This document shows, piece after piece, positions 1 to 64,000 of a stretch of DNA of 64,000 bases (position 1 is the first letter of the stretch; each line of letters opens with the position of its first letter). Under the pieces are notes generated by a model, which ran no database searches, was not told the origin of the DNA, and saw nothing but the letters and a program-made list of their open reading frames with translations. A program made the translations under genes and the position numbers. This stretch comes from an uncultured Bacilli bacterium (lineage in GTDB: Bacteria; Bacillota_I; Bacilli_A; RF39; UBA660). The stretch is from contig CANRAF010000002.1 in assembly GCA_947628535.1 (NCBI GenBank), positions 41,200-105,199 on the forward strand. The letters are read 5' to 3'.

Positions 1-19
1 TATATCTTCTACATTTATT

Positions 20-790
20 TTATTCATATATTTTTTCCTCTTCTTGTTTCTTTGCACTACTTTCGAAAACTTTATATCCTTTTTCTTCTATTTCTTGTGC
101 TAAGGTGTAGTCTCCTGTCTTAACTACTTTACATCCCGTAACGATATGAATAAAATCTGGTTTTAAATATTTTAAAATACGACTATAATGAGTAATTAAT
201 AAGATAGAACATTTGGACTCTTTTTTGTATTCAAGTACATTTTCACAGACTAATTTTAAACTATCTATATCAAGCCCAGAATCAAGTTCATCAAGAATTA
301 AAAACTCTGGTTTTAAAGTTTTCATCTGAATTATTTCATTTTTCTTTTTTTCTCCTCCAGAAAAGTTTTGATTAATAGAGCGATGCATCATTTCTTTAGG
401 GAAATTAAGATCTTTATAATTAGTTTCTAATTCTTTTATAAAATCATATAAACCTATTGGAGTCTCTCTTCTACAGTTAATTGCCATTTTTAAAAATTCT
501 TGATTAGTTACTCCTTCAACATCAATTGGATTTTGAAACTGAAGAAATATTCCAAGACGAGCTCTTTCATCTGTTGTTAAATTAAGTATCGATTTTTTAT
601 TTACTAAGATGTCTCCTTTTACTACTTTATAATCACTGCTTCCCATGATGACTTTGGAAAGAGTACTTTTCCCAACACCATTTGGGCCCATAATTACATG
701 TATTTCATCTTTTTTTATATTTAAATTAAATCCCTTAAGGACTGTTTTATCTTTTATTTTTACTTCTAAATCTTTTATTTCGATATCCAT
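20..790 (-). CDS. sufC: Fe-S cluster assembly ATPase SufC (ABC-type ATPase)
   Basis: Walker A GPNGVGKST, ABC signature LSGGEKKKNEI, Walker B ILDELDSGLD. The true start is probably the second Met (MDIEIKDL), preceded by a GGTGA RBS; the ORF-track start at 802 gives an MVIF extension. Confidence 0.85.
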   Translation of the reverse strand: MDIEIKDLEVKIKDKTVLKGFNLNIKKDEIHVIMGPNGVGKSTLSKVIMGSSDYKVVKGDILVNKKSILNLTTDERARLGIFLQFQNPIDVEGVTNQEFLKMAINCRRETPIGLYDFIKELETNYKDLNFPKEMMHRSINQNFSGGEKKKNEIIQMKTLKPEFLILDELDSGLDIDSLKLVCENVLEYKKESKCSILLITHYSRILKYLKPDFIHIVTGCKVVKTGDYTLAQEIEEKGYKVFESSAKKQEEEKIYE

Positions 791-945
791 AAAAATCACC
801 AACTATATTCTACCACTAAAATCTATTTTTCACAATAATTATAAATTGTTTATTATAAGCAATTAATTACAAGGATAGACATTTAATTTTTTATCTTTTC
901 AAAATACTATTTTTAGTATATAATTGTATGGAGGTGATAGATAGT

Positions 946-1326
946 ATGAAAGATGATTGTGTGTTTTGCAAAATAATAAATGGAGAGATTCCTACAAATA
1001 AAATTTATGAAGATGATGAAGTTATTTCTTTTTTAAGTATTGATCCTGTAACTTATGGTCATACATTAATTATACCAAAGAAGCATTTTACTGATTATAC
1101 TGATATTGATTTAGAAACTTTAAACTATATAAATAAAATTGGTAAAAAAATATATAAAATGCTTTGGGAAAATTTAAAATGTGATGGAATGAAACTTGTA
1201 CAAAATAATGGAACACCTCAGGAAGTTAAACATTATCATTTACATCTAATTCCTATTTTTGATAATGAGCCTTCTGGTAAAGATGATTTTGAAAAAGTTT
1301 TAAAGGAAATAAAAAATGGTAACTAA
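946..1326 (+). CDS. HIT-family (histidine triad) nucleotide hydrolase
   Basis: Histidine triad HYHLHLIP and N-terminal CVFCKI motif. RBS GGAGGTGA (931-938) lies 7 nt before the ATG at 946; the ORF-track ATG at 928 falls inside that RBS. Confidence 0.8.
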   Translation: MKDDCVFCKIINGEIPTNKIYEDDEVISFLSIDPVTYGHTLIIPKKHFTDYTDIDLETLNYINKIGKKIYKMLWENLKCDGMKLVQNNGTPQEVKHYHLHLIPIFDNEPSGKDDFEKVLKEIKNGN

Positions 1327-1398
1327 TGTTACCTTTTTATTTTGAATTTTTTAATCATTTATTTTCTAATATAAACCATAATAATAAAGGTGAATATT

Positions 1399-2355
1399 AT
1401 GAAAATAAGACTTGGGTATGTTGATGGACCTTTCTCTCTTCCTATTAGTTATTGCCATACTATTACTTATACAAACTTTAAAAAACTTGATGATAAAGTA
1501 GCTTACTTCAAACTTAAAAATATAGTTAATACTAATCTTGATAATTTTTTAAAAGTGTTAAAATTTAATAAACAAAATAAAATTACTTTTTATAGAATGA
1601 GTCATACTATTGTACCTTTAGCAACTCATAAAGATGTAGATTTTGATTATATAAATTTATTTAAAGAAAAATGGATAAAAATTGGTGATTATATAAAGAT
1701 GAATAATATGAGAGTAGACTCTCATCCAAATCAATATTGTATTTTAAATAGTACTAATAAGGATGTGGTAAATAATAGTTTCGATATTTTAAAATTTAAT
1801 TATAATTTATTTAAGGCAATGGGTATAAAATCAAAAGTAGTTCTTCATATTGGAAGCTTAAATGGTAACAAAGATGATGCTATTAAAAGATTTAAAGAAA
1901 ATTTTTATAAATTAGATAAAAATATTAGAGATATGGTTACTTTAGAAAATGATGATAAAATATTTAATATTGTTGATACTTTAAATCTTTGTGAGGAGTT
2001 AGATATTCCTATGACTTTAGACTATCATCACTATTTATGTAATAAAAATGGTGAAAAATTACATGATTATCTTGATAGAATTATTAATACTTGGAAAAAT
2101 ACTGGTTTAAATCCTAAAATACACTTTTCAACCCCTAAAAATAAGAAAGAATTTAGAAGTCATAGTGATTTTATTGACTATAAATCATTTGTAAAATTTC
2201 TAAATATATTACTACCTTTTAACTGTGATTTTGATATTATGCTTGAATGTAAAGCAAAGGAAGAGGCTCTTTTTAGGCTTTCAAGACAGCTTAAATTTAC
2301 TAAAGGTATAAGTTGTTTAAACACAAGTACTTTTATAATTAAAAAAAGTATATAA
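1399..2355 (+). CDS. uvsE: UV DNA damage endonuclease UvdE/UvsE
   Basis: Begins MKIRLGYV as UvsE proteins do; about 319 aa. RBS AAGGTGA is followed by the ATG at 1399; the track start at 1390 is a GTG. Confidence 0.75.
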   Translation: MKIRLGYVDGPFSLPISYCHTITYTNFKKLDDKVAYFKLKNIVNTNLDNFLKVLKFNKQNKITFYRMSHTIVPLATHKDVDFDYINLFKEKWIKIGDYIKMNNMRVDSHPNQYCILNSTNKDVVNNSFDILKFNYNLFKAMGIKSKVVLHIGSLNGNKDDAIKRFKENFYKLDKNIRDMVTLENDDKIFNIVDTLNLCEELDIPMTLDYHHYLCNKNGEKLHDYLDRIINTWKNTGLNPKIHFSTPKNKKEFRSHSDFIDYKSFVKFLNILLPFNCDFDIMLECKAKEEALFRLSRQLKFTKGISCLNTSTFIIKKSI

Positions 2356-2387
2356 AATTTATATACTTTTATTTACTTATTTTATTA

Positions 2388-2413
2388 AAAAAACGCTACT
2401 TAAGCGTTTTCTT
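2388..2413. terminator. bidirectional rho-independent terminator between convergent uvsE and rbfA
   Basis: Stem AAACGCT, loop ACTTA, stem AGCGTTT, flanked by an A-run upstream and a T-run downstream. The hairpin overlaps the rbfA stop codon. Confidence 0.5.
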
Positions 2414-2747
2414 TGTCATTTATTTCTTTTATTTTTCTTTCGATATTTTCCCCATATTCAATAGATGTATCATAATGAAAACTTATTTGGGGCATTTTTC
2501 TTATTTGAATATTTTTAGAAAGTTCAATTTCAATAAAGTTTGCTGCACTATTTAGGGCAGATTCTATTTCATCTTTATTTTCTCTATTTAAACAAGTAAA
2601 GTATACTTTAGCAAATGATAAATCATTAGTAACATCACAATCTGTAATAGTTGCATCTTTGGCTTTAGGATTTTTTACATCCTCTAAAATAATTCTACTT
2701 ATTTCTCTTACAAATAAGCTACCTATTTTTTGTGATTTAATACTCAT
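2400..2747 (-). CDS. rbfA: ribosome-binding factor A
   Basis: 115-aa ORF immediately downstream of infB with a 4-nt overlap, as in the conserved nusA-infB-rbfA operon. Confidence 0.8.
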   Translation of the reverse strand: MSIKSQKIGSLFVREISRIILEDVKNPKAKDATITDCDVTNDLSFAKVYFTCLNRENKDEIESALNSAANFIEIELSKNIQIRKMPQISFHYDTSIEYGENIERKIKEINDKENA

Positions 2748-4861
2748 CTTTTTACCTCTTCTAAAGTATAGACTTCTAAAATGTCTCCTTCTTTAATATC
2801 GTTAAAGTTTTCTATTGTTATACCACATTCTATACCTTTTTTAACTTCATTTGCTTTTTCTTTACCTCTTTGAAGTGATGCAATAATACCATCATAGATT
2901 ACTATTCCATCTCTTACTACTCTAACTTTATCAGCATTTTTTACTACTCCATCAGTTACAAAGCAACCTGCAATAGTACCAACTTTAGAGAATTTAAACA
3001 ATTGTCTTACTTCTACTGTTCCTAAAACTTTTTCTTTATATTCAGGATCTAACATACCAATTATTGCATCTTCAAGTTCTTCAATTATTTTATAGATTAC
3101 GCTGTGAAGTCTAATATCAACTCCATATTCTTTAGCAAGTTCTACTGTTTTACTATTTGGTCTTACATTAAATCCAATTACAATAGCATGAGAAGCATTG
3201 GCTAAAACTATATCACTTTCTGTTATAGTTCCTACTCCACTTCTAATTACTTCTACTTTTACATCATGAGAATCAATTTTAGAAAGGGATTGTTTGATTG
3301 CTTCTTCACTACCTTTTACATCAGTTTTTAAAACAACACTTATTTTTTTTGTACCTTCTTTTACTTTGCTGAATAAATCTTCTAAAGTCATACCAGAACG
3401 ATTAGTATTCTCATCTTTTGCTCTTAATTTTCTATCTTCTGAAACTTTTCTTGCTTCTTTTTCTGTTTCAAATGCCATGAAACGATCACCAGCTACAGGA
3501 AGTTCATTTAATCCAGTAATTTCTACAGGCATACTTGGACCTGCCATTGCTATATTTTCGCCTTTATCATTTTTTAAGGTTCTTACTTTACCATATTCAG
3601 TTCCTACTACAATAGGATCACCAAGTCTTAAAGTACCATTTTGAATTAAAAGGGTTACGATAGATCCAATATTTTTATCAAGTCTCGCTTCAATTACAGA
3701 TCCTGTAGCATAACGATTAGGATTGGCCTTTAAATCATTCATTTCTGCTACTAATAAAATATTTTCTAAAAGTTCATCAATACCTACTTTAGTTTTAGCA
3801 GATATTTTATTTACTAAAGTATCTCCGCCCCACTCTTCAGGAGTAAGTCCAGCTTCTGATAACTCTGTTAAAACTTTTTCTGGATTAGCATTTGGAAGAT
3901 CAATTTTATTTATCGCTACAATTATTGGAACATTAGCAGCTTTAGCATGATCTATTGCTTCAACTGTTTGAGGTTTTACTCCATCTTCTGCTGAAACTAT
4001 AATAATTACAATATCAGTAACAGAGGCCCCACGAGCTCTCATTTCAGTAAAAGCAGCATGACCAGGAGTGTCAATAAAGGTTATAAGTTTTTCTCCTACT
4101 TTTACTTGATATGCTCCAATGTGCTGAGTTATTCCACCTGCTTCACCACTTACTACACTTGTTTTTCTAATAGCATCAAGAAGTGATGTTTTACCGTGAT
4201 CAACATGTCCCATAATTGTTACTACAGGTGGTCTTTCTACTAAATCTTCTTCTTTATCGATTATTTCGTATTCTTCAAAATTTGATATATCTCTTGTTTC
4301 TTCTTTTTTTAACTCTTTTCCATAGTCAATTACTAAAAGTTCAGCAGTTTGAAAATCTAAACTTTGATTTAAATTAGCCAGTGCTCCGAGATCAAATAAT
4401 TTTTTTATTAAACTCGCAGAATTTTCGTTTAGAGAATCTGCTAAATCTTTAACTGTCATTCCTTCTTTATATAGAACTATCTTTTCTTCTTCACTACTAT
4501 TAGTTTTTAACTTTTCTTTATGTTTATATAAATCTTTTTTAGCCTTTAAATATTCTTTATTATCCATTTTTTTAGAAACTGGTTTCTTTTTCATTTTGAC
4601 ATGACTTTTATCTTGAACTGATTCTATTCTTAAATCTTTTTCAAGTTCATCGTCATCTACTACCTCATCGTCTTCTTCTATTTCTTTATCTTCATCTATA
4701 GAATCCTCTTCTTTTGCGAGTTCATTATCTAATAATATGATATCTTCTTCACTTAGTAAATCGTCAGAATTTTTAGCTTCAATACCAAGTTTTTCACATA
4801 GTGCTAATATTTCTTTTTCGTCTTTTGAAACATCTATAGCATATTCTTTCACATTCATCAT
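2744..4861 (-). CDS. infB: translation initiation factor IF-2
   Basis: 705 aa. GTPase motifs GHVDHGKTSLLD, DTPGH and NKID; acidic and lysine-rich N-terminal region. Confidence 0.95.
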   Translation of the reverse strand: MMNVKEYAIDVSKDEKEILALCEKLGIEAKNSDDLLSEEDIILLDNELAKEEDSIDEDKEIEEDDEVVDDDELEKDLRIESVQDKSHVKMKKKPVSKKMDNKEYLKAKKDLYKHKEKLKTNSSEEEKIVLYKEGMTVKDLADSLNENSASLIKKLFDLGALANLNQSLDFQTAELLVIDYGKELKKEETRDISNFEEYEIIDKEEDLVERPPVVTIMGHVDHGKTSLLDAIRKTSVVSGEAGGITQHIGAYQVKVGEKLITFIDTPGHAAFTEMRARGASVTDIVIIIVSAEDGVKPQTVEAIDHAKAANVPIIVAINKIDLPNANPEKVLTELSEAGLTPEEWGGDTLVNKISAKTKVGIDELLENILLVAEMNDLKANPNRYATGSVIEARLDKNIGSIVTLLIQNGTLRLGDPIVVGTEYGKVRTLKNDKGENIAMAGPSMPVEITGLNELPVAGDRFMAFETEKEARKVSEDRKLRAKDENTNRSGMTLEDLFSKVKEGTKKISVVLKTDVKGSEEAIKQSLSKIDSHDVKVEVIRSGVGTITESDIVLANASHAIVIGFNVRPNSKTVELAKEYGVDIRLHSVIYKIIEELEDAIIGMLDPEYKEKVLGTVEVRQLFKFSKVGTIAGCFVTDGVVKNADKVRVVRDGIVIYDGIIASLQRGKEKANEVKKGIECGITIENFNDIKEGDILEVYTLEEVKR

Positions 4862-4887
4862 AATAAATCACCACTTTCTTTTATTTT

Positions 4888-5145
4888 TTAACACATTTTT
4901 TCAAGTTCATCATAAATGGCTTCCGGTACTTTGACTTCAAGATGTTTTTCTAAAATTTTAGAATCTCTAGCTTTTTTTATAACATCTTTATCAAGTTTTA
5001 AATAAGCACCGCGTCCATTTGCTTTTCCTTTTTCATCTATTATTATTTCTTTTTCTGGTGTTCTAACTACTCTTATAAGTTCTTTTTTAGGACATTTTTC
5101 ATTAGTTACAACACAGGTTCTCATTGGAATTTTTACATTTTTCAT
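4888..5145 (-). CDS. ylxR: YlxR/RnpM-family RNA-binding protein (DUF448)
   Basis: 85 aa with conserved MRTCVV...GRGAY motifs. Located between nusA and infB as in other Bacillota. Confidence 0.75.
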   Translation of the reverse strand: MKNVKIPMRTCVVTNEKCPKKELIRVVRTPEKEIIIDEKGKANGRGAYLKLDKDVIKKARDSKILEKHLEVKVPEAIYDELEKMC

Positions 5146-5146
5146 A

Positions 5147-6217
5147 TTATTCCCCTACTTTAATACTTATGCCCATTTCTTTAACTTGTTCGCTATTTTT
5201 TACATCAATTTTATACTTTGTAAGACGAGATGCTAAGCGAACGTTTTGTCCTTTTTTACCAAGTGCAAGTGAAAAATCATCTCCATCTGCAATGGCAAGT
5301 GCTTCTCCTTTTTTAGGATCTAATATATAAACTTGAACGTTTTTAGCAGGATTAAGAGCATTTTTTATAAATTCTTCTTTATTTTCAGAATACTTGATAA
5401 TGTCTAATTTTTCTCCTGATAATTCTTTAATTATATTAGATATTCTAGAGCCTTTTTCTCCGATGCAGCAACCAATTGGATCAATGTTTGCATATTCTGA
5501 GTAAACAGCAACTTTTGATCTTGAACCAGCATCTCTTGCAACACCATAAATCATAACAGAACCATCTGCGAGTTCTGGTATTTCAAGTTCAAATAGTCTT
5601 TTTACAAAATTATAATGACTTCTTGATAAAAGAATTATTGTTCCTTTGGTATTTGAATTTACTTTAGTAACGTATGCTTTAATAGTTGATCCCATTTCTA
5701 TTTTTTCATCACCAATTAATTCTGATTTTGGAAGTATTCCATTAGTTCTTCCTAAATCAATATAATAGTTGTTTTCATCTTCTAAAGCTACTGCTCCAGA
5801 AACTAATTCTCCTTCTTTATCTTGAAATTCTAAAATTAAACTATTTCTTTCTGCTTCTCTTATTTTTTGAATTACAACTTGTTTAGCAGTTGAAGCTGCA
5901 ACACGTCCAAAATTATCTGGTGTTACTTCTTCTTCAATTGTACTTCCTATTTCTAATGTTTTATCTATTTTTTTAGCATCTTCTAAAGAAATTTCTACTT
6001 CATCATCTTCTACTTCTTCAACAACTGTTTTATAAGAATAAATTTTTATTTCTCCTGTTTCTTTGTTAATATTTATTTTAGCATTAGTACGAGAATTAAA
6101 ATTTTTCTTGTATGCTGAAAGTAAAGCTTGTTCCATAGTTTCAAAAATATAATCACGGTCGATATGCTTTTCTTTTTCAAGCAAATCCACGGCATTTAAA
6201 AATTCTTTACCATTCAT
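5147..6217 (-). CDS. nusA: transcription termination/antitermination factor NusA
   Basis: 356 aa with an S1 and two KH domains (GxxG: GEKGSRI, GKKGQNV). Overlaps the rimP stop by 1 nt. Confidence 0.9.
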   Translation of the reverse strand: MNGKEFLNAVDLLEKEKHIDRDYIFETMEQALLSAYKKNFNSRTNAKININKETGEIKIYSYKTVVEEVEDDEVEISLEDAKKIDKTLEIGSTIEEEVTPDNFGRVAASTAKQVVIQKIREAERNSLILEFQDKEGELVSGAVALEDENNYYIDLGRTNGILPKSELIGDEKIEMGSTIKAYVTKVNSNTKGTIILLSRSHYNFVKRLFELEIPELADGSVMIYGVARDAGSRSKVAVYSEYANIDPIGCCIGEKGSRISNIIKELSGEKLDIIKYSENKEEFIKNALNPAKNVQVYILDPKKGEALAIADGDDFSLALGKKGQNVRLASRLTKYKIDVKNSEQVKEMGISIKVGE

Positions 6218-6456
6218 TATTTACTTCCTCCTTTTTCTTTACTTGATACATCAAGAATGTATTTTTCTTTAATAAAATCTTCTTTATCTAAAATTTTATT
6301 AATTATATTAGTAGCTTCAACTATTTTATCAATATTTAAAATTTCTTCACTATCTAATATTATGTTTAAACTACCCTTTTCATAATTTATAGTATCTACT
6401 GTAATATTAATTTTTTCTAAAGGTTTTTCTATTTTTGTTTTTATTTTATCAATCAT
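6217..6456 (-). CDS. rimP: ribosome maturation factor RimP, unusually short (N-terminal domain only)
   Basis: RimP-like YILDVSSKEKGG motif, comparable to Y-LEVSSPG. RBS GGGAGG precedes the ATG at 6456; the track start at 6480 is a TTG. Only about 79 aa, versus about 150 aa for typical RimP. Confidence 0.6.
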   Translation of the reverse strand: MIDKIKTKIEKPLEKINITVDTINYEKGSLNIILDSEEILNIDKIVEATNIINKILDKEDFIKEKYILDVSSKEKGGSK

Positions 6457-6559
6457 ACTTCCTCCCTTAAAACAAGACAAAAGTGGGTTTTGCCCACTTC
6501 GTTGTACTTAGATTATAACATATATTAAATAAAATGCAAAGTTTTTTAGTATTTTTTAT

Positions 6560-6847
6560 TTAACTTGTTATGTAATCGTGATAACCTCCGAGAACATTTA
6601 CGACTTTATATCCCATATTATCTAATTTTGAACAAGTTTTTACACTTTCCATTCCTTGAGTACAGTATATATAATATTCTTTTGATTTATCTAAATATTT
6701 GCTTGGATCCATAAGTAGAAAATTATTTGGTATGTTTTTACTACTTGGAATGGATCCTAAATTATATAAATAATTTTTTCTAATATCTATTATATTTACT
6801 CTACCAACCATTCCTTTTAATTCACTTGCTTTTATGCTTTTATACAT
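6560..6847 (-). CDS. single-domain rhodanese-like sulfurtransferase
   Basis: 95 aa. Active-site cysteine loop YCTQGMES. Confidence 0.6.
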   Translation of the reverse strand: MYKSIKASELKGMVGRVNIIDIRKNYLYNLGSIPSSKNIPNNFLLMDPSKYLDKSKEYYIYCTQGMESVKTCSKLDNMGYKVVNVLGGYHDYITS

Positions 6848-6949
6848 AAATACTCCTCCTTTGTTATTTTATGAAAAAGTGAAAAAAATGATTGTATGAG
6901 CAATTTATATTTAGAAAAATAAATATTTTATATTTTTTGTTAAACTATT

Positions 6950-6982
6950 AAAAAACCCTTGAAATATAATAATTTCAAAGGT
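6950..6982 (-). terminator. rho-independent terminator after the T4SS coupling-protein gene
   Basis: Imperfect 9-10-bp stem CC(C)TTGAAAT ... ATTTCAAAGG, followed on the minus strand by TTTTTT. Confidence 0.5.
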
Positions 6983-6991
6983 TTATAATTT

Positions 6992-9301
6992 TTATTCATC
7001 AAAGAAATCATCAAAGAATTGATCATCAGTTACTTTAAATTTAGAAACTTCTGAATCCTTTACTGGTTCTGCTTTTTTCATTTCTGGTATATTTTGCTTA
7101 TGTGGTATAGAATTTATCTCAGGAGCTTCTTCACTGTGAACTGTTATATTTGGCTTGCTATTTAAATCAGATTGTTCTTCTTTAGGATTTACATTATTTA
7201 TAAATCCGGCGAGCATAGTAGGTGCTATATCAGAAGCAGGAGAATTTTTTAAATCCGGTTTTTCTTCTTTTGTTTCCTCTATTTTGCTTTCTTCAGTTTC
7301 AGTTTTAATTTCTTCTTTAACTTCAGTTTGTTTCTTCTTTTTTTCGGCCTCTTTTGCCTTTAATTTTTCTGCTTCTTCTTGTTCTTCTTTTTCAAGTTCT
7401 GCTATTTTAGCATCTATTTTTTTGACTAAATCATCAACATTTAATGGTTCTTGGGTATCATGACTATTATTTACACTATTATTTGTCTTTAAGGCTTCAA
7501 AAGGATTATCAAATGGAGGCATCATTCCTCCAGGTATACCTGGCATAGAAGGTGCTCCTGCCATATTCATGAATTTATCTTTTCTTTTATTTTTCATAAA
7601 CTCTTTTAAATTAAAAACTTTAACATCCTTTTTTTCTCTTTCAACAAATGGATCAGCTTCAATTTTAGGTGATCCCCAATCTATTTCAAAATTAGGTTTA
7701 AGCCTTGTTTTATAAGGATTTAATCTAATTCTTTTAACTATTGCTTCAAACTTTTTCATTCTTTGAAGATCTGCTACTGTTGCAAGAGGACGAGTTTCTT
7801 CTCTTTCTTTTTCTCCTTTTCCTACTTTTACAATCTTATCTCCACATAACTCGCTTATTTCTTTAAGAGCTGCAAGTTCTGTAGTAAGCAGGTAAAGTAA
7901 ATTATTACAGTTACTTCTGATAGTTTGAGCATCTTCTTTTCCATAAACTGCATCTAATTGAGCAAAGTTTTGAATAATCATCGTAAATCTAATTAGTCTA
8001 GATCTAGCCGCAGTAATCATTGTTGTTATGTCCTTTAAAGGTGGCATATTAGCAAACTCATCTAGAATAAAGTTTGTTCTAATAGGAAGCTCTCCTTTTG
8101 GAGAATTTTGAGCAGTATCAATTAAAGATTCATAACATTGTTTGATAAAGATAGTTGCTAAGGCGTGATAAGTTTTCTTTTCATCTTGGATTATCATAAA
8201 AACTGCTGTTTTTTTCTTACCAATTGTATCAATATCAAAATCATTTTGAGAAAGCATTTCTGATAAGTTTTCACGTGATGAGAAAAGACGAATTTTTTGT
8301 CTAAATGTAGATAAAATAGAACCTTTTGTTTCTTCTGGTGCAAAAATTGTACCAGATGCACAGGTATAAGCAGCACCTGCAGGATCTTTATCGTTAAAGT
8401 ACTCTTTAATATAGGTGCTTCTGGCCCCAAACTTTTCTTCTCCAACTGTTGTCATAAGTGAAATACTATTAATATTTATTTCTTCTTCTTTAGCATCTTC
8501 AAAAAGCCCTAAAGCAAGTCCCGCAAAATAATCTGCTGAGGTTTTTTCCCAGAATGGATCTTTATTAGCACTTGATTCTTCATATAGAATATTAGCTGCT
8601 AAATCATCTAAAAGTTCCATAGCTTTATCAGTATTACCTTCTTTGTATAACTTATATGGAAGATGAAGCGGATTCCAAGTATTACCACGTTGTGGATCAC
8701 GGAAATTTAAAACAAGTATTTGGTATCCTCTTTGTTTTAAAAGGCCGGCACTTTCACGGTAAATTTCACCCTTAGGATCTGTTACAATCATTGATTCACC
8801 CTTTTTAGCAAGTATTTTTACTAATGGATGAATTATACACTGAGTTTTACCTGTACCAGTAGAACCAATTACTAAGTTGTGACTTTCTCCATCATCTACC
8901 CATAATTTTTGACCATTACTTACAATTGGAAATCCAGCATGTTCATAATTTTCATCACTAACATCAAGTTCTGATAAAGTTTTTTTCATTTCTTTATCAG
9001 TACACCATCTTGAAAAACCTTTTTCATCTTTTGGTTCAGATGAAATACCAAAACCCTTTTCCTGTTCAAAGAAGTAATTCTTTACTGTTGCAAACAAGAA
9101 AACCATGGCGAAGGCATAAAAAACGATAACTGCTGGTAAATTTTCAACTAGTGCTGTAAATGGATTAAGCCCGGCAAATGTTCCTTCATTAGCAAATGAA
9201 GAAATATTATTAACTAAAATTGATACTACTATTAAAAGAAGTAGTGCAAAAAGTGCAAATATCATCCAGTCTTGTGCTGAAGCTTTAAATTTTAGTTTCA
9301 T
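6992..9301 (-). CDS. type IV secretion coupling protein (VirD4/TraG/PcfC-like T4CP)
   Basis: Two N-terminal TM helices; Walker A LVIGSTGTGKT; Walker B FILDEFANM. About 230-aa K/E-rich low-complexity C-terminal tail ending DDQFFDDFFDE. RBS AAGGGAGGG. Confidence 0.8.
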   Translation of the reverse strand: MKLKFKASAQDWMIFALFALLLLIVVSILVNNISSFANEGTFAGLNPFTALVENLPAVIVFYAFAMVFLFATVKNYFFEQEKGFGISSEPKDEKGFSRWCTDKEMKKTLSELDVSDENYEHAGFPIVSNGQKLWVDDGESHNLVIGSTGTGKTQCIIHPLVKILAKKGESMIVTDPKGEIYRESAGLLKQRGYQILVLNFRDPQRGNTWNPLHLPYKLYKEGNTDKAMELLDDLAANILYEESSANKDPFWEKTSADYFAGLALGLFEDAKEEEININSISLMTTVGEEKFGARSTYIKEYFNDKDPAGAAYTCASGTIFAPEETKGSILSTFRQKIRLFSSRENLSEMLSQNDFDIDTIGKKKTAVFMIIQDEKKTYHALATIFIKQCYESLIDTAQNSPKGELPIRTNFILDEFANMPPLKDITTMITAARSRLIRFTMIIQNFAQLDAVYGKEDAQTIRSNCNNLLYLLTTELAALKEISELCGDKIVKVGKGEKEREETRPLATVADLQRMKKFEAIVKRIRLNPYKTRLKPNFEIDWGSPKIEADPFVEREKKDVKVFNLKEFMKNKRKDKFMNMAGAPSMPGIPGGMMPPFDNPFEALKTNNSVNNSHDTQEPLNVDDLVKKIDAKIAELEKEEQEEAEKLKAKEAEKKKKQTEVKEEIKTETEESKIEETKEEKPDLKNSPASDIAPTMLAGFINNVNPKEEQSDLNSKPNITVHSEEAPEINSIPHKQNIPEMKKAEPVKDSEVSKFKVTDDQFFDDFFDE

Positions 9302-9326
9302 AGTTTACCCTCCCTTGGTTTATTTA

Positions 9327-11117
9327 TTATAGTCCTCCACCAGTTCCAAACGAATCTAATTCTTCTGGTGTAACTATTACTGTAATACGCATTCTACGGG
9401 ATCCACAAACAAATAAGGCTTCTCCCTGTGAATAACGTTTTATACTTTCTTTTTCATTATCATTTAAATCTATAAGCAATGAAAGATCTTCAACTGCTTG
9501 TTTTTTAAGGCCCATTACTAAATAATAAGATGCATTATCAAAGATTGCTTTTCCTTGAGTTATTACTGCCTGTGATGTAAAATCACTTGGTTGTTGTGTA
9601 ATTATTATATTTCCCGTATTGTATTTACGAGAACGTCTTTGAATTTGAGCTAAAAAGTCAGCTCCTAAAACATTTCCTCCAGAAAGAAGAACATGTGCTT
9701 CATCTACCATTAATACTGTGTTTTGTGTTGGGTCTAAACATAGACTCCAAGCATATTTTAAAACGTTAAATAATAGAGCATTTCTAATATTAACATCTGT
9801 ATTCATAAGTTCTCTAATATTGAATACTATGAAATTACTACGTGGTGATATAGTTGTTTTTCCATTAAAGTAAAATCTAAGTTCATTAGTAAGTGGTCTT
9901 ATTTTAAGTTCAAGCCTTTCCATTATATCACGTTCATGAGTCATATCTGTCATTGAAGTAAGTTTTCCTTTGATTGTTGTATATACGTCATCAAATGTTG
10001 GATAGTGTTCACTAGTAAATGTTGAAAAATCAGTATTAAATCCTATTCCAAATCTTTGATATGTCTCTTGAGTAAGTTCTATAAATAAATTAAGAACATC
10101 CTCTTCAATAGATGGATCATAGTATTTCATAAATGCTTTTAAAAACTGAAGTGTTTTGGTAAGAACTGTGTATCCAAGGCCTTGCCTTATTTCATCATCA
10201 TCAGCATCTATTAATACTTCAAATGGATTAATAAGTCCAAATTCGCCACCCTTTCCTAAATCTATTGTATCTCCACCAACGGCTTCAACCATTTCTTTAA
10301 GTTCGTTTTCAGGGTCGATTGCTACTATTTGATAACCGTTTCTTATAGCGGTTCTTAAAAGTAATTTAGCAGCAGTACTTTTACCTGAACCAGAAGTACC
10401 TAAAATAATCATATTAGCATTTACTCTGTTATGTTCTTTTCTCATTTGATATAGGAATTGGTTAAACATAACAACCCCACCAGAGAAATCTGTTCCAAGA
10501 AGAACTGAAGGCCCTGGATCTTTAATGCTATCAAATATATATGGATACATTCCAGCCATTGTAGGACTTGGCATAATTGTTCCAATTCGCTCTTCTACTT
10601 CTTGTTTTGGGAAAACTGGAATTATTGATTTTAAAACTTGTTCTTGTTCAAATCTTAAAGGAATTGCTCTAAGCTGCATAGCATCTAAATAGTTTTTAAC
10701 TTGAAGTTTTTTAAGATCTAAATCTTCTTTTGACTCGCCAGTTACTATAATATGCATTTGAAAATCAAACGTTTTTGATTGAGCAGCTGCAAGTTGTTGA
10801 ATGAATGATTCAAGTGTTTCATAGTCTTGTCTTATACTTTCTTGATATGTTGCATCTTTTTCTTCTTGATATCTTATTTTCATTGAAGCAAGTTCTTTAT
10901 TAAGCATTTTTGTTAAAGTTGAAAATGGTACAGGGATATGCTTAATTACTATTTTAACACCTGGCATATTAGTTATGTTTGATAAAAATCCTACACCGAC
11001 ATATCTAGGATAACCAACAACTGTTAAAATAGTCATGAATTTATCACTAGCAACTATCATGTTGCTGTTTGTAAAATCAAGCCCTTTTGGAGCCACTTCG
11101 CTTTTAAAGTAACTCAT
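9327..11117 (-). CDS. VirB4-family T4SS ATPase (TrsE/PrgJ/ConE-like), short 596-aa form
   Basis: Walker A GTSGSGKS; Walker B LMVDEAH. Has its own RBS GGAGGGG. ATGA start/stop overlap with the upstream 233-aa ORF. Confidence 0.8.
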   Translation of the reverse strand: MSYFKSEVAPKGLDFTNSNMIVASDKFMTILTVVGYPRYVGVGFLSNITNMPGVKIVIKHIPVPFSTLTKMLNKELASMKIRYQEEKDATYQESIRQDYETLESFIQQLAAAQSKTFDFQMHIIVTGESKEDLDLKKLQVKNYLDAMQLRAIPLRFEQEQVLKSIIPVFPKQEVEERIGTIMPSPTMAGMYPYIFDSIKDPGPSVLLGTDFSGGVVMFNQFLYQMRKEHNRVNANMIILGTSGSGKSTAAKLLLRTAIRNGYQIVAIDPENELKEMVEAVGGDTIDLGKGGEFGLINPFEVLIDADDDEIRQGLGYTVLTKTLQFLKAFMKYYDPSIEEDVLNLFIELTQETYQRFGIGFNTDFSTFTSEHYPTFDDVYTTIKGKLTSMTDMTHERDIMERLELKIRPLTNELRFYFNGKTTISPRSNFIVFNIRELMNTDVNIRNALLFNVLKYAWSLCLDPTQNTVLMVDEAHVLLSGGNVLGADFLAQIQRRSRKYNTGNIIITQQPSDFTSQAVITQGKAIFDNASYYLVMGLKKQAVEDLSLLIDLNDNEKESIKRYSQGEALFVCGSRRMRITVIVTPEELDSFGTGGGL

Positions 11118-11815
11118 ATTGGCATCACCCCTCCAGATTCATATTTTTTTCCTCCATTTAAGAAGTTATCTATTATCATTCTAAGATCGTCATTTGATGT
11201 TTGACTTGCCACAAGACCGGCACTGGCTAAACTATTTATCAAATTACGAAGTCTTTTTTGTAAAAGTTCTCCATTTTTTTCTTTAAACAGAATAAAGTAT
11301 TCAGTATCTACAACATCATTATTGATAAAATATTCTCCTTTTTGCATATCTTGTGAGATGAGTTTTCTTATTCTTTGATCTTGATTTTTATTATAAAGAA
11401 CTTGAAGTTCTGCTTGATAAACTGCGATATCTACAGGACGATCTGCTACTACTAACCAAAATTCAAAATCAATAGTGTTATAGAAATTCATAAGTCCTAT
11501 TAATGCATTATCCATGGAAACTTGGTCTAATATGAAAATGTTTCTAGGTTGTATTTTAACACCTGTAATCATTTCATTTCTATTATTATACATAATTCCA
11601 TTACTAATAGCTTTAAGTGGTAACCAATTTTCTGTATATTTGGGATTTTTTTGAGCGGCTTTTGGCATAACTTTGCCACTTTGTTTATTTTCCTCATTAT
11701 TATTTACAGGTGTATTTATACTATTTATACCCGAATTAACACTTTGATTTACTTGCCCATTTCCCGAATTATTCATCTGATTGTTCATATTTATAACACC
11801 AACCTCTCCATACAT
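11114..11815 (-). CDS. T4SS-associated protein of unknown function, translationally coupled to virB4
   Basis: 233 aa with an N/Q/S-rich low-complexity N-terminus and no TM segment. Its stop overlaps the virB4 start (ATGA). Might be a detached VirB4 N-terminal-domain-like protein. Confidence 0.4.
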   Translation of the reverse strand: MYGEVGVINMNNQMNNSGNGQVNQSVNSGINSINTPVNNNEENKQSGKVMPKAAQKNPKYTENWLPLKAISNGIMYNNRNEMITGVKIQPRNIFILDQVSMDNALIGLMNFYNTIDFEFWLVVADRPVDIAVYQAELQVLYNKNQDQRIRKLISQDMQKGEYFINNDVVDTEYFILFKEKNGELLQKRLRNLINSLASAGLVASQTSNDDLRMIIDNFLNGGKKYESGGVMPI

Positions 11816-12089
11816 ATTTTCTTCGGTTTACAAAGTAAAATTTATACATTTCATGAATAAATACTCTTGAATTATGATAATTTGCAATTGGGAATACTAG
11901 AAATGCTGAGATAAAGGCAGGAGTTAAAGTTATTATTGCTGCCCAAATCTCAATTATTGGGAGTATTGTAAAGAGTATAAATGATATTAATATTCCACTT
12001 GCCAATATTATCAAATCAAGTTTACTTAAAAAACCAAATATTAAACCTTGTTTTTTACTATTAGCAGGTACTAAATAATTGTAATCCAT
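11769..12089 (-). CDS. PrgI/TcpE-family small membrane protein (VirB3-like)
   Basis: 106 aa with two long hydrophobic helices. N-terminus YLVPANSKKQGLIFGF fits the PrgI-family pattern. Lies just upstream of the VirB4 gene, as VirB3 homologues do. Confidence 0.5.
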   Translation of the reverse strand: MDYNYLVPANSKKQGLIFGFLSKLDLIILASGILISFILFTILPIIEIWAAIITLTPAFISAFLVFPIANYHNSRVFIHEMYKFYFVNRRKYVWRGWCYKYEQSDE

Positions 12090-12112
12090 GTAGTATCACA
12101 TCCTTTTTATTA

Positions 12113-14659
12113 TTAACTTTTTTTAGAATAGTCATCAAACGCTTTTGCTTTACCATATTCAGTAGATTTTTGAACTGCAATAATTTCATCACTGTATTGA
12201 TTAGATTTATCTCTTGCAATTCCTTCTACATCTTCATATGCTGCAAAAGTTTGAACATCTCTTTCAGTTTTTCCAAGTTCTCTTTGAAGTGCTGTATTAA
12301 CTCTAAGTTCTGTCCTCATTTCTGTTTCGGCTTGTTCAATTTTTCCTTTTGCTGATTGTTCAAAATCTATTGATAAAACTTGTCCATTAGCACCAACATA
12401 TTTATCCGATTGACCAGAATCTATCCATTGTTGCCCATCATAATATTCAATATTGCCTTGACTATTTTTTCTATTTGTTTCATTTAAAGCAATGAAATCA
12501 CTTCGTTCTTTTTTGTAACCAGCTTTTCCTGTTTTTGTTACTTGATTACCATTTGCATCTATATACGTATAAGTATAATTATCTGGATCAAGTTCTAATT
12601 TTCTCTTTTTATCAGATAAAAAATTGGAACTCTCTGCTAAATTTTCTATATTATCTTTATGTTTTCTAAAATTGTCTAGTAATTCCTTTTTATCTACTTT
12701 ATCTTTAATTTGATTATCCATTTTAGTTTTTGGAGAATAACCTACAGTTCCTGCTACTCCTGCCACTGTTCTTTGCCAAAAACCTAATCCATTTTGCTTG
12801 GCATCATTTATTCTTGCATTCTTAGCAGCAATCTGGTTGGATCCACCTGTTATATTTCCTTTGGAGCCAGAACCTGCTCCTAAGGCTGCACCTTTAAAAG
12901 CACCACTTATTCTTCCAAGACCTTTCCCTGTTGCAAATCCAACAGCAGTTCCAAGTGCTCCGCCTGCGGCAAATCCTGCTGCACTTTTACCCATATTCAT
13001 AATATCTTTAAATGAACTTCCCATAGAATCAAGTCCAAATAATTTAGAAATCATACTAGGTAAAGCTTTTGCAAATACTAAAATTGCTACAATATAGAAA
13101 AATTTAATTAATAAGTTTTGTTCCCAAAAACTTTCTGATATTAATTTTAAAAGATCTACTGCAATAGCAATTGCAAACAACTTTATAAATAAATCTACAT
13201 AAATAGAAAGATACATTTTAACCCATTGATTAAATATTTTATCTTTGGGATTGACATAACTTATAATTGGAATTGGTGCAAGCATTTCGAGTAATAATAA
13301 TTTAAATCTACGGATAATTATATCAATACATAGAATAAGTAAATATACTATTAATCCAATACCAGCAACTAATGAAGCAATAAATCCTAAATTCAAAGTA
13401 TCATCTGACATTAATTCTATAATATTATCATTTGCTTCTGAGTTCTCAAACATATGTTCTTGCGCATTTTTACATTTTTCTTCTGACTCTTCATCTTCTG
13501 CACATTCTTGAAACGTTTTTGCAGTTGTTTGAGCAAACTTAATAGCTTCGTAAGAATGTTTTTCGCTTAATCCCTTAAAATATTTTTTACCACCATCAAA
13601 AGCACTAGTACTTGTATTTTTACCTATAAATAAATTATTAGTTTCAACCGAATGACTTGCTTGTTGCCCACTTGCATTCATCTTAAGGCCTTTAATCGCT
13701 TTTTCAAAATCATTATAGTTATTGTACCCTCCCATAATACCTATATTTTTACACGTTTGCGGTCCACTTGCAGTTACTACTTCAGAATCACAACCATCTA
13801 TTTCACCTTTAGGCATTGATTTTTGTGCCGAATATGTACTATCGCTTGTTTTTTTTAAATATTTTGGACAAGTAGTAGGAAAATTAGAAGAAGTTACATT
13901 AAATACAGTACCCATTGTTATTTTACCAGGGAAAGGTGAATAATAACCATTATCTGAATCTCCGTGAATTCGCTGATCACTTCTATCATAATAAGAAAAT
14001 TTGCATGTACCATCTCCACAATTTAATTTCCCAGTTGGCCCAGTATCTGGGTTATTATAAAATTCAATCTTATATACATCATTTATTACATAAGAATGGG
14101 TCCAATTAGTACCCACTAAATTTTTCTTATGTGATTTAACATTTATGTAATAACAAGTTAACTTTTCATTTGCAGCATAAACATCATCCACAAGTAATTT
14201 AGATTTAGAACTCATATTATCTGAATGTTTTTCTTTTATACTACTAACAGGCATTAATCGATTTATCAGACCATCATCAGCGAGAATTGCCTGTTCAACT
14301 TCAATTAATAAACCGTCCTTTTTATTAAAAATTATAAAATCTGGCGATAACGCTATTAATAGAATTATACATGTTACAATACGCTTTATCATTTTACCTG
14401 CGCCAGCTTCTTTGTCACTTACTGTATCAGGATTAATAATCATTTGAAGCATACCTATTGTAACTCTAAATAGCATAAATACCCCTGCTAACACGTATAT
14501 TGTTTGGGTAAAATTAAAGTTTAAACTAGCAAATGCATTACCATCGTTACGAACTAACTCTAATAAAATATCATATATTCTAGCAACTAATGTGTATAGG
14601 CCTGCAATTATATTAAATAAAACACTTGCAACAATTTCATTAAATAACAATATTTGCAT
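12113..14659 (-). CDS. VirB6/TrbL-like polytopic T4SS channel protein with a large Cys-rich extracytoplasmic domain
   Basis: 848 aa. N-terminal TM helices; a hydrophilic domain of about 280 aa with at least 12 Cys (CGDGTC, TTCPKY, DGCDSE, QTCKNIG, FQECAEDEESEEKCKN); 5-6 more TM helices; a Gly-rich segment; and a hydrophilic C-terminal extension of about 270 aa. RBS AGGAGG. Confidence 0.55.
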   Translation of the reverse strand: MQILLFNEIVASVLFNIIAGLYTLVARIYDILLELVRNDGNAFASLNFNFTQTIYVLAGVFMLFRVTIGMLQMIINPDTVSDKEAGAGKMIKRIVTCIILLIALSPDFIIFNKKDGLLIEVEQAILADDGLINRLMPVSSIKEKHSDNMSSKSKLLVDDVYAANEKLTCYYINVKSHKKNLVGTNWTHSYVINDVYKIEFYNNPDTGPTGKLNCGDGTCKFSYYDRSDQRIHGDSDNGYYSPFPGKITMGTVFNVTSSNFPTTCPKYLKKTSDSTYSAQKSMPKGEIDGCDSEVVTASGPQTCKNIGIMGGYNNYNDFEKAIKGLKMNASGQQASHSVETNNLFIGKNTSTSAFDGGKKYFKGLSEKHSYEAIKFAQTTAKTFQECAEDEESEEKCKNAQEHMFENSEANDNIIELMSDDTLNLGFIASLVAGIGLIVYLLILCIDIIIRRFKLLLLEMLAPIPIISYVNPKDKIFNQWVKMYLSIYVDLFIKLFAIAIAVDLLKLISESFWEQNLLIKFFYIVAILVFAKALPSMISKLFGLDSMGSSFKDIMNMGKSAAGFAAGGALGTAVGFATGKGLGRISGAFKGAALGAGSGSKGNITGGSNQIAAKNARINDAKQNGLGFWQRTVAGVAGTVGYSPKTKMDNQIKDKVDKKELLDNFRKHKDNIENLAESSNFLSDKKRKLELDPDNYTYTYIDANGNQVTKTGKAGYKKERSDFIALNETNRKNSQGNIEYYDGQQWIDSGQSDKYVGANGQVLSIDFEQSAKGKIEQAETEMRTELRVNTALQRELGKTERDVQTFAAYEDVEGIARDKSNQYSDEIIAVQKSTEYGKAKAFDDYSKKS

Positions 14660-14674
14660 AATTAACCTCCTATA

Positions 14675-15004
14675 CTATAGCCCTATTTTACAAACACCAG
14701 ATGTTAGTCCTGCCATATACAATATAAAATTCAAAACTACTGGAACAAAAAAGATTGCTACTCCAATTACAATTCTTTTTACTGTTCTTGTAAGAGCAGT
14801 TTTCATATCTTTTTCTTCTTGAGAAATTACTGCCTGAACCATATCAACACTACATAAAGCAATTACTAAACATGGTGTTGCTATTTGTATCCAGGAAAAT
14901 ACTTTTGTTAAAATATCTCTAAAGTCAGCTCCAAGTAAATTACAATCACTTTGAGTAGGAAAATTAACTAAAAAATTTATATTGTTAATTATAAAATCTA
15001 ACAT
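14675..15004 (-). CDS. small two-helix membrane protein, VirB2/TrbC-like putative T4SS pilin (paralogue 3)
   Basis: 109 aa. Shares the second-helix motif IGVAIFFVPVV with the two upstream paralogues; Cys near the C-terminus (SGVCKIGL). Confidence 0.4.
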   Translation of the reverse strand: MLDFIINNINFLVNFPTQSDCNLLGADFRDILTKVFSWIQIATPCLVIALCSVDMVQAVISQEEKDMKTALTRTVKRIVIGVAIFFVPVVLNFILYMAGLTSGVCKIGL

Positions 15005-15095
15005 TTAAATCACCTTCACAGTATTCATCTATTTTATTATAACAAAAAAAAAAGCACAAGACAATAAGTTTTGTACTTTTATTTACATATTTTTA

Positions 15096-15512
15096 TTAAC
15101 TTTTACCCTTACATGAATTGGCATTAGGCTTTGACACACAAGCTAAACATTTATTGTAATTATCATCAGCTTGGTTCTCTGCTCCAGATACCATACCAAA
15201 TATTATTTGTACAATAACTACTACAAAGAATATTGCTACCCCATAAATAATTCTCATAAGTAACATTTTTTGGGCTTCTTTTATTTTTTTATCTTCTCCA
15301 GCCATTACTGCTTTACCTAAATCAATTGTACCAAGTAAAACGATAATTACGGGGATAATGATTTTCATTACATTTACTATTTGTCCAACAAATTGCCAAA
15401 TTATTAAAGTTTTTTCACAAAAATTATCTGATGTTTGTAGTGTTGCACCACTACCAGCTTTTGCTAAAAACTGAATAATATCCATTGGCATTGCACTTAA
15501 AAATTCTAACAT
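15096..15512 (-). CDS. small two-helix membrane protein, VirB2/TrbC-like putative T4SS pilin (paralogue 2)
   Basis: 138 aa. IIPVIIVLLGTIDLGKAVMAGEDKKIKEAQK is nearly identical to the loop of 15585..16022. C-terminal tail CLACVSKPNANSC. Confidence 0.45.
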   Translation of the reverse strand: MLEFLSAMPMDIIQFLAKAGSGATLQTSDNFCEKTLIIWQFVGQIVNVMKIIIPVIIVLLGTIDLGKAVMAGEDKKIKEAQKMLLMRIIYGVAIFFVVVIVQIIFGMVSGAENQADDNYNKCLACVSKPNANSCKGKS

Positions 15513-15584
15513 ATTAATCTCTCCTTCTATCTATAACTATAATACTATATATAATACTGCTGTGTCAAACATTTTTTTTTAATT

Positions 15585-16022
15585 TTACACTTCTTCTCTT
15601 CCATATAAATTATCTTGGTTTATATCTTCATTTTCTTGTTGACTATTTTCATCATAATTATTTATCTCATTTTCTTGATTACTTTTAGATTCTTCAACAT
15701 ATTTTAAACAATTTTTGCTGTGTGGTTTAGTTGCACATTCCCAGCATATTTTATAATCACCTTCATCTGTTTCAACTCCGAGAAGGCCAAATATTACTTC
15801 TACAATTGTAAATATAAAGAATATTGCTACCCCATAAATTAATCTTCTAATGAATGCTTTTTGGGCTTCTTTTATTTTTTTATCTTCTCCAGCCATTACT
15901 GCCTTACCTAAATCAAGCGTACCTAAAAGAATAATTATAACTGGTATAATAATTCTAATTATATATATAATTTCACCGACAAAATTCCATGCGGCAGCAC
16001 TATCGGCACAAAAGGTATCCAT
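15585..16022 (-). CDS. small two-helix membrane protein, VirB2/TrbC-like putative T4SS pilin (paralogue 1)
   Basis: 145 aa. Helix-loop-helix IIPVIIILLGTLDLGKAVMAGEDKKIKEAQK. C-terminal CWECATKPHSKNC tail followed by an acidic N/E-rich end. RBS GGTGG. Confidence 0.45.
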   Translation of the reverse strand: MDTFCADSAAAWNFVGEIIYIIRIIIPVIIILLGTLDLGKAVMAGEDKKIKEAQKAFIRRLIYGVAIFFIFTIVEVIFGLLGVETDEGDYKICWECATKPHSKNCLKYVEESKSNQENEINNYDENSQQENEDINQDNLYGREEV

Positions 16023-16210
16023 TAAACCACCACCAAACTACTTGGAAAGTATATCATAATATATGTTAAATGTCAATTAAAATACAATTAAATTTAAATT
16101 TCATAAGATTAACTAAGTAAAATTTATAATATAATAACTATCTTTTTATTTGCTGTAATTTTAAACATTATTTTATTTAAATATTTATTTTATTTTTTAA
16201 ATGTGTTATT

Positions 16211-16657
16211 ATGTATCTTGAGGTGTTAATATTGAAAAAATTTAGATGGTTAATAATACTTGCTATTATTATTATTGCTTTAGTTGCTGTTATCTTTATA
16301 TTTTCTAATGATGAAAGCAAATATATTCATGAAATATCTTTTAGTGAAGTTGTTAATAAAATAGAAAATAAAGATGATTTTATTCTTTATATTAAACAAA
16401 ATGGATGTGAACATTGTAGAGCATTTACTCCTAACTTTGTAAGTGTGTTAAGTGATAATAATTTAGAAGCTTATGCTCTTAATCTTAGTGATATTTCTGA
16501 AGAAGATAATGAATCTTATGAAGAAATGTTTGATATTGATGGAACTCCAACAGTACTATTCTTTGATGATGGTAATGAAAGTTTAATTAGAATTAGTGGT
16601 GAACAAACTAAAGCAAATATTAAATCAAAACTTGAAGCAACTAAATTTATAAAATAG
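16211..16657 (+). CDS. membrane-anchored thioredoxin-like thiol-disulfide oxidoreductase
   Basis: N-terminal TM anchor followed by a CxxC active site (NGCEHCRAF); 148 aa, TlpA/ResA/StoA-like. The true start may be the TTG at 16232, which follows a GAGGTG RBS. Confidence 0.6.
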   Translation: MYLEVLILKKFRWLIILAIIIIALVAVIFIFSNDESKYIHEISFSEVVNKIENKDDFILYIKQNGCEHCRAFTPNFVSVLSDNNLEAYALNLSDISEEDNESYEEMFDIDGTPTVLFFDDGNESLIRISGEQTKANIKSKLEATKFIK

Positions 16658-16705
16658 AACTATATGTTCTATTTTTTTTATAAAAAAAAGGAATTAAATT
16701 CCTTA
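16657..16705. terminator. pair of back-to-back terminators between the convergent thioredoxin gene and the pbp gene
   Basis: AGAAC-TATAT-GTTCT followed by T8 (plus strand). AAGGAAT-TAA-ATTCCTT preceded by A8, which reads as T8 on the minus strand. Confidence 0.55.
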
Positions 16706-18817
16706 TTTTAAAGTAAAAGTAACTTTCATATTTTTACTTACTTTTTTATTTACAATAGACTGATCTTTTACATATCCATATCCTTTGAAGCTACATTTTA
16801 GATTTAACATATCACAGACTGCTTCTGCTTCTCCTTTACTATATCCAGTTAAAGATGGCATATTATAACTTTTACTATTTGTTAAAAGAATAAGATTATC
16901 ATTAGAATCAATAGTAGTATTTTTATTTGGATATTGATTTACTACTTTTGATCCTGTTCCAATAATTAATTTGTCTATACCTTTGGTTAATGATTTTACT
17001 CTTTCGACACTTTTATTTAAATAATTCCCTACTATTTTATTATGAATAGTAGTATCTTTTTCTTCTTCTTCGAAAATATTTAAATATTTATTCATATTTT
17101 TTACAATATCTGTTACTGAATCACTTAATACATTTGCACTACTTGGACGTTTACTTGAAGCATATATAATTACTTTTGGATTATTTTTAGGCCACATTCC
17201 CATAAATGATTTAGTAACGTTATAATCATCTTCATAGTAACTACCTGTATTTGAATTAACAAGTTGTGCTGTTCCTGTTTTACCAATTAAATTTGAATTT
17301 TTTACTCTATAAGCTGAACCTGTTGCTCCATACCAATTAGAATTTACTGTTTTATACATAAGTTCACGTATTTTTAAAGCTGTTTTTTTAGAGGCAACTC
17401 TATCTACTTCTTCTCTTTTTCCTTTATAGACAACTTTACCAGTTTCATCTATTACTTTATCTATTATATATGGTTTAAGCATAATTCCATCATTAGCAAT
17501 TGATGTTAGGGCTTGAACATGCTGCATTGGAGTTGTTGTTATACCTTGACCAAATGATGCATTATATACTTCTGTTTCATAATTAAATCTTATCTGTCCT
17601 GGTACTTCACCTGCGAGAGTTATACCAGTTTTTTTTCCAAATCCTATTTTTGTAAAATAATCATTTAATATTGTTTTATTAATAAAGTTATTTACGATAT
17701 TAATTACTCCGACATTACTTGACGCTTGAAATCCTTGATCGTATGTTATTCTTCCGAAACCTCCTGCTAACCAGTCATTAATTACTGTCCCATCTTCTGC
17801 TTCATATCTTCCAGAGGTAAATTTACTATCTCCTCTGTAGGTTCCTGCTTCCATTGCTGCCATATAAGTGTAAGTTTTCATTATTGATCCTGGTTCATAA
17901 GCTTCACCTACTGTAATATCAGTCCAGTTTTTTATATTTTTTTTATTTGGATCAAAAGATGGCTTTTGACTACTTCCTAAAATTTTTCCTGTTTTAGCAT
18001 CCGCAACTATTAATGTTAACCAGTCAAAATCATATTTACTATCGACATCACTTGCAGCTTGTTCTAAGAAAAATTGTACATTTGAATCAATTGTTAAGTA
18101 AATATCGTTTCCATCTATTGCTTTTATAGTAACCTCTTTTGTTCCAGGTATTTTATAGCCATTTAAATCTTTTTGATAAGTTGTATAACCATCTGTTCCT
18201 GAGAGAACATCATTTAGTAAGGCTTCCATGCCAAATTCTCCATTAATTTTACCTTCTTCATCTGATTTAGCATATCCAAGAGTATAAGATGTAAAGTCTC
18301 CATTTGGATAGTAACGTTTTTCATTTTGAATAAAATCAATACCTGGTAGATTTAAAACTTCTATTTTTTCCTTTTCAAGTTCTGTAAGTTCTTTACCTGA
18401 GCTACCAAATTCTACTTGATATCTTCCTTTTTGATTTAATATTTTATATATTTCACTTTCTTTCATGTCAATTACTTTAGATAATTTTTTAGCAGTCATT
18501 TTTTTATCTTTGACATGATATAACTTGCTTTCACCTTCACTTCTCGAAGGATCTAAGTATGCTATTAATGTATATGATGAAACATTAATTGCTAAGGCTT
18601 CTCCATTTGAATCGTAAATGTTCCCTCTTTTAGCATATATTTTTTTAGATACAACGCTTCTGCTATCTGCAAATTCTTTTAAATTTACACCATCTACTTC
18701 TTTAGAAAGTGCGAGAAAAGATACTCTATAACTTAAAAATAAAAAACAAAAAAGAGCAATAACAATAAACAAATTTATTAATTTATTGCTTTGTTTTGCT
18801 CTTTTCATTTTAATCAC
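16703..18817 (-). CDS. class B penicillin-binding protein (FtsI/PBP2B/SpoVD family) with C-terminal PASTA domain
   Basis: 704 aa with an N-terminal TM anchor and a transpeptidase domain; PASTA-like C-terminus. Last gene of the mraZ-rsmH-ftsL-pbp operon. Confidence 0.85.
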   Translation of the reverse strand: MIKMKRAKQSNKLINLFIVIALFCFLFLSYRVSFLALSKEVDGVNLKEFADSRSVVSKKIYAKRGNIYDSNGEALAINVSSYTLIAYLDPSRSEGESKLYHVKDKKMTAKKLSKVIDMKESEIYKILNQKGRYQVEFGSSGKELTELEKEKIEVLNLPGIDFIQNEKRYYPNGDFTSYTLGYAKSDEEGKINGEFGMEALLNDVLSGTDGYTTYQKDLNGYKIPGTKEVTIKAIDGNDIYLTIDSNVQFFLEQAASDVDSKYDFDWLTLIVADAKTGKILGSSQKPSFDPNKKNIKNWTDITVGEAYEPGSIMKTYTYMAAMEAGTYRGDSKFTSGRYEAEDGTVINDWLAGGFGRITYDQGFQASSNVGVINIVNNFINKTILNDYFTKIGFGKKTGITLAGEVPGQIRFNYETEVYNASFGQGITTTPMQHVQALTSIANDGIMLKPYIIDKVIDETGKVVYKGKREEVDRVASKKTALKIRELMYKTVNSNWYGATGSAYRVKNSNLIGKTGTAQLVNSNTGSYYEDDYNVTKSFMGMWPKNNPKVIIYASSKRPSSANVLSDSVTDIVKNMNKYLNIFEEEEKDTTIHNKIVGNYLNKSVERVKSLTKGIDKLIIGTGSKVVNQYPNKNTTIDSNDNLILLTNSKSYNMPSLTGYSKGEAEAVCDMLNLKCSFKGYGYVKDQSIVNKKVSKNMKVTFTLK

Positions 18818-18822
18818 CTTAC

Positions 18823-19116
18823 TTACTCTACTATTTTTATGCTATTACTAGTATAACTCAATCCCATCTTTTTGGCAACTGATTCTAGATTTTCTAAAGA
18901 TGCTAGTTCGTTAATTTTCATTTGAAGACTTTCGTTATTTTTGTTTTGCTTTTCTATTTCTGCTTTACTATTTTCAACTTCATAATTAATTTCACTTAGA
19001 GTACTTTTAGCAAAAACACTCATAAATGGATATGACACACAAATAAGAGCTGTCACAAAAAATAACACTTTCTCAAATTTAGTAAATTTAACTGTTTTCT
19101 TTTTACGCTTTTTCAT
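18823..19116 (-). CDS. ftsL: cell division protein FtsL
   Basis: 97 aa with a basic N-terminus, one TM helix and a coiled-coil. Positioned between rsmH and pbp. Confidence 0.7.
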   Translation of the reverse strand: MKKRKKKTVKFTKFEKVLFFVTALICVSYPFMSVFAKSTLSEINYEVENSKAEIEKQNKNNESLQMKINELASLENLESVAKKMGLSYTSNSIKIVE

Positions 19117-19129
19117 TTTTTCATCTCCA

Positions 19130-20059
19130 TTATTTTATTTTTTCTATTACTCTAAGTTTTGCTGATTTACTTCTTTTGTTTTGTTTTATCTCTTCATCTG
19201 TTGGAAGTATTGGTTTAGTAGTTACCAGTTTAAAATCTGGGAGAAGGTCTTTTGGAATATTTGGAAGACCTTTTACTACTTTATCTATTTCACATTTTTC
19301 TTTAAACATTTTTTTACATATTCTATCTTCTAAAGAATGAAATGTTATTACTACTACTCTTCCACCTACATTTAAAAGTTCTAAACTATCTTTTAAGGCA
19401 GTTTCTAATTCTTCAAGTTCATTATTTACTTCAATTCTAAGGGCTTGAAAAACTTTTTTAGCAGGATGAGTGTTTCTTTTTTCTTTGTATGGATAACATC
19501 TATCAATTATTTCTACTAGCTCTATAGTAGTTTCAATTTCTTTTTCTTTTCTTACTTTTTCAATTTCAAGAGCTATTTTTAAAGCATGTTTTTCTTCTCC
19601 ATACTCTCTAAATATACGAGTTAATTCATCAGGTGTATATGTGTTTATAATAGTCTTTGCTGTTATTTTAGAGGACTTATCCATTCTCATATCAAGTGGT
19701 CCATTTTTCATATAACTAAATCCTCTTTTTTCATCATCTATTTCAACAGATGAAACTCCTAAATCAAATAAAATACCATCTACTTTTTTATTACCAAGTT
19801 TTTCTTTTATATTTTTGTAGCTAGTGTTATATATTTCAAAGTTATCATCTATTTTAGCAAGTTTTATGCGACTATAGTTTATTGCTTCTATATCTTTATC
19901 AAAAGCCAATAAATATCCCTTTTTTATTCTTTTTAAAATTTCACTTGCATGACCGGCAAATCCTAAAGTCGCATCAATATAAATACCATCTTCCTTTATA
20001 TTTAAATATTCTATAGCCTCCTTAAGGAGTACACTTTTATGTTTTTCTTCCATCATCAA
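19130..20059 (-). CDS. rsmH: 16S rRNA (cytosine1402-N4)-methyltransferase RsmH/MraW
   Basis: 309 aa; SAM-binding motif GGHA in DATLGFAGHA. 4-nt overlap with mraZ. Confidence 0.85.
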   Translation of the reverse strand: MMMEEKHKSVLLKEAIEYLNIKEDGIYIDATLGFAGHASEILKRIKKGYLLAFDKDIEAINYSRIKLAKIDDNFEIYNTSYKNIKEKLGNKKVDGILFDLGVSSVEIDDEKRGFSYMKNGPLDMRMDKSSKITAKTIINTYTPDELTRIFREYGEEKHALKIALEIEKVRKEKEIETTIELVEIIDRCYPYKEKRNTHPAKKVFQALRIEVNNELEELETALKDSLELLNVGGRVVVITFHSLEDRICKKMFKEKCEIDKVVKGLPNIPKDLLPDFKLVTTKPILPTDEEIKQNKRSKSAKLRVIEKIK

Positions 20060-20493
20060 ACTTCAAAATTAGTTTCGAAAAGATGGTCTGCTAAATCTGA
20101 TATTTCATCTCGGCTTACATCTACAAAACTATTCCATTTTTCTTTAGACCAGATTTCTAGTCTATCGTTTACTCCGATTATAATACATTCTTTATCTAAA
20201 GATGCATAATCGATTAAAGGATTAGATATTTTGATGCGACCTTGTTTATCAAATTCAGCGGCAGTGGCTCCAGATAGAAACATTCGTGTGAAACTTCTCG
20301 CGTCTTTTTTAGTAAAAGGTAGTGTTTTTAATTTAGAAACTATTAATGACCACTCAGGAAGAGAATAAACAAATAAACAATCTTCAAGCCCACGAGTAAC
20401 AATTACATTTTCCCCAAGTTCCTCGCGAAGCTTTGAAGGTATTATAATTCTTCCTTTTTCATCAAGGTTATGATGATATTCCCCCATCAACAT
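20056..20493 (-). CDS. mraZ: transcriptional regulator MraZ
   Basis: N-terminus MLMGEYHHNLDEKGRIIIP, matching the MraZ consensus MFMGEY...DEKGR. The true start is the ATG at 20493, not the upstream GTG used by the ORF track. Confidence 0.85.
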   Translation of the reverse strand: MLMGEYHHNLDEKGRIIIPSKLREELGENVIVTRGLEDCLFVYSLPEWSLIVSKLKTLPFTKKDARSFTRMFLSGATAAEFDKQGRIKISNPLIDYASLDKECIIIGVNDRLEIWSKEKWNSFVDVSRDEISDLADHLFETNFEV

Positions 20494-20566
20494 AACAATC
20501 ACCACTTTCTACCACATCGTTCCACTGTCTACCACAATTTTACTATTATATATATCTTTTGTAAAT
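20494..20566 (-). promoter_or_regulatory. Pmra: sigma-A-type promoter (-35 TTTACA, 17 bp, -10 TAAAAT) followed by the MraZ operator (4 x GTGG direct repeats at exact 10-bp spacing)
   Basis: Minus-strand reading: TTTACA-N17-TAAAAT-T-GTGGTAGACA-GTGGAACGAT-GTGGTAGAAA-GTGGTGATTGTT-ATG. On the plus strand the CCAC repeats sit at 20502, 20512, 20522 and 20532. Confidence 0.6.
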
Positions 20567-20618
20567 AGTTTTTTGAGAAAAAATTATAATTTTTCTAAAA
20601 GCAAACATTTATTTGTCA

Positions 20619-20654
20619 AACAAAAAAAATACTGCAATCTTTTGCAGTATTTTA
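20619..20654 (-). terminator. rho-independent terminator after yqeY
   Basis: ATACTGCA-aaaga-TTGCAGTAT followed by T8 on the minus strand. Confidence 0.6.
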
Positions 20655-20668
20655 TAATTACTTTCTAA

Positions 20669-21112
20669 TTAAATTAATTTTTCTCTTATTTTATTTGTTA
20701 CACTTTTCATATCACATCTATTTTTTAATTTTGGAGTTATTAGTCTCATTATGTTTCCTAAGTCTTTAACAGTTTCTGCTCCTGTTTCTTCAATTGCATC
20801 ATCTATTATTTTGTTAATTTCTTCATCTGTCAACTGCTTAGGCATATATTCACTTAATATATCTATTTCTTTTTGGTAGGACTCTATTAAATCATTTCTG
20901 TTTGCTTTTTTAAATTCTACTATTGAATCATTTCTCATTTTTATTTGTTTATTTATAACATCAAGTAATAATTCATCATTTTCTTCTTTTTTGTTATTTA
21001 TTATTTCTAACTGCATTGCTCCTTTAACTGCTCTTAAAGTATTAAGTTTATCTTTGTCTTTTTCTTTCATAGCAGTTATTAAATCGCTTTTTAATTTTTC
21101 TAATAAATTCAT
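20669..21112 (-). CDS. yqeY: GatB/YqeY-domain protein
   Basis: 147 aa with a YqeY-like N-terminus (LKSDLITAMKEKDK...LRAVKGA). Confidence 0.7.
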   Translation of the reverse strand: MNLLEKLKSDLITAMKEKDKDKLNTLRAVKGAMQLEIINNKKEENDELLLDVINKQIKMRNDSIVEFKKANRNDLIESYQKEIDILSEYMPKQLTDEEINKIIDDAIEETGAETVKDLGNIMRLITPKLKNRCDMKSVTNKIREKLI

Positions 21113-21147
21113 AATATTTTCCTTTCTTTATCTAAAAAACAGAAATT

Positions 21148-21351
21148 TTAATCATTTCTGTTTCTGTTATTTCGTTTATTTCTTTTTTTAGAGTTAATGA
21201 TGTTTTGTTTTTTTTCTTCTCTTCTTTTAACTCCTGGTTTATCGTAATACTTTCTTTTTTTGGCTTCAGAAAGGACACCATCACGAGCACATTTTTGTTT
21301 AAAATTCTTTAGTGCTTTATCTAAATTACCTTTTACTGTTACTTCAGTCAT
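21148..21351 (-). CDS. rpsU: 30S ribosomal protein S21
   Basis: S21 signature MTEVTVKGNLDKALKNFKQKCARDGVL...YYDKPG, with a basic C-terminal extension. Confidence 0.8.
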   Translation of the reverse strand: MTEVTVKGNLDKALKNFKQKCARDGVLSEAKKRKYYDKPGVKRREEKKQNIINSKKRNKRNNRNRND

Positions 21352-21431
21352 AATTTAAGCCTCCTTTCTTGCCATTACTAAAGTGTATTATAACAAACTT
21401 AATTACAAATTTCAAGTTTTTTTTACTTTAT

Positions 21432-22739
21432 TTAAAAGGGCATTTTAAAATTACCGTTTGTTAATTGTTTCATCATTTTTTTACTTTGTTCAAAATTACT
21501 AAGTAATCTATTAACTTCCTCTACTTTTCTTCCACTTCCTTTAGCAATTCTTTGTTTTCTACTTGCTTTAATTATTTCAGGTTTTCTTCTTTCTTCTTTA
21601 GTCATAGATAAGATTATTGCTTCAATATGGGCAATATCTTTAGGATCTATATTAACGTTATTTAATCCCATTTTTTTAGCTCCGGGAAGCATTTTCAAAA
21701 TTGATTCAAGAGATCCAAGCTTTTTTATTTGTTTCATTTGTTTTAGAAAATCTTCTAAATCATATTTACCGCTTCGCATCTTTTTAAATGATTTTTCTGC
21801 TTCCTTTTCATCTATTACTTCATTTGCTTTATCAACTATAGAGAGTATATCTCCCATACCAATAATTCTTGAGGCCATACGGTCTGGATAAAAAGCATCT
21901 AATCCATCTAATTTTTCACTTGTTCCAACAAATTTAATTGGAACTGATGTTAAGTGTCTTACAGATAGAGCAACCCCTCCTCTGGTATCACCATCTAATT
22001 TAGTTAAAATTACTCCTGTTAAATCTAAGTTTTCATTAAATCCTTTAATTACATTTATAGCATCTTGTCCCATCATAGCATCGATTACTAAAAGTACTTC
22101 ATCTGGATTTATTTCTTTTTTAATACTTTTTAACTCATCCATAAGTTCTTCATCAATATGAAGACGTCCTGCAGTATCTATTAAGACATAATCAAAACCA
22201 TTTTCTTTAGCATAGTTAATAGCATTTTTACTTATTTCAGTAGGAGATTTTTTTCCTTCTTCATAAACTTCAATATTTAACTCTTTACCTATTTGTTTTA
22301 ACTGATCAATAGCTGCGGGACGATAAATATCACAAGCGACTAAAAGAGGTTTTTTACTATGTTTTTTTCTTAAAAAATTAGAAAGTTTCCCAATTGTTGT
22401 AGTTTTACCTGATCCTTGAAGCCCTACGAGCATTAAGGTTGCAGGATTACCCTTTAAATTAAGTGGTTCGGATTGTCCCCCTAAAAGGGCTTCTAATTCA
22501 TCTCTTATTATACCTACAAACATTTCTCCAGGAGATAAACTTTTCTTTACTTCTTCTCCAAGAGCTTTTTCTTTTACTTTAGAAGTAAACTCACGAACAA
22601 CTTGATAGTTTACATCAGCCTCTAAAAGAGCAAGCCTTACTTCTCTAAGCATTGGGTCAATATTTTCTTCAGTTATTTTTCCATGTCCTTTTATATCTTT
22701 TACTATTTTTTCAAATCTATCACTTAACGACTCAAACAT
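21432..22739 (-). CDS. ffh: signal recognition particle protein Ffh (SRP54)
   Basis: N domain plus GTPase motifs GLQGSGKTTT, DTAGR and TKLD, and a methionine-rich M domain. The likely start is MFESLSDRF. Confidence 0.9.
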   Translation of the reverse strand: MFESLSDRFEKIVKDIKGHGKITEENIDPMLREVRLALLEADVNYQVVREFTSKVKEKALGEEVKKSLSPGEMFVGIIRDELEALLGGQSEPLNLKGNPATLMLVGLQGSGKTTTIGKLSNFLRKKHSKKPLLVACDIYRPAAIDQLKQIGKELNIEVYEEGKKSPTEISKNAINYAKENGFDYVLIDTAGRLHIDEELMDELKSIKKEINPDEVLLVIDAMMGQDAINVIKGFNENLDLTGVILTKLDGDTRGGVALSVRHLTSVPIKFVGTSEKLDGLDAFYPDRMASRIIGMGDILSIVDKANEVIDEKEAEKSFKKMRSGKYDLEDFLKQMKQIKKLGSLESILKMLPGAKKMGLNNVNIDPKDIAHIEAIILSMTKEERRKPEIIKASRKQRIAKGSGRKVEEVNRLLSNFEQSKKMMKQLTNGNFKMPF

Positions 22740-22790
22740 ATTAATCACCTTTTGTAATTATATCAATTATTTTAAAAAAAAGAAAGAATC

Positions 22791-23693
22791 TTAATTTAAA
22801 TCATTAAGTTCTTTAATTGAAAAACCTGTACATTCTTCTACTATTTTAATATCAATTCCTTTGTTTAACATATTTTTGGCAATTTGTTTTTCTTTGTTTT
22901 TATTTTCTTTTTCCATTTTTTTTGTTTCTTCCTTTAACATCTCTTTAACCATTTCTTTAGTTCTTTTTTTGACCATTTTTTCAGCCCTTTCCTCTGCCAT
23001 TGCTATCATTGTTAATTCCTGTTTTGTGTAATCATCATATGACTCTACTTTCCCGTTTATCGCATCCATATACTTTTTCATATCCATCAATCTTTCATCT
23101 CCCTTTACTATCTTTTCTATTTCTTCTTCCTTTCTTGTTGTTAATATCTTACATATCTTTTCAAACTCCGTCATTTCTTCTTTATTATATATCTTTTTCT
23201 TATAATATGAAAGATTTATATGAAATATTTTTATTAGACCACTATATATTCTGCTTTCTATGCTCTCTTCTCTTATACTATATTTGTATATCCCTTTCCC
23301 CTTTTTCTCTATATCATAACTATCAAAGTTTATTTGTATTACCTCTAAACTGTTTTCTATTATCATCCTTCTTAGATGACTTATATTTCTTTCTATTAAT
23401 TTTTTACTATATACTCTATTACACTCTATTGATATATATTTATCATTTACTTTTACATAATAGTCACATACTTCTCCTTTTTTATTTTTTCCTTTGGCTA
23501 TAAATCCTGGATCTTTTTCTTCAAATTCTTTTAATTCTATTCCTAAGAGTTCTTTTACTATTACTTTTATTAAGAAATGATCTTTATCACTTTTAAAGAT
23601 ACTTTTAAATACTACATCACTCATTGGATCAATATAATCATATTTAGCTTCTTCTCTTAAGAATTGTTTTTCTGCGTCTGTTAATATTTTCAT
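22791..23693 (-). CDS. Rpn-family PD-(D/E)XK recombination-promoting nuclease/putative transposase (Transposase_31-like)
   Basis: 300 aa. N-terminal nuclease-fold region (YIDPMSDVVFKSIF...). K/E-rich helical C-terminal half ending GFSIKELNDLN, as is usual for this family. Confidence 0.55.
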   Translation of the reverse strand: MKILTDAEKQFLREEAKYDYIDPMSDVVFKSIFKSDKDHFLIKVIVKELLGIELKEFEEKDPGFIAKGKNKKGEVCDYYVKVNDKYISIECNRVYSKKLIERNISHLRRMIIENSLEVIQINFDSYDIEKKGKGIYKYSIREESIESRIYSGLIKIFHINLSYYKKKIYNKEEMTEFEKICKILTTRKEEEIEKIVKGDERLMDMKKYMDAINGKVESYDDYTKQELTMIAMAEERAEKMVKKRTKEMVKEMLKEETKKMEKENKNKEKQIAKNMLNKGIDIKIVEECTGFSIKELNDLN

Positions 23694-23807
23694 GGACCCT
23701 CCTTTTTTCTTTGTCTATAAATATAATTAGCAAAAAAATTAAAAGGACCTTAGTTTTATTTAAAAAAAATAAAAAAATATGCTTTAATGCATACTTTTAA
23801 TATCTTA

Positions 23808-24350
23808 CTATTCTATTTCATATATATCTATTCCATATTTATTATCTACAGTGTCATAAAAAATGTAATTTTTTGGAGGATTATACGTTAATGATAAGAA
23901 TACAACATATCCTATAATTATTAAAGCAATTGCTATTTTATTTAATAGGGTATTTTCCTTTTTTCTAGTTATTAAATAGTAATTAAATATTTGAGATGCT
24001 ATTATTACTAATATTAGTAGTCCTATTGAAATAAATGGATTTTCTCCAAAAATAGCATAAAGTGGTAAGAAGATAATTAGATAAACTATAATACTTGAAA
24101 TCATAGTAAGAAAAATACTTGACCAATAATTTGTAAATTTAATATTTAATTTTTTTAAAATAAAATATTCAATTATACTCCACGCAAGGAGTCCACTATA
24201 AAGAAGTTTCATATGTTCCCAAATACTTTCATTTACTGGAAATAAAACAGAAAATAATGGATTTGGGAACCAATCATATAAAAAGTGGAATAATACAGTA
24301 AAAGCAAAAGTTGCTATTATGGCAATTATTTTTATTTTTTTAAGTTTCAT
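23808..24350 (-). CDS. polytopic membrane protein of unknown function
   Basis: 180 aa with 5-6 predicted TM helices. No recognised motif. Confidence 0.35.
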   Translation of the reverse strand: MKLKKIKIIAIIATFAFTVLFHFLYDWFPNPLFSVLFPVNESIWEHMKLLYSGLLAWSIIEYFILKKLNIKFTNYWSSIFLTMISSIIVYLIIFLPLYAIFGENPFISIGLLILVIIASQIFNYYLITRKKENTLLNKIAIALIIIGYVVFLSLTYNPPKNYIFYDTVDNKYGIDIYEIE

Positions 24351-24405
24351 ATCATCACCTATTTAATGATATGAAAAAAATATATATTTATTTATATTAT
24401 AGTTT

Positions 24406-24843
24406 TTACTTTTCTAATATTATTGTAACTGGTCCATCATTTAAGAGTGAAACTTTCATATCTGCTCCAAAAAGTCCTTCTTCTACTTTTAATCCAGTAT
24501 CTTTTAATTTTTTATTAAATTTTTCATATAAAACTATTGCTTTATCGCCATTTAAAGCGTTTATATAACTTGGTCTATTTCCTTTTTTAGAATCAGCATA
24601 TAAAGTAAACTGTGAAACTGAGAGAATGCTTCCGTTTACATCTTTTATCGATAAATTCATAACTCCATCTTCATCATCAAAAATTCTAAGATTTGTTATT
24701 TTATTTACCATCCAATCTATCTCTTTTTCACTATCATCTAAAGTAAATCCTACTAAAAGAAGAAGCCCTTTATCAATTTTCCCTACTTCTTTTTTATCTA
24801 CTTCTACTTTGGCATTTTGAACTCTTTGAACTACTACTCTCAT
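24406..24843 (-). CDS. dtd: D-aminoacyl-tRNA deacylase
   Basis: 145 aa beginning MRVVVQRV, with the conserved SQFTLYA motif. Lies immediately downstream of relA, as is common in Bacillota. Confidence 0.85.
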   Translation of the reverse strand: MRVVVQRVQNAKVEVDKKEVGKIDKGLLLLVGFTLDDSEKEIDWMVNKITNLRIFDDEDGVMNLSIKDVNGSILSVSQFTLYADSKKGNRPSYINALNGDKAIVLYEKFNKKLKDTGLKVEEGLFGADMKVSLLNDGPVTIILEK

Positions 24844-27002
24844 TATCTCATTATCCTTTCTACATCATTTACATATTTTATCTTCGAAAGATTAGTCATA
24901 TACTTTTCTAAATCAGTTAAACTTGTAACTAAAACAGAAACAGAATAAACATTATTATTTGTTTTATTAATTAAGTTTACATTTTCTAAAGCTATTCCAA
25001 TTGATGCAGCTGTTTGAACTATATCAACTATAATATTTTCTTTTGAAGTTGTATGAATTATTATTTCACTTTTATATTTACTATCAATATTTGGATTCCA
25101 AGTTGCCTCAATTATTCTATCATCTAAAAATTCTATATTTGTGCAACCTTTTCTATGAATTCTTATTCCATTTGTTTTTGTAATGTATCCTACTATTTCA
25201 TCTCCAGGAACAGGTTCACAGCAACTAGCAATTGTTGTTTCAATATTTTTTGTATCTCCAACAACTATATCATTATCACTACTTTTAACTATTACTTTTA
25301 ATTCTTTCTTCTCTTCTTTTTTATCACTATCATTTTTTACAATACTTTTGGCAGAAAATTTATTATTACCAATATTTAGATAAATATCTTCAAGGGAATC
25401 AAGTTTAAAATGATCAAAAACCTTTTTTAGATTTTCTTCAGACATAAAATCACTTAATGGTATTTTTTTTCTTCTAAGTTCTTTTTCTAAAAGATTTTTT
25501 CCTTCTTCAATATAATCTTCTTTGGTAGTTCTATTAAAGAAACTTTTGATTTTATTTTTAGCACTTGTTGTTTTAGCAATATTAATCCATTCTCTAGAAG
25601 GTCCTTTGGAATTGTTGTTAGTTATTATTTTTACGATATCAGAGTCTTTTAATTCATAAGTAAGAGGAACCATGTTATTATTGACAATTGCTCCGGTCAT
25701 TTTATCTCCTACTTGAGAGTGGATTTTATAAGCAAAATCAATTGGAGTTGCTCCTATGGGAAGTTCAAAAACATCTCCTTTAGGGGTATAGACATAAATA
25801 TTGTTATTTAACACTTCGTTTTTTACTTTTTCTACGAAATCTTCACTTGTTAATTTGTCATCTCTAAGTTCGATTATTGATTTATAAAATTGCAATTTTT
25901 GTTCTGTTATATTTTGCATTTCAACAGCGGCATCTTTCTTTTCTTTATAGGCCCAGTGAGAGGCAATACCATTTTCTGCTATTTCATCCATATCGTAAGT
26001 TCTAATTTGAATTTCAAATAAATTTCCAAATGGTCCAAAAACAGTTGTATGAAGTGTTTGGTATAAATTAGTTTTTGGCATAGCAATAAAGTCTTTAAAT
26101 CTCTTGGAAATCGGTTTATATTTAGAATGAATAAGTCCAAGAGTTAAGTAACATTCTTGCTCCTTTTCTACTAAAATTCTAATAGCAAGTAAGTCATAAA
26201 TATCGTTAAAACTTCTACCCTTATCTAATTTTTTATAAATACTATAAATACTTTTTGCTCTTCCTTTTATTTCGTGTTTAATACCATTTTCTTTTAATAA
26301 GGCACTTACCTCATCCATCATTTTTTTAACATATTCTTCACGTTCTTTTTTGGTATTGTTAAGTTTTTCTACAACATCACGGTAAGCTTCTGGTTTTAAA
26401 TATTTTAAAGAAAGGTCTTCAAGTTCACTTTTTATTTTACTCATTCCAAGTCTGTGAGCAATTGGTGCGAGTATTTCTAAAGTTTCTTTAGCCTTTCTTT
26501 TTTGTTTATCATGATCCAGTGCATAAAGTGTTCTCATATTATGAAGTCTATCTGCTAATTTTATAATAATTACTCTTACATCTTCACTCATACCAACAAT
26601 TATTTTTTTATAATAACTTGTTAAATATTCATTATCAGTTGAAACATTAATATTATTTATTTTAGTAACACCATCTACTAAATTAGCAACAACATCTCCA
26701 AAAGTATTTTTTATTTCATTTTTACTAGTTTCAGTATCTTCAATTACATCGTGAAGAAGAGCTGCTATTATAGTTTCCTTATCTGCTCTTATAGATGTTA
26801 AAATCTGAGCAACAAATAAAGGGTGAACTATATATTCTTCTCCCGTTTTTCGGTATTGCCCTTTATGTTTTTCTTTAGCATATAAATAAGCTTTTTCTAT
26901 TTCTTTTATGTCATTTTCATCTAAATAAAGTTCAAGCTCTTTTTTTAAGTCATCATAACAAATTGTTCTATTATTCAAGTTATCACCTCGTTTACTTATC
27001 AA
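24843..27002 (-). CDS. relA: bifunctional (p)ppGpp synthetase/hydrolase RelA/SpoT
   Basis: 719 aa with an HD hydrolase motif HDVIEDT, a synthetase domain, and TGS and ACT C-terminal domains. Confidence 0.9.
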   Translation of the reverse strand: MISKRGDNLNNRTICYDDLKKELELYLDENDIKEIEKAYLYAKEKHKGQYRKTGEEYIVHPLFVAQILTSIRADKETIIAALLHDVIEDTETSKNEIKNTFGDVVANLVDGVTKINNINVSTDNEYLTSYYKKIIVGMSEDVRVIIIKLADRLHNMRTLYALDHDKQKRKAKETLEILAPIAHRLGMSKIKSELEDLSLKYLKPEAYRDVVEKLNNTKKEREEYVKKMMDEVSALLKENGIKHEIKGRAKSIYSIYKKLDKGRSFNDIYDLLAIRILVEKEQECYLTLGLIHSKYKPISKRFKDFIAMPKTNLYQTLHTTVFGPFGNLFEIQIRTYDMDEIAENGIASHWAYKEKKDAAVEMQNITEQKLQFYKSIIELRDDKLTSEDFVEKVKNEVLNNNIYVYTPKGDVFELPIGATPIDFAYKIHSQVGDKMTGAIVNNNMVPLTYELKDSDIVKIITNNNSKGPSREWINIAKTTSAKNKIKSFFNRTTKEDYIEEGKNLLEKELRRKKIPLSDFMSEENLKKVFDHFKLDSLEDIYLNIGNNKFSAKSIVKNDSDKKEEKKELKVIVKSSDNDIVVGDTKNIETTIASCCEPVPGDEIVGYITKTNGIRIHRKGCTNIEFLDDRIIEATWNPNIDSKYKSEIIIHTTSKENIIVDIVQTAASIGIALENVNLINKTNNNVYSVSVLVTSLTDLEKYMTNLSKIKYVNDVERIMR

Positions 27003-27210
27003 TAGTTAAATCATCATCTTCAAGTTTTAAAATGTCATTTACAATTTCATTAAGAGTTAAATTTTTGCTTTTCTTCCATTTTTTTAATGTTAAATAAAAC
27101 CAGATATCATCTACAGTATAATCTTTATTTTTTCTCATGTAGTATTCTTCTTTAATTTTTAAAGCCGGCATTACTCTTGTTTTTAACTCTTCTAAAGTGT
27201 TAAAATGCAT
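26992..27210 (-). CDS. small protein, possibly a ComN/YrzD-like post-transcriptional regulator (tentative)
   Basis: 72 aa; the W-x-YL-x3-KW-x-K ... DIL pattern resembles the Post_transc_reg family. Overlaps the relA start by 11 nt. Confidence 0.35.
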   Translation of the reverse strand: MHFNTLEELKTRVMPALKIKEEYYMRKNKDYTVDDIWFYLTLKKWKKSKNLTLNEIVNDILKLEDDDLTIDK

Positions 27211-27222
27211 TCTATCACTTCC

Positions 27223-28074
27223 TTAATTTAATTTTAAAACTTGTTTTAAAAGACCATTATTCTCTTTATAAAGAGCAATATTTTTACCATTTTTAGTAAA
27301 AAGTATTAGCCCATGTTCATTTAATTTTATTTGATTACCATTTAAAATTTCTGTTTCCATACTCTTTGGAATTTCAAGTTCTTTTAAATTTAAAACATCT
27401 TTTATATCTAAAAGTTTATAACTGCCCTCTTCTATTTCTTTTAATGTATTTGCATCATTTAAAGTAAATTTATCTTGGGAAATTCTAATTAGATTACTCA
27501 TACAAAGAGGGATATTTATATCTTTTGAAATATCATTTATTAAACTTCTTATATAAGTTCCCTTACTTACTAAAGCATTAAATTTAAAGTAATGTAATCC
27601 CTCTTTTTCAAAAAAATGGATATTACTTATTTTCAAGATTTTAACTTCTTTTTTAGGAAGAGTTACTTTTTCTCCCTTTCTTGCATATTCATAAAGTTTT
27701 CTTCCATTTACTTTAACAGCACTATAAATTGGTACTTCCTGCATATATTTTTTTTCATAATATTTTACCGCGCTTGTTATTTTTTCTAATGGAATGCGTT
27801 CTATATTTATTTTATTTAAAATATTTCCAGTGATATCATAAGTATCTGTTTCTGTACCTATTAAAACTTCTACTTCATATTCTTTATTATCATTTTCTAA
27901 AAAATTACCTATTTTTGTAAGTTTACCTATTCCTATTATTAAAAGTCCTTCTGCTAAAGGGTCTAATGTTCCAAAATGTCCTACTTTTTTTTCATTAAAT
28001 TTTTTAGAAATTATATTTACTACATCTCTTGAGGTATATCCTTTTTCTTTATTTACTAATATTACTTTATCCAT
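27223..28074 (-). CDS. truB: tRNA pseudouridine(55) synthase TruB
   Basis: GHFGTLDPLAEGLL catalytic motif. The likely start is MDKVILVNKEKGYTS. Confidence 0.85.
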   Translation of the reverse strand: MDKVILVNKEKGYTSRDVVNIISKKFNEKKVGHFGTLDPLAEGLLIIGIGKLTKIGNFLENDNKEYEVEVLIGTETDTYDITGNILNKINIERIPLEKITSAVKYYEKKYMQEVPIYSAVKVNGRKLYEYARKGEKVTLPKKEVKILKISNIHFFEKEGLHYFKFNALVSKGTYIRSLINDISKDINIPLCMSNLIRISQDKFTLNDANTLKEIEEGSYKLLDIKDVLNLKELEIPKSMETEILNGNQIKLNEHGLILFTKNGKNIALYKENNGLLKQVLKLN

Positions 28075-28145
28075 GATATCACTTCCAAAATACATAAAAA
28101 TTATATCAAATAAAAGATTATTTTAAAAGACTTTAAACAAGTCTT

Positions 28146-29924
28146 TTACATAGCTCTTTTAAATAATTTTTCTAGTTCATAGAAACTATAATTAATAATA
28201 GTTGGTCTCCCATGAGGACAAGTATAAGGGTTATCACATTTAAGAAGTGTTTCAAGGAGTTTTTCAGCTTCTTCTAAAGAGATAAAATCATTTGCTTTTA
28301 TAGACATTTTACATGCTAAAGTTATAGCTATTTTTTCATTAAATTTCTCTTTAGAAAAATCTTTTTCACTTATTATTACTTCCATTATTTTTCTAAGGGA
28401 TTCAGTAATATATTTTTCATTTATCCATTTAGGATGACTTCTAATTATAATAGTATTTGCTCCAAACTCTTCAAAATCAATACCTAATCTTTCAATTACT
28501 TCAGCCTTTTCTTTAAGTTCAATAAATTCTGCTTTAGTAAATTCAAGTTTTATAGGAATTAGAGAATCGATTTTTGTAAATGAATCTTTCCCAAGTTCTT
28601 TTTTATATTTTTCATAATTTATTCTTTCCTGAGCAGCATGTTGATCAATTATATACATTCCGTTTTCATTTTCTCCAACAATATATGTTCGGTGAACTAT
28701 TCCAACAGGTGTAATCTTTGGAAGACTTTCTTTTTTTTCCTTTTTGTCTTCGTTTTCTTCTTTTTTGCTATTTAATTTACTATAACTTTCTTCGTTTTCA
28801 TTTACAGAAAAGTCAAAAGTTACTTCTTCATATTTTGGCTTTATTATTTCTTTTTCTTTAAAATCAATGTTTTTATCAATTGTACTTATTTCAGATATAT
28901 TAGTAATTACTTTATCTTGCTCTTTTATTTCAGGTACTAAAACTAGTTTATCTAAAGCATCTTTTATAGTATTTATTACTAAATTTGATAACTCATCAAA
29001 TTTAGAAAATTTAATATCCATTTTAGTAGGATGCACATTGACATCAATAATAGATGAATCGACATCAATATTTAAGATAACAATTGGATAACGTGATATG
29101 GGAAGAAAAGTATGATAAGCCTCTAAAATGGATTTGGTAATAGAGGCATTTCTTACATATCTTCCATTTACTAAAAGAGTTATAAAACCACGTGATGAAC
29201 GACTTACTTCAGGGTAAGATATATAACCGCTTATTTCATAGTCACTATTTTCTCCATTTATTTTTATCATTTTTTTAGCAACATCAATTCCATAGATATG
29301 ATTTATAACTTTTAGTAAATTACCTGAACCATCGGTATTTATTAATACTTTATCATTGTTTGTTAAAATAAATTTTATTTCTGGATGGGCAAGAGCCATT
29401 TTAGTTAGGTAGAAAGTAATATTTGCAAGTTCAGTATGTAAATTTTTTAAATATTTTAATCTCGCAGGAGTATTATAAAAAATATCTTCTACTTTTATTT
29501 TTGTTCCTCGGCGAAGAGAAGATGAAGATATTTGCTCATTTTCACCACCAATTACTTTTATAGTTGTTCCTTCATGTTCATCAGATGTTTCAAGGGTCAT
29601 TTTAGAAACAGAAGCAATTGATGGAATAGCTTCTCCTCTAAAACCTAAAGTGGTAATGTGAAATAGATCCTCATCTGTATATAGTTTACTTGTAGCATGT
29701 CTTTTTAAAGAGCATATAGCATCATCTCTTGTCATTCCAATTCCATCATCTGTTACTGTTATCTCTTTTGTACCAGATTCTATTAAATCTACTTTTATCT
29801 TACTAGAATTTGCATCAATACTATTTTCTACAAGTTCTTTAACAACATTCATTAAAGTTTCAACTACTTCTCCTGCTGCTATTTTATTTGATAAATTAGT
29901 GTCCATTACTTTTATTTTATTCAT
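28146..29924 (-). CDS. mutL: DNA mismatch repair protein MutL
   Basis: GHKL ATPase N-terminus (AAGEVVE, ELVENSIDA, DDGIGM) and a C-terminal dimerisation/endonuclease domain; 592 aa. Confidence 0.9.
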   Translation of the reverse strand: MNKIKVMDTNLSNKIAAGEVVETLMNVVKELVENSIDANSSKIKVDLIESGTKEITVTDDGIGMTRDDAICSLKRHATSKLYTDEDLFHITTLGFRGEAIPSIASVSKMTLETSDEHEGTTIKVIGGENEQISSSSLRRGTKIKVEDIFYNTPARLKYLKNLHTELANITFYLTKMALAHPEIKFILTNNDKVLINTDGSGNLLKVINHIYGIDVAKKMIKINGENSDYEISGYISYPEVSRSSRGFITLLVNGRYVRNASITKSILEAYHTFLPISRYPIVILNIDVDSSIIDVNVHPTKMDIKFSKFDELSNLVINTIKDALDKLVLVPEIKEQDKVITNISEISTIDKNIDFKEKEIIKPKYEEVTFDFSVNENEESYSKLNSKKEENEDKKEKKESLPKITPVGIVHRTYIVGENENGMYIIDQHAAQERINYEKYKKELGKDSFTKIDSLIPIKLEFTKAEFIELKEKAEVIERLGIDFEEFGANTIIIRSHPKWINEKYITESLRKIMEVIISEKDFSKEKFNEKIAITLACKMSIKANDFISLEEAEKLLETLLKCDNPYTCPHGRPTIINYSFYELEKLFKRAM

Positions 29925-29935
29925 ATAAACTACCT

Positions 29936-30532
29936 CTATTCAAAGTAAGTACAAAGTTCATTTTTACTTAAATTTTTATTATAATCATCTATTAATGTTT
30001 CATTACCTCTTTTTAGTACTATACAAAGTATTTCTTCTTTAGATGGCACTTCTTTTCCATCTTTAGTTTGGCATGATTTGATGATATCTTTTGTTTCTTC
30101 ACCATTTTTAGTTACTTGTTCAATTGTTGAAGTAACTAGACAAGTACTATCTTTAGCATGATTTCTATTATCATCAGCTTGATATTTAGATGATTTTAAT
30201 AAATCCCCTTTAGATCTTAATTCAAATTTAGTTTGTCTAAAGCCATCTCTAGTAATTTTATCACCACTATAGGTAAGATCTGAAAAATATTCAAATACAT
30301 CATCTGTAATTTCAGAATAATCTATTGTTTTAAGGGGTGCTTTTCCTTTTAAAATTAAATCTTGGCGATATTTATCATAAGCAGCCTGAATATTTGAATG
30401 TAAATTAATTAATTCCTTTTGTTTTACTTCCTCACGATATTTTGTAACACTTATAGTTGCAATGGATGCTAAAACTGCGAGAATGATTACAATTGCAATA
30501 AGTTCCATAATTGTAAAAGCTCTATTATTCAT
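29936..30532 (-). CDS. type IV pilin-like protein (prepilin-type N-terminal cleavage/methylation motif)
   Basis: N-terminus MNNRA|FTIMELIAIVIILAVLASIA: a class III signal followed by a hydrophobic helix with the conserved Glu5. Four Cys in the C-terminal third; 198 aa. Confidence 0.55.
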   Translation of the reverse strand: MNNRAFTIMELIAIVIILAVLASIATISVTKYREEVKQKELINLHSNIQAAYDKYRQDLILKGKAPLKTIDYSEITDDVFEYFSDLTYSGDKITRDGFRQTKFELRSKGDLLKSSKYQADDNRNHAKDSTCLVTSTIEQVTKNGEETKDIIKSCQTKDGKEVPSKEEILCIVLKRGNETLIDDYNKNLSKNELCTYFE

Positions 30533-30586
30533 AGACTCACCTCTATTACTAATTTAACACAAAATAAAAAAAAAAGAAACTAGAAA

Positions 30587-31129
30587 TTACCTTCGTTTTA
30601 ATCTAGTTTTTGGCTTTTCATGAAATTCTTTCTTTAAGTTTTCCATAATATTATCAATGCTTTGATAATTTAAATCATAACAGTAGGACGCACTATCATT
30701 TATAATGCCCTTTTTACTTCTTAAATTGTAGTTTTCACTATAATTTATACTTTTATCATTCTCACTATATGAAAAAAATCTATTTACAGTATCTCCTTTT
30801 AATGAAATAATTTTTTCTTCTTTAATTTGTTTACCCTCATGTTCATAACATTTGGTAAAACTAATTAAATCCTTTAAACATTTAAAATTATAACTATACA
30901 TAGTATCAAGCATGATATCTATATCTATTTGAGTGCCAATTTTATTTCCAAATTTATTGTTAAGTGTTTTGTATAAAATTTTTTTATTTTCATCTAGAAT
31001 AATACTTTGATAAAACTTCCAATCTTTAATTTCTGGCGCTAAAGCGTAAATTTGATTTAAAATACTATTTATATCTTTTTCACATACTAATTTAAATTCT
31101 GCTACAAAATTTTTTTCCATTTTATTCAC
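30587..31129 (-). CDS. hypothetical protein
   Basis: 180-aa ORF with a strong RBS context but no recognised motif. Confidence 0.3.
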   Translation of the reverse strand: MNKMEKNFVAEFKLVCEKDINSILNQIYALAPEIKDWKFYQSIILDENKKILYKTLNNKFGNKIGTQIDIDIMLDTMYSYNFKCLKDLISFTKCYEHEGKQIKEEKIISLKGDTVNRFFSYSENDKSINYSENYNLRSKKGIINDSASYCYDLNYQSIDNIMENLKKEFHEKPKTRLKRR

Positions 31130-31175
31130 CTATATATTTATATGATGAAATTTATATTTTTTTACTAAAAAATGA

Positions 31176-31212
31176 AATAAAAAATATAGACCATTATAGT
31201 CTATATTTTTCT
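31176..31212 (-). terminator. rho-independent terminator after the LRR/Fn3 surface-protein gene
   Basis: ATATAGAC-catt-ATAGTCTATAT with T-runs on both sides. Confidence 0.55.
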
Positions 31213-31235
31213 TGCCATTAATTTTTTAATAGGTT

Positions 31236-32282
31236 TTAGACTCTAGTATAAGTTGCTGCTGAATATTTACTATATACCCTCTTTCCATTTACCATTTTAT
31301 AAGCTTTAACACGATAATATGTTCCGCTTCCCTTTTTTAGGTTATATGATGTTGTTGTAGAAAGTTTAGTAGTTGATTTTATATAGTAATATTGTTTATT
31401 TTTAGTATTATATTTAAATACTGCATATCCACTTGCACCTGTTACTTTTTTCCAAGTGATTTTGGCAACTCCACTTCTATATTTTGTTGCTTTTACTTTA
31501 GTTGGAGTACTTGGAATAGGTTTTACAGCTATTACTTTAGAAAGTTTAGTATAATATTTTTTACCTGTTGTAGGACTTTTTACATAAGCTCTTATTTTGT
31601 AGTAATATGTAGTTCCTGTTTTTAACCCTTTTGATAAGTTTACGCTTATATGTGCTGTTGTATAAGTATAGTATTCATACTTTTTACTTTTTGGATTATA
31701 TTTATAGATTTGAATAGCATCATAATCTGCATCACTTTCCCATCTTATTTTTATTTTATTGTAAGAAACAGATGAAGCTTTTACATCATAAATCTCTGGA
31801 AGAATAACTCCGTCTGCTCCTATAGTTGCTTTCTTTCCAGGTTCGAAAGTGTATACTCCTACTCTATTGTAATTACTATCTAATAAATACCAAGTAACTT
31901 CATATAGGTCATAGCTTTCCCAGTATTTTTGATCTAAAGTAAAATCAGCTGTAGTTAAAGATGATGGAACGTCTACAAATACAAAAAGTGCTTTTTTAAA
32001 TGCTCCTGTTTCTATAGTTGTGACTCCCTCAGGAATATAAAGTTCACTAGAAATTACTCCATCAAAAGCATTACTTCCAATTGTTGTAATTTTTGTGCCA
32101 TTTATTGTCGCAGGTATTTTAATAATATCATATTTATTCCCACATTTATAATTAGTTATTTTTGCATTATTACTAGAATCTACTTCAAAACATGAAATTG
32201 GGGCATCAGCATAAACATTTGATAATCCAAAAATACTAAATACAAAACCTATAAAAAATACAAAAATTAGTTTTCTTTTCAT
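31236..32282 (-). CDS. secreted surface protein: BspA-type leucine-rich repeats followed by fibronectin type III-like repeats
   Basis: Signal peptide. LRR_5-like segments (IPATINGTKITTIGSNAFDG..., IPEGVTTIETGAFKK) then two Fn3-like modules (KIKIRWESDADYDAIQIYKYN; KITWKKVTGASGYAVFKYN). Confidence 0.55.
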   Translation of the reverse strand: MKRKLIFVFFIGFVFSIFGLSNVYADAPISCFEVDSSNNAKITNYKCGNKYDIIKIPATINGTKITTIGSNAFDGVISSELYIPEGVTTIETGAFKKALFVFVDVPSSLTTADFTLDQKYWESYDLYEVTWYLLDSNYNRVGVYTFEPGKKATIGADGVILPEIYDVKASSVSYNKIKIRWESDADYDAIQIYKYNPKSKKYEYYTYTTAHISVNLSKGLKTGTTYYYKIRAYVKSPTTGKKYYTKLSKVIAVKPIPSTPTKVKATKYRSGVAKITWKKVTGASGYAVFKYNTKNKQYYYIKSTTKLSTTTSYNLKKGSGTYYRVKAYKMVNGKRVYSKYSAATYTRV

Positions 32283-32323
32283 TATTTTCTCCTTTCTTAT
32301 AATTTATATATTAATTATACAAC

Positions 32324-32333
32324 CCCCCCCCCA
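32324..32333. repeat. homopolymeric C10 tract in the divergent intergenic region
   Basis: acaaCCCCCCCCCCagct. This is the only long G/C homopolymer in an otherwise very AT-rich window; it lies about 40 bp upstream of the surface-protein start and about 70 bp upstream of sigK. Confidence 0.9.
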
Positions 32334-32401
32334 GCTATTGTCAAGTTATTTAAATCATATCTTTTCAAATAAATTACAAATTTCTACATATTATTTATTA
32401 G

Positions 32402-33106
32402 GTGATTATATTGTTTGCTAGTATTGTTTCTTTTTTGAAAACATTAATGCTTTTTAAAACTTCTTATTCAAATAATGTTTTTAAAGAACCACTATCAAAG
32501 GAAGAAGAAGAAAAATATATCGAACTTCTTTTACAAAATGACAAGGACGCACGTGATAAATTAATTGAACATAATTTAAGATTAGTAGCACATATTACTA
32601 AAAAATATGAAAATACCAATATTGATAATGATGATTTAATAAGTATTGGAACAATTGGACTTATAAAAGGTATTGACTCATACTCTAAAAAACATGGAAC
32701 AAAAATAACTACTTACTGTGCTAAATGTATTGAAAATGAAGTATTGATGTTTTTTAGGAGTAATAAAAAAAATAATAATAACATCTCTTTAGATGATCCA
32801 ATTGGATATGATAAGGAAGGAAATGATATTACTATTTTAGATATTTTAAAAACTCCAAAACCTGATTATATTGAAGATATGTATGTTAAAGATAATATAA
32901 AACTACTTAATAAATATTTAAAAAATTTAACTTCAAGAGAAAAAGAAATAATTATAAGAAGATATGGTCTTAATAATAGAGATGAACAAACTCAAAAAGA
33001 AATTGCTAAAGACTTAAATATATCGAGAAGTTATGTTTCAAGAATTGAAAAAAGAGCTATTACAAAAATACTTAGAGAATTTATAAAAAAGGGAGATATG
33101 AAATAG
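32402..33106 (+). CDS. sigK: sporulation-type sigma-70-family sigma factor with N-terminal pro-sequence (sigma-K-like)
   Basis: N-terminus ...SYSNNVFKEPLSKEEEEKYIELL...LIEHNLRLVAHITKKY closely parallels the pro-sigma-K/E junction of Bacillus (YVKNNAFPQPLSSSEEKKYLEL...LIEHNLRLVAHIVKKF). Regions 2 and 4 are present. Confidence 0.65.
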   Translation: MIILFASIVSFLKTLMLFKTSYSNNVFKEPLSKEEEEKYIELLLQNDKDARDKLIEHNLRLVAHITKKYENTNIDNDDLISIGTIGLIKGIDSYSKKHGTKITTYCAKCIENEVLMFFRSNKKNNNNISLDDPIGYDKEGNDITILDILKTPKPDYIEDMYVKDNIKLLNKYLKNLTSREKEIIIRRYGLNNRDEQTQKEIAKDLNISRSYVSRIEKRAITKILREFIKKGDMK

Positions 33107-33155
33107 AATATTTTCCTTTTCTTTCTTTTATAGTATAATATACTTGGTGATTTTT

Positions 33156-34280
33156 ATGGATGTAATTGGAATAATTGCAGAATATAATCCTTTTCACAGT
33201 GGTCATAAATACCAAATTGAAAAGATTAAAAAACTTTTTCCTAATTCAATTTTAATAGTAATACTTTCAGGACCTTTTACTGAAAGAGGAACAGTTTCTA
33301 TAATGAATAAATGGAATAAAACAGCAATAGCTCTTGAAAATGGTATTGATTTAGTTGTAGAACTTCCCTTTTTATATGCAACTCAAAGTGCTGATGTTTT
33401 TTCAAGTAATGCTCTTAAAATTCTAAATAGTTTAAACGTTCAAAAAATAGTATTTGGGAGTGAATGCGGAAATATTTCAAAACTTGAGAGTATTGCCAGG
33501 GAAGAGATAAATAATAAAGAATTTGACTCTTTAGTTAAAGAATATATAAATAAAGGAAATAATTATCCTACAAGTGTATCTTTAGCACTTAAGAAGCTAG
33601 GACTCGAAAAAATAGATAGTCCTAATGATTTACTTGGAATTTCTTATATAAAAAGTATAATTAAAAATAATTACAATATAAAACCTATTGCTATTAAAAG
33701 AACAAATAATTATCATGGTGGAAATAGTGGTAACATACTTAGTGCTTCTGAAATAAGAGATAAGTTTTTTAAAGGAGAAGATATTGCTAACTATATAAAT
33801 TATGATACAAAATTACTTTATAAAAATAATGATTTTTTTAATCTTTTAAAATATCAAATTGTTACTAATAATAATCTTAAAAATATATTAACTGTTGATG
33901 AAGGTATTGAAGGAAGAATAAATAAAGTAATTGACGAGGTACATTCTTTAGATGAACTTTTAGAAAAACTAAAAAATAAAAGGTTTACTTACAATAGAAT
34001 TAATAGAATGTTTATTCATATTTTAACTAATACACTAAAGGAAGAAGCTCAAAAGAATTTAGATTATATTAGAGTTTTGGGATTTAATGATTTAGGAAGA
34101 AAATATTTAAAAGATATAAAAGATAAATCACATCTTAAGATAATTACTAAATATAAAGATAGCGATAGTGATATTTTAAAGATTGAAAGAAAAGCGAATT
34201 ATATTTATTCTATGATTGTTAAAGATAATAGTTTGATAAAAAGAGAGTTAGAAAGACCAATATATAAAAAAAAGGAATAG
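33156..34280 (+). CDS. tmcAL: tRNA(Met) cytidine acetate ligase TmcAL (YlbM-family nucleotidyltransferase)
   Basis: N-terminus MDVIGIIAEYNPFHSGHKYQ, comparable to the YlbM pattern VVEYNPFHNGH. About 375 aa. Confidence 0.65.
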   Translation: MDVIGIIAEYNPFHSGHKYQIEKIKKLFPNSILIVILSGPFTERGTVSIMNKWNKTAIALENGIDLVVELPFLYATQSADVFSSNALKILNSLNVQKIVFGSECGNISKLESIAREEINNKEFDSLVKEYINKGNNYPTSVSLALKKLGLEKIDSPNDLLGISYIKSIIKNNYNIKPIAIKRTNNYHGGNSGNILSASEIRDKFFKGEDIANYINYDTKLLYKNNDFFNLLKYQIVTNNNLKNILTVDEGIEGRINKVIDEVHSLDELLEKLKNKRFTYNRINRMFIHILTNTLKEEAQKNLDYIRVLGFNDLGRKYLKDIKDKSHLKIITKYKDSDSDILKIERKANYIYSMIVKDNSLIKRELERPIYKKKE

Positions 34281-34300
34281 ATTTTTTCTATTCTTTTTGT
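34268..34300. terminator. bidirectional terminator between tmcAL and the GNAT gene
   Basis: GAATAGA-ttttt-TCTATTC flanked by an A-run and a T-run. Confidence 0.5.
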
Positions 34301-34301
34301 A

Positions 34302-34772
34302 TTAATTAATATTTTTTGAGAAAAACTTGGCATCATTTGAAGTGAAACCATATTTTGTATAACATTTGTGTGCTGGTACTCTACAGTTTTTAGCCCAAAG
34401 TTCCATGTAATAACAGTTTTTTTCTTTTGAAATTTTTTCGCATTCTTTTAACATTTTAGTAGCAATATCATGTCTTCTGTATTCTTTTTTTACACAAACA
34501 TGATTTAAAATAGAATAAGTTTTCATATTTTCAAAAATAGTTGGTATAATTGTGATTTTAGTGTGGGCAACTATTTTATCATCTATAGTTCCTATTAAAT
34601 AAATTTGATTTTCATCATAGATTGTTTTTTTAAAATTTTCAGTAGCATAATCAAGATTAGTATTTTCTTCAAAACATTCATTACATAAATTTATTATTTC
34701 TTCTACATCGTTTATGTTAGCATTTCTAAACTTAACATTCATATTTTCATCTCCACATTGCATATTATTCAC
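34302..34772 (-). CDS. GNAT-family N-acetyltransferase
   Basis: About 150 aa; acetyl-CoA-binding motif A region VKKEYRRHDIATKML. Confidence 0.6.
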   Translation of the reverse strand: MNNMQCGDENMNVKFRNANINDVEEIINLCNECFEENTNLDYATENFKKTIYDENQIYLIGTIDDKIVAHTKITIIPTIFENMKTYSILNHVCVKKEYRRHDIATKMLKECEKISKEKNCYYMELWAKNCRVPAHKCYTKYGFTSNDAKFFSKNIN

Positions 34773-34860
34773 AATACCTTTAACTTATATATTTGTCAAG
34801 AAATATTATCTAAAATTTGTCTACTTTACCAAAAAAGAACAACTTACTTAATAAGTTATT

Positions 34861-36045
34861 CTATATATTTCCAGAGAATGCATCTTCAAGAACTCCGAGA
34901 TATTGTTTAAATATATTAGCCTTTTCAATATTTTCATTTGTTATAAGTTTAACTTTCTTTATGGTTTTACCACTGTCTTTTAAATATAGATAACCTATTT
35001 CATCACCTTTTTTAATTGGATACTTTAAATTATCTAATTTGATATCGTATGTATACTTTTTAGGAGTACTACCCTTTTTAGTTGTTACTCTTACATCTTC
35101 ACTTAAAATTAAATCTATTTTTTTCTTATCTGCTTTGTTTAAATTTATACTTTTAACTATATCTCCTTTATTTAAAATGCTCCTGCTTTCATACTGATTA
35201 TATCCATAATCAAGCATTGCCATAGCTTCAGTATTTCTTGAATTTGTATTGTTATAACCAAAACTAATAGCAATTAGTCTTAAGCCATCTCTTTTCGCAG
35301 TTACTGCAATAGATGAACCTGCTTCATCTGTAAATCCTGTTTTAAGCCCATCTACTCCTTTATAAAATCTAACTAATTTATTAGTATTTACAACCCATGT
35401 TTTATTTTCAGTATTTTCTCTAATATAATCTTCATATTTACTAGTGTATTCTAAAACTTTTTCATGTTTTAATAATTCACTTGCTATTATTGCCATATCA
35501 TAAGCTGAAGAATATCCTCCTTCTTCATCAAAACCAGTACTATTTACAAAATTAGTATTTTTAAGTCCTAAAGCCTTTGCTTTTTCATTCATTTGATTTA
35601 CAAAAGCTTCTTCTGTTCCACTTACTCTTTCTGCCATTTGAACCATCGCATCATTAGCGCTTGCCATAGTAATTCCTTTTAAAAGATCATTTACACTTAT
35701 TTTTTCTCCTTCTTCAAGCCATATTTGAGTACCACCCATTTCTTTGGCATTTTTACTTACTGTTAAAATTTCATTTGTTTTTATAGAACCTGAATCTATT
35801 TTTTCAAATATTAATAAAAGACCCATCATTTTAGTAAGAGAAGCAACACTTGTTCTTTGATTGGCATTTTTATTATATAAAACTTCTCTTGTATCATAAT
35901 CAATCATAATAGCACTACTTGCTCCAGGAGTTATATCAGGACTTTTTTCTAAAGCAAAACTATAACTAGGTATAATTAAAAACGATAAAGAAAGAATTAT
36001 ACTTATTATTTTTTTCATAACATCACCTAATAAAAAATATGTCAT
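34861..36045 (-). CDS. D-alanyl-D-alanine carboxypeptidase (S11, PBP5/DacB-like) with signal peptide
   Basis: SxxK motif in SVASLTKMM, an SxN region and KTG in GLKTGFT. C-terminal beta-sandwich domain. Confidence 0.75.
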   Translation of the reverse strand: MTYFLLGDVMKKIISIILSLSFLIIPSYSFALEKSPDITPGASSAIMIDYDTREVLYNKNANQRTSVASLTKMMGLLLIFEKIDSGSIKTNEILTVSKNAKEMGGTQIWLEEGEKISVNDLLKGITMASANDAMVQMAERVSGTEEAFVNQMNEKAKALGLKNTNFVNSTGFDEEGGYSSAYDMAIIASELLKHEKVLEYTSKYEDYIRENTENKTWVVNTNKLVRFYKGVDGLKTGFTDEAGSSIAVTAKRDGLRLIAISFGYNNTNSRNTEAMAMLDYGYNQYESRSILNKGDIVKSINLNKADKKKIDLILSEDVRVTTKKGSTPKKYTYDIKLDNLKYPIKKGDEIGYLYLKDSGKTIKKVKLITNENIEKANIFKQYLGVLEDAFSGNI

Positions 36046-36067
36046 AAAAAGATAGTTAGAACTTTAA

Positions 36068-37216
36068 CTATCTTATATATTTTTTTGTTAAATAATCTTT
36101 ATTTGGTTTTATATTTTCTTTAAAAAATGAAAAATCATTATCTAAAAAGCCAATATCTTCAAACATTTGTCTATCACTTATAAGTGCTTGGTTTGATAAA
36201 AAGTTTTTAATTTCTTTTAATCCTTCTTTTTTATCCTGTTTATAAATTTTAAAAAAGTATTCTGCTATTAATGAACCATAGCCATAATGTATTAAATTTA
36301 GATAGTTTTCAACATCTTCAAACTCAAATGCGAATTCTCTTCCTTTATTATATTCTTTATAGCAGTCATAATCTATGATTTGATAATATTGATCATCAAA
36401 AATACAAGAACCATTAATACATGCAAAAACAACAAAGTTTAAATGCATTAAATTACAAAAAATATCTTCATTTTTTAAATACAAACTTCTTTCCGCATCA
36501 TCATAAAAAATTCTATTTTCAATTAAAAAATCAATAAATATTCTCTCAAAAAATTCAGACATTACTTCACTAAAACTATAATAGTACCTAAACATTTGTT
36601 GATTTGAGGACATTGATCTCATAAATTCATTTTCATAGGAATGACCGATCTCATGGACTAAAGTTTGAAGATATGTAACTGAAGGACTATTCCCATTTTC
36701 TAAAGAAATCTTATCTGGTTCAATTCCTAATCCGTTTATACATGTACCTAAATATTCTGATTCATATTCTGAATCTTCAGGTTTAAAATTTTCAGTTAAT
36801 ATTATATTATTTGAATTTTTTAGATTATTATAAATTGCTCCAGAAGCTGAATCTACACTATTTAAGAACTCTAATAGTATTTCTTCTTCTTTTTTACTTG
36901 ATACTTTATTTTTTGGATATAATGATGCAAACGTATCATTATAATACCCTAACTCTTTATACACATCATAAATTTTACTTGTTATATTTAAATGAATATC
37001 AAAATTACTTATAAGCAGATCATAATACCCGCTATCTAAAATTAACCTACTATTTGCCTTTTTGCCAAACAGCTTTTTATAATACTTTATCTTTTCTTTT
37101 TCATCTAATCGAGCATAATATATGCATATAAGATTACTTATCATCCATCTTTTAGCACTACTTTTTTCATACTCTAATTTTTCTAAAAGTTCATCTATTT
37201 TATTCATCAAAACCAC
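36068..37216 (-). CDS. cytoplasmic HExxH zinc-metallopeptidase-like protein
   Basis: TLVHEIGHSY, with a downstream Glu-containing segment (SEVMSEFFE) that could supply the third zinc ligand. No signal peptide; 382 aa. Confidence 0.4.
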   Translation of the reverse strand: MVLMNKIDELLEKLEYEKSSAKRWMISNLICIYYARLDEKEKIKYYKKLFGKKANSRLILDSGYYDLLISNFDIHLNITSKIYDVYKELGYYNDTFASLYPKNKVSSKKEEEILLEFLNSVDSASGAIYNNLKNSNNIILTENFKPEDSEYESEYLGTCINGLGIEPDKISLENGNSPSVTYLQTLVHEIGHSYENEFMRSMSSNQQMFRYYYSFSEVMSEFFERIFIDFLIENRIFYDDAERSLYLKNEDIFCNLMHLNFVVFACINGSCIFDDQYYQIIDYDCYKEYNKGREFAFEFEDVENYLNLIHYGYGSLIAEYFFKIYKQDKKEGLKEIKNFLSNQALISDRQMFEDIGFLDNDFSFFKENIKPNKDYLTKKYIR

Positions 37217-37300
37217 CTTAAAATAATTGTATCATAATTTTAATAAAATATCTTAATTTTTTTAAATTATTTTGAATAAATTTAATTATGAGGAGACTTT

Positions 37301-38161
37301 ATGAATAAAAGAAAAAGAATTATGATAATATTATTTTTAATTTTAGTAGGTATATTTATAATTTCTATGACAACAATTTTTGAAAATAGAATAACTAATA
37401 ATAAAAATATTGAAGAAATTGATATTTATGAACCATTTAAAAAAACAAATAATTTTAAATTATCTAATAGAGATAGATATATAAAATACTATGAAAATCA
37501 TGATTATTTAAGTTATGAAGATGTCGTTACATATGTAAACATTGGACTTGATTATGGCTTTTATAAATATATAAAACCTGCAGATACAAAAAAGGGAATT
37601 AATGTTTTAGTAAATAAATATTTAAAACTTGATGAGAATTATATTCCAAATGACTTAGAAAAAATAGATGATTATTATTTTATAAATGGTAATAAAAATG
37701 CTAGACTTCTTAGAAGAGATGCTAAAATAGCTTTTGAAAAAATGAGTAAAGATTCAATAGAAAATAAAACACCAGTTTATGGCCAAAGTGCTTTTAGAAG
37801 TTATGATAAGCAAGAATATCTTTATGCTGAAGCTTTAAAAAAATTAGGAGAAGAAAAGGCAGATTTAGAAACCGCGAGATCAGGACATTCTGAACATCAA
37901 ACTGGACTTACTATTGATGTTAGTTCTACAAAAAGCGGAAATATGCTTGTTTTTGAAAATACTAAATCATATAAATGGATGTTAGATAATAGTTATAAAT
38001 ATGGATTTATTTTGAGATATCCTAAAGGAAAAGAATTTATTCACGGATTTATGTTTGAAGCATGGCATTTTAGATATGTTGGAGTTAAAGTTGCTACTGA
38101 TATGCATAATAATTATAGTAACTTAACTTATGAGGAATATTTTTATAAATTTTTAGACTAA
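37301..38161 (+). CDS. VanY/M15B-family D-alanyl-D-alanine carboxypeptidase, N-terminally membrane anchored
   Basis: M15B motifs SGHSEHQTGLTIDV and EAWHFRYVG. N-terminal TM helix. Confidence 0.65.
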   Translation: MNKRKRIMIILFLILVGIFIISMTTIFENRITNNKNIEEIDIYEPFKKTNNFKLSNRDRYIKYYENHDYLSYEDVVTYVNIGLDYGFYKYIKPADTKKGINVLVNKYLKLDENYIPNDLEKIDDYYFINGNKNARLLRRDAKIAFEKMSKDSIENKTPVYGQSAFRSYDKQEYLYAEALKKLGEEKADLETARSGHSEHQTGLTIDVSSTKSGNMLVFENTKSYKWMLDNSYKYGFILRYPKGKEFIHGFMFEAWHFRYVGVKVATDMHNNYSNLTYEEYFYKFLD

Positions 38162-38190
38162 AAAAAGGACTTTTTAGTCCTAATGTTCGT
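38160..38190. terminator. bidirectional terminator between the vanY-like gene and the lipoprotein gene
   Basis: AGGACT-tttt-AGTCCT flanked by A7 and T-rich sequence. Confidence 0.5.
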
Positions 38191-38896
38191 ATAATCCATG
38201 TATTTTTTGTCTAGTTATATCATCAATTTCGTTTAAAGTCCACTTACCATCTACTTTTGTTAGTGTAAAATCAATTGTATATTTTACTCTGTCTTTTGCA
38301 TCCTTTAATTTTTCAAGTCTATATTCTACATACTTAGCATCTGATGCAATATCATCAGCAGCATCTTCTGTTTTATCTTTTGCATCACTTACTGCATCTT
38401 TAGCAGAATCTACTGCATCCTTTGCTGCGTCCTTAACTGAACCTGCTGCATCTTCTACTTTATCTTTGGTTTCTTCGGCAATTGTTTCTACAGCATCATC
38501 ATTATCACTAGTGTTATCTTTAAATTCATCTGGATTGTTTTTGTAGTATTCTTCAGCGTCTTTATTTATTTTATAATAATCATAAACTTCAATTTCAGCA
38601 GTTACTGTTGCTGTATCACCATTGATAACTTCATCTTTGATTTCATAAGTTAAATCTTGATATTGCTTTTTCATAATATCTGAATATGTAGTTTTTTGAT
38701 CATCATCCATTAACGAATCAGAATCTACCATTTCTTTTAATTGTTCAATAACTGTTTCATCTTGGTTTTTATAATTATCTAAGAAATTTTCAACCTTTTT
38801 AGTTGGTGTATTATCCATTGAACAACCACTCAATAATACAATAGCCATAATACATGAAAAACATAATATTAATTTCTTCATAAAAAATCCTCCCAT
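38180..38896 (-). CDS. lipoprotein with acidic Asp/Ala/Lys-rich repeat region
   Basis: Lipobox LLSGC. The likely start is MKKLIL. Repetitive DAAKDAVDSAKDAVSDAKDKTEDAADD segment. Confidence 0.5.
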   Translation of the reverse strand: MGGFFMKKLILCFSCIMAIVLLSGCSMDNTPTKKVENFLDNYKNQDETVIEQLKEMVDSDSLMDDDQKTTYSDIMKKQYQDLTYEIKDEVINGDTATVTAEIEVYDYYKINKDAEEYYKNNPDEFKDNTSDNDDAVETIAEETKDKVEDAAGSVKDAAKDAVDSAKDAVSDAKDKTEDAADDIASDAKYVEYRLEKLKDAKDRVKYTIDFTLTKVDGKWTLNEIDDITRQKIHGLYEH

Positions 38897-38927
38897 TTCT
38901 AGTGTGAGAGAATTTTTTTATTTTATA

Positions 38928-39695
38928 CTATATTTCATTTAATTTATTCTTTTTGATTTTTAAAATTATTACAAATATTACGCCTGCAATAGCGATAATT
39001 CCTACTACTGTTAACCCAATTGTTAAAACTGAGTTATTTTTTTCTTTTTGCTCTTTATTATTTTCAGTATCATTTATATTTGTCTCATCTTCATCTATTT
39101 GAGGATCATTAATTTCTTCATCTATTTCATCCATTGGTTCAGTTTCTAACTCTGGGATTTTTGCTGAAAATGATAAATTAAAATCTTTGCTATCTACATT
39201 CCAAGTATATTTATTTCCGTTAATTGAATCAGCGTTAGAGTCTAATACATTTAAGTCTGTTGTTATATTTACCATTATATTATCTGCTCTTTTAAGACAA
39301 AAGAAAGGACTACTTAATTCTATTGATATTTCTCCATCATTATTTGAAAAATCAAATGTATTAAAGCATTCATTAATTATTCTTTCACTTGTTACAAAGA
39401 TCGATGAAAAATCATTTTTTAAAGTAATAATATACTCATCATTAGCTATTCTTTTTGTTTTTGTATATTTTACACTATCATTATTATCAAAATATATTGG
39501 GCCATTCACTACTGATGTTAAAAAATCATAGTTTCCAGAAGTATCAAGTTCACTCTTTTTTACTTTATAAACTATAGTTTCATGAAAATATATATTTTTA
39601 TCAATAGTCAAATTATAGTTTATACTGCTTGCATTAACATTACTTATTCCAAATAATAATAAAGTAAGAATTAATATATAATATCTCAATTTCAT
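38928..39695 (-). CDS. secreted protein with C-terminal TM anchor (tail-anchored; paralogue A)
   Basis: Signal peptide, then a C-terminal hydrophobic helix and a basic tail ending NEI. Shares VLDSNADSINGNKYTWNVDS with the neighbouring paralogue. Confidence 0.4.
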   Translation of the reverse strand: MKLRYYILILTLLLFGISNVNASSINYNLTIDKNIYFHETIVYKVKKSELDTSGNYDFLTSVVNGPIYFDNNDSVKYTKTKRIANDEYIITLKNDFSSIFVTSERIINECFNTFDFSNNDGEISIELSSPFFCLKRADNIMVNITTDLNVLDSNADSINGNKYTWNVDSKDFNLSFSAKIPELETEPMDEIDEEINDPQIDEDETNINDTENNKEQKEKNNSVLTIGLTVVGIIAIAGVIFVIILKIKKNKLNEI

Positions 39696-39705
39696 ATAGT
39701 CCTCC

Positions 39706-40446
39706 TTAAATTTCTGAAGCTTTTTTGGATTTAAGCTTTAAAATGAAAATTGTTATTAATACAATTACTCCTATAATAACTCCTATAGCTATAAAAATAG
39801 ATTGATTATTTTTATTATTGTTATTTCTTTCTGATGTAGAATTTGTATCATTATAATTCTTTTTATCTTCTTCATTTGTTTTATATGATTTGCTTTTATC
39901 AATTACAAAATATATACTTATATTTCTAGAATTAGAATTGTTTATCTTCCATGTATATATATTATCATTTTCATTTATAGTATTAGCATTACTATCTATT
40001 ACTTTGTATGGCGTAATTACATTAATGCTGATATTAGAAAAACTACATATTAAACCACTACTAGTAGAAAAAGTAATATTGTTTCCTTCTTCAATAATAT
40101 TGTAATAGTTAAAACAATTTCTTATCATTGAAGATCTAGTATGACTTTCAAAATCAAATTCTGCATTTGCTGTAAAACTTTTTTTTGAATCATCAAAACT
40201 AACATTATAATACTCAACACCAGATTCTTTTTCTCTTTTTTGCGCAAATGGATTTTCTAATTCTTGATCATAATACAAAGGAAGTGGAAAACCATTCCAG
40301 TTTTTAAATTCTGAATATTCTGAAGAATTACTAGCTGTAGCTGTTATATTTTCAGTTACTTTATTATCATCAATATTTATATTAACATTAGCTGAACAAC
40401 CTGTTAAACAAAAAAGTATCCCAAATAAAACTATTTTTTTTTTCAT
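39706..40446 (-). CDS. lipoprotein/secreted protein with C-terminal TM anchor (paralogue B)
   Basis: Lipobox LTGC. C-terminal TM plus basic tail ending SEI. VIDSNANTINENDNIYTWKIN matches the paralogue A motif. Confidence 0.4.
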   Translation of the reverse strand: MKKKIVLFGILFCLTGCSANVNINIDDNKVTENITATASNSSEYSEFKNWNGFPLPLYYDQELENPFAQKREKESGVEYYNVSFDDSKKSFTANAEFDFESHTRSSMIRNCFNYYNIIEEGNNITFSTSSGLICSFSNISINVITPYKVIDSNANTINENDNIYTWKINNSNSRNISIYFVIDKSKSYKTNEEDKKNYNDTNSTSERNNNNKNNQSIFIAIGVIIGVIVLITIFILKLKSKKASEI

Positions 40447-40456
40447 TATAACACCT

Positions 40457-42976
40457 CTACTTTGTTATTATCCAAAATCCGCTAGCTTCAGGAACAATGA
40501 CCTTATCAAAATTCCATTTTTTACTATTTTTCTTACCAGATGGATCTTGAACCATTACTTCTTTACCATCAGAACCTGTAAGAACAATAAAGTGTCCATT
40601 CTTAGTAAATGTTCCCGGTCCCATTGATGCAATAACTAAAGCGTTTCCTTTGTTAAGAGCTATTAAAACTTCATCTGAGTTTTTAACATCAACAGTTTTC
40701 ACCTTAAGTCCATATTTTTTACCTGCTTCAGTGAAGAATTCCCATACAGTACCAATCTCTCTACAATAATTATTTGAACAAGCAAAATTTGTAAGCTCAA
40801 CTGGATCATGTTTTTCGTTTAATAAACTTGAAGCTACAATAGCCATAGAAGTTGGTCCACAACCATGAGTTGCTATAGTTCCATATGAGCCATAAGGCTC
40901 TTGATAATCTGTTTGGTAATAAACCCATATTTTGCCATTAAAACTATTCTTTCCTAAAACACATGTATTAGAAGAACCTGTTATCTCAACTCCATCTGAA
41001 TAAAAATATTTTAAAATTTCATCAAATTTTTTTCCTTCATCTTGCATTTGTCTGGCAACTAGTTGGCTCATTCCATAAGCATGTCCTTTTCCATTTAATG
41101 ATCCATTAACAACTGTTTTACTATGTGGTGAATTAATTGTGATTTTATGTGTTTCTTTATTGGGCAATCTAGTATAAGTAGCTGTACACGTAGTGCCATT
41201 ACATTTTGCATCTGGGCAATCCGTATCGTTAATACAAAATGCATCATACATTGAAGAAAATACTTTTCCATCGTATCTTAAAAGCATTCCTGATGTCTCA
41301 TCTGCAGCCTTTTTAGCCTTTTCATTTGGATTTTCAGTAAATACTTGGGCACTTGTACTATTTTCAATTTTAGATGAACAATTTTTCGTTGCATTAACAG
41401 CATATGTTCTTGAAGCAATAGCTTGTGCTTTCATATTTTCAAGATTATCACCGTCATAGTAAGAATTTTCTCTTGAAACAACTCCAGCTACATAATCATC
41501 AAGTTTTAATGTCCCTACACCACTAACAGTTATTCCATTGGAGCAATAATCAGCGGAATTCCCACTTGTACCACTTGAATCACAACATCTTTCTTCAGAT
41601 GTAATGGAACCACTTGATTCATAGTCAGAAGTATCATTTGCAGCATTAGCACTATCTCCTGCTGGTTCACCATCCCACATACTACCACAATTTTTTTTGA
41701 AACCTTCATAATCTAGAAAATAATCAACATAACCATATACAAGTTTATTATTTATTTTCATTCCAAAATGTAGATGATTCCCTGAAGAGTTACCTGAACT
41801 TGCAACATTACCAATAAGTTGGCCTTTACCTACTTTATCACCTTTTTTTACTTTTATTGAACCATTAATCATATGATAATAATGTGTTTCTATTTTTCCA
41901 CCATGTAGAATCCTTACATAATTACCCATTGTCCAGCCACATTGGTCACCTGTATGAGTATTAGCATCAAAACAACCATCATGAGTTTCTGTTACTACTC
42001 CTGATTGAACAGCATACACTGGAGTTCCTCTTCCTATTGCTAAATCTATACCATGATGAGTACTGCCCCATCTTGGCCCAGGTTTACTAGTTATTGTATA
42101 ACTAAACTTTTTCCCTAATGGATTTTGCATTTTACATAAAAACTCTTTTTCATCTCCCGAACCACTATAATCTTCTCCATTATAAGTACTTCCTGAACTT
42201 CCATCTGAAGAGCACATTAATCCAGTTAAACCTGCTGCTGTACCACCAAAAATTGCAAGAAAGATAAGTAATGCTATAATCATTAAAGGTATAAGACTTA
42301 TAGCTATTATTTTAACTTGTATTGGCGCTATCATCCATAATGCTCTTATTCCTTTTTGCTTCATTTCATTTAAATTAGGAGCTACAACATCATTTTGATT
42401 TTCTTTATCTTTATTATTTTTATTATCTTGTTTATTATTCTTTAGTCTGTTAAGGGGATTTAGTCTTGAAAGTCCAAGTCCTGTTCCATTATTTTTTCTC
42501 CCTAATTGTTTACCATCATTATTATTGGCATTATTTGTATTTTTAGGACTTTGTGGCCCTTTGTTATTTTCATTTTGTTTTGAATTATTAGGATTGTTTC
42601 CTTTATTTTTATTTGTTCCTCCACCAGGTAAAGGATTTTTTTTATTACTATTTTCCCTATCAGGATTATTTCCTTTATTTTTATTATCTGTATTTCCCTT
42701 ATTTTTATTAGGAGTATTTTTATTTTTATTATTTTTTAAACCTAGAGCAGGGTTTCTACCATTTGAACCATTTTTTACGCCAGATGCTAAACCTTTCCCA
42801 AAAGTTGATACTTGATTCATAGAATTTGAACCATTAAAATTTTCATCACCAGAATCAATATTTATTCCATTGTCATTAAAACTATTATCATTATGATAAT
42901 CATCTGAATTTTGAGATGTAGGTAGTTCACTATTTGCTGTTTTTCTTTTTGCTTCTTCATTATCCAAGTTTATCAC
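40457..42976 (-). CDS. multidomain peptidoglycan hydrolase: N/K/G-rich N-terminal region, TM, M23 (LytM) peptidase, SpoIID/LytB domain, C39-like cysteine peptidase; candidate T4SS cell-wall hydrolase (PrgK/CwlT functional analogue)
   Basis: M23 motifs HHGIDLA and GNHLHFG. SpoIID-like DYVAGVVSRE...AQAIASRTYA. C-terminal GCGPTSMAIVAS ... GHFIVLTG, giving a Cys/His papain-fold pair. About 200-aa low-complexity N-terminus followed by a TM helix (LIPLMIIALLIFLAIFGG). Confidence 0.6.
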   Translation of the reverse strand: MINLDNEEAKRKTANSELPTSQNSDDYHNDNSFNDNGINIDSGDENFNGSNSMNQVSTFGKGLASGVKNGSNGRNPALGLKNNKNKNTPNKNKGNTDNKNKGNNPDRENSNKKNPLPGGGTNKNKGNNPNNSKQNENNKGPQSPKNTNNANNNDGKQLGRKNNGTGLGLSRLNPLNRLKNNKQDNKNNKDKENQNDVVAPNLNEMKQKGIRALWMIAPIQVKIIAISLIPLMIIALLIFLAIFGGTAAGLTGLMCSSDGSSGSTYNGEDYSGSGDEKEFLCKMQNPLGKKFSYTITSKPGPRWGSTHHGIDLAIGRGTPVYAVQSGVVTETHDGCFDANTHTGDQCGWTMGNYVRILHGGKIETHYYHMINGSIKVKKGDKVGKGQLIGNVASSGNSSGNHLHFGMKINNKLVYGYVDYFLDYEGFKKNCGSMWDGEPAGDSANAANDTSDYESSGSITSEERCCDSSGTSGNSADYCSNGITVSGVGTLKLDDYVAGVVSRENSYYDGDNLENMKAQAIASRTYAVNATKNCSSKIENSTSAQVFTENPNEKAKKAADETSGMLLRYDGKVFSSMYDAFCINDTDCPDAKCNGTTCTATYTRLPNKETHKITINSPHSKTVVNGSLNGKGHAYGMSQLVARQMQDEGKKFDEILKYFYSDGVEITGSSNTCVLGKNSFNGKIWVYYQTDYQEPYGSYGTIATHGCGPTSMAIVASSLLNEKHDPVELTNFACSNNYCREIGTVWEFFTEAGKKYGLKVKTVDVKNSDEVLIALNKGNALVIASMGPGTFTKNGHFIVLTGSDGKEVMVQDPSGKKNSKKWNFDKVIVPEASGFWIITK

Positions 42977-43055
42977 CTGCCTTATAGTTAGTTATAACAA
43001 TAGTATATCATATAATACGACAAAAAAAAAGAAAAGAAATTTATATTTAATATTT

Positions 43056-45446
43056 CTAATCTTCTATTTTATATTTTTTAAATATGAAGTATCCTCCACC
43101 ACCTATTAAAAGTGCTCCTATTAATACTGTACTTATAGCTATTACACTTCCTGTATCTGGTGCTTTTATTTTTTTAACTTCATTAAATATTTTTAAATGA
43201 TCTAAATCTGTATCTCCATTATCTTTTGATCTATCTAATTTATATAAATTTGATTTTGCACTTGTTAAGTTTACATTACCATTTGAAAGAACTCTAAATT
43301 TTACTTCTGTTTTTAAAGCTTGATATCCTTTTGGTGCTACTTTTTCTGTTAAAGTGTAATCCCCTATTGGAATGTTGAATTCTTTAGGTTCTTTACCTGA
43401 TTTATATTTTAGGAATACTTCTCCTTTTTCATTTTTAATTTCTATTGTTGCTCCAGGAAGTTCTTTTTTATCTGTTATTGATTGTTTACTTATTTTCATA
43501 TCTATTGGCTTGTTTGTTACACTTAAGGTTACTCTCTTTTGAACTTGTCCTGGAATATCTTCTTCTTTTAATCCTTCAAATAAACTTGTATCTCCTTCAA
43601 TATATTTTGTCATTAAATCTTTATCTGTTTCATCTACTTTTAAATCTTTATTTAAATCTGATGCGTAAAATTGTAATGGTGTTTCTTCTATTTCTTCTGC
43701 TATTATTTGTTCTATTATTTTTAAATCATCATTATTTATTTTTCCATCATTTGTTGGATCTCCAAGTTTATATTTTTCAAGAGGTAACATAGGTTCATTT
43801 TCATCTGGTACTGCTTCTGTTCCTTGTTTTACAAATTTTAAAGCATCATTATCTTTACTTAATGTAAAATAAAGTGGTTCTTCAAGTACTTTGTACCAAT
43901 CATTTGCTTTTACTTCTTCTAAAATATAATCTCCATATGGGATATTTTCAAATTCTGCTATTCCTCTTTCATTTGTTATTACATTTGCTACTTCTTTTCC
44001 ATTTATGTCTACTGCTGGAGTTTGTTCTCTATTATCTTGTAGTAATTTAAATTCTACTCCTGCTATTACTGCACCTGTTTCATCATCTTGTTTTAAAATA
44101 GTTACATTACCATATGGAATATTATATAAGGCTTGTACTTCTTCACGATTTGCTTCAATTTCTTCGTTTTGTGGTTTTAAAATTATTGGAATACACAAGT
44201 TTTTAGCTCCAATACTTTCAGATTGTTCTGTATCAACTACATACCCTTCAGGTACTTTTGTTTCTTTTACATAATATGTTTTTTGAGCTGCTTTATCAAG
44301 TGGATAATATAAATTATCCCATGATACTTCTCCATTTTTATTAGTTTCTTTATCTGGAAGAGCATTTCCTAAATAATCTGTTGCTTTAGTTGTACATGCA
44401 TCATCTGTAAATATTCCAAATGTTGCGCCTTGCATATTTTTTCCAGTATATTTATCTATTTTATGAAGTCTAATTTTTCCTTTTCCGATTTCTTGATATT
44501 TATACCCAACATAACCAGTTACTGTTTTAGTGGTTGGAGGAGTAATATATGTAGTTTGTTGTAAATCTTTATCGTTACGAGTATATACTTTCCCACCTGT
44601 TTTAAATACTTTTGACATACTAATTGGGGTTGTTACACTATCATTTTTTGAAGTAATTGTTAATGTTTGCCCACTTTTATTTAGAGTAATACCACTTGGG
44701 GCTGTTCCTAGAGTATATGTTGAAAATACTCCGCGCGAATCTGTTTTATTATTTGTAAAATGATGATTTGCTTCTACATATTTAAGTTCCATTCTATTTG
44801 GATCTTGCAATGCTGCTTGACTTGTATCAAAAGCAAAACTTGGAATTAAATTATGATTTAATACATCTTCTCTTATTTCTACTACTTTCTCTGCAACACT
44901 TGATGCCAAACTACCTGATAATAAACTTTGTATTTGCGATTTAGTAAGTGTTCTCCATTCTTTCGTATCATCAGCAACTTCTTTTGATACAAAATGTACT
45001 AAAACTTGAGTAGCTAATCTTGAAACGGTACATTTATTTTCATTTAAATCACTTTCAGTTTCTTCAGCATAATATCCGTAGGCAAGGGCTCTAGCCATTA
45101 AACTACTATCAACATTGTCATCTGATGAAACATAATCAGGGCCAGTTAAAGTGTCTGAATGATTTAAACTAGGCATACCTTCTTCTGTACAATATACAAC
45201 GTGTCCGTTTGCATTATATATAGTTACATGATTTATGACACCATCGTAGTAACCTGAATTTTTTACACTATTTTTTACAGCATACTTACCATAACTCTCA
45301 TGCAATCCTATTGAACTTGTGCTACATTGCTGATAATGAATAGTTGCGGCGTATACATTTTCTGATATAAAAATACCAATTATTAAAGTCAATGCTATCA
45401 TAAAATATAAATTTATATGCTTTATATGTTTAGACATATCTATCAC
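43056..45446 (-). CDS. cell-wall-anchored adhesin-like protein: signal peptide, CnaB/SpaA-type domains, dockerin-like Ca-binding repeats, C-terminal sorting-signal-like APDTG + TM + KKYK
   Basis: CnaB-like GKIRLHKIDKYTGKNMQGATFGIF and GNVTILKQDDETGAVIAGVEFKL. Dockerin-like DPTNDGKINNDDLKIIEQII and DLNKDLKVDETDKDL. C-terminus KAPDTGSVIAISTVLIGALLIGGGGYFIFKKYKIED. Confidence 0.55.
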   Translation of the reverse strand: MIDMSKHIKHINLYFMIALTLIIGIFISENVYAATIHYQQCSTSSIGLHESYGKYAVKNSVKNSGYYDGVINHVTIYNANGHVVYCTEEGMPSLNHSDTLTGPDYVSSDDNVDSSLMARALAYGYYAEETESDLNENKCTVSRLATQVLVHFVSKEVADDTKEWRTLTKSQIQSLLSGSLASSVAEKVVEIREDVLNHNLIPSFAFDTSQAALQDPNRMELKYVEANHHFTNNKTDSRGVFSTYTLGTAPSGITLNKSGQTLTITSKNDSVTTPISMSKVFKTGGKVYTRNDKDLQQTTYITPPTTKTVTGYVGYKYQEIGKGKIRLHKIDKYTGKNMQGATFGIFTDDACTTKATDYLGNALPDKETNKNGEVSWDNLYYPLDKAAQKTYYVKETKVPEGYVVDTEQSESIGAKNLCIPIILKPQNEEIEANREEVQALYNIPYGNVTILKQDDETGAVIAGVEFKLLQDNREQTPAVDINGKEVANVITNERGIAEFENIPYGDYILEEVKANDWYKVLEEPLYFTLSKDNDALKFVKQGTEAVPDENEPMLPLEKYKLGDPTNDGKINNDDLKIIEQIIAEEIEETPLQFYASDLNKDLKVDETDKDLMTKYIEGDTSLFEGLKEEDIPGQVQKRVTLSVTNKPIDMKISKQSITDKKELPGATIEIKNEKGEVFLKYKSGKEPKEFNIPIGDYTLTEKVAPKGYQALKTEVKFRVLSNGNVNLTSAKSNLYKLDRSKDNGDTDLDHLKIFNEVKKIKAPDTGSVIAISTVLIGALLIGGGGYFIFKKYKIED

Positions 45447-45502
45447 TCCTATTCTCTAAAACTATTATAACTTGAAAAATTAACTAAATCAATAGTTTTT
45501 TA

Positions 45503-46141
45503 TTACTTTTCAGTTAAATTAGCATTTGAAAGGAGCAGTATTTCAAATAGATGTTTATGTCTTTTTTCAAAATTTTTTAAACTTTCTTTTAAATATTTAT
45601 ATGCATATTCAAAATTACTACTTTCTTTATTTGTAAATTCATAATATAAATAAAGAAGTTTATCATAATTTTTATTTAAAAATAAATCATCTATCTCCTC
45701 ATTAAGTCTTTTCCTCATATCTTTTTCTTTTCTCGTTAAACTATCTTTTTCTTTATTTATTTCTCCATTTTGTACATATTTTACATTAGTATACTCAAGA
45801 CTTTCAGCAATTTCTAAAACCTCTCTTTCTTCATCTATTAAAAGTCTTGAAAATAAAATAGGCATACTTTCTTTTATTAAAACTCCTATTGCAATTAGTC
45901 CATCAGTAAAAAGACAAATACTTCCAGCATCTTTCATTCCATTCATTTCATATTTAGGAACTTTAGAAGAAAAGTCACTTGAAAATATTACTTTTTTATA
46001 AAGTATATCTTCTATAACTTTAGTATCTACTTTAAATAAAGTTACTTTTTTTATATATTTAATACTATCAGTATCTTCCCATTCAAAAAATTCAATTAAA
46101 TCTTCATTAAAGTTAAGTAAAATATCATAAATATAAGCCAT
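45503..46141 (-). CDS. hypothetical cytoplasmic protein
   Basis: 212-aa ORF with no recognised motif. Confidence 0.3.
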   Translation of the reverse strand: MAYIYDILLNFNEDLIEFFEWEDTDSIKYIKKVTLFKVDTKVIEDILYKKVIFSSDFSSKVPKYEMNGMKDAGSICLFTDGLIAIGVLIKESMPILFSRLLIDEEREVLEIAESLEYTNVKYVQNGEINKEKDSLTRKEKDMRKRLNEEIDDLFLNKNYDKLLYLYYEFTNKESSNFEYAYKYLKESLKNFEKRHKHLFEILLLSNANLTEK

Positions 46142-46233
46142 AATTATCCCTCAAAAATAGTATATACAATATTTTTTATTTTAATCTGTTTAAAAATAGA
46201 CAAAAATAGTATATAATGTACTAGGTGATAAAA

Positions 46234-47046
46234 ATGGACTTTATAGATATAATAGAATATGTAGTTTTAGGAATTATACAAGGTTTTACTGAACCGCTTC
46301 CAATATCTTCAAGTGGACATTTACTTATTTTTAAAAACTTATTTAATTTGACCGCTTTAAAAGATTTAAATTTTGAAATAATTACTAACTTTGGTTCACT
46401 TCTCGCAGTTTTGTTTTTATATAGAAAGAAAATATTAAAAATTATTAAAGATTTCTTTTTATATTTTAAAGGTAAGGAAGAAAAGTATTATAATAATTTT
46501 AAATATGGAATGTTAATTATTATTGGTACTATTCCCGCGGGAATATTAGGTTTACTTTTTAAAGATAAAATTGAACTTATTTCAGAAAATGTAAAATATG
46601 TTGGAATAGCACTTTTAGTTACTGCTTTAGCACTTTTCATAGTAAAAAGTATAAATGGTAAAAAAGATGATAAAGATATAACTTATAAAGATGCATTAAA
46701 AGTTGGGCTTTTCCAAGCAGTTGCCCTACTTCCAGGTATTTCAAGAAGTGGTGCTACTTTAACAGGAGCTTTGTTATGTAACATTAAAAAAAGTAAAGCT
46801 TTAGATTTTTCATTTATGCTTTATATTCCAATTTCTCTTGCAACAATGCTCCTTGGGGTAACTGATTTAGTAAGTACTCCAAATATTAAAGAGTACATTC
46901 TTCCCTACTTTTTAGCATTTATTGCAAGTGCTGTTGTAACATATTTCTCACTTAAATTATTTATTGATTTAGTTAAAAAGAATAAACTTATTTATTTTGT
47001 TATTTACTGTTTAATTGTAGGTGTGTTAGTAATTCTATTTTTATAA
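46234..47046 (+). CDS. uppP: undecaprenyl-diphosphate phosphatase UppP/BacA
   Basis: GFTEPLPISSSGHL and PGISRSGAT motifs, with 7-8 TM helices. Confidence 0.85.
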   Translation: MDFIDIIEYVVLGIIQGFTEPLPISSSGHLLIFKNLFNLTALKDLNFEIITNFGSLLAVLFLYRKKILKIIKDFFLYFKGKEEKYYNNFKYGMLIIIGTIPAGILGLLFKDKIELISENVKYVGIALLVTALALFIVKSINGKKDDKDITYKDALKVGLFQAVALLPGISRSGATLTGALLCNIKKSKALDFSFMLYIPISLATMLLGVTDLVSTPNIKEYILPYFLAFIASAVVTYFSLKLFIDLVKKNKLIYFVIYCLIVGVLVILFL

Positions 47047-47049
47047 AAA

Positions 47050-47082
47050 TAAGGTTCTATTTTGTAGAACTTTTTTTGTGCT
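47050..47082 (+). terminator. rho-independent terminator after uppP
   Basis: GTTCTA-ttttg-TAGAAC followed by T7. Confidence 0.6.
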
Positions 47083-47127
47083 TTTTTTTAATCTTTAGAA
47101 TACTTTTTGTATTAGGAGATGATAAAA

Positions 47128-48033
47128 ATGACTGTAGGAATTCCTCGTAGCCTTTTTTATTATAGATATCAAACTCTAATTGAAGCTTTTTTTAAAGAAC
47201 TTGATATTGATTATATTGTCTCAAATCCTTCTGATAAAGAGACTTTAGAACAAGGAAAGAACCTCGCACCTTCTGAAGCATGCACAAGTCTTAAACTTTT
47301 TTTAGGACATGTCAAAAGTCTTGCAAACAAATGTGATTTTTTATTTATCCCAAGAATTGAAAGTGTTACAGATAAAGAAAAAGTATGTACTAATTTTTAT
47401 TTATTATATGATTTAGTTAATAACCTATTTGATGTAAATATTTTAAATATAAATATTGACGTTACACATGGAAAAAGTGAGAAAAATGCTTTTATTGAAA
47501 TGGGACTTTATCTTGGATTTTCTTATAATAAAACTTTAAATGCTTATAAAAATGCCAAAGAAAAAGAAGCAAAGGTTAAAAATAATTTAATTCTAAAACA
47601 GACAAATATTTTAACAAATGATAAAAAGAAAATTTTAATTGTAGGACATCCTTATAATGTTTACGATCCTTTAATTGGAAAACCAATTACAGACATACTT
47701 GAAAAAAATGATATTGAAATAGTTTATGCTGATATTTACGATGACAAAGAAATAGATAAAGATACTAAAGACATTTCTGAAGATATATATTTTACTTTTA
47801 ACAAGGAACTTATGGGAGCAGTAAATAAATATAAAGATAATGTAAATGGAATTATTATGCTTTCATCTTTTCCATGTGGCCCTGATTCTTTAACAAATGA
47901 ACTTATTTTAAGAAAAGTAAAAAATATTCCAATTATAAATATTGTAGTTGATGAGGCAAATAGTGAAACTGGTCTTTTGACTAGGCTTGAAAGTTTTATT
48001 GATATTATAAATAAGGAGAATATTTATGAATGA
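47128..48033 (+). CDS. 2-hydroxyacyl-CoA dehydratase D-component-like protein (HgdB/YjiM family), subunit 1
   Basis: About 300 aa with conserved Cys contexts SEACTSL and SFPCGPDS. Overlaps the next gene by 8 nt. Confidence 0.5.
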   Translation: MTVGIPRSLFYYRYQTLIEAFFKELDIDYIVSNPSDKETLEQGKNLAPSEACTSLKLFLGHVKSLANKCDFLFIPRIESVTDKEKVCTNFYLLYDLVNNLFDVNILNINIDVTHGKSEKNAFIEMGLYLGFSYNKTLNAYKNAKEKEAKVKNNLILKQTNILTNDKKKILIVGHPYNVYDPLIGKPITDILEKNDIEIVYADIYDDKEIDKDTKDISEDIYFTFNKELMGAVNKYKDNVNGIIMLSSFPCGPDSLTNELILRKVKNIPIINIVVDEANSETGLLTRLESFIDIINKENIYE

Positions 48034-49093
48034 GAAAATTATATCATTTCCCCATATTGGAGATTATTCCTACTTTGTCAAGCCATTTATTGAAAAATTA
48101 ACTAATATTAAAGTTAAAGTTGCTCCTCCAATTACTAAAAAAACTGTAGAAATTGGAAGTAAATACTCCCCTGATTTTGTTTGTCTTCCTTTTAAATATA
48201 ATCTAGGTAATTATATAGAAACTTTAGAAGATGGAAGTAATATTTTATTTCAGTTTGGTGGTGGATGTAGATATGGTAATTATGCTGAAGTACAAAAAAC
48301 AATTTTAGAAGATTTAGGTTATGAATTTGAATTTTATCAGTTCATAAAAAAAGGTAAAACTTCTTTTAATCACGTTTATAAAATGTTTAAAGGTTTAAAT
48401 GAAAATCTTACCAGAGGAAAACTTATAAAAGAGTTATTTCTTATATTCTTTAGAATTATGTTATTTGATAAAAGTGAAGATTATAGAAGAGGAAAACTTG
48501 AAGAAAAAGAAGGAGAATTTAAAAAGATAAGATCTAGGCTAATTAATGATTTAAAAGATGAAGCAAATGTATTTAAAATTATTAAAATTTATAAAAGTTA
48601 TATGTCAAAGTATAGAAAAGTTAAAAAGAAAAAACCAAAGTTAAAAATCGGTATTATTGGAGAGTTATATACTGCAATGGAACCTTTTGCAACTCATAAT
48701 TTAGAAGATGAACTTAAAAAATACGATATAAGTATAAAAAGGTTTACTGACGTATCTTTTCTTTTGATTTATAAAAAACTACTTAGTCCTTTAGTTAAAT
48801 ATAAAACTAAAAATTATCTAAAATATAAAATTGGAGCAGATGCTACTGATAATGTATATAGAATGTTAATCCTTAAGAAAAAAAGTTACGACGGAGTTAT
48901 TCACACAAAACCATTTGGATGTACTCCTGAAGTTGGAGTAATACCAATTATAAATAAAATATCTAACGATGAAAATCTTCCTGTTATGTTTTTATCATTT
49001 GATGTTCAAACTTCAAATACTGGAATTAAAACAAGAATTGAAGCATTTGTCGATATGTTACTTATGAGAAAGGAGAAGAAAAATGGAAAGTAA
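48026..49093 (+). CDS. 2-hydroxyacyl-CoA dehydratase D-component-like protein (HgdB/YjiM family), subunit 2
   Basis: 355 aa. Cys contexts DFVCLPF, GGGCRYG and KPFGCTPE. RBS AAGGAGA. Overlaps the downstream activase gene by 11 nt. Confidence 0.5.
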   Translation: MNEKIISFPHIGDYSYFVKPFIEKLTNIKVKVAPPITKKTVEIGSKYSPDFVCLPFKYNLGNYIETLEDGSNILFQFGGGCRYGNYAEVQKTILEDLGYEFEFYQFIKKGKTSFNHVYKMFKGLNENLTRGKLIKELFLIFFRIMLFDKSEDYRRGKLEEKEGEFKKIRSRLINDLKDEANVFKIIKIYKSYMSKYRKVKKKKPKLKIGIIGELYTAMEPFATHNLEDELKKYDISIKRFTDVSFLLIYKKLLSPLVKYKTKNYLKYKIGADATDNVYRMLILKKKSYDGVIHTKPFGCTPEVGVIPIINKISNDENLPVMFLSFDVQTSNTGIKTRIEAFVDMLLMRKEKKNGK

Positions 49094-50030
49094 AAAGGCT
49101 TACTTAGGAATAGATGTTGGATCAATTTCTACTAAAGGTGTTATTATAGATGAAAATAACAACATTATTGCTAAAAATTATATATGGACTAAAGCTGATC
49201 CTATTAATGCTACTAAAACTCTTCTTAAAAACTTAAAGAAAGATTTACCTAAAGATTATACTGTTTTATCTGTTGGTACTACTGGTAGTGCCAGGAGATT
49301 AATTGGTATTATGATTGGGGCAAATGTCATAAAAAATGAGATAACTGCTCATGCTATTGGTACCTCTTCCCTATATAAAGATGTAAGAACTATTTTTGAA
49401 ATTGGAGGACAGGATTCTAAAATTATTCTCTTAGAAAATGGAATAGTAACTGATTACGCAATGAATACTATTTGTGCTGCAGGAACTGGAGCTTTTCTTT
49501 CAAGTCAGGCTAAAAGACTTGAAGTCGATGTTGAAGATTTTGGCTCTATTGCCCTTACTTCTAAAAAGCCTACTAAAATTGCTGCTAGATGCACTGTTTT
49601 TGCAGAATCTGATTTAGTTCATAAGGCCCAAATAGGTCATAAAAAGGAAGATATTATTGCAGGTCTTTGTGAAAGTGTAGTTAATAATTATTTAAATAAC
49701 GTAGCAAAGGGTAAAAAAATAAAACCTCCTATTGTATTTCAAGGTGGAGTTAGTAAAAATATTGGAGTTGTTAAAGCTTTTGAAAAGGCTACAAATGAAA
49801 AAATTATAACTGATGAAAATGGTCATTTGATGGGCGCTTTAGGGGCCTCAATTCTCGCCAAAAAAGAAAAAGAAGAAGTTTTTGATTTTAACGTACTTGA
49901 TTTAAATTTTGAAACTCGTGGTTATGAATGTAAAAAGTGTCCTAATCACTGTGAGATAATATGTATAAAAAAAGATAAAAAAATTATCGATGCCTGGGGT
50001 AATAGATGTGAAAAAGGAGCCCTTATTTAA
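49083..50030 (+). CDS. BadF/BadG/BcrA/BcrD-type ATPase (CoA-substrate-specific enzyme activase, HgdC-like)
   Basis: ASKHA fold N-terminus LGIDVGSISTKGVI. C-terminal Cys cluster CKKCPNHCEIICI...GNRCEKG. RBS AAGGAGAAG. Confidence 0.65.
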   Translation: MESKKAYLGIDVGSISTKGVIIDENNNIIAKNYIWTKADPINATKTLLKNLKKDLPKDYTVLSVGTTGSARRLIGIMIGANVIKNEITAHAIGTSSLYKDVRTIFEIGGQDSKIILLENGIVTDYAMNTICAAGTGAFLSSQAKRLEVDVEDFGSIALTSKKPTKIAARCTVFAESDLVHKAQIGHKKEDIIAGLCESVVNNYLNNVAKGKKIKPPIVFQGGVSKNIGVVKAFEKATNEKIITDENGHLMGALGASILAKKEKEEVFDFNVLDLNFETRGYECKKCPNHCEIICIKKDKKIIDAWGNRCEKGALI

Positions 50031-50050
50031 TAAAGCTCCTTTTTGTTTTT
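50011..50050 (+). terminator. terminator after the activase gene
   Basis: AAGGAGC (50014-20) ... GCTCCTT (50035-41) followed by a T-rich run; the loop includes the stop codon. Confidence 0.45.
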
Positions 50051-50143
50051 TATATTTTTTAATACCTAATTATTAATAATAGATTTTTATACTATTTGGT
50101 ATATGTTTTTTATGAATACTTAAATTTCTTATTAACAAAAAAA

Positions 50144-50220
50144 TGGCGCGCCCAGAAGGATTTGAACCCTCAACCTCTTGGTCCGTAGCCAAACGCTCTA
50201 TCCAATTGAGCTATGGGCGC
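50144..50220 (-). tRNA. tRNA-Arg (anticodon ACG)
   Basis: Minus-strand 77-nt cloverleaf GCGCCCA-TA-GCTC...GAGC-G-TTTGG-CTACGGA-CCAAG-AGGTT-GAGGG-TTCAAAT-CCTTC-TGGGCGC-G-CCA. The anticodon loop CT-ACG-GA gives anticodon ACG; the CCA end is encoded. Confidence 0.9.
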
Positions 50221-50312
50221 ATATAAGCCATCAAAGTGATAAATAGATTATACTATAAATTATATAATTTTTCAAGTTAAAAGAAAAAAACAAATTTAAA
50301 TTTGTTTTTCTA

Positions 50313-51008
50313 TTATTTATCGATTTCAAAATAATTACCACTATCTAAATAAAGTTTCCCTGTTTTCCCTTCAAACTTAGTTACCATTTCATTATATTTG
50401 TTAAAATTTTTAAATTTAGGAAGATTAATATAAACTCTATTAGAATCATTCATATATAAAATAAATCTATCTTCATCATATTTTGTTGGTGAGTACATAA
50501 TTTGAGATATTTTTAAAAGTAAATCATAATCTATTTGTTTCATTTTTTTAATAAAATTACCATATTTTGTATCAGGTACATAATTGATAAGTGATGGAAC
50601 ATTTAACTCATATTCTTCGCTATTTTTTATTTCCTTTCCACTATCAAATACTATCATATTAGTGTCATTTCTTATAAAAAGTGGTTTATTTTCTTTTATA
50701 TAAATATGAATTTGTAAAAATAAGTTTTTATCTACCTCTACTTCCTTAATAAAAGGATTTTTTTCTAAAGTTTTTTCTATTTTGTTAGAACTTGTCAAGA
50801 AAAAATTAGGATAATCTTTTAAGTTGGATTCTATTATTACTTCTTCATCTGATATAATACTATTTCCATGAATCACTATAGCTTTTGTATCAAGTTTCAA
50901 TACATAAGCACAAAGCATTATTAAGCCAAAAGAAAAAAGCATGATAAATGTAATTATCAATAAAAATATTCTAAATTTTTTATTTACCTTTTTTCTTCTT
51001 TTTGCCAT
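50313..51008 (-). CDS. divIB: cell division protein DivIB/FtsQ
   Basis: Basic N-terminus, one TM helix and a POTRA-like region (VIHGNSIISDEEV). Lies downstream of murB. Confidence 0.7.
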   Translation of the reverse strand: MAKRRKKVNKKFRIFLLIITFIMLFSFGLIMLCAYVLKLDTKAIVIHGNSIISDEEVIIESNLKDYPNFFLTSSNKIEKTLEKNPFIKEVEVDKNLFLQIHIYIKENKPLFIRNDTNMIVFDSGKEIKNSEEYELNVPSLINYVPDTKYGNFIKKMKQIDYDLLLKISQIMYSPTKYDEDRFILYMNDSNRVYINLPKFKNFNKYNEMVTKFEGKTGKLYLDSGNYFEIDK

Positions 51009-51011
51009 ATA

Positions 51012-51923
51012 TTACTCCCAATTAAATAGTTCTTGTTCTCTGTGAAGATCTATATTATATTTTTCCTTTACTTCTTTTTGTGCTAAATCCATTAAAAATT
51101 TGATATCACTTGAAGTTGCTCCTCCTTTATTAACAATAAAGTTAGCGTGTTTTTCACTTATTTCTCCCCCACCATGGGTATATCCTTTTAAATTACAGTT
51201 TTCAATTAATTTACCAGCATACATATCTTTAGGATTTCTAAAAACTGAACCTGCTGATGGATATTCTAAAGGCTGTGATGCTATTCTTCTTCTTTTTCTA
51301 TCTTCTATTAAATCTATTATTTCATCTTTATCACTTTTTTCAAGAGTTAGATATGCTTTTAAAATAATCCAGTTTTTTTCCATAAAAATTGAATGTCTAT
51401 AACTATAATTTAAATCTTTTTTTTCTAAAGTTTTAAACTCTAAATTTTCATCTAAAATTAAAACTTTATCTAAAACGCTACTTATATCCCCTAAATATGC
51501 TCCAGCATTCATATAAACAGCTCCTCCAACAGTTGCTGGAATTCCGCAGCCAAATTCAAGCCCCGAATAGCCTTTTTTACTCATATTATTAGAAAGAAGA
51601 GCAAAATTATAACCTGCTTCTACTTCTACTTTACCATCTTTAAATTCTAAATTAGATAAAGATGTAAGTTTTATTATTACTCCATTATAATCATTATCAC
51701 TTGCTAAAATATTTGACCCATTTCCAAAAACTTTAAATGGAATTTTATTTTCTTTAATATACTTTACAATATCTTTTAAGCTATCTACATCTTTTGGAAA
51801 CACTACAAGTCTAGCAATTCCTCCAGTTTTATATGTTGTAAGAGTTTTAAAAGAGACATTTTCTTTTAAACTACCAAGTGAGTTTTCATTTATAAAGTCA
51901 ATCAGTTTTTCCAAAACAATCAC
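51012..51923 (-). CDS. murB: UDP-N-acetylenolpyruvoylglucosamine reductase MurB
   Basis: FAD-binding N-terminus (KTGG, GNGSN) and MurB C-terminal domain (GSVFRNP). Confidence 0.85.
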   Translation of the reverse strand: MIVLEKLIDFINENSLGSLKENVSFKTLTTYKTGGIARLVVFPKDVDSLKDIVKYIKENKIPFKVFGNGSNILASDNDYNGVIIKLTSLSNLEFKDGKVEVEAGYNFALLSNNMSKKGYSGLEFGCGIPATVGGAVYMNAGAYLGDISSVLDKVLILDENLEFKTLEKKDLNYSYRHSIFMEKNWIILKAYLTLEKSDKDEIIDLIEDRKRRRIASQPLEYPSAGSVFRNPKDMYAGKLIENCNLKGYTHGGGEISEKHANFIVNKGGATSSDIKFLMDLAQKEVKEKYNIDLHREQELFNWE

Positions 51924-52997
51924 CTATTTTAATAACCTTTCTATTTCATTATATACTCTTGTAGCACTATCAGTTATACCCATTTTTTGGGAAGCAGTAC
52001 TCATTTTTTTATAAAGCGTTTTGTCACTTAATATTTTATCTATTTTATTAATAAAATCTTTTTTATCAAAAGAGTTTTCCTCTATTATGAAAGCTGCTCC
52101 ATTTTTTTCTAAATCTTGAGCATTAATAACTTGATGATTGTTGGCAACATAAGGACTTGGTATTAAAATTGATGGAAGTCCAAGAGCGGTTATTTCCGCT
52201 AAAATGGTAGCACCTGCGCGAGTAACTATTAAGTCTGTAAATTTTAAAACTTCTCCCATATTTTCTATGTATGGAAAAACTTTTACATTTTGAGGAAGTT
52301 TATTTTTAGAAACATCATCATAACCCGCTTTACCAGTTACAAGTAATACTTCATAACTTTTGTTTTCAAAGTCTTTTAAAAGTTCTACTATTTTTTGATT
52401 AACTGTTTCTGCTCCTAAAGAACCCATTGTTATCAAAACAAGTTTTTTAGACATTTTAAGTTCGTAATCTGATTTTATACCTTTTTTAGAAAGTAAAACA
52501 TTCTCACTACGAGGATTACCTGTTAAAACTATATTCCCATTTTTAAAATATTTTTTAGAGCTTTCCATAGAAATGCAAACAGTATCAGCATATTTGCTTA
52601 AGATAAGATTAGCTTTACCTGGTATGCTATTTTGTTCATGAAGAATAATTTTTGCTTTTTCTCCTTTAGCTGCTAAAACAACAGGTACAGTAATGTATCC
52701 TCCTACTCCTATTACAATATCAGGTTTAAACTTTTTCATTATTTTTTTACATTTTCTAACTCCTGATATAGTATTTGTTAAAAAACCTGTTATTTTCTTT
52801 AGGCTTTTGCCAAGACCATTCATTTTTATACCAATGTAATCTATTCCCATATTTGGAATTATATCTTTTTCCATTCTATCAGTTGTTCCAATATAAAGTA
52901 TTTCCGCTTTTTTATCTTCTTCTTTTATTTTATTTATAATACTGATAGCAGGATAAATATGTCCACCTGTTCCTCCAGCAGAAATTATGTATTTCAT
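51924..52997 (-). CDS. murG: UDP-GlcNAc:undecaprenyl-PP-MurNAc-pentapeptide GlcNAc transferase MurG
   Basis: N-terminus GGTGGHIYPA and GT28 C-terminal domain; 357 aa. Confidence 0.85.
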   Translation of the reverse strand: MKYIISAGGTGGHIYPAISIINKIKEEDKKAEILYIGTTDRMEKDIIPNMGIDYIGIKMNGLGKSLKKITGFLTNTISGVRKCKKIMKKFKPDIVIGVGGYITVPVVLAAKGEKAKIILHEQNSIPGKANLILSKYADTVCISMESSKKYFKNGNIVLTGNPRSENVLLSKKGIKSDYELKMSKKLVLITMGSLGAETVNQKIVELLKDFENKSYEVLLVTGKAGYDDVSKNKLPQNVKVFPYIENMGEVLKFTDLIVTRAGATILAEITALGLPSILIPSPYVANNHQVINAQDLEKNGAAFIIEENSFDKKDFINKIDKILSDKTLYKKMSTASQKMGITDSATRVYNEIERLLK

Positions 52998-53055
52998 CCT
53001 ATCACATCCTATTTAATTATATCATTAAAACACTTATATATTAAATATTTTTATG

Positions 53056-53637
53056 TTATTTAATTGAATATTGACATCCACAGTAATTTTGACGATATAA
53101 ATTATATTTATTAGAAAGATCTATACTTCTTTTAAAACCATCTTTTTTCTTAAAATCAGAGTATAAATAAGAGATATTATATTTTTTTTCTAATTCATAA
53201 CCTATTTCATTTATTAATTTACTATTTTTATGAGGACTAATAGATAAAGTAGTTGTAAAAAAGTCAAAATCATTTTCTTTTGCATATATTGCAGATTTTT
53301 GAAGACGCATTTTTATACACTCTTTACATCTTTTTCCGCCTTCTTTTTCTTGTTCTAACCCTGCTATTTCTTTTTTAAAAAGTTCATTTTCATAATTAGT
53401 ATCAATATATTTAATATCAAGTTCCTTTAAAAGTTTAATCTCTTCATTTTTTCTTTTTATATATTCTTCTTCGGGATAAATATTAGGATTATAAAAATAA
53501 ACTGAGATATCAAAGTAAGGTAAAAGCCTTTCTAATACAGCTGTTGAACAAGGTGCACAACAACTATGTAAAAGTAGTTTTGGTCTTTCTTTTAAATCAG
53601 TTAAAAATTGCTCAAATTCAGTATAATTATTTATCAT
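53056..53637 (-). CDS. queH: epoxyqueuosine reductase QueH (DUF208)
   Basis: LLLHSCCAPCS N-terminus and C-terminal CGCQYS Cys motifs, matching the QueH pattern. Confidence 0.75.
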   Translation of the reverse strand: MINNYTEFEQFLTDLKERPKLLLHSCCAPCSTAVLERLLPYFDISVYFYNPNIYPEEEYIKRKNEEIKLLKELDIKYIDTNYENELFKKEIAGLEQEKEGGKRCKECIKMRLQKSAIYAKENDFDFFTTTLSISPHKNSKLINEIGYELEKKYNISYLYSDFKKKDGFKRSIDLSNKYNLYRQNYCGCQYSIK

Positions 53638-53692
53638 ATTATCACCTGATTTCTACATAAAATAAAGTTATCTAAAACTTTATTAAATAACT

Positions 53693-54304
53693 TTATCTTT
53701 TACGAACATATTCTTTACTTTGATATACTAATTTTTCCATTTCTTTTAAATTCAATTTTTTAACAGAATTTATACCTAAATTAGCATTACCGTCATGAAT
53801 ATCAGCAACCTTTTTTCTTATACCACGTGGTATTTGGTTAAAGGACTGTTCTGTTTTTATTATTTTATCTAATAATTCAAAATTTTCTATTAAAAGTTTG
53901 TCTTTTTCATAATCTTTAATTGCTTCTTTAGAATCCGATGTACCAAATGCCATTTGGGCTGTAATAAACAGTACAATAGCTGTAGGAATAGATATAGCAA
54001 TAGAACTATTTATACCCGCTTCATTATTAAGTTCATCCATAAAAACAAATAAGCCTATAGCTGTTCCTAATATCGAAGATGATAGTAAATTATTAGCAGA
54101 AAAATTAATTGAGCCATTATAACTATACTCATTATATTGACTAATCATCAGCTCATCTAAAAATTCAACGTTTTCCTCAGAATATGGTAAAGTTTTTATT
54201 TTTTGATTTTCTAAACTATCACCATAAGAAACCTCTATTACATCATCTTTAACATCGTATTCTCTAATAAAATTTTTATCATTTTTTACTATATATTTTC
54301 TCAT
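53693..54304 (-). CDS. hypothetical membrane protein
   Basis: 203 aa with two central TM helices. No motif recognised. Confidence 0.3.
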   Translation of the reverse strand: MRKYIVKNDKNFIREYDVKDDVIEVSYGDSLENQKIKTLPYSEENVEFLDELMISQYNEYSYNGSINFSANNLLSSSILGTAIGLFVFMDELNNEAGINSSIAISIPTAIVLFITAQMAFGTSDSKEAIKDYEKDKLLIENFELLDKIIKTEQSFNQIPRGIRKKVADIHDGNANLGINSVKKLNLKEMEKLVYQSKEYVRKR

Positions 54305-54374
54305 TGTTCCCTCCTGTTTGTGCTTTTTATATAGATTATATTGTACCTTAAATAAGAGAGATAAGCAAGAAAAA

Positions 54375-55091
54375 TTAATTTCTTGTTATTACTTTTGTTC
54401 CTTTTTCTCCATTTAGTACTTCTTTAATACTATTTATGCTTTTTGAGCTATAAATATAAAGAGGAATTTTATGCTTAGCAAGTTCTATTAAAGCTTCAGC
54501 ATCAAGTATCATAAGTGATGATAATCCTTGTTTTAAAGACATTTTAAGTAGTTCTTCATGACTTATTTCATCTATTTTTTTAGCATCTTTTATTTTAGGA
54601 TCTTTATCGTAAACACCATCAATATTTTTGGCCATTAAAATTAGATCTACATTGTATTCTATACCTTTAGAAACAGTTGTCATATCAGTAGATAAATTAG
54701 GTACTCCAAGGCCTCCTCCAAGGATAATTACGTTACCTTTTTTAAGATCATTTTCTACATCGTTTATATTAGCCTTTTTTATAATTCCAGGAACATCAAT
54801 AGCACTATAACATGATGATGGAAGACCTTTTAAATTTAAAAATGAACTAATTGCTAAGGCATTCATTACTGTTCCAAGCATTCCTATTTGATCTGATATT
54901 ACTGTATTTATTTCAAGTTTATTACGACCTCGCCAAAAGTTTCCTCCTCCTACTACAATAATAAGTTCATTTTCTTTAGTTATTTCTAGAATTTCATTAT
55001 ATATTTTTTCTAAACTTTCTTCTGAAATATTATTATCTTTTTTAAGTGCCTCACCACTTATTTTCATCATTATTCTCATATTTGCCTCCAA
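54375..55091 (-). CDS. pyrH: UMP kinase
   Basis: KISGEAL, GGGNFWRG, MLGTVMNALA and VDGVYDKDPK match the PyrH consensus blocks. Confidence 0.75.
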   Translation of the reverse strand: MEANMRIMMKISGEALKKDNNISEESLEKIYNEILEITKENELIIVVGGGNFWRGRNKLEINTVISDQIGMLGTVMNALAISSFLNLKGLPSSCYSAIDVPGIIKKANINDVENDLKKGNVIILGGGLGVPNLSTDMTTVSKGIEYNVDLILMAKNIDGVYDKDPKIKDAKKIDEISHEELLKMSLKQGLSSLMILDAEALIELAKHKIPLYIYSSKSINSIKEVLNGEKGTKVITRN

Positions 55092-55113
55092 AAAAAATTC
55101 AAGTTTCCTTGAA

Positions 55114-55656
55114 TTATTTATAATTTTCTGCTTTTACTTCCATATAACTTTGTTTATGTTTACATACAGGACATACTTCAACAGCATTAGCTCCTACATA
55201 AACATGTCCACAGTTACGGCAAATCCAAATTTTATCACCATCTTTGTGGAACACTTTATCTTCTTTAACATTTTTAAGAAGTGTTAAATATCTTTCTTCG
55301 TGTTCTTTTTCTATTTTACCTACTTCTTCAAATAAATAAGCAATTCTATCGAATCCTTCTTCTTTAGCAGTTTTTGCAAAATCTGCATACATTTCAGTCC
55401 ATTCATAGTTTTCTCCACTTGCAGCGTCTTCAAGATTAGTAGCTGTTTCTGGAACATCTCCACCATGTAATTCTTTAAACCATAGTTTAGCATGTTCCTT
55501 TTCATTATTAGCAGTTTCTTCAAAAATTGCTGCTATTTGTTCATATCCATCCTTTCTTGCTTTGCTTGCATAATATGTATATTTATTTCTTGCTTGTGAT
55601 TCGCCAGCAAAAGCAGTCATTAAATTTTCTTCTGTTTTACTTCCTTTTAATTCCAT
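55114..55656 (-). CDS. rbr: rubrerythrin
   Basis: Four-helix di-iron ferritin-like domain (E...EKEH twice) plus a C-terminal rubredoxin-like CxxC...CxxC motif (CRNCGH...CPVCKH). Confidence 0.8.
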
Positions 55657-55721
55657 AATTTTACCTCCTGTAATTATTGTAATACTTATTTAATAAAGTT
55701 TCAAGAAATAATGATTATTTT

Positions 55722-56315
55722 TTATTTTTTCCTTTTTTGGTCATTTATACTTTTTAAGGCTTCTAGTTCTTCTCTTACTTTATCGCTACAATCTAATAAA
55801 CCATCAATTTGTATATTTTCTAAACCTTTTGCTGTAGTTAGATTATGAAAGTCTACATTTCCTCCTATATATTCCAGGTTTTCTAAACCTTTTACTGTGG
55901 TTAGATTATGAAAGAATGCACCCCATCCTATATATTTTAGGTTCTCCAAACCTTCTGCTGTAGTTAGATTATCAAAGAATGCAATTTCTTGTACATATCT
56001 TAGGTTTTCTAAACCTTTTGCTGTAGTTAAATTTGTACAGTCTAAAAAACCCAATATTATTTCAGGTATTTTTATTTCTTTTGGAATTTCTTCATATTCT
56101 GATAAGTCTATGTTACCACTATATATTTTTAAATCCTTTTTTAAATCTTCTTTTCTTGTTCCTACTTCTTTTCTCTTTATTAAATATTTTTCATAATATC
56201 TATTTTTTAAATAAATTAATGAATTGTCTTTTTCGTCTTTATCTATTAAATATTTTTTTCCGTTATATAACTCTCTATATATTTTTAATAAAAACTTCTT
56301 TCCTTCATAGATCAT
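55722..56315 (-). CDS. cytoplasmic leucine-rich-repeat protein with four tandem ~21-aa repeats
   Basis: Repeats FxxNLTTAxGLENLxYIG. No signal peptide. Confidence 0.45.
   Translation of the reverse strand: MIYEGKKFLLKIYRELYNGKKYLIDKDEKDNSLIYLKNRYYEKYLIKRKEVGTRKEDLKKDLKIYSGNIDLSEYEEIPKEIKIPEIILGFLDCTNLTTAKGLENLRYVQEIAFFDNLTTAEGLENLKYIGWGAFFHNLTTVKGLENLEYIGGNVDFHNLTTAKGLENIQIDGLLDCSDKVREELEALKSINDQKRKK
55816..56070. repeat. 4 x ~63-bp in-frame tandem repeats inside the LRR gene
   Basis: Units start at 55816 and 55879. Consensus ttttctaaaccttttgctgtagttagattatgaaag... Confidence 0.8.
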
Positions 56316-56360
56316 ATTTTCACTTCCCGTTACAATTTTATCATATTTTTTTTTATAATA

Positions 56361-56395
56361 AAAAGACTATTTCTAGTCTTTGTTTTTATTTTTTA
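56361..56395 (-). terminator. terminator after rluB
   Basis: AAGACTA-gaaa-TAGTCTT followed by a T-rich run on the minus strand. Overlaps the rluB stop. Confidence 0.4.
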
Positions 56396-57119
56396 TACTT
56401 TTATCCAAACTATATAGTTTTTTTACTTCTTTTATTGTAAGAGGGCGATATTCTTTTGACTTTAAATTTTCCAAGGTTAAAAATGCTATTTTCTCTCTTT
56501 TTAATTTAAGTACTTTATGCCCAACTTTTTCAAACATTCTTTTTACTTGATGATTTTTTCCTTCAATAATTGTTATTTCTACAATACTTGTATCAGTTTT
56601 TTTATCGTATTTTTTTATCTTTACTTTAGCTTTTTTAGTTTTAACTCCATCAAGCATTACTCCATTTTTTAAAGCCATTAACTCATTTGGTTTAAGTGAT
56701 CCTGTTATTTTTGCAACATATGTTTTTTCAACTTTATTTTTAGAATTTGTAAGTATATTGGAAAGGGATCCATCATTTGTTAAAATGATAAGTCCGGTTG
56801 TATCGTAATCAAGTCTTCCCACAGGAAAAATTCTAAGATCTGTATCTATTAAAGAAGTAATTGTTTTTCTTCCTTTATCATCTTTTGTTGTAGATACAAT
56901 TCCACGTGGTTTATTAAGTAAAAAATAAACTTTTTCTTCGTTTTCTAGCAATATATCATTTATTTTAATTTCATCTTCATCTTCTACTTTAAAACCTAAT
57001 TCTGTTATTAATTTATCGTTTACTTTAACCTGCCCTAAAGTTATTAATTTCTCTGCTTCTCTTCTTGAACAATATCCAGAATTTGCTATTTTCTTTTGCA
57101 ATCTTTCCATATATTTCAC
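56373..57119 (-). CDS. rluB: rRNA pseudouridine synthase, RluB/RsuA family (S4 domain + catalytic domain)
   Basis: N-terminal S4 domain. Catalytic motif PVGRLDYDTTGLIILTNDG. Confidence 0.75.
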   Translation of the reverse strand: MKYMERLQKKIANSGYCSRREAEKLITLGQVKVNDKLITELGFKVEDEDEIKINDILLENEEKVYFLLNKPRGIVSTTKDDKGRKTITSLIDTDLRIFPVGRLDYDTTGLIILTNDGSLSNILTNSKNKVEKTYVAKITGSLKPNELMALKNGVMLDGVKTKKAKVKIKKYDKKTDTSIVEITIIEGKNHQVKRMFEKVGHKVLKLKREKIAFLTLENLKSKEYRPLTIKEVKKLYSLDKSIKNKNKD

Positions 57120-57148
57120 CTGGGTAAATTATAAAATATTTTTTATTT

Positions 57149-58219
57149 TTAATCAACTAGATTTTTAAAAAATAGTTTTATTTTATCTGTAAAACTTACT
57201 TTATTTTCTTTTACATAAATCTTTTCTTCATGAATTAAATCATCATTAAGATAAACTAATACTTTTCCAACATTACCACTTTTCTTTTTATTAAATACTT
57301 CTTTTTTTTCTATTTTATCTTTTTCTTCATTTGTTAAAGGATAAGAAAAAGAATTTTTAATATAAGGTTTACTATCAAATTTTTTTGATGTAGTGTATTT
57401 TTCTTTGTCTAAAACTACATAGTTTTTATAACTGTTAAAAACATCTTCATAAAAGTTTATATGACTTTCAAATCCATAACTATTTCCTATTGTTACTGCT
57501 ACTAAATCAAGATTTTGGTTGCTAGCAGATGACACTAAAATATATCCTGCACTTGGAGTATATCCTGTTTTCCCTCCTGTTGCTTTATCATACATTGAAA
57601 GAAGTTTCATACGATTGTTAAAATAATAACTTTTTTTATCACTTTTCATTTCATAGCTTTTAGTTCCTACAATCTTTCTAAAAGTAGGATTTTTATAAGC
57701 ATAACTATATAAAAGCCCAAGATCATAAACAGTAGAGGTATTTTTTTCATAATCATCAAGTCCTGTAGGATTATTAAAAGTCGTATTTTTAAGTTTTAGT
57801 ATTCTAGCTTTTTCATTCATTAATTTAACAAAATTTGAAACATTTCCTGAAGTGTGTGCTGCTAATGTCATCGCAGCATCATTACCACTTCTTAGCATCA
57901 TTCCATAAAGAAGATCTTGAACCATAATATGTTCTCCTATTTCAGAATAAATATTAGTTCCATCTATAGTTAAAATTTCTTTTCCTACTGTTGCTATATC
58001 CTCGAGATTTGTATTTTCAATGGCCACTATTGCAGTCATTATTTTAGTGGTGGATGCAGGAAGTTTTGGAATATCTTTTCCTTTTTCATAAAAAATTCTT
58101 TTACTTCCCATATCCATAACAATATAGTTATCAAAATATGTTGCTGCATTTACCTTAAATGGCACCATAAAAATAGTAAATAAAATTATAAAAAAGAAAT
58201 ATTTTTTCAAGATAATCAC
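57149..58219 (-). CDS. D-alanyl-D-alanine carboxypeptidase (S11, PBP5/DacA-like)
   Basis: Signal peptide. SxxK in ASTTKIMTA; SxN in RSGNDAA; KTG in GGKTGYT. Confidence 0.75.
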   Translation of the reverse strand: MIILKKYFFFIILFTIFMVPFKVNAATYFDNYIVMDMGSKRIFYEKGKDIPKLPASTTKIMTAIVAIENTNLEDIATVGKEILTIDGTNIYSEIGEHIMVQDLLYGMMLRSGNDAAMTLAAHTSGNVSNFVKLMNEKARILKLKNTTFNNPTGLDDYEKNTSTVYDLGLLYSYAYKNPTFRKIVGTKSYEMKSDKKSYYFNNRMKLLSMYDKATGGKTGYTPSAGYILVSSASNQNLDLVAVTIGNSYGFESHINFYEDVFNSYKNYVVLDKEKYTTSKKFDSKPYIKNSFSYPLTNEEKDKIEKKEVFNKKKSGNVGKVLVYLNDDLIHEEKIYVKENKVSFTDKIKLFFKNLVD

Positions 58220-58258
58220 CTATTTATTTATATGAAAAAAAGGAAATCAATATTTCCT

Positions 58259-60082
58259 TTAAATGTATTTTTCATAAACTCTTTTAAGTTCATTATCAAT
58301 GTTATCAATAATTATACAATCACTAAAACCATCTTCTATAAAATGTTTTTCAATAAATTTTTTATCTTTGTTAGTCGCTATTACTACAGGAATATTAAAT
58401 TTCTTTATCTTTTTAAGTTCTTCAAGTATTGTATAGGCTGAATCTGGTTTCATTTCATCTTCTAAAATGATTAAATCATATTTATCTCCTGCATTTATTT
58501 TATCAACAACATCTTTTCCTACTAAAGTTGAAACTACATCAGCATTATAACTTCCTAAAATTTTAGTCATTTTATACAATAATTCATCATCTGAAGCTAC
58601 TAAAATTCTTTTATTACTTTTTATGCTGGAAGTATAGTTTTTTGCATTATGCATTTTATCATTTGTATCATTTATTTTTTGATCTATTACAACTACTACA
58701 ATAGTACCTTTTTCTTCTTCACTTTTAATACTAATAGAGCCTCCGAGCATTTTTATGATTTTAATTACAACAGGCATTTTTAAATCTAAATTATCTGTTT
58801 TATCAAAATCTATGTTTTCTAAATCTTCATTTGAGGAAAGTAAATTATTTATTTTAGATATACTCATTCCTTTTCCAGAATCTTTAATAGTAAATACTAA
58901 TCTACAAACATCATATCTAGTAACAGTATCTACTTCAATATCGATAAATCCTTTTTCAGTATACTTTATACTGTTTGAAACAATAGATAAAATTATTTGC
59001 TTTAGTTTAATGTAATCTCCATATAATTTTTCTGGATAACTATTAAATGTTTTAAAATTAAATGATATGTCAGAATTTTTATTATTAATAGATAATTGAT
59101 TTTTAATACTTGTCTCTAAATCTACAAATAGTTTTTTAGTCATAAATGTATTATTTTGCATTTTTATTTTTTTATAATCCATAGATGAAACATTAGTAAT
59201 ATCATTAATTATAAAATAAGCATTATTTGCATCTTGCTCAATTGAATCTATTAAATTATTTTTATATTGTTCCTCTTTAGTATTTTTATATAGTTTAGCA
59301 CTATTAATTATATTTTCAATAGGTTTTTTCATTTCTTGAGAAACTTTAAATAAGAAATTTGATTTATCATTAACAGTGTTTTCTACAAGTTCTTTGTTTC
59401 TAAGAAGCATATCTATCATTTGAACATCTGGGTTTTCAATTGTATGATACATTATAAATGCTATAAATATTAAAGTAGGGTTTATTAAATAATTTAATGA
59501 TGGATTCATTACTTGTATGGAAAATATTGCCCCTCCCAAAAATAGTAATAAATAAATTGGGATAAATTTTTTATTTTTTAAATTTTTAAAGTTTGAAATT
59601 AAACAGGCTATTTGTGTTATTATTCCTACTCCACAAATTAAATAAGTATACATGATTGCATATCCACTTACTTCACTAGTAATTTCATTCATAGCTACAT
59701 TAACTGGCAAAACAATTATAAAAATAATACTTAAATATTTAATAATTTTAAAAATGGGCGCAAGTTTGTTTATTTTAGTTTTATTCTTTAATGCAACATA
59801 AACGGTATAGAACGTAAAATAATAAACCCAAAAGAATAAACTCATTAAATAACATTTATTAGATATTGAAATAAGTAATTCATTAGTATATATTATATTA
59901 CTGACTAATAGCCCCAATATTAACCCAGTTGAAGATAAAAACAAATTTGTAATTAGAAACTTTGAATATGTGATATCTTCCACTTGTTTTAAATGCTTTT
60001 TCCTAAAAAATATTATACATGTAGAAACAATTAACAAAAAAGCATATAAATTTATTAGCAAAAGTCCTTGAACATTTTGCAT
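58259..60082 (-). CDS. membrane hybrid sensor-kinase-like protein (about 7 TM + HisKA-like dimerisation region with Gln at the phospho-His position + HATPase_c + receiver-like domain)
   Basis: H-box-like FLFKVSQEMKKPIENI (compare SHELRTPL). N-box IVSNSIKYTEKG. G1 IKDSGKGM. G2 GGSISIKS. Receiver-like VASDDE ... DLIILEDEM ... VVIATNK. Confidence 0.55.
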   Translation of the reverse strand: MQNVQGLLLINLYAFLLIVSTCIIFFRKKHLKQVEDITYSKFLITNLFLSSTGLILGLLVSNIIYTNELLISISNKCYLMSLFFWVYYFTFYTVYVALKNKTKINKLAPIFKIIKYLSIIFIIVLPVNVAMNEITSEVSGYAIMYTYLICGVGIITQIACLISNFKNLKNKKFIPIYLLLFLGGAIFSIQVMNPSLNYLINPTLIFIAFIMYHTIENPDVQMIDMLLRNKELVENTVNDKSNFLFKVSQEMKKPIENIINSAKLYKNTKEEQYKNNLIDSIEQDANNAYFIINDITNVSSMDYKKIKMQNNTFMTKKLFVDLETSIKNQLSINNKNSDISFNFKTFNSYPEKLYGDYIKLKQIILSIVSNSIKYTEKGFIDIEVDTVTRYDVCRLVFTIKDSGKGMSISKINNLLSSNEDLENIDFDKTDNLDLKMPVVIKIIKMLGGSISIKSEEEKGTIVVVVIDQKINDTNDKMHNAKNYTSSIKSNKRILVASDDELLYKMTKILGSYNADVVSTLVGKDVVDKINAGDKYDLIILEDEMKPDSAYTILEELKKIKKFNIPVVIATNKDKKFIEKHFIEDGFSDCIIIDNIDNELKRVYEKYI

Positions 60083-60095
60083 AATTACCACCTCT

Positions 60096-62096
60096 TTACT
60101 CTCTATTTAATTTTAAAACTTTTTTTCTTTTTCCAGCATAAGAAATATCAATTGAGCCAACACTTAAATTAGTTTCATCGACTTTAACATTAATTTCTGT
60201 ATCATCTAATGGTTCATTTCTTAATTTATTGAAATCAACTTTACTATTTTTAGTAAGTGGCATTTTTTCTCTTACTTTAAATTTCGCTGGTATTTGTCTT
60301 GATGACATATTTGGATTTTTTATTATATATTCATAAACAATTTCATTAACCAATTCTATACAATCTACATTTTCAATAAATTCATTATTTAACGTAACGT
60401 GACATATTGGCATTATTCCTCTGTAATTTTCATCATAATAATCTACTACTCTTGCTTGTTTTACCAATGGATGATTTTCTATAACAGATTCAATTTCATG
60501 TGGTTTTATCTTATATCCATCAAAACGAGAAAATGATCTATCCTTTCTTCCTAAATGATAAAATATTCCATCTCTATCCATAGCCATTAAATCTCTTGTT
60601 CTAATATAGGATTCACCATCTAAATCATAATGTGGAACAATTATATTATCATGTAAAACACCATCTGTTACTGAATCTCCAGAAACTATAATTTCTCCTT
60701 CAAGTTTCTCTTCCCCATCTTTAAATTTTAATGGTACTAACTTATCATCAATATTTGGATCAACTATACCTAAAGTTAAACCAGGAATAGGTATACCAAT
60801 TGACCCATATTTGTTATATTCATTTTTAGCATGTGTACCACATCCTAAAAATTCACTCATTCCATAACCTTTTCTGACAATTGCACTACTACCATGGTTT
60901 TTTAACCATAGATTTAGATTTTCTTCGTCTTTTTCAGACATTGAGTCTCCGCCATATGTCATTTTTTTAATACATGATAAATCTAATTTATCTAAATATT
61001 TATAATTAGGTAATGCTGCCAACCATGCTGGTGTTGCAATGATTATATTTGGTTTATATTTTTTTATTAAATACCCAAATTCGCTAATATCAAATTCTGG
61101 CACATCTATACTTATAGCACCACTAGCTAAACTTAGCAAATAGTTATCAAATGCTCCAAAAGGGGCAAACAATGGTAATATTCTTAATACTCTATCTCCT
61201 ATATCAAAATTAACTCCTGCCATTTCCATTGAACTTAACTTGGATATTATATTTTTGTTAGTTGCTGTAATTGGTTTTGGTCTTGCACCACTTGTTCCTG
61301 ATGTATGTCCTATATAATTTATGTCCTTTAAAACATTCAAATCATTATTTAATCTTTCATATTTTATTTCATTTATTAAATCATTATATTTATATACAGG
61401 TATCATAGTTTTTTTTGTTGCGTTTTCGTAAGCTAATTCCATTTTTTTCATATTGTTAAGTTTTTCTCGTAGAGCTTTATACCATGATAGTTTTGCAGAA
61501 GTAGCATTTGCATATCTAGCATTTGCAAGTGAGTTATAATTGATTACATCTTTTAAATAATCTATTTTGCCAGTTAAATTCATAGAATCACTCGCACTTA
61601 AAGTAATAATAGATTTAACTCCTTGTTCTTTTAACTGTTTTTCTATAGGTTTTATCATACCTATATAACACATGTCTAAAGCAACAATGTAATCTGGTTT
61701 TTCAAATTTAACAATTTCTAATAATTTATTAGCATTAGCCATCATATTAGTTGAATCTGGTCTTGGATCAATGTAATCACTAATTGCTCCTAATTGAGTT
61801 GCGCCAAACCAAATTTTACTACTTTCTGGTAAATTTGGGACTAGATTTAAAATCAAATCATTGCGTTTAACTCCTATGGCAGATAATAATTTTGCACTTG
61901 TATCATCAAAAAGTATTTCATCATAAGTAAATTCTCTTCCATAATATGTTTCTGCTACTAATGATTTTCTAGATTTATTTTTTTCTCTTAAATATTGAAC
62001 CATATGATTATAATCTTTGTTTTGGAATTCCAAATCTTGATAATACTTCATCCACGGTTTATCTATATGTGGATATCCTGTTTTTTTACTTTCCAT
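60096..62096 (-). CDS. adenylate-forming enzyme (AMP-dependent synthetase/ligase superfamily), 666 aa, unknown substrate
   Basis: A3 GHTSGTSGARPKPI; A5 GYGMSEF; A7/A8 RTRDLMAMDRDGIFYHLGRKDRSFSRFDGYKIKPHEIE; A10 PLTKNSKVDF. Confidence 0.65.
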   Translation of the reverse strand: MESKKTGYPHIDKPWMKYYQDLEFQNKDYNHMVQYLREKNKSRKSLVAETYYGREFTYDEILFDDTSAKLLSAIGVKRNDLILNLVPNLPESSKIWFGATQLGAISDYIDPRPDSTNMMANANKLLEIVKFEKPDYIVALDMCYIGMIKPIEKQLKEQGVKSIITLSASDSMNLTGKIDYLKDVINYNSLANARYANATSAKLSWYKALREKLNNMKKMELAYENATKKTMIPVYKYNDLINEIKYERLNNDLNVLKDINYIGHTSGTSGARPKPITATNKNIISKLSSMEMAGVNFDIGDRVLRILPLFAPFGAFDNYLLSLASGAISIDVPEFDISEFGYLIKKYKPNIIIATPAWLAALPNYKYLDKLDLSCIKKMTYGGDSMSEKDEENLNLWLKNHGSSAIVRKGYGMSEFLGCGTHAKNEYNKYGSIGIPIPGLTLGIVDPNIDDKLVPLKFKDGEEKLEGEIIVSGDSVTDGVLHDNIIVPHYDLDGESYIRTRDLMAMDRDGIFYHLGRKDRSFSRFDGYKIKPHEIESVIENHPLVKQARVVDYYDENYRGIMPICHVTLNNEFIENVDCIELVNEIVYEYIIKNPNMSSRQIPAKFKVREKMPLTKNSKVDFNKLRNEPLDDTEINVKVDETNLSVGSIDISYAGKRKKVLKLNRE

Positions 62097-62320
62097 ACAT
62101 TTCTCCTTTTATTTTGTTTTTTTACCCTATTATTCTATTTATAAATTAATTATATCACTTAATGTGATTTTTTTAAACTTTGTGTGTCAAAAATTGACAA
62201 GTTTATGAATTATTATAAAAATTTATAAAGAAAATGCAATGATTTTTAAACAATTTGCGTTTAAAACAAAAATTATTAAAAGAAATTTATAAATGTGCTA
62301 TAATGAAAATGGTGATATTT

Positions 62321-63217
62321 ATGAATATTGTTATAAAAGTTGATAATGAAACTAAAGAAAAAATGATTGAATATTATAAAGATAAAAAAAGAGAAAAAAC
62401 TCCTCCTTATGCAATATTTCAAGCTCAGGAAGAGGATACTATTATTACTTTATACGAATCTGGAAAAGCTATGTTTCAAGGTACAAGTGCTTTTGTAGAT
62501 GCTAATATGTGGAAAGCTATTAAAGAAAATGATGAGGAAGATGATGATAGTACTGATTATATTAATACTACTTCTGTTGGTTCCGATGAAGTTGGTACAG
62601 GAGATTATTTTGGCCCAATTGTTGTTACTGCATCTTTTGTAAAGAAAGAAGATATTCCTTTTTTAAAAGAACTTGGATGTAATGATTCTAAAAAATTAAC
62701 TGATGAAAAAATAAAAAATATTGCTCCACAAATTATAAAAAAAATAAAATATAAAAGTATTATCTTATCTAATGAAGAGTACAATGAAAAATACTCTAAA
62801 GAAAATAATATGAATAAAATAAAAGCCATTATGCACAATAAAGCTTTAGGCCTTTTGTTAAATGAAATAGATGATAAATTAGATTATATTATAATTGATG
62901 AATTTGCTAAAGAAAATCGTTATTACGCTTATTTAGAGGGAGTAAATAATATAGTTAAAAATATAACTTTTATAACTAAAGCCGAAAGTAAAAATTTAGC
63001 AGTTGCATCTTCTTCAATTATAAGTAGATATATATTTTTAACCGAATTTGAAAAACTTTGTGATAAGTATAAACTTCCACTACCTAAGGGAAGTGGTTCA
63101 AATGTTGATATAATTGGTGAGGAAGCTGTTTCAAAGTATGGCAAAGATATTTTAAATAGAATTGCTAAGAAAAACTTTTCTAATACAAGTCGCATATTAA
63201 AAACAAGAATTATTTAA
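62321..63217 (+). CDS. rnhC: ribonuclease HIII
   Basis: N-terminal TBP-like domain and an RNase HII-fold with GSDEVGTGDYFGPIVV ... IIIDEF. The likely start is MNIVIKV, after a GGTGA RBS. Confidence 0.8.
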   Translation: MNIVIKVDNETKEKMIEYYKDKKREKTPPYAIFQAQEEDTIITLYESGKAMFQGTSAFVDANMWKAIKENDEEDDDSTDYINTTSVGSDEVGTGDYFGPIVVTASFVKKEDIPFLKELGCNDSKKLTDEKIKNIAPQIIKKIKYKSIILSNEEYNEKYSKENNMNKIKAIMHNKALGLLLNEIDDKLDYIIIDEFAKENRYYAYLEGVNNIVKNITFITKAESKNLAVASSSIISRYIFLTEFEKLCDKYKLPLPKGSGSNVDIIGEEAVSKYGKDILNRIAKKNFSNTSRILKTRII

Positions 63218-64000
63218 TAACTCTTGTTTTTATTTCCGCTTTTTTATTTTGCATTTGAATAATTAATATACTTGCTATTTCTTTTAACTTTTCATCTATT
63301 ATTAAAACGTCTTGTTTTCCTAAACTATTATAAAATTCTAGTATTCTACTTAAATTATCTAATATTTCACTATCTTCAGGATATTCATTTAAATGATTAT
63401 TTATAAGTCTTGTTATTTCTTCAAAAGTAAGATATGAGTGGTTTTCTTGTTTCACTTCTTGATTTTCAAACTCTTTACCTATAACTTGATAATAATCTTT
63501 AATAAGAATACTTCCAAAAGTTTTTTCTGAAGTTTCAGTATTATATAAATCATATTCTTCCATAGTACACTTACAATAATTATTATCAATTCTTTTGTAA
63601 TCTGTATATTCACTTACTTTAATATCAAAATTATTATCCATTGCTAAATTATTGTATACTGATTTTAATAATTCATAAAAATCTTTTCTATTAACCTTAA
63701 AATTTTTCATATTTTGCATACGAATAATTAATCTATTTGCTATTTCGTTTAACTTTTCATCTATTTCTAAAACGTCTTGTTTTTCCAATTTGTTATAAAA
63801 TTCTAGTATTCTACTTAAATTATCTAATATTTCACTATCTTCAGGATATTCATTTAAATGATTATTCATAAGTTTTGTTATTTCTTCAAAAGTAAGATAT
63901 GAATGGTTTTCTTGTTTTAATTGTCCTCCTTTAACTTGATAATAATCTTTAATAAGAATACTTACAAAAGTTTTTTCTGAAGTTTCAGTATCATATAAAT
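63210..64000 (-). CDS. repeat protein of unknown function, 3' part only; the reading frame continues past the window end
   Basis: A unit of about 155 aa (NNHLNEYPEDSEILDNLSRILEFYN...QENHSYLTFEEIT) is tandemly duplicated. Reverse-frame translation of 63870..64000 continues the repeat (…TETSEKTFVSILIKDYYQVKGGQLKQENHSYLTFEEITKLMNNH). Convergent 8-bp overlap with rnhC. Confidence 0.5.
   Translation of the reverse strand, partial: LYDTETSEKTFVSILIKDYYQVKGGQLKQENHSYLTFEEITKLMNNHLNEYPEDSEILDNLSRILEFYNKLEKQDVLEIDEKLNEIANRLIIRMQNMKNFKVNRKDFYELLKSVYNNLAMDNNFDIKVSEYTDYKRIDNNYCKCTMEEYDLYNTETSEKTFGSILIKDYYQVIGKEFENQEVKQENHSYLTFEEITRLINNHLNEYPEDSEILDNLSRILEFYNSLGKQDVLIIDEKLKEIASILIIQMQNKKAEIKTRVIK
63236..64000. 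repeat. intragenic tandem duplication, unit about 465 bp, at least 2 copies, about 90% identical
   Basis: gcatttgaataattaata... at 63251 recurs as gcatacgaataattaatc... at 63716. taaattatctaatatttcactatcttcagg occurs at 63351 and 63816. One 17-nt indel between the copies. Confidence 0.8.

Follow-up and report, generated by a model that had tools for sequence, protein, structure and literature searches.

A predicted three-domain peptidoglycan hydrolase with a SpoIID-type glycan-cleaving module, linked by comparative genomics to a chromosomal type IV secretion system of uncultured gut Bacilli

The stretch of 64,000 nucleotides analysed here (the window) carries a locus built around a large peptidoglycan hydrolase gene and, at a distance, a cluster of type IV secretion system (T4SS) genes (Table 1). 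The 839-aa open reading frame from which the original prediction started is present, and its GTG start codon lies inside the Shine-Dalgarno-like sequence AAGGCAGGTGAT. The real start is probably the TTG codon at 42967, three codons past the GTG, which is preferred because of its proper spacing and because it is used by a public record of the protein (P0001, 836 aa). The difference between the two starts is trivial.

Table 1. Features of the hydrolase locus and of the T4SS cluster in the window
Feature	Position	Strand	Remarks
Rhodanese-domain protein	6560..6847	-	95 aa
Type IV coupling protein (T4CP; VirD4/TraG-type)	6992..9301	-	769 aa
VirB4-like ATPase	9327..11117	-	596 aa
TraC-like gene and PrgI/VirB3-like gene	11114..12089	-	233 aa and 106 aa
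VirB6/TrbL-like polytopic membrane protein	12113..14659	-	848 aa
Three tandem small two-TM paralogs	14675..16022	-	109, 138 and 145 aa; weakly similar to T4SS_pilin
Terminator-like hairpin and T-run	38166..38181	-	directly 3' of the 238-aa gene
Acidic lipoprotein	38180..38896	-	238 aa; last gene of the conserved locus
Paralog of the 246-aa partner	38928..39695	-	255 aa; signal peptide, C-terminal TM
Lipoprotein	39706..40446	-	246 aa; lipobox, C-terminal TM
Three-domain peptidoglycan hydrolase, ORF	40457..42976	-	839 aa from GTG
Peptidase_C39_2 papain-fold cysteine peptidase	40460..40921	-	residues 686-839; Gln688, Cys706, His795, Asp811
Compact SpoIID/LytB-type lytic transglycosylase domain	40973..41545	-	residues 478-668; catalytic Glu503
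Peptidase_M23/LytM	41741..42061	-	residues 306-412; H307xxxD311, H368, H401xH403 intact
Single transmembrane helix	42227..42334	-	residues about 215-250; hydropathy and conserved PIQVKI segment
N/K/G-rich N-terminal region	42347..42976	-	residues 1-210; predicted cytoplasmic and disordered
Surface protein	43056..45446	-	796 aa; three SpaA (prealbumin-like), dockerin-like module, C-terminal xPxTG sorting signal
DUF3603-like protein	45503..46141	-	212 aa; first gene of the conserved locus

Composition counts and hydropathy both agree with the N/K/G-rich N-terminus and single transmembrane helix claimed for the protein. The N-terminal 205 residues comprise 58 Asn, 25 Lys and 21 Gly, and the short motifs DNSFN-QGI, NPALG, NPLPG and RLNPLNR of this region are common to the orthologs. 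The only hydrophobic stretch (about residues 215-250) follows this K-rich tail and all catalytic domains are located C-terminal of it, an arrangement consistent with a cytoplasmic tail and three enzymes outside the membrane.

Matches to Pfam and NCBIfam place an M23 peptidase, a SpoIID/LytB domain and a papain-fold cysteine peptidase in the order originally proposed, and the motifs cited for the two peptidases were all found (H307xxxD311 and H401xH403 in the M23 domain, GC706GPTS and GH795FIVL in the cysteine peptidase). Domain and motif matches are well above chance level, and the catalytic residues of all three domains are invariant in 19 aligned three-domain orthologs that are 45-65% identical overall. 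Peptidase_M23 (PF01551) matches residues 306-412 with an E-value of 3.7e-22, H307/D311, H368 and H401/H403 being the residues conserved throughout the orthologs. The C-terminal domain had been described as C39-like or CHAP-like; the first alternative holds, as Peptidase_C39_2 (PF13529) matches residues 686-812 (E 7e-16) with Q688, C706, H795 and D811 invariant across orthologs, whereas CHAP (PF05257) gave no Pfam match in the hydrolase at E<=1. CHAP is found in paralogous T4SS SpoIID hydrolases.

The central region matches both SpoIID/LytB profiles above their cutoffs, Pfam SpoIID (PF08486) over residues 487-568 (E 5.6e-13, 49.8 bits compared to a cutoff of 23) and NCBIfam TIGR02669 SpoIID_LytB in two stretches reaching about residue 665 (93.0 bits compared to 83.3), and neither SLT nor Glucosaminidase gave a Pfam match in the protein. 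E503 aligns with E101, the catalytic glutamate of C. difficile SpoIID (PMC6221140). The counterpart of this glutamate in B. subtilis is E88. Together with the catalytic glutamate, the conserved motifs EALKAQAxAARTY and GHGxGMSQ are present in the domain, and E503, E513, K516, Q544, H632, S637 and Q638 are invariant in 43 sequences. With about 190 aa the domain belongs to a compact subtype which forms a separate small group among 5005 SpoIID-like clusters (85 clusters at E<=1e-30 and 288 at E<=1e-10). The middle domain of the hydrolase is thus predicted from sequence to be a SpoIID-fold lytic transglycosylase.

Structure prediction, which had been proposed as a check, supports the three folds. 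The two AlphaFold2 models (pLDDT 85.4 and 91.6) match M23 peptidases, SpoIID and C39-like or PeiR cysteine peptidases: Foldseek matches of the M23 model include 6jmx, ShyA, LytM and lysostaphin, the top PDB matches of the model with pLDDT 91.6 are the SpoIID structures 4rwr and 5i1t (E about 1e-7, prob 1.00), and the C39_2 domain is matched by 3erv, ComA PEP, PeiR and Alr0975. The TM-scores to the SpoIID structures are modest because the query holds two domains and because its SpoIID domain is shorter than the solved ones. The substrate of the nearest solved analog of the C39_2 domain is pseudomurein.

Membership of the SpoIID/LytB family raises the question of whether the protein is a true SpoIID, i.e. 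an engulfment or cortex hydrolase of sporulation, and spore genes do lie near the T4SS genes of some relatives (SpoVA in L093, CotZ in L010, YunB in L096). However, this reading fails because the SpoIID equivalog TIGR02870 scored only 72.3 bits compared to a cutoff of 234.75. The compact subtype is moreover set apart from other SpoIID domains, the architecture of a 210-aa tail with M23 and C39 domains is unlike SpoIID, and every sampled member of the subtype lies within a T4SS operon. A sporulation-specific enzyme with no link to the T4SS, the outcome that was to overturn the original prediction, is therefore extremely unlikely.

In the window, the gene for the 796-aa SpaA protein directly precedes that of the hydrolase, as it does in all syntenic relatives. 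The 246-aa lipoprotein encoded downstream is homologous to a gene of 216-244 aa that accompanies the hydrolase in related T4SS operons, and neither it nor its 255-aa paralog has a Pfam match. Ordinary wall enzymes (VanY, a DacF-like PBP5, UppP) are well represented among the immediately neighbouring genes. A promoter scan was uninformative in this AT-rich DNA, with 54 sites found for 58.7 expected.

The T4SS genes (6560-16022) are located about 22-30 kb from the hydrolase, with housekeeping genes between the two loci, including PBP2B, MraW, Ffh, RelA and MutL. With only 25 nt between the VirB4 and T4CP genes, the slot for a hydrolase is empty: this junction lacks the pair of hydrolase and lipoprotein genes present in related operons, and the operon of the window contains no other hydrolase. 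A rhodanese-domain gene lies downstream of the T4CP gene here and in L008, L013, L014 and L092. Neither a relaxase nor an integrase was found in the 64-kb window, which suggests that the T4SS is possibly non-conjugative, and no relaxase was found near the sampled T4SS operons. An origin of either locus from an ICE or a prophage was rejected, as neither an integrase nor a relaxase nor a flanking tRNA occurs in the window, whose single tRNA is located at 50144-50220. Identity between the VirB4 protein of the window and those of plasmids does not exceed 29%, and a search recovered over 7000 VirB4 clusters belonging to this type of T4SS.

The window alone, in which the two loci are about 22 kb apart, does not bear out the claimed link between the hydrolase and the T4SS; related loci do. 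Nine related operons were sampled outside the clade of the window (L006, L008, L010, L013, L014, L015, L093, L096 and L097), and the T4SS genes of the window are homologous to them gene for gene, with identities of 70-74% for VirB4, 46-59% for T4CP, 51-64% for the TraC-like and 42-50% for the PrgI-like protein. In all nine, a compact SpoIID hydrolase (45-58% identical) is encoded downstream of VirB4, directly after it in seven, and in 8/9 a homolog of the 246-/255-aa lipoproteins of the window is encoded alongside it. The exception is L093, where the adjacent 264-aa gene is not recognisably homologous to them (13% identity). In L092, the markers that flank the two loci of the window, BacA and the 212-aa gene for one, thioredoxin and the pilin-like genes for the other, are at most 3 kb apart, the 212-aa ortholog being four genes upstream of the first T4SS pilin-like gene. 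Taken together, these comparisons, rather than position in the window, support a tie between the hydrolase and the T4SS. The closest metagenome-assembled genomes carry the labels 'Tenericutes' or 'Bacilli'.

The position of the hydrolase outside the T4SS operon and among ordinary wall enzymes nevertheless counts against a secretion role. The gene might have moved away from the T4SS genes and been co-opted, with VanY, DacF and UppP, as a housekeeping autolysin for growth, separation or wall turnover, its secretion role being lost. The locus is indeed stably syntenic in relatives that are 42-50% identical, which suggests vertical inheritance. By contrast, a T4SS-specific lipoprotein partner has been kept, here duplicated, along with the adhesin gene, the T4SS operon of the same genome is devoid of another hydrolase, and the boundary genes of both loci adjoin in L092. 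Moreover, long cytoplasmic tails carrying conserved motifs are usual in T4SS hydrolases but not in autolysins (PMC12857230). We consider a housekeeping autolysin to be quite improbable.

The reading that we favour, with a probability of roughly 0.78, is that the protein is the VirB1-equivalent wall hydrolase of a chromosomal Gram-positive-type T4SS in uncultured low-GC gut Bacilli. The helix would anchor the hydrolase while its disordered 210-residue tail with conserved motifs remains cytoplasmic. The zinc M23 endopeptidase would first open peptide cross-links, the C39_2 domain would trim or remove stem peptides, as CHAP or NlpC/P60 does in other T4SS hydrolases, and the SpoIID-type lytic transglycosylase would cut the denuded glycan strands last, so that a single polypeptide would work in the same sequence as the engulfment machinery of sporulation, in which SpoIIP acts first and SpoIID second. 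A local wall gap could thereby be made for the T4SS channel, beside the sortase-anchored SpaA adhesin, and one or both downstream lipoproteins may be obligate partners, scaffold or regulator. These specificities and their order, as well as a dependence of the T4SS on the hydrolase, are what we infer. It should be noted that peptidoglycan activity of C39_2 domains is only putative, a point against this reading. Members of this subfamily almost invariably combine the SpoIID domain with a peptidase or amidase domain (M23, CHAP, NlpC/P60, M15_4, VanY or C39_2), either on the same chain or in a neighbouring gene, and in L097 the SpoIID and peptidase activities are on adjacent genes. Since SpoIID needs denuded glycan, such fusion or adjacency provides a self-contained model, open to testing, in which peptidoglycan is taken down in a fixed order.

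At the level of the sequences, the enzyme modules recombine as cassettes. The M23 cassette is cleanly replaced between alleles that are otherwise about 99% identical, and in ortholog P0033, which occupies the syntenic slot of the window hydrolase, SpoIID is swapped for a GH73 glucosaminidase. Among orthologs, identities to the window are uncorrelated between domains (r = -0.20 for M23 and SpoIID, r = -0.07 for M23 and C39), and the best hydrolase homolog is 64% identical compared to up to 96% for VirB4 homologs. Very different M23 cassettes in near-identical alleles are hard to reconcile with an enzyme that cuts only its own wall. This exchange suggests selection on wall specificity, which bears on the role of chromosomal T4SSs of this type. 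The T4SS of these small-genome Bacilli might then serve contact-dependent action toward other bacteria (DNA uptake or delivery, epibiosis, killing) and not conjugation, the fast-evolving enzyme head cutting in trans the wall of the partner instead of, or besides, that of the producer. The lack of a relaxase in the window and near the sampled operons, and the sortase-anchored adhesin gene directly upstream, would be in line with such an offensive use, and epibiotic Saccharibacteria, too, have kept T4SS regions on the chromosome in which small secreted or pilin-like proteins are encoded in arrays (PMC7427843). However, the transmembrane anchor is like that of the cis-acting PrgK and TraG, and neither a T4SS secretion signal nor a paired immunity gene can be recognised for the hydrolase. 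Modular diversification could equally stem from selection by phages or host immunity acting on an exposed protein, and a relaxase may simply be elsewhere in the genome. We regard a trans-acting hydrolase as unlikely. A related proposal, in which the hydrolase is the wall-breaching head of a vertically inherited T4SS that lacks a nearby relaxase and is used for contact-dependent interaction with other bacteria and not for plasmid or ICE conjugation of the classical kind, with swapped modules tuned to the wall of the partner or prey, is doubtful; if true, the system would be a Gram-positive counterpart of the T4SS of epibiotic Saccharibacteria.

The original prediction held, as far as it could judge, that such a domain combination had not been described for T4SS hydrolases, and we found no paper or plasmid describing a SpoIID-type one: literature on SpoIID with type IV secretion or conjugation contained no such hydrolase, and nothing relevant was found on RF39 with a T4SS. 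A known plasmid was rejected as the source, since megablast of 16 kb around the gene gave no match in PLSDB. With the SpoIID domain as query, tblastn gave five weak plasmid matches only (31-34% identity), all in records typed non-mobilizable and four of them 1.4-5.5 Mb long, and no match in phages. Current schemes of T4SS wall hydrolases include only SLT, muramidase/GH73, CHAP, NlpC/P60 and LytM modules (PMC12857230). SpoIID would thus be a fourth glycan-cutting solution for these enzymes, and secretion would have taken over a 'sporulation' domain in organisms common in gut metagenomes.

The functional layout proposed by analogy with PrgK of the E. faecalis plasmid pCF10, of the DELTA class, is supported: both proteins have a long N-terminus, predicted to be cytoplasmic in the window hydrolase, a single transmembrane helix and then, in the same order on what would be the extracellular side, LytM/M23, a glycan-cleaving domain and a papain-fold cysteine peptidase, and both genes lie near those of surface adhesins. 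The PrgK 'SLT' domain is a muramidase, its LytM domain is degenerate, and its flanking LytM and CHAP domains are regulatory and not catalytic (PMC11323569), so that three intact sites are no proof of three activities in the window hydrolase. PrgK binds the small bitopic partner PrgL (PMC11323569, PMC12857230). The window protein differs in its SpoIID fold in place of the lysozyme-like MUR/SLT fold, in its C39_2 domain in place of CHAP, in its intact M23 site, and in its partner, a lipoprotein that carries a C-terminal TM and for which no similarity to the VirB8-like PrgL could be detected; its gene lies outside the T4SS operon. With a VirB4 so distant from those of plasmid systems, it is not a PrgK relative with a replaced SLT domain, as had been suggested, but a member of a separate T4SS family whose usual glycan module is SpoIID.

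TraG (pIP501), CwlT (ICEBs1), TcpG (pCW3) and the hydrolase of pBMB67 (L095, 10959-12452) likewise join a membrane-anchored glycan cutter to a peptidase, and their genes come right after VirB4 in the order TrbL-PrgI-x-VirB4-hydrolase, the slot of the related SpoIID hydrolases. Their glycan modules, by contrast, are SLT or GH73/lysozyme-like and their peptidases CHAP or NlpC/P60; in B. thuringiensis pBMB67, the closest annotated plasmid system, a TM is followed by GH73-like and NlpC/P60 domains. With the SpoIID-SpoIIP (DMP) machinery of Bacillus and Clostridioides the window protein shares the SpoIID fold, the catalytic Glu and the same denude-then-cut logic, as SpoIID cuts glycan only once it has been denuded by an amidase or endopeptidase (PMC6221140). 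The DMP activities, however, are divided among proteins that SpoIIM holds and function in sporulation, whereas here the activities are joined on one chain, or sit on adjacent genes as in L097, and are associated with a T4SS. The SpoIID domain of the window is also about 80 residues shorter, belongs to a distinct subfamily and lacks the His/Cys zinc motif of C. difficile at the same place.

The Pfam code PF07486 is one that we take to be that of the SleB-like Hydrolase_2 family. It is given for the SpoIID-like transglycosylase noted in a few mobile-element polyvalent proteins and thought to breach peptidoglycan (Iyer et al. 2017, PMC5512222), the match in the window being PF08486. Those proteins, to which the paper devotes a single sentence, are multi-domain conflict proteins that are injected, and not membrane-anchored VirB1-equivalents of a T4SS (PMC5512222). 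Compared to the VirB1-like T4SS hydrolases of Gram-positive bacteria as a whole (ALPHA, BETA and DELTA classes), the window hydrolase has an N-terminal anchor followed by hydrolase domains in a predicted extracellular orientation, carries SpoIID where an SLT, lysozyme-like or GH73 domain is usual, and is encoded away from the T4SS cluster in the window but within it in 9/9 sampled homologs of the SpoIID subtype.

The open reading frame encoding the hydrolase is real and specifies 839 amino acids when counted from a GTG codon. As this GTG sits within a Shine-Dalgarno-like sequence (AAGGCAGGTGAT), the true start is likely the TTG at 42967, located three codons downstream with a better spacing and used in the public protein P0001 (836 aa, 100% identical to the window hydrolase), which would yield 836 aa and make the GTG a mechanical call (42967-42976). 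Residues 1-205 include 58 Asn, 25 Lys and 21 Gly, and a single strongly hydrophobic segment is found at residues about 215-250. Several motifs of the N-terminal tail (DNSFN-QGI, NPALG, NPLPG and RLNPLNR) are kept among orthologs; the tail is therefore more than low-complexity sequence, and this conservation suggests cytoplasmic docking. Peptidase_M23, SpoIID and Peptidase_C39_2 were all matched by Pfam profiles, so that the M23, SpoIID/LytB and C-terminal papain-fold modules of the original prediction stand, the papain-fold domain being C39_2 and not the CHAP domain offered as an option. The NCBIfam domain model SpoIID_LytB was matched with 93.0 bits (cutoff 83.3), against the possibility that the central region would lack such a match. 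The sporulation equivalog spore_II_D was not reached by the window hydrolase (72.3 bits for a cutoff of 234.75), which argues against a sporulation hydrolase.

Inspection of an alignment of 43 homologs revealed invariant columns at Y495, V499, E503, E513, K516, A517, Q544, H632, G635, S637 and Q638. E503 was aligned by phmmer to E101 of C. difficile SpoIID (5txu), defined by experiment as the catalytic glutamate (PMC6221140). Among the three-domain sequences of this alignment (n=19, the window protein and 18 orthologs that are just 45-65% identical to it), the M23 residues H307, D311, H368, H401 and H403, the SpoIID residue E503 and the C39_2 residues Q688, C706, H795 and D811 were unchanged in every case. 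AlphaFold2 models of residues 281-839 and 476-839 were confident (mean pLDDT of 85.4 and 91.6, respectively), with low confidence in the two interdomain linkers only, and Foldseek searches against the PDB led each domain model to its expected family. The M23 model matched Campylobacter/Helicobacter-type peptidoglycan peptidases, ShyA, LytM and lysostaphin; the best matches of the middle domain were SpoIID of B. anthracis and C. difficile (E about 1e-7); the C-terminal domain matched the pseudomurein endoisopeptidase PeiR and a C39-like peptidase of B. anthracis, and further the phytochelatin-synthase-like Alr0975, the ComA/PCAT1 peptidase domains and staphopains.

The window is chromosomal, with about 26% GC and housekeeping genes that include IF-2, NusA, RimP, PBP2B, MraW, MraZ, Ffh, RelA, TruB, MutL, MurG, MurB, FtsQ, PyrH and RNase HIII. 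The hydrolase gene lies outside the T4SS set, in a second run whose six genes encode, in order, a 212-aa protein, the SpaA adhesin, the hydrolase and proteins of 246, 255 and 238 aa, and about 22 kb of housekeeping genes keep the two loci apart. No relaxase and no integrase were found within the 64-kb window, and its sole tRNA is not at either locus boundary. The T4SS set is flanked by RimP/NusA/IF-2 on one side and by the dcw cluster on the other. GC is slightly above that of most of the window (0.23-0.28) at the T4SS locus (0.30-0.32, 8001-14000) and in the hydrolase gene (0.31, 40001-42000).

Features of the T4SS and hydrolase loci
Feature	Position	Strand	Details
T4SS gene set	6560-16022	-	Gram-positive type
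Pilin-like paralogs (three, two-TM)	14675-16022	-	first; tandem; 109, 138 and 145 aa
TrbL/VirB6-like	in 6560-16022	-	second; 848 aa
PrgI/VirB3-like	in 6560-16022	-	third
TraC-like	in 6560-16022	-	fourth
VirB4	in 6560-16022	-	fifth
T4CP	in 6560-16022	-	sixth
Rhodanese-domain protein	6560-6847	-	last; 95 aa, single-domain
Six-gene run	38180-46141		intergenic gaps 10-79 nt; terminator-like hairpin at its end
SpaA surface protein	43056-45446	-	three SpaA domains, dockerin-like calcium-binding module
Hydrolase	40457-42976	-	839 aa from GTG
Peptidase_M23	residues 306-412		Pfam, E 3.7e-22
SpoIID	residues 487-568		Pfam, E 5.6e-13
Peptidase_C39_2	residues 686-812		Pfam, E 7e-16

The pilin-like paralogs each carry a conserved LGKAVMAGEDKKIKEAQK loop and match Pfam T4SS_pilin weakly, below threshold; in relatives, proteins of 340-470 aa also end in this module. 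The rhodanese gene, found 3' of T4CP in the window and in loci L008, L013, L014 and L092 of relatives, appears to be a conserved T4SS operon member. The SpaA surface-protein gene, tandemly duplicated in the relative locus L001 (5084-9924), in every case immediately precedes the hydrolase gene, and the adhesin ends with a conserved xPxTG sorting signal, (A/V)PxTG.

Homologs of the catalytic part of the hydrolase fall into two groups. The first comprises about 37 clusters, all from metagenomes or MAGs, with the M23-SpoIID-C39_2 layout and 42-64% identity by best local alignment; its loci L001, L004 and L012 are syntenic with the window, in the order UppP, 210-aa gene, adhesin(s), hydrolase, three small genes, VanY, DacF, on to MutL. 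In the second group, a SpoIID domain 45-58% identical to that of the window is joined to other wall enzymes, including CHAP, CHAP plus NlpC/P60, M15_4, VanY, a C-terminal M23 or C39_2 alone. In all nine inspected contigs (L006, L008, L010, L013, L014, L015, L093, L096 and L097), the group 2 hydrolase is encoded in a T4SS operon. This runs VirB6-like, PrgI-like, TraC-like, VirB4 and hydrolase, followed by a gene of about 216-264 aa, with T4CP at the end if present in the contig or operon. The gene beside the hydrolase is a lipoprotein homolog at eight of these loci; the order differs in L015, where the hydrolase comes after the lipoprotein gene and a stretch of about 2 kb, and in L097, where the enzyme is split (5378-9260): a 647-aa M23 protein is followed by the lipoprotein homolog and then by SpoIID as a secreted protein of 419 aa.

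Homology between these operons and the T4SS genes of the window extends gene by gene, with identities of 70-74% for VirB4, 46-59% for T4CP, 51-64% for TraC-like and 42-50% for PrgI-like proteins. The 246-aa and 255-aa proteins of the window are each homologs of this lipoprotein (E 1e-8 to 1e-17), the features in common being a lipobox, two conserved Cys, an NA..YTW motif and a C-terminal TM helix. The VirB4-T4CP junction of the window, a gap of 25 nt, lacks precisely the pair that is present at 38928-42976. A further link comes from L092, whose VirB4 is 92% identical to that of the window: after UppP and the ortholog of the 212-aa gene come two unrelated genes, then a thioredoxin gene and next the pilin-like genes, so that the outer markers of the two loci are almost adjacent there. 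Position, partner gene and operon homology in relatives thus support the T4SS role originally predicted and identify the family as the VirB1-equivalent hydrolase of this T4SS lineage; we put the probability that the window protein is the T4SS wall hydrolase at roughly 0.8.

The enzyme modules of the hydrolase recombine as cassettes. The proteins P0017 (L001 10001-12454) and P0037 (L004 177-2603), encoded at the same syntenic locus, are about 99% identical outside the M23 domain (residues about 237-390) but only about 35-40% within it, a clean cassette replacement. Identity to the window protein is uncorrelated between domains (33 orthologs), and at L094 (P0033, 8691-11012) a GH73 Glucosaminidase replaces SpoIID as the middle domain in the same slot (BacA, 210-aa gene, SpaA adhesin, hydrolase, then 240-, 259- and 220-aa genes), with a C39 domain 68% identical to that of the window. 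Top identity is 96% for VirB4 homologs, whereas it is 64% for hydrolase homologs; VirB4 homolog clusters number >7000 at E<=1e-30 and are 73-96% identical among the matches listed. No relaxase was found near any sampled T4SS operon, and the operons of L092, L093, L096 and L097 occupy other chromosomal sites, beside housekeeping genes. The T4SS looks like a vertically kept, possibly domesticated system of small-genome gut Bacilli. Given the cassette swaps, the contrast between VirB4 and hydrolase identities, the relaxase absence and the chromosomal embedding, we retain as an unlikely alternative that this T4SS is something other than a conventional conjugation machine, with a hydrolase tuned to the wall of another cell.

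Regarding the action of the protein as a T4SS wall hydrolase, SpoIID is a lytic transglycosylase, active only on glycan strands from which the SpoIIP amidase/endopeptidase has removed the stem peptides (PMC6221140). In nearly all cases, the compact SpoIID subtype shares its chain with one or more peptidase or amidase domains; in L097, SpoIID is instead encoded two genes past the separate M23 protein of the same operon. This need for stripped glycan, together with such fusion or adjacency, leads us to propose an ordered and self-contained demolition, in which M23 would sever cross-links, the papain-fold C39_2 would then trim or remove stem peptides and SpoIID would finally cut the denuded glycan. 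In this scheme, whose enzyme specificities, order of action and topology are presumed, C39_2 would take the stem-peptide role that CHAP or NlpC/P60 has in paralogs, and PeiR is a precedent, on structural grounds, for a wall isopeptidase with this papain fold.

An exhaustive HMMER scan of the 195-aa SpoIID domain against 1.84 billion cluster representatives yielded 5005 clusters at E <=0.001, 288 at E <=1e-10 and 85 at E <=1e-30, and almost all best matches were 400-1250-aa proteins with the SpoIID domain mid-chain; these counts and this placement indicate that the compact subtype is a small, distinct subfamily. A search of 72,556 plasmids and 50,697 phage records gave no close homolog of the domain. 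Spore genes occur near T4SS operons of relatives (SpoVAC/AD/AEB, L093 18545-20333; CotZ, L010 16790-17635; YunB, L096 17147-17494). Parts of the lineage probably sporulate, and sporulating relatives may therefore have the T4SS-type SpoIID domain alongside a true SpoIID.

Full-text literature searches brought up no paper describing a T4SS hydrolase of the SpoIID type, the nearest statement being one sentence on SpoIID-like domains in a few polyvalent proteins (Iyer et al. 2017, PMC5512222), and the VirB1-like modules of a 2025 T4SS nomenclature review are SLT, MUR, CHAP and LytM only (PMC12857230). The T4SS set of the window recalls the T4SS region on the chromosome of Saccharibacteria (PMC7427843). 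Among annotated plasmid systems, the closest is pBMB67 of B. thuringiensis (VirB4 29% identical to that of the window), which fits as well: it has the same order TrbL, PrgI, hypothetical gene and VirB4, with a 497-aa TM, GH73-like and NlpC/P60 hydrolase in the slot after VirB4. The layout of the window hydrolase is analogous to that of PrgK, a DELTA-class hydrolase whose muramidase is lysozyme-like, whose LytM is degenerate and whose CHAP is largely regulatory (PMC11323569), and the adhesin gene upstream mirrors the adhesin-plus-channel organisation of pCF10.
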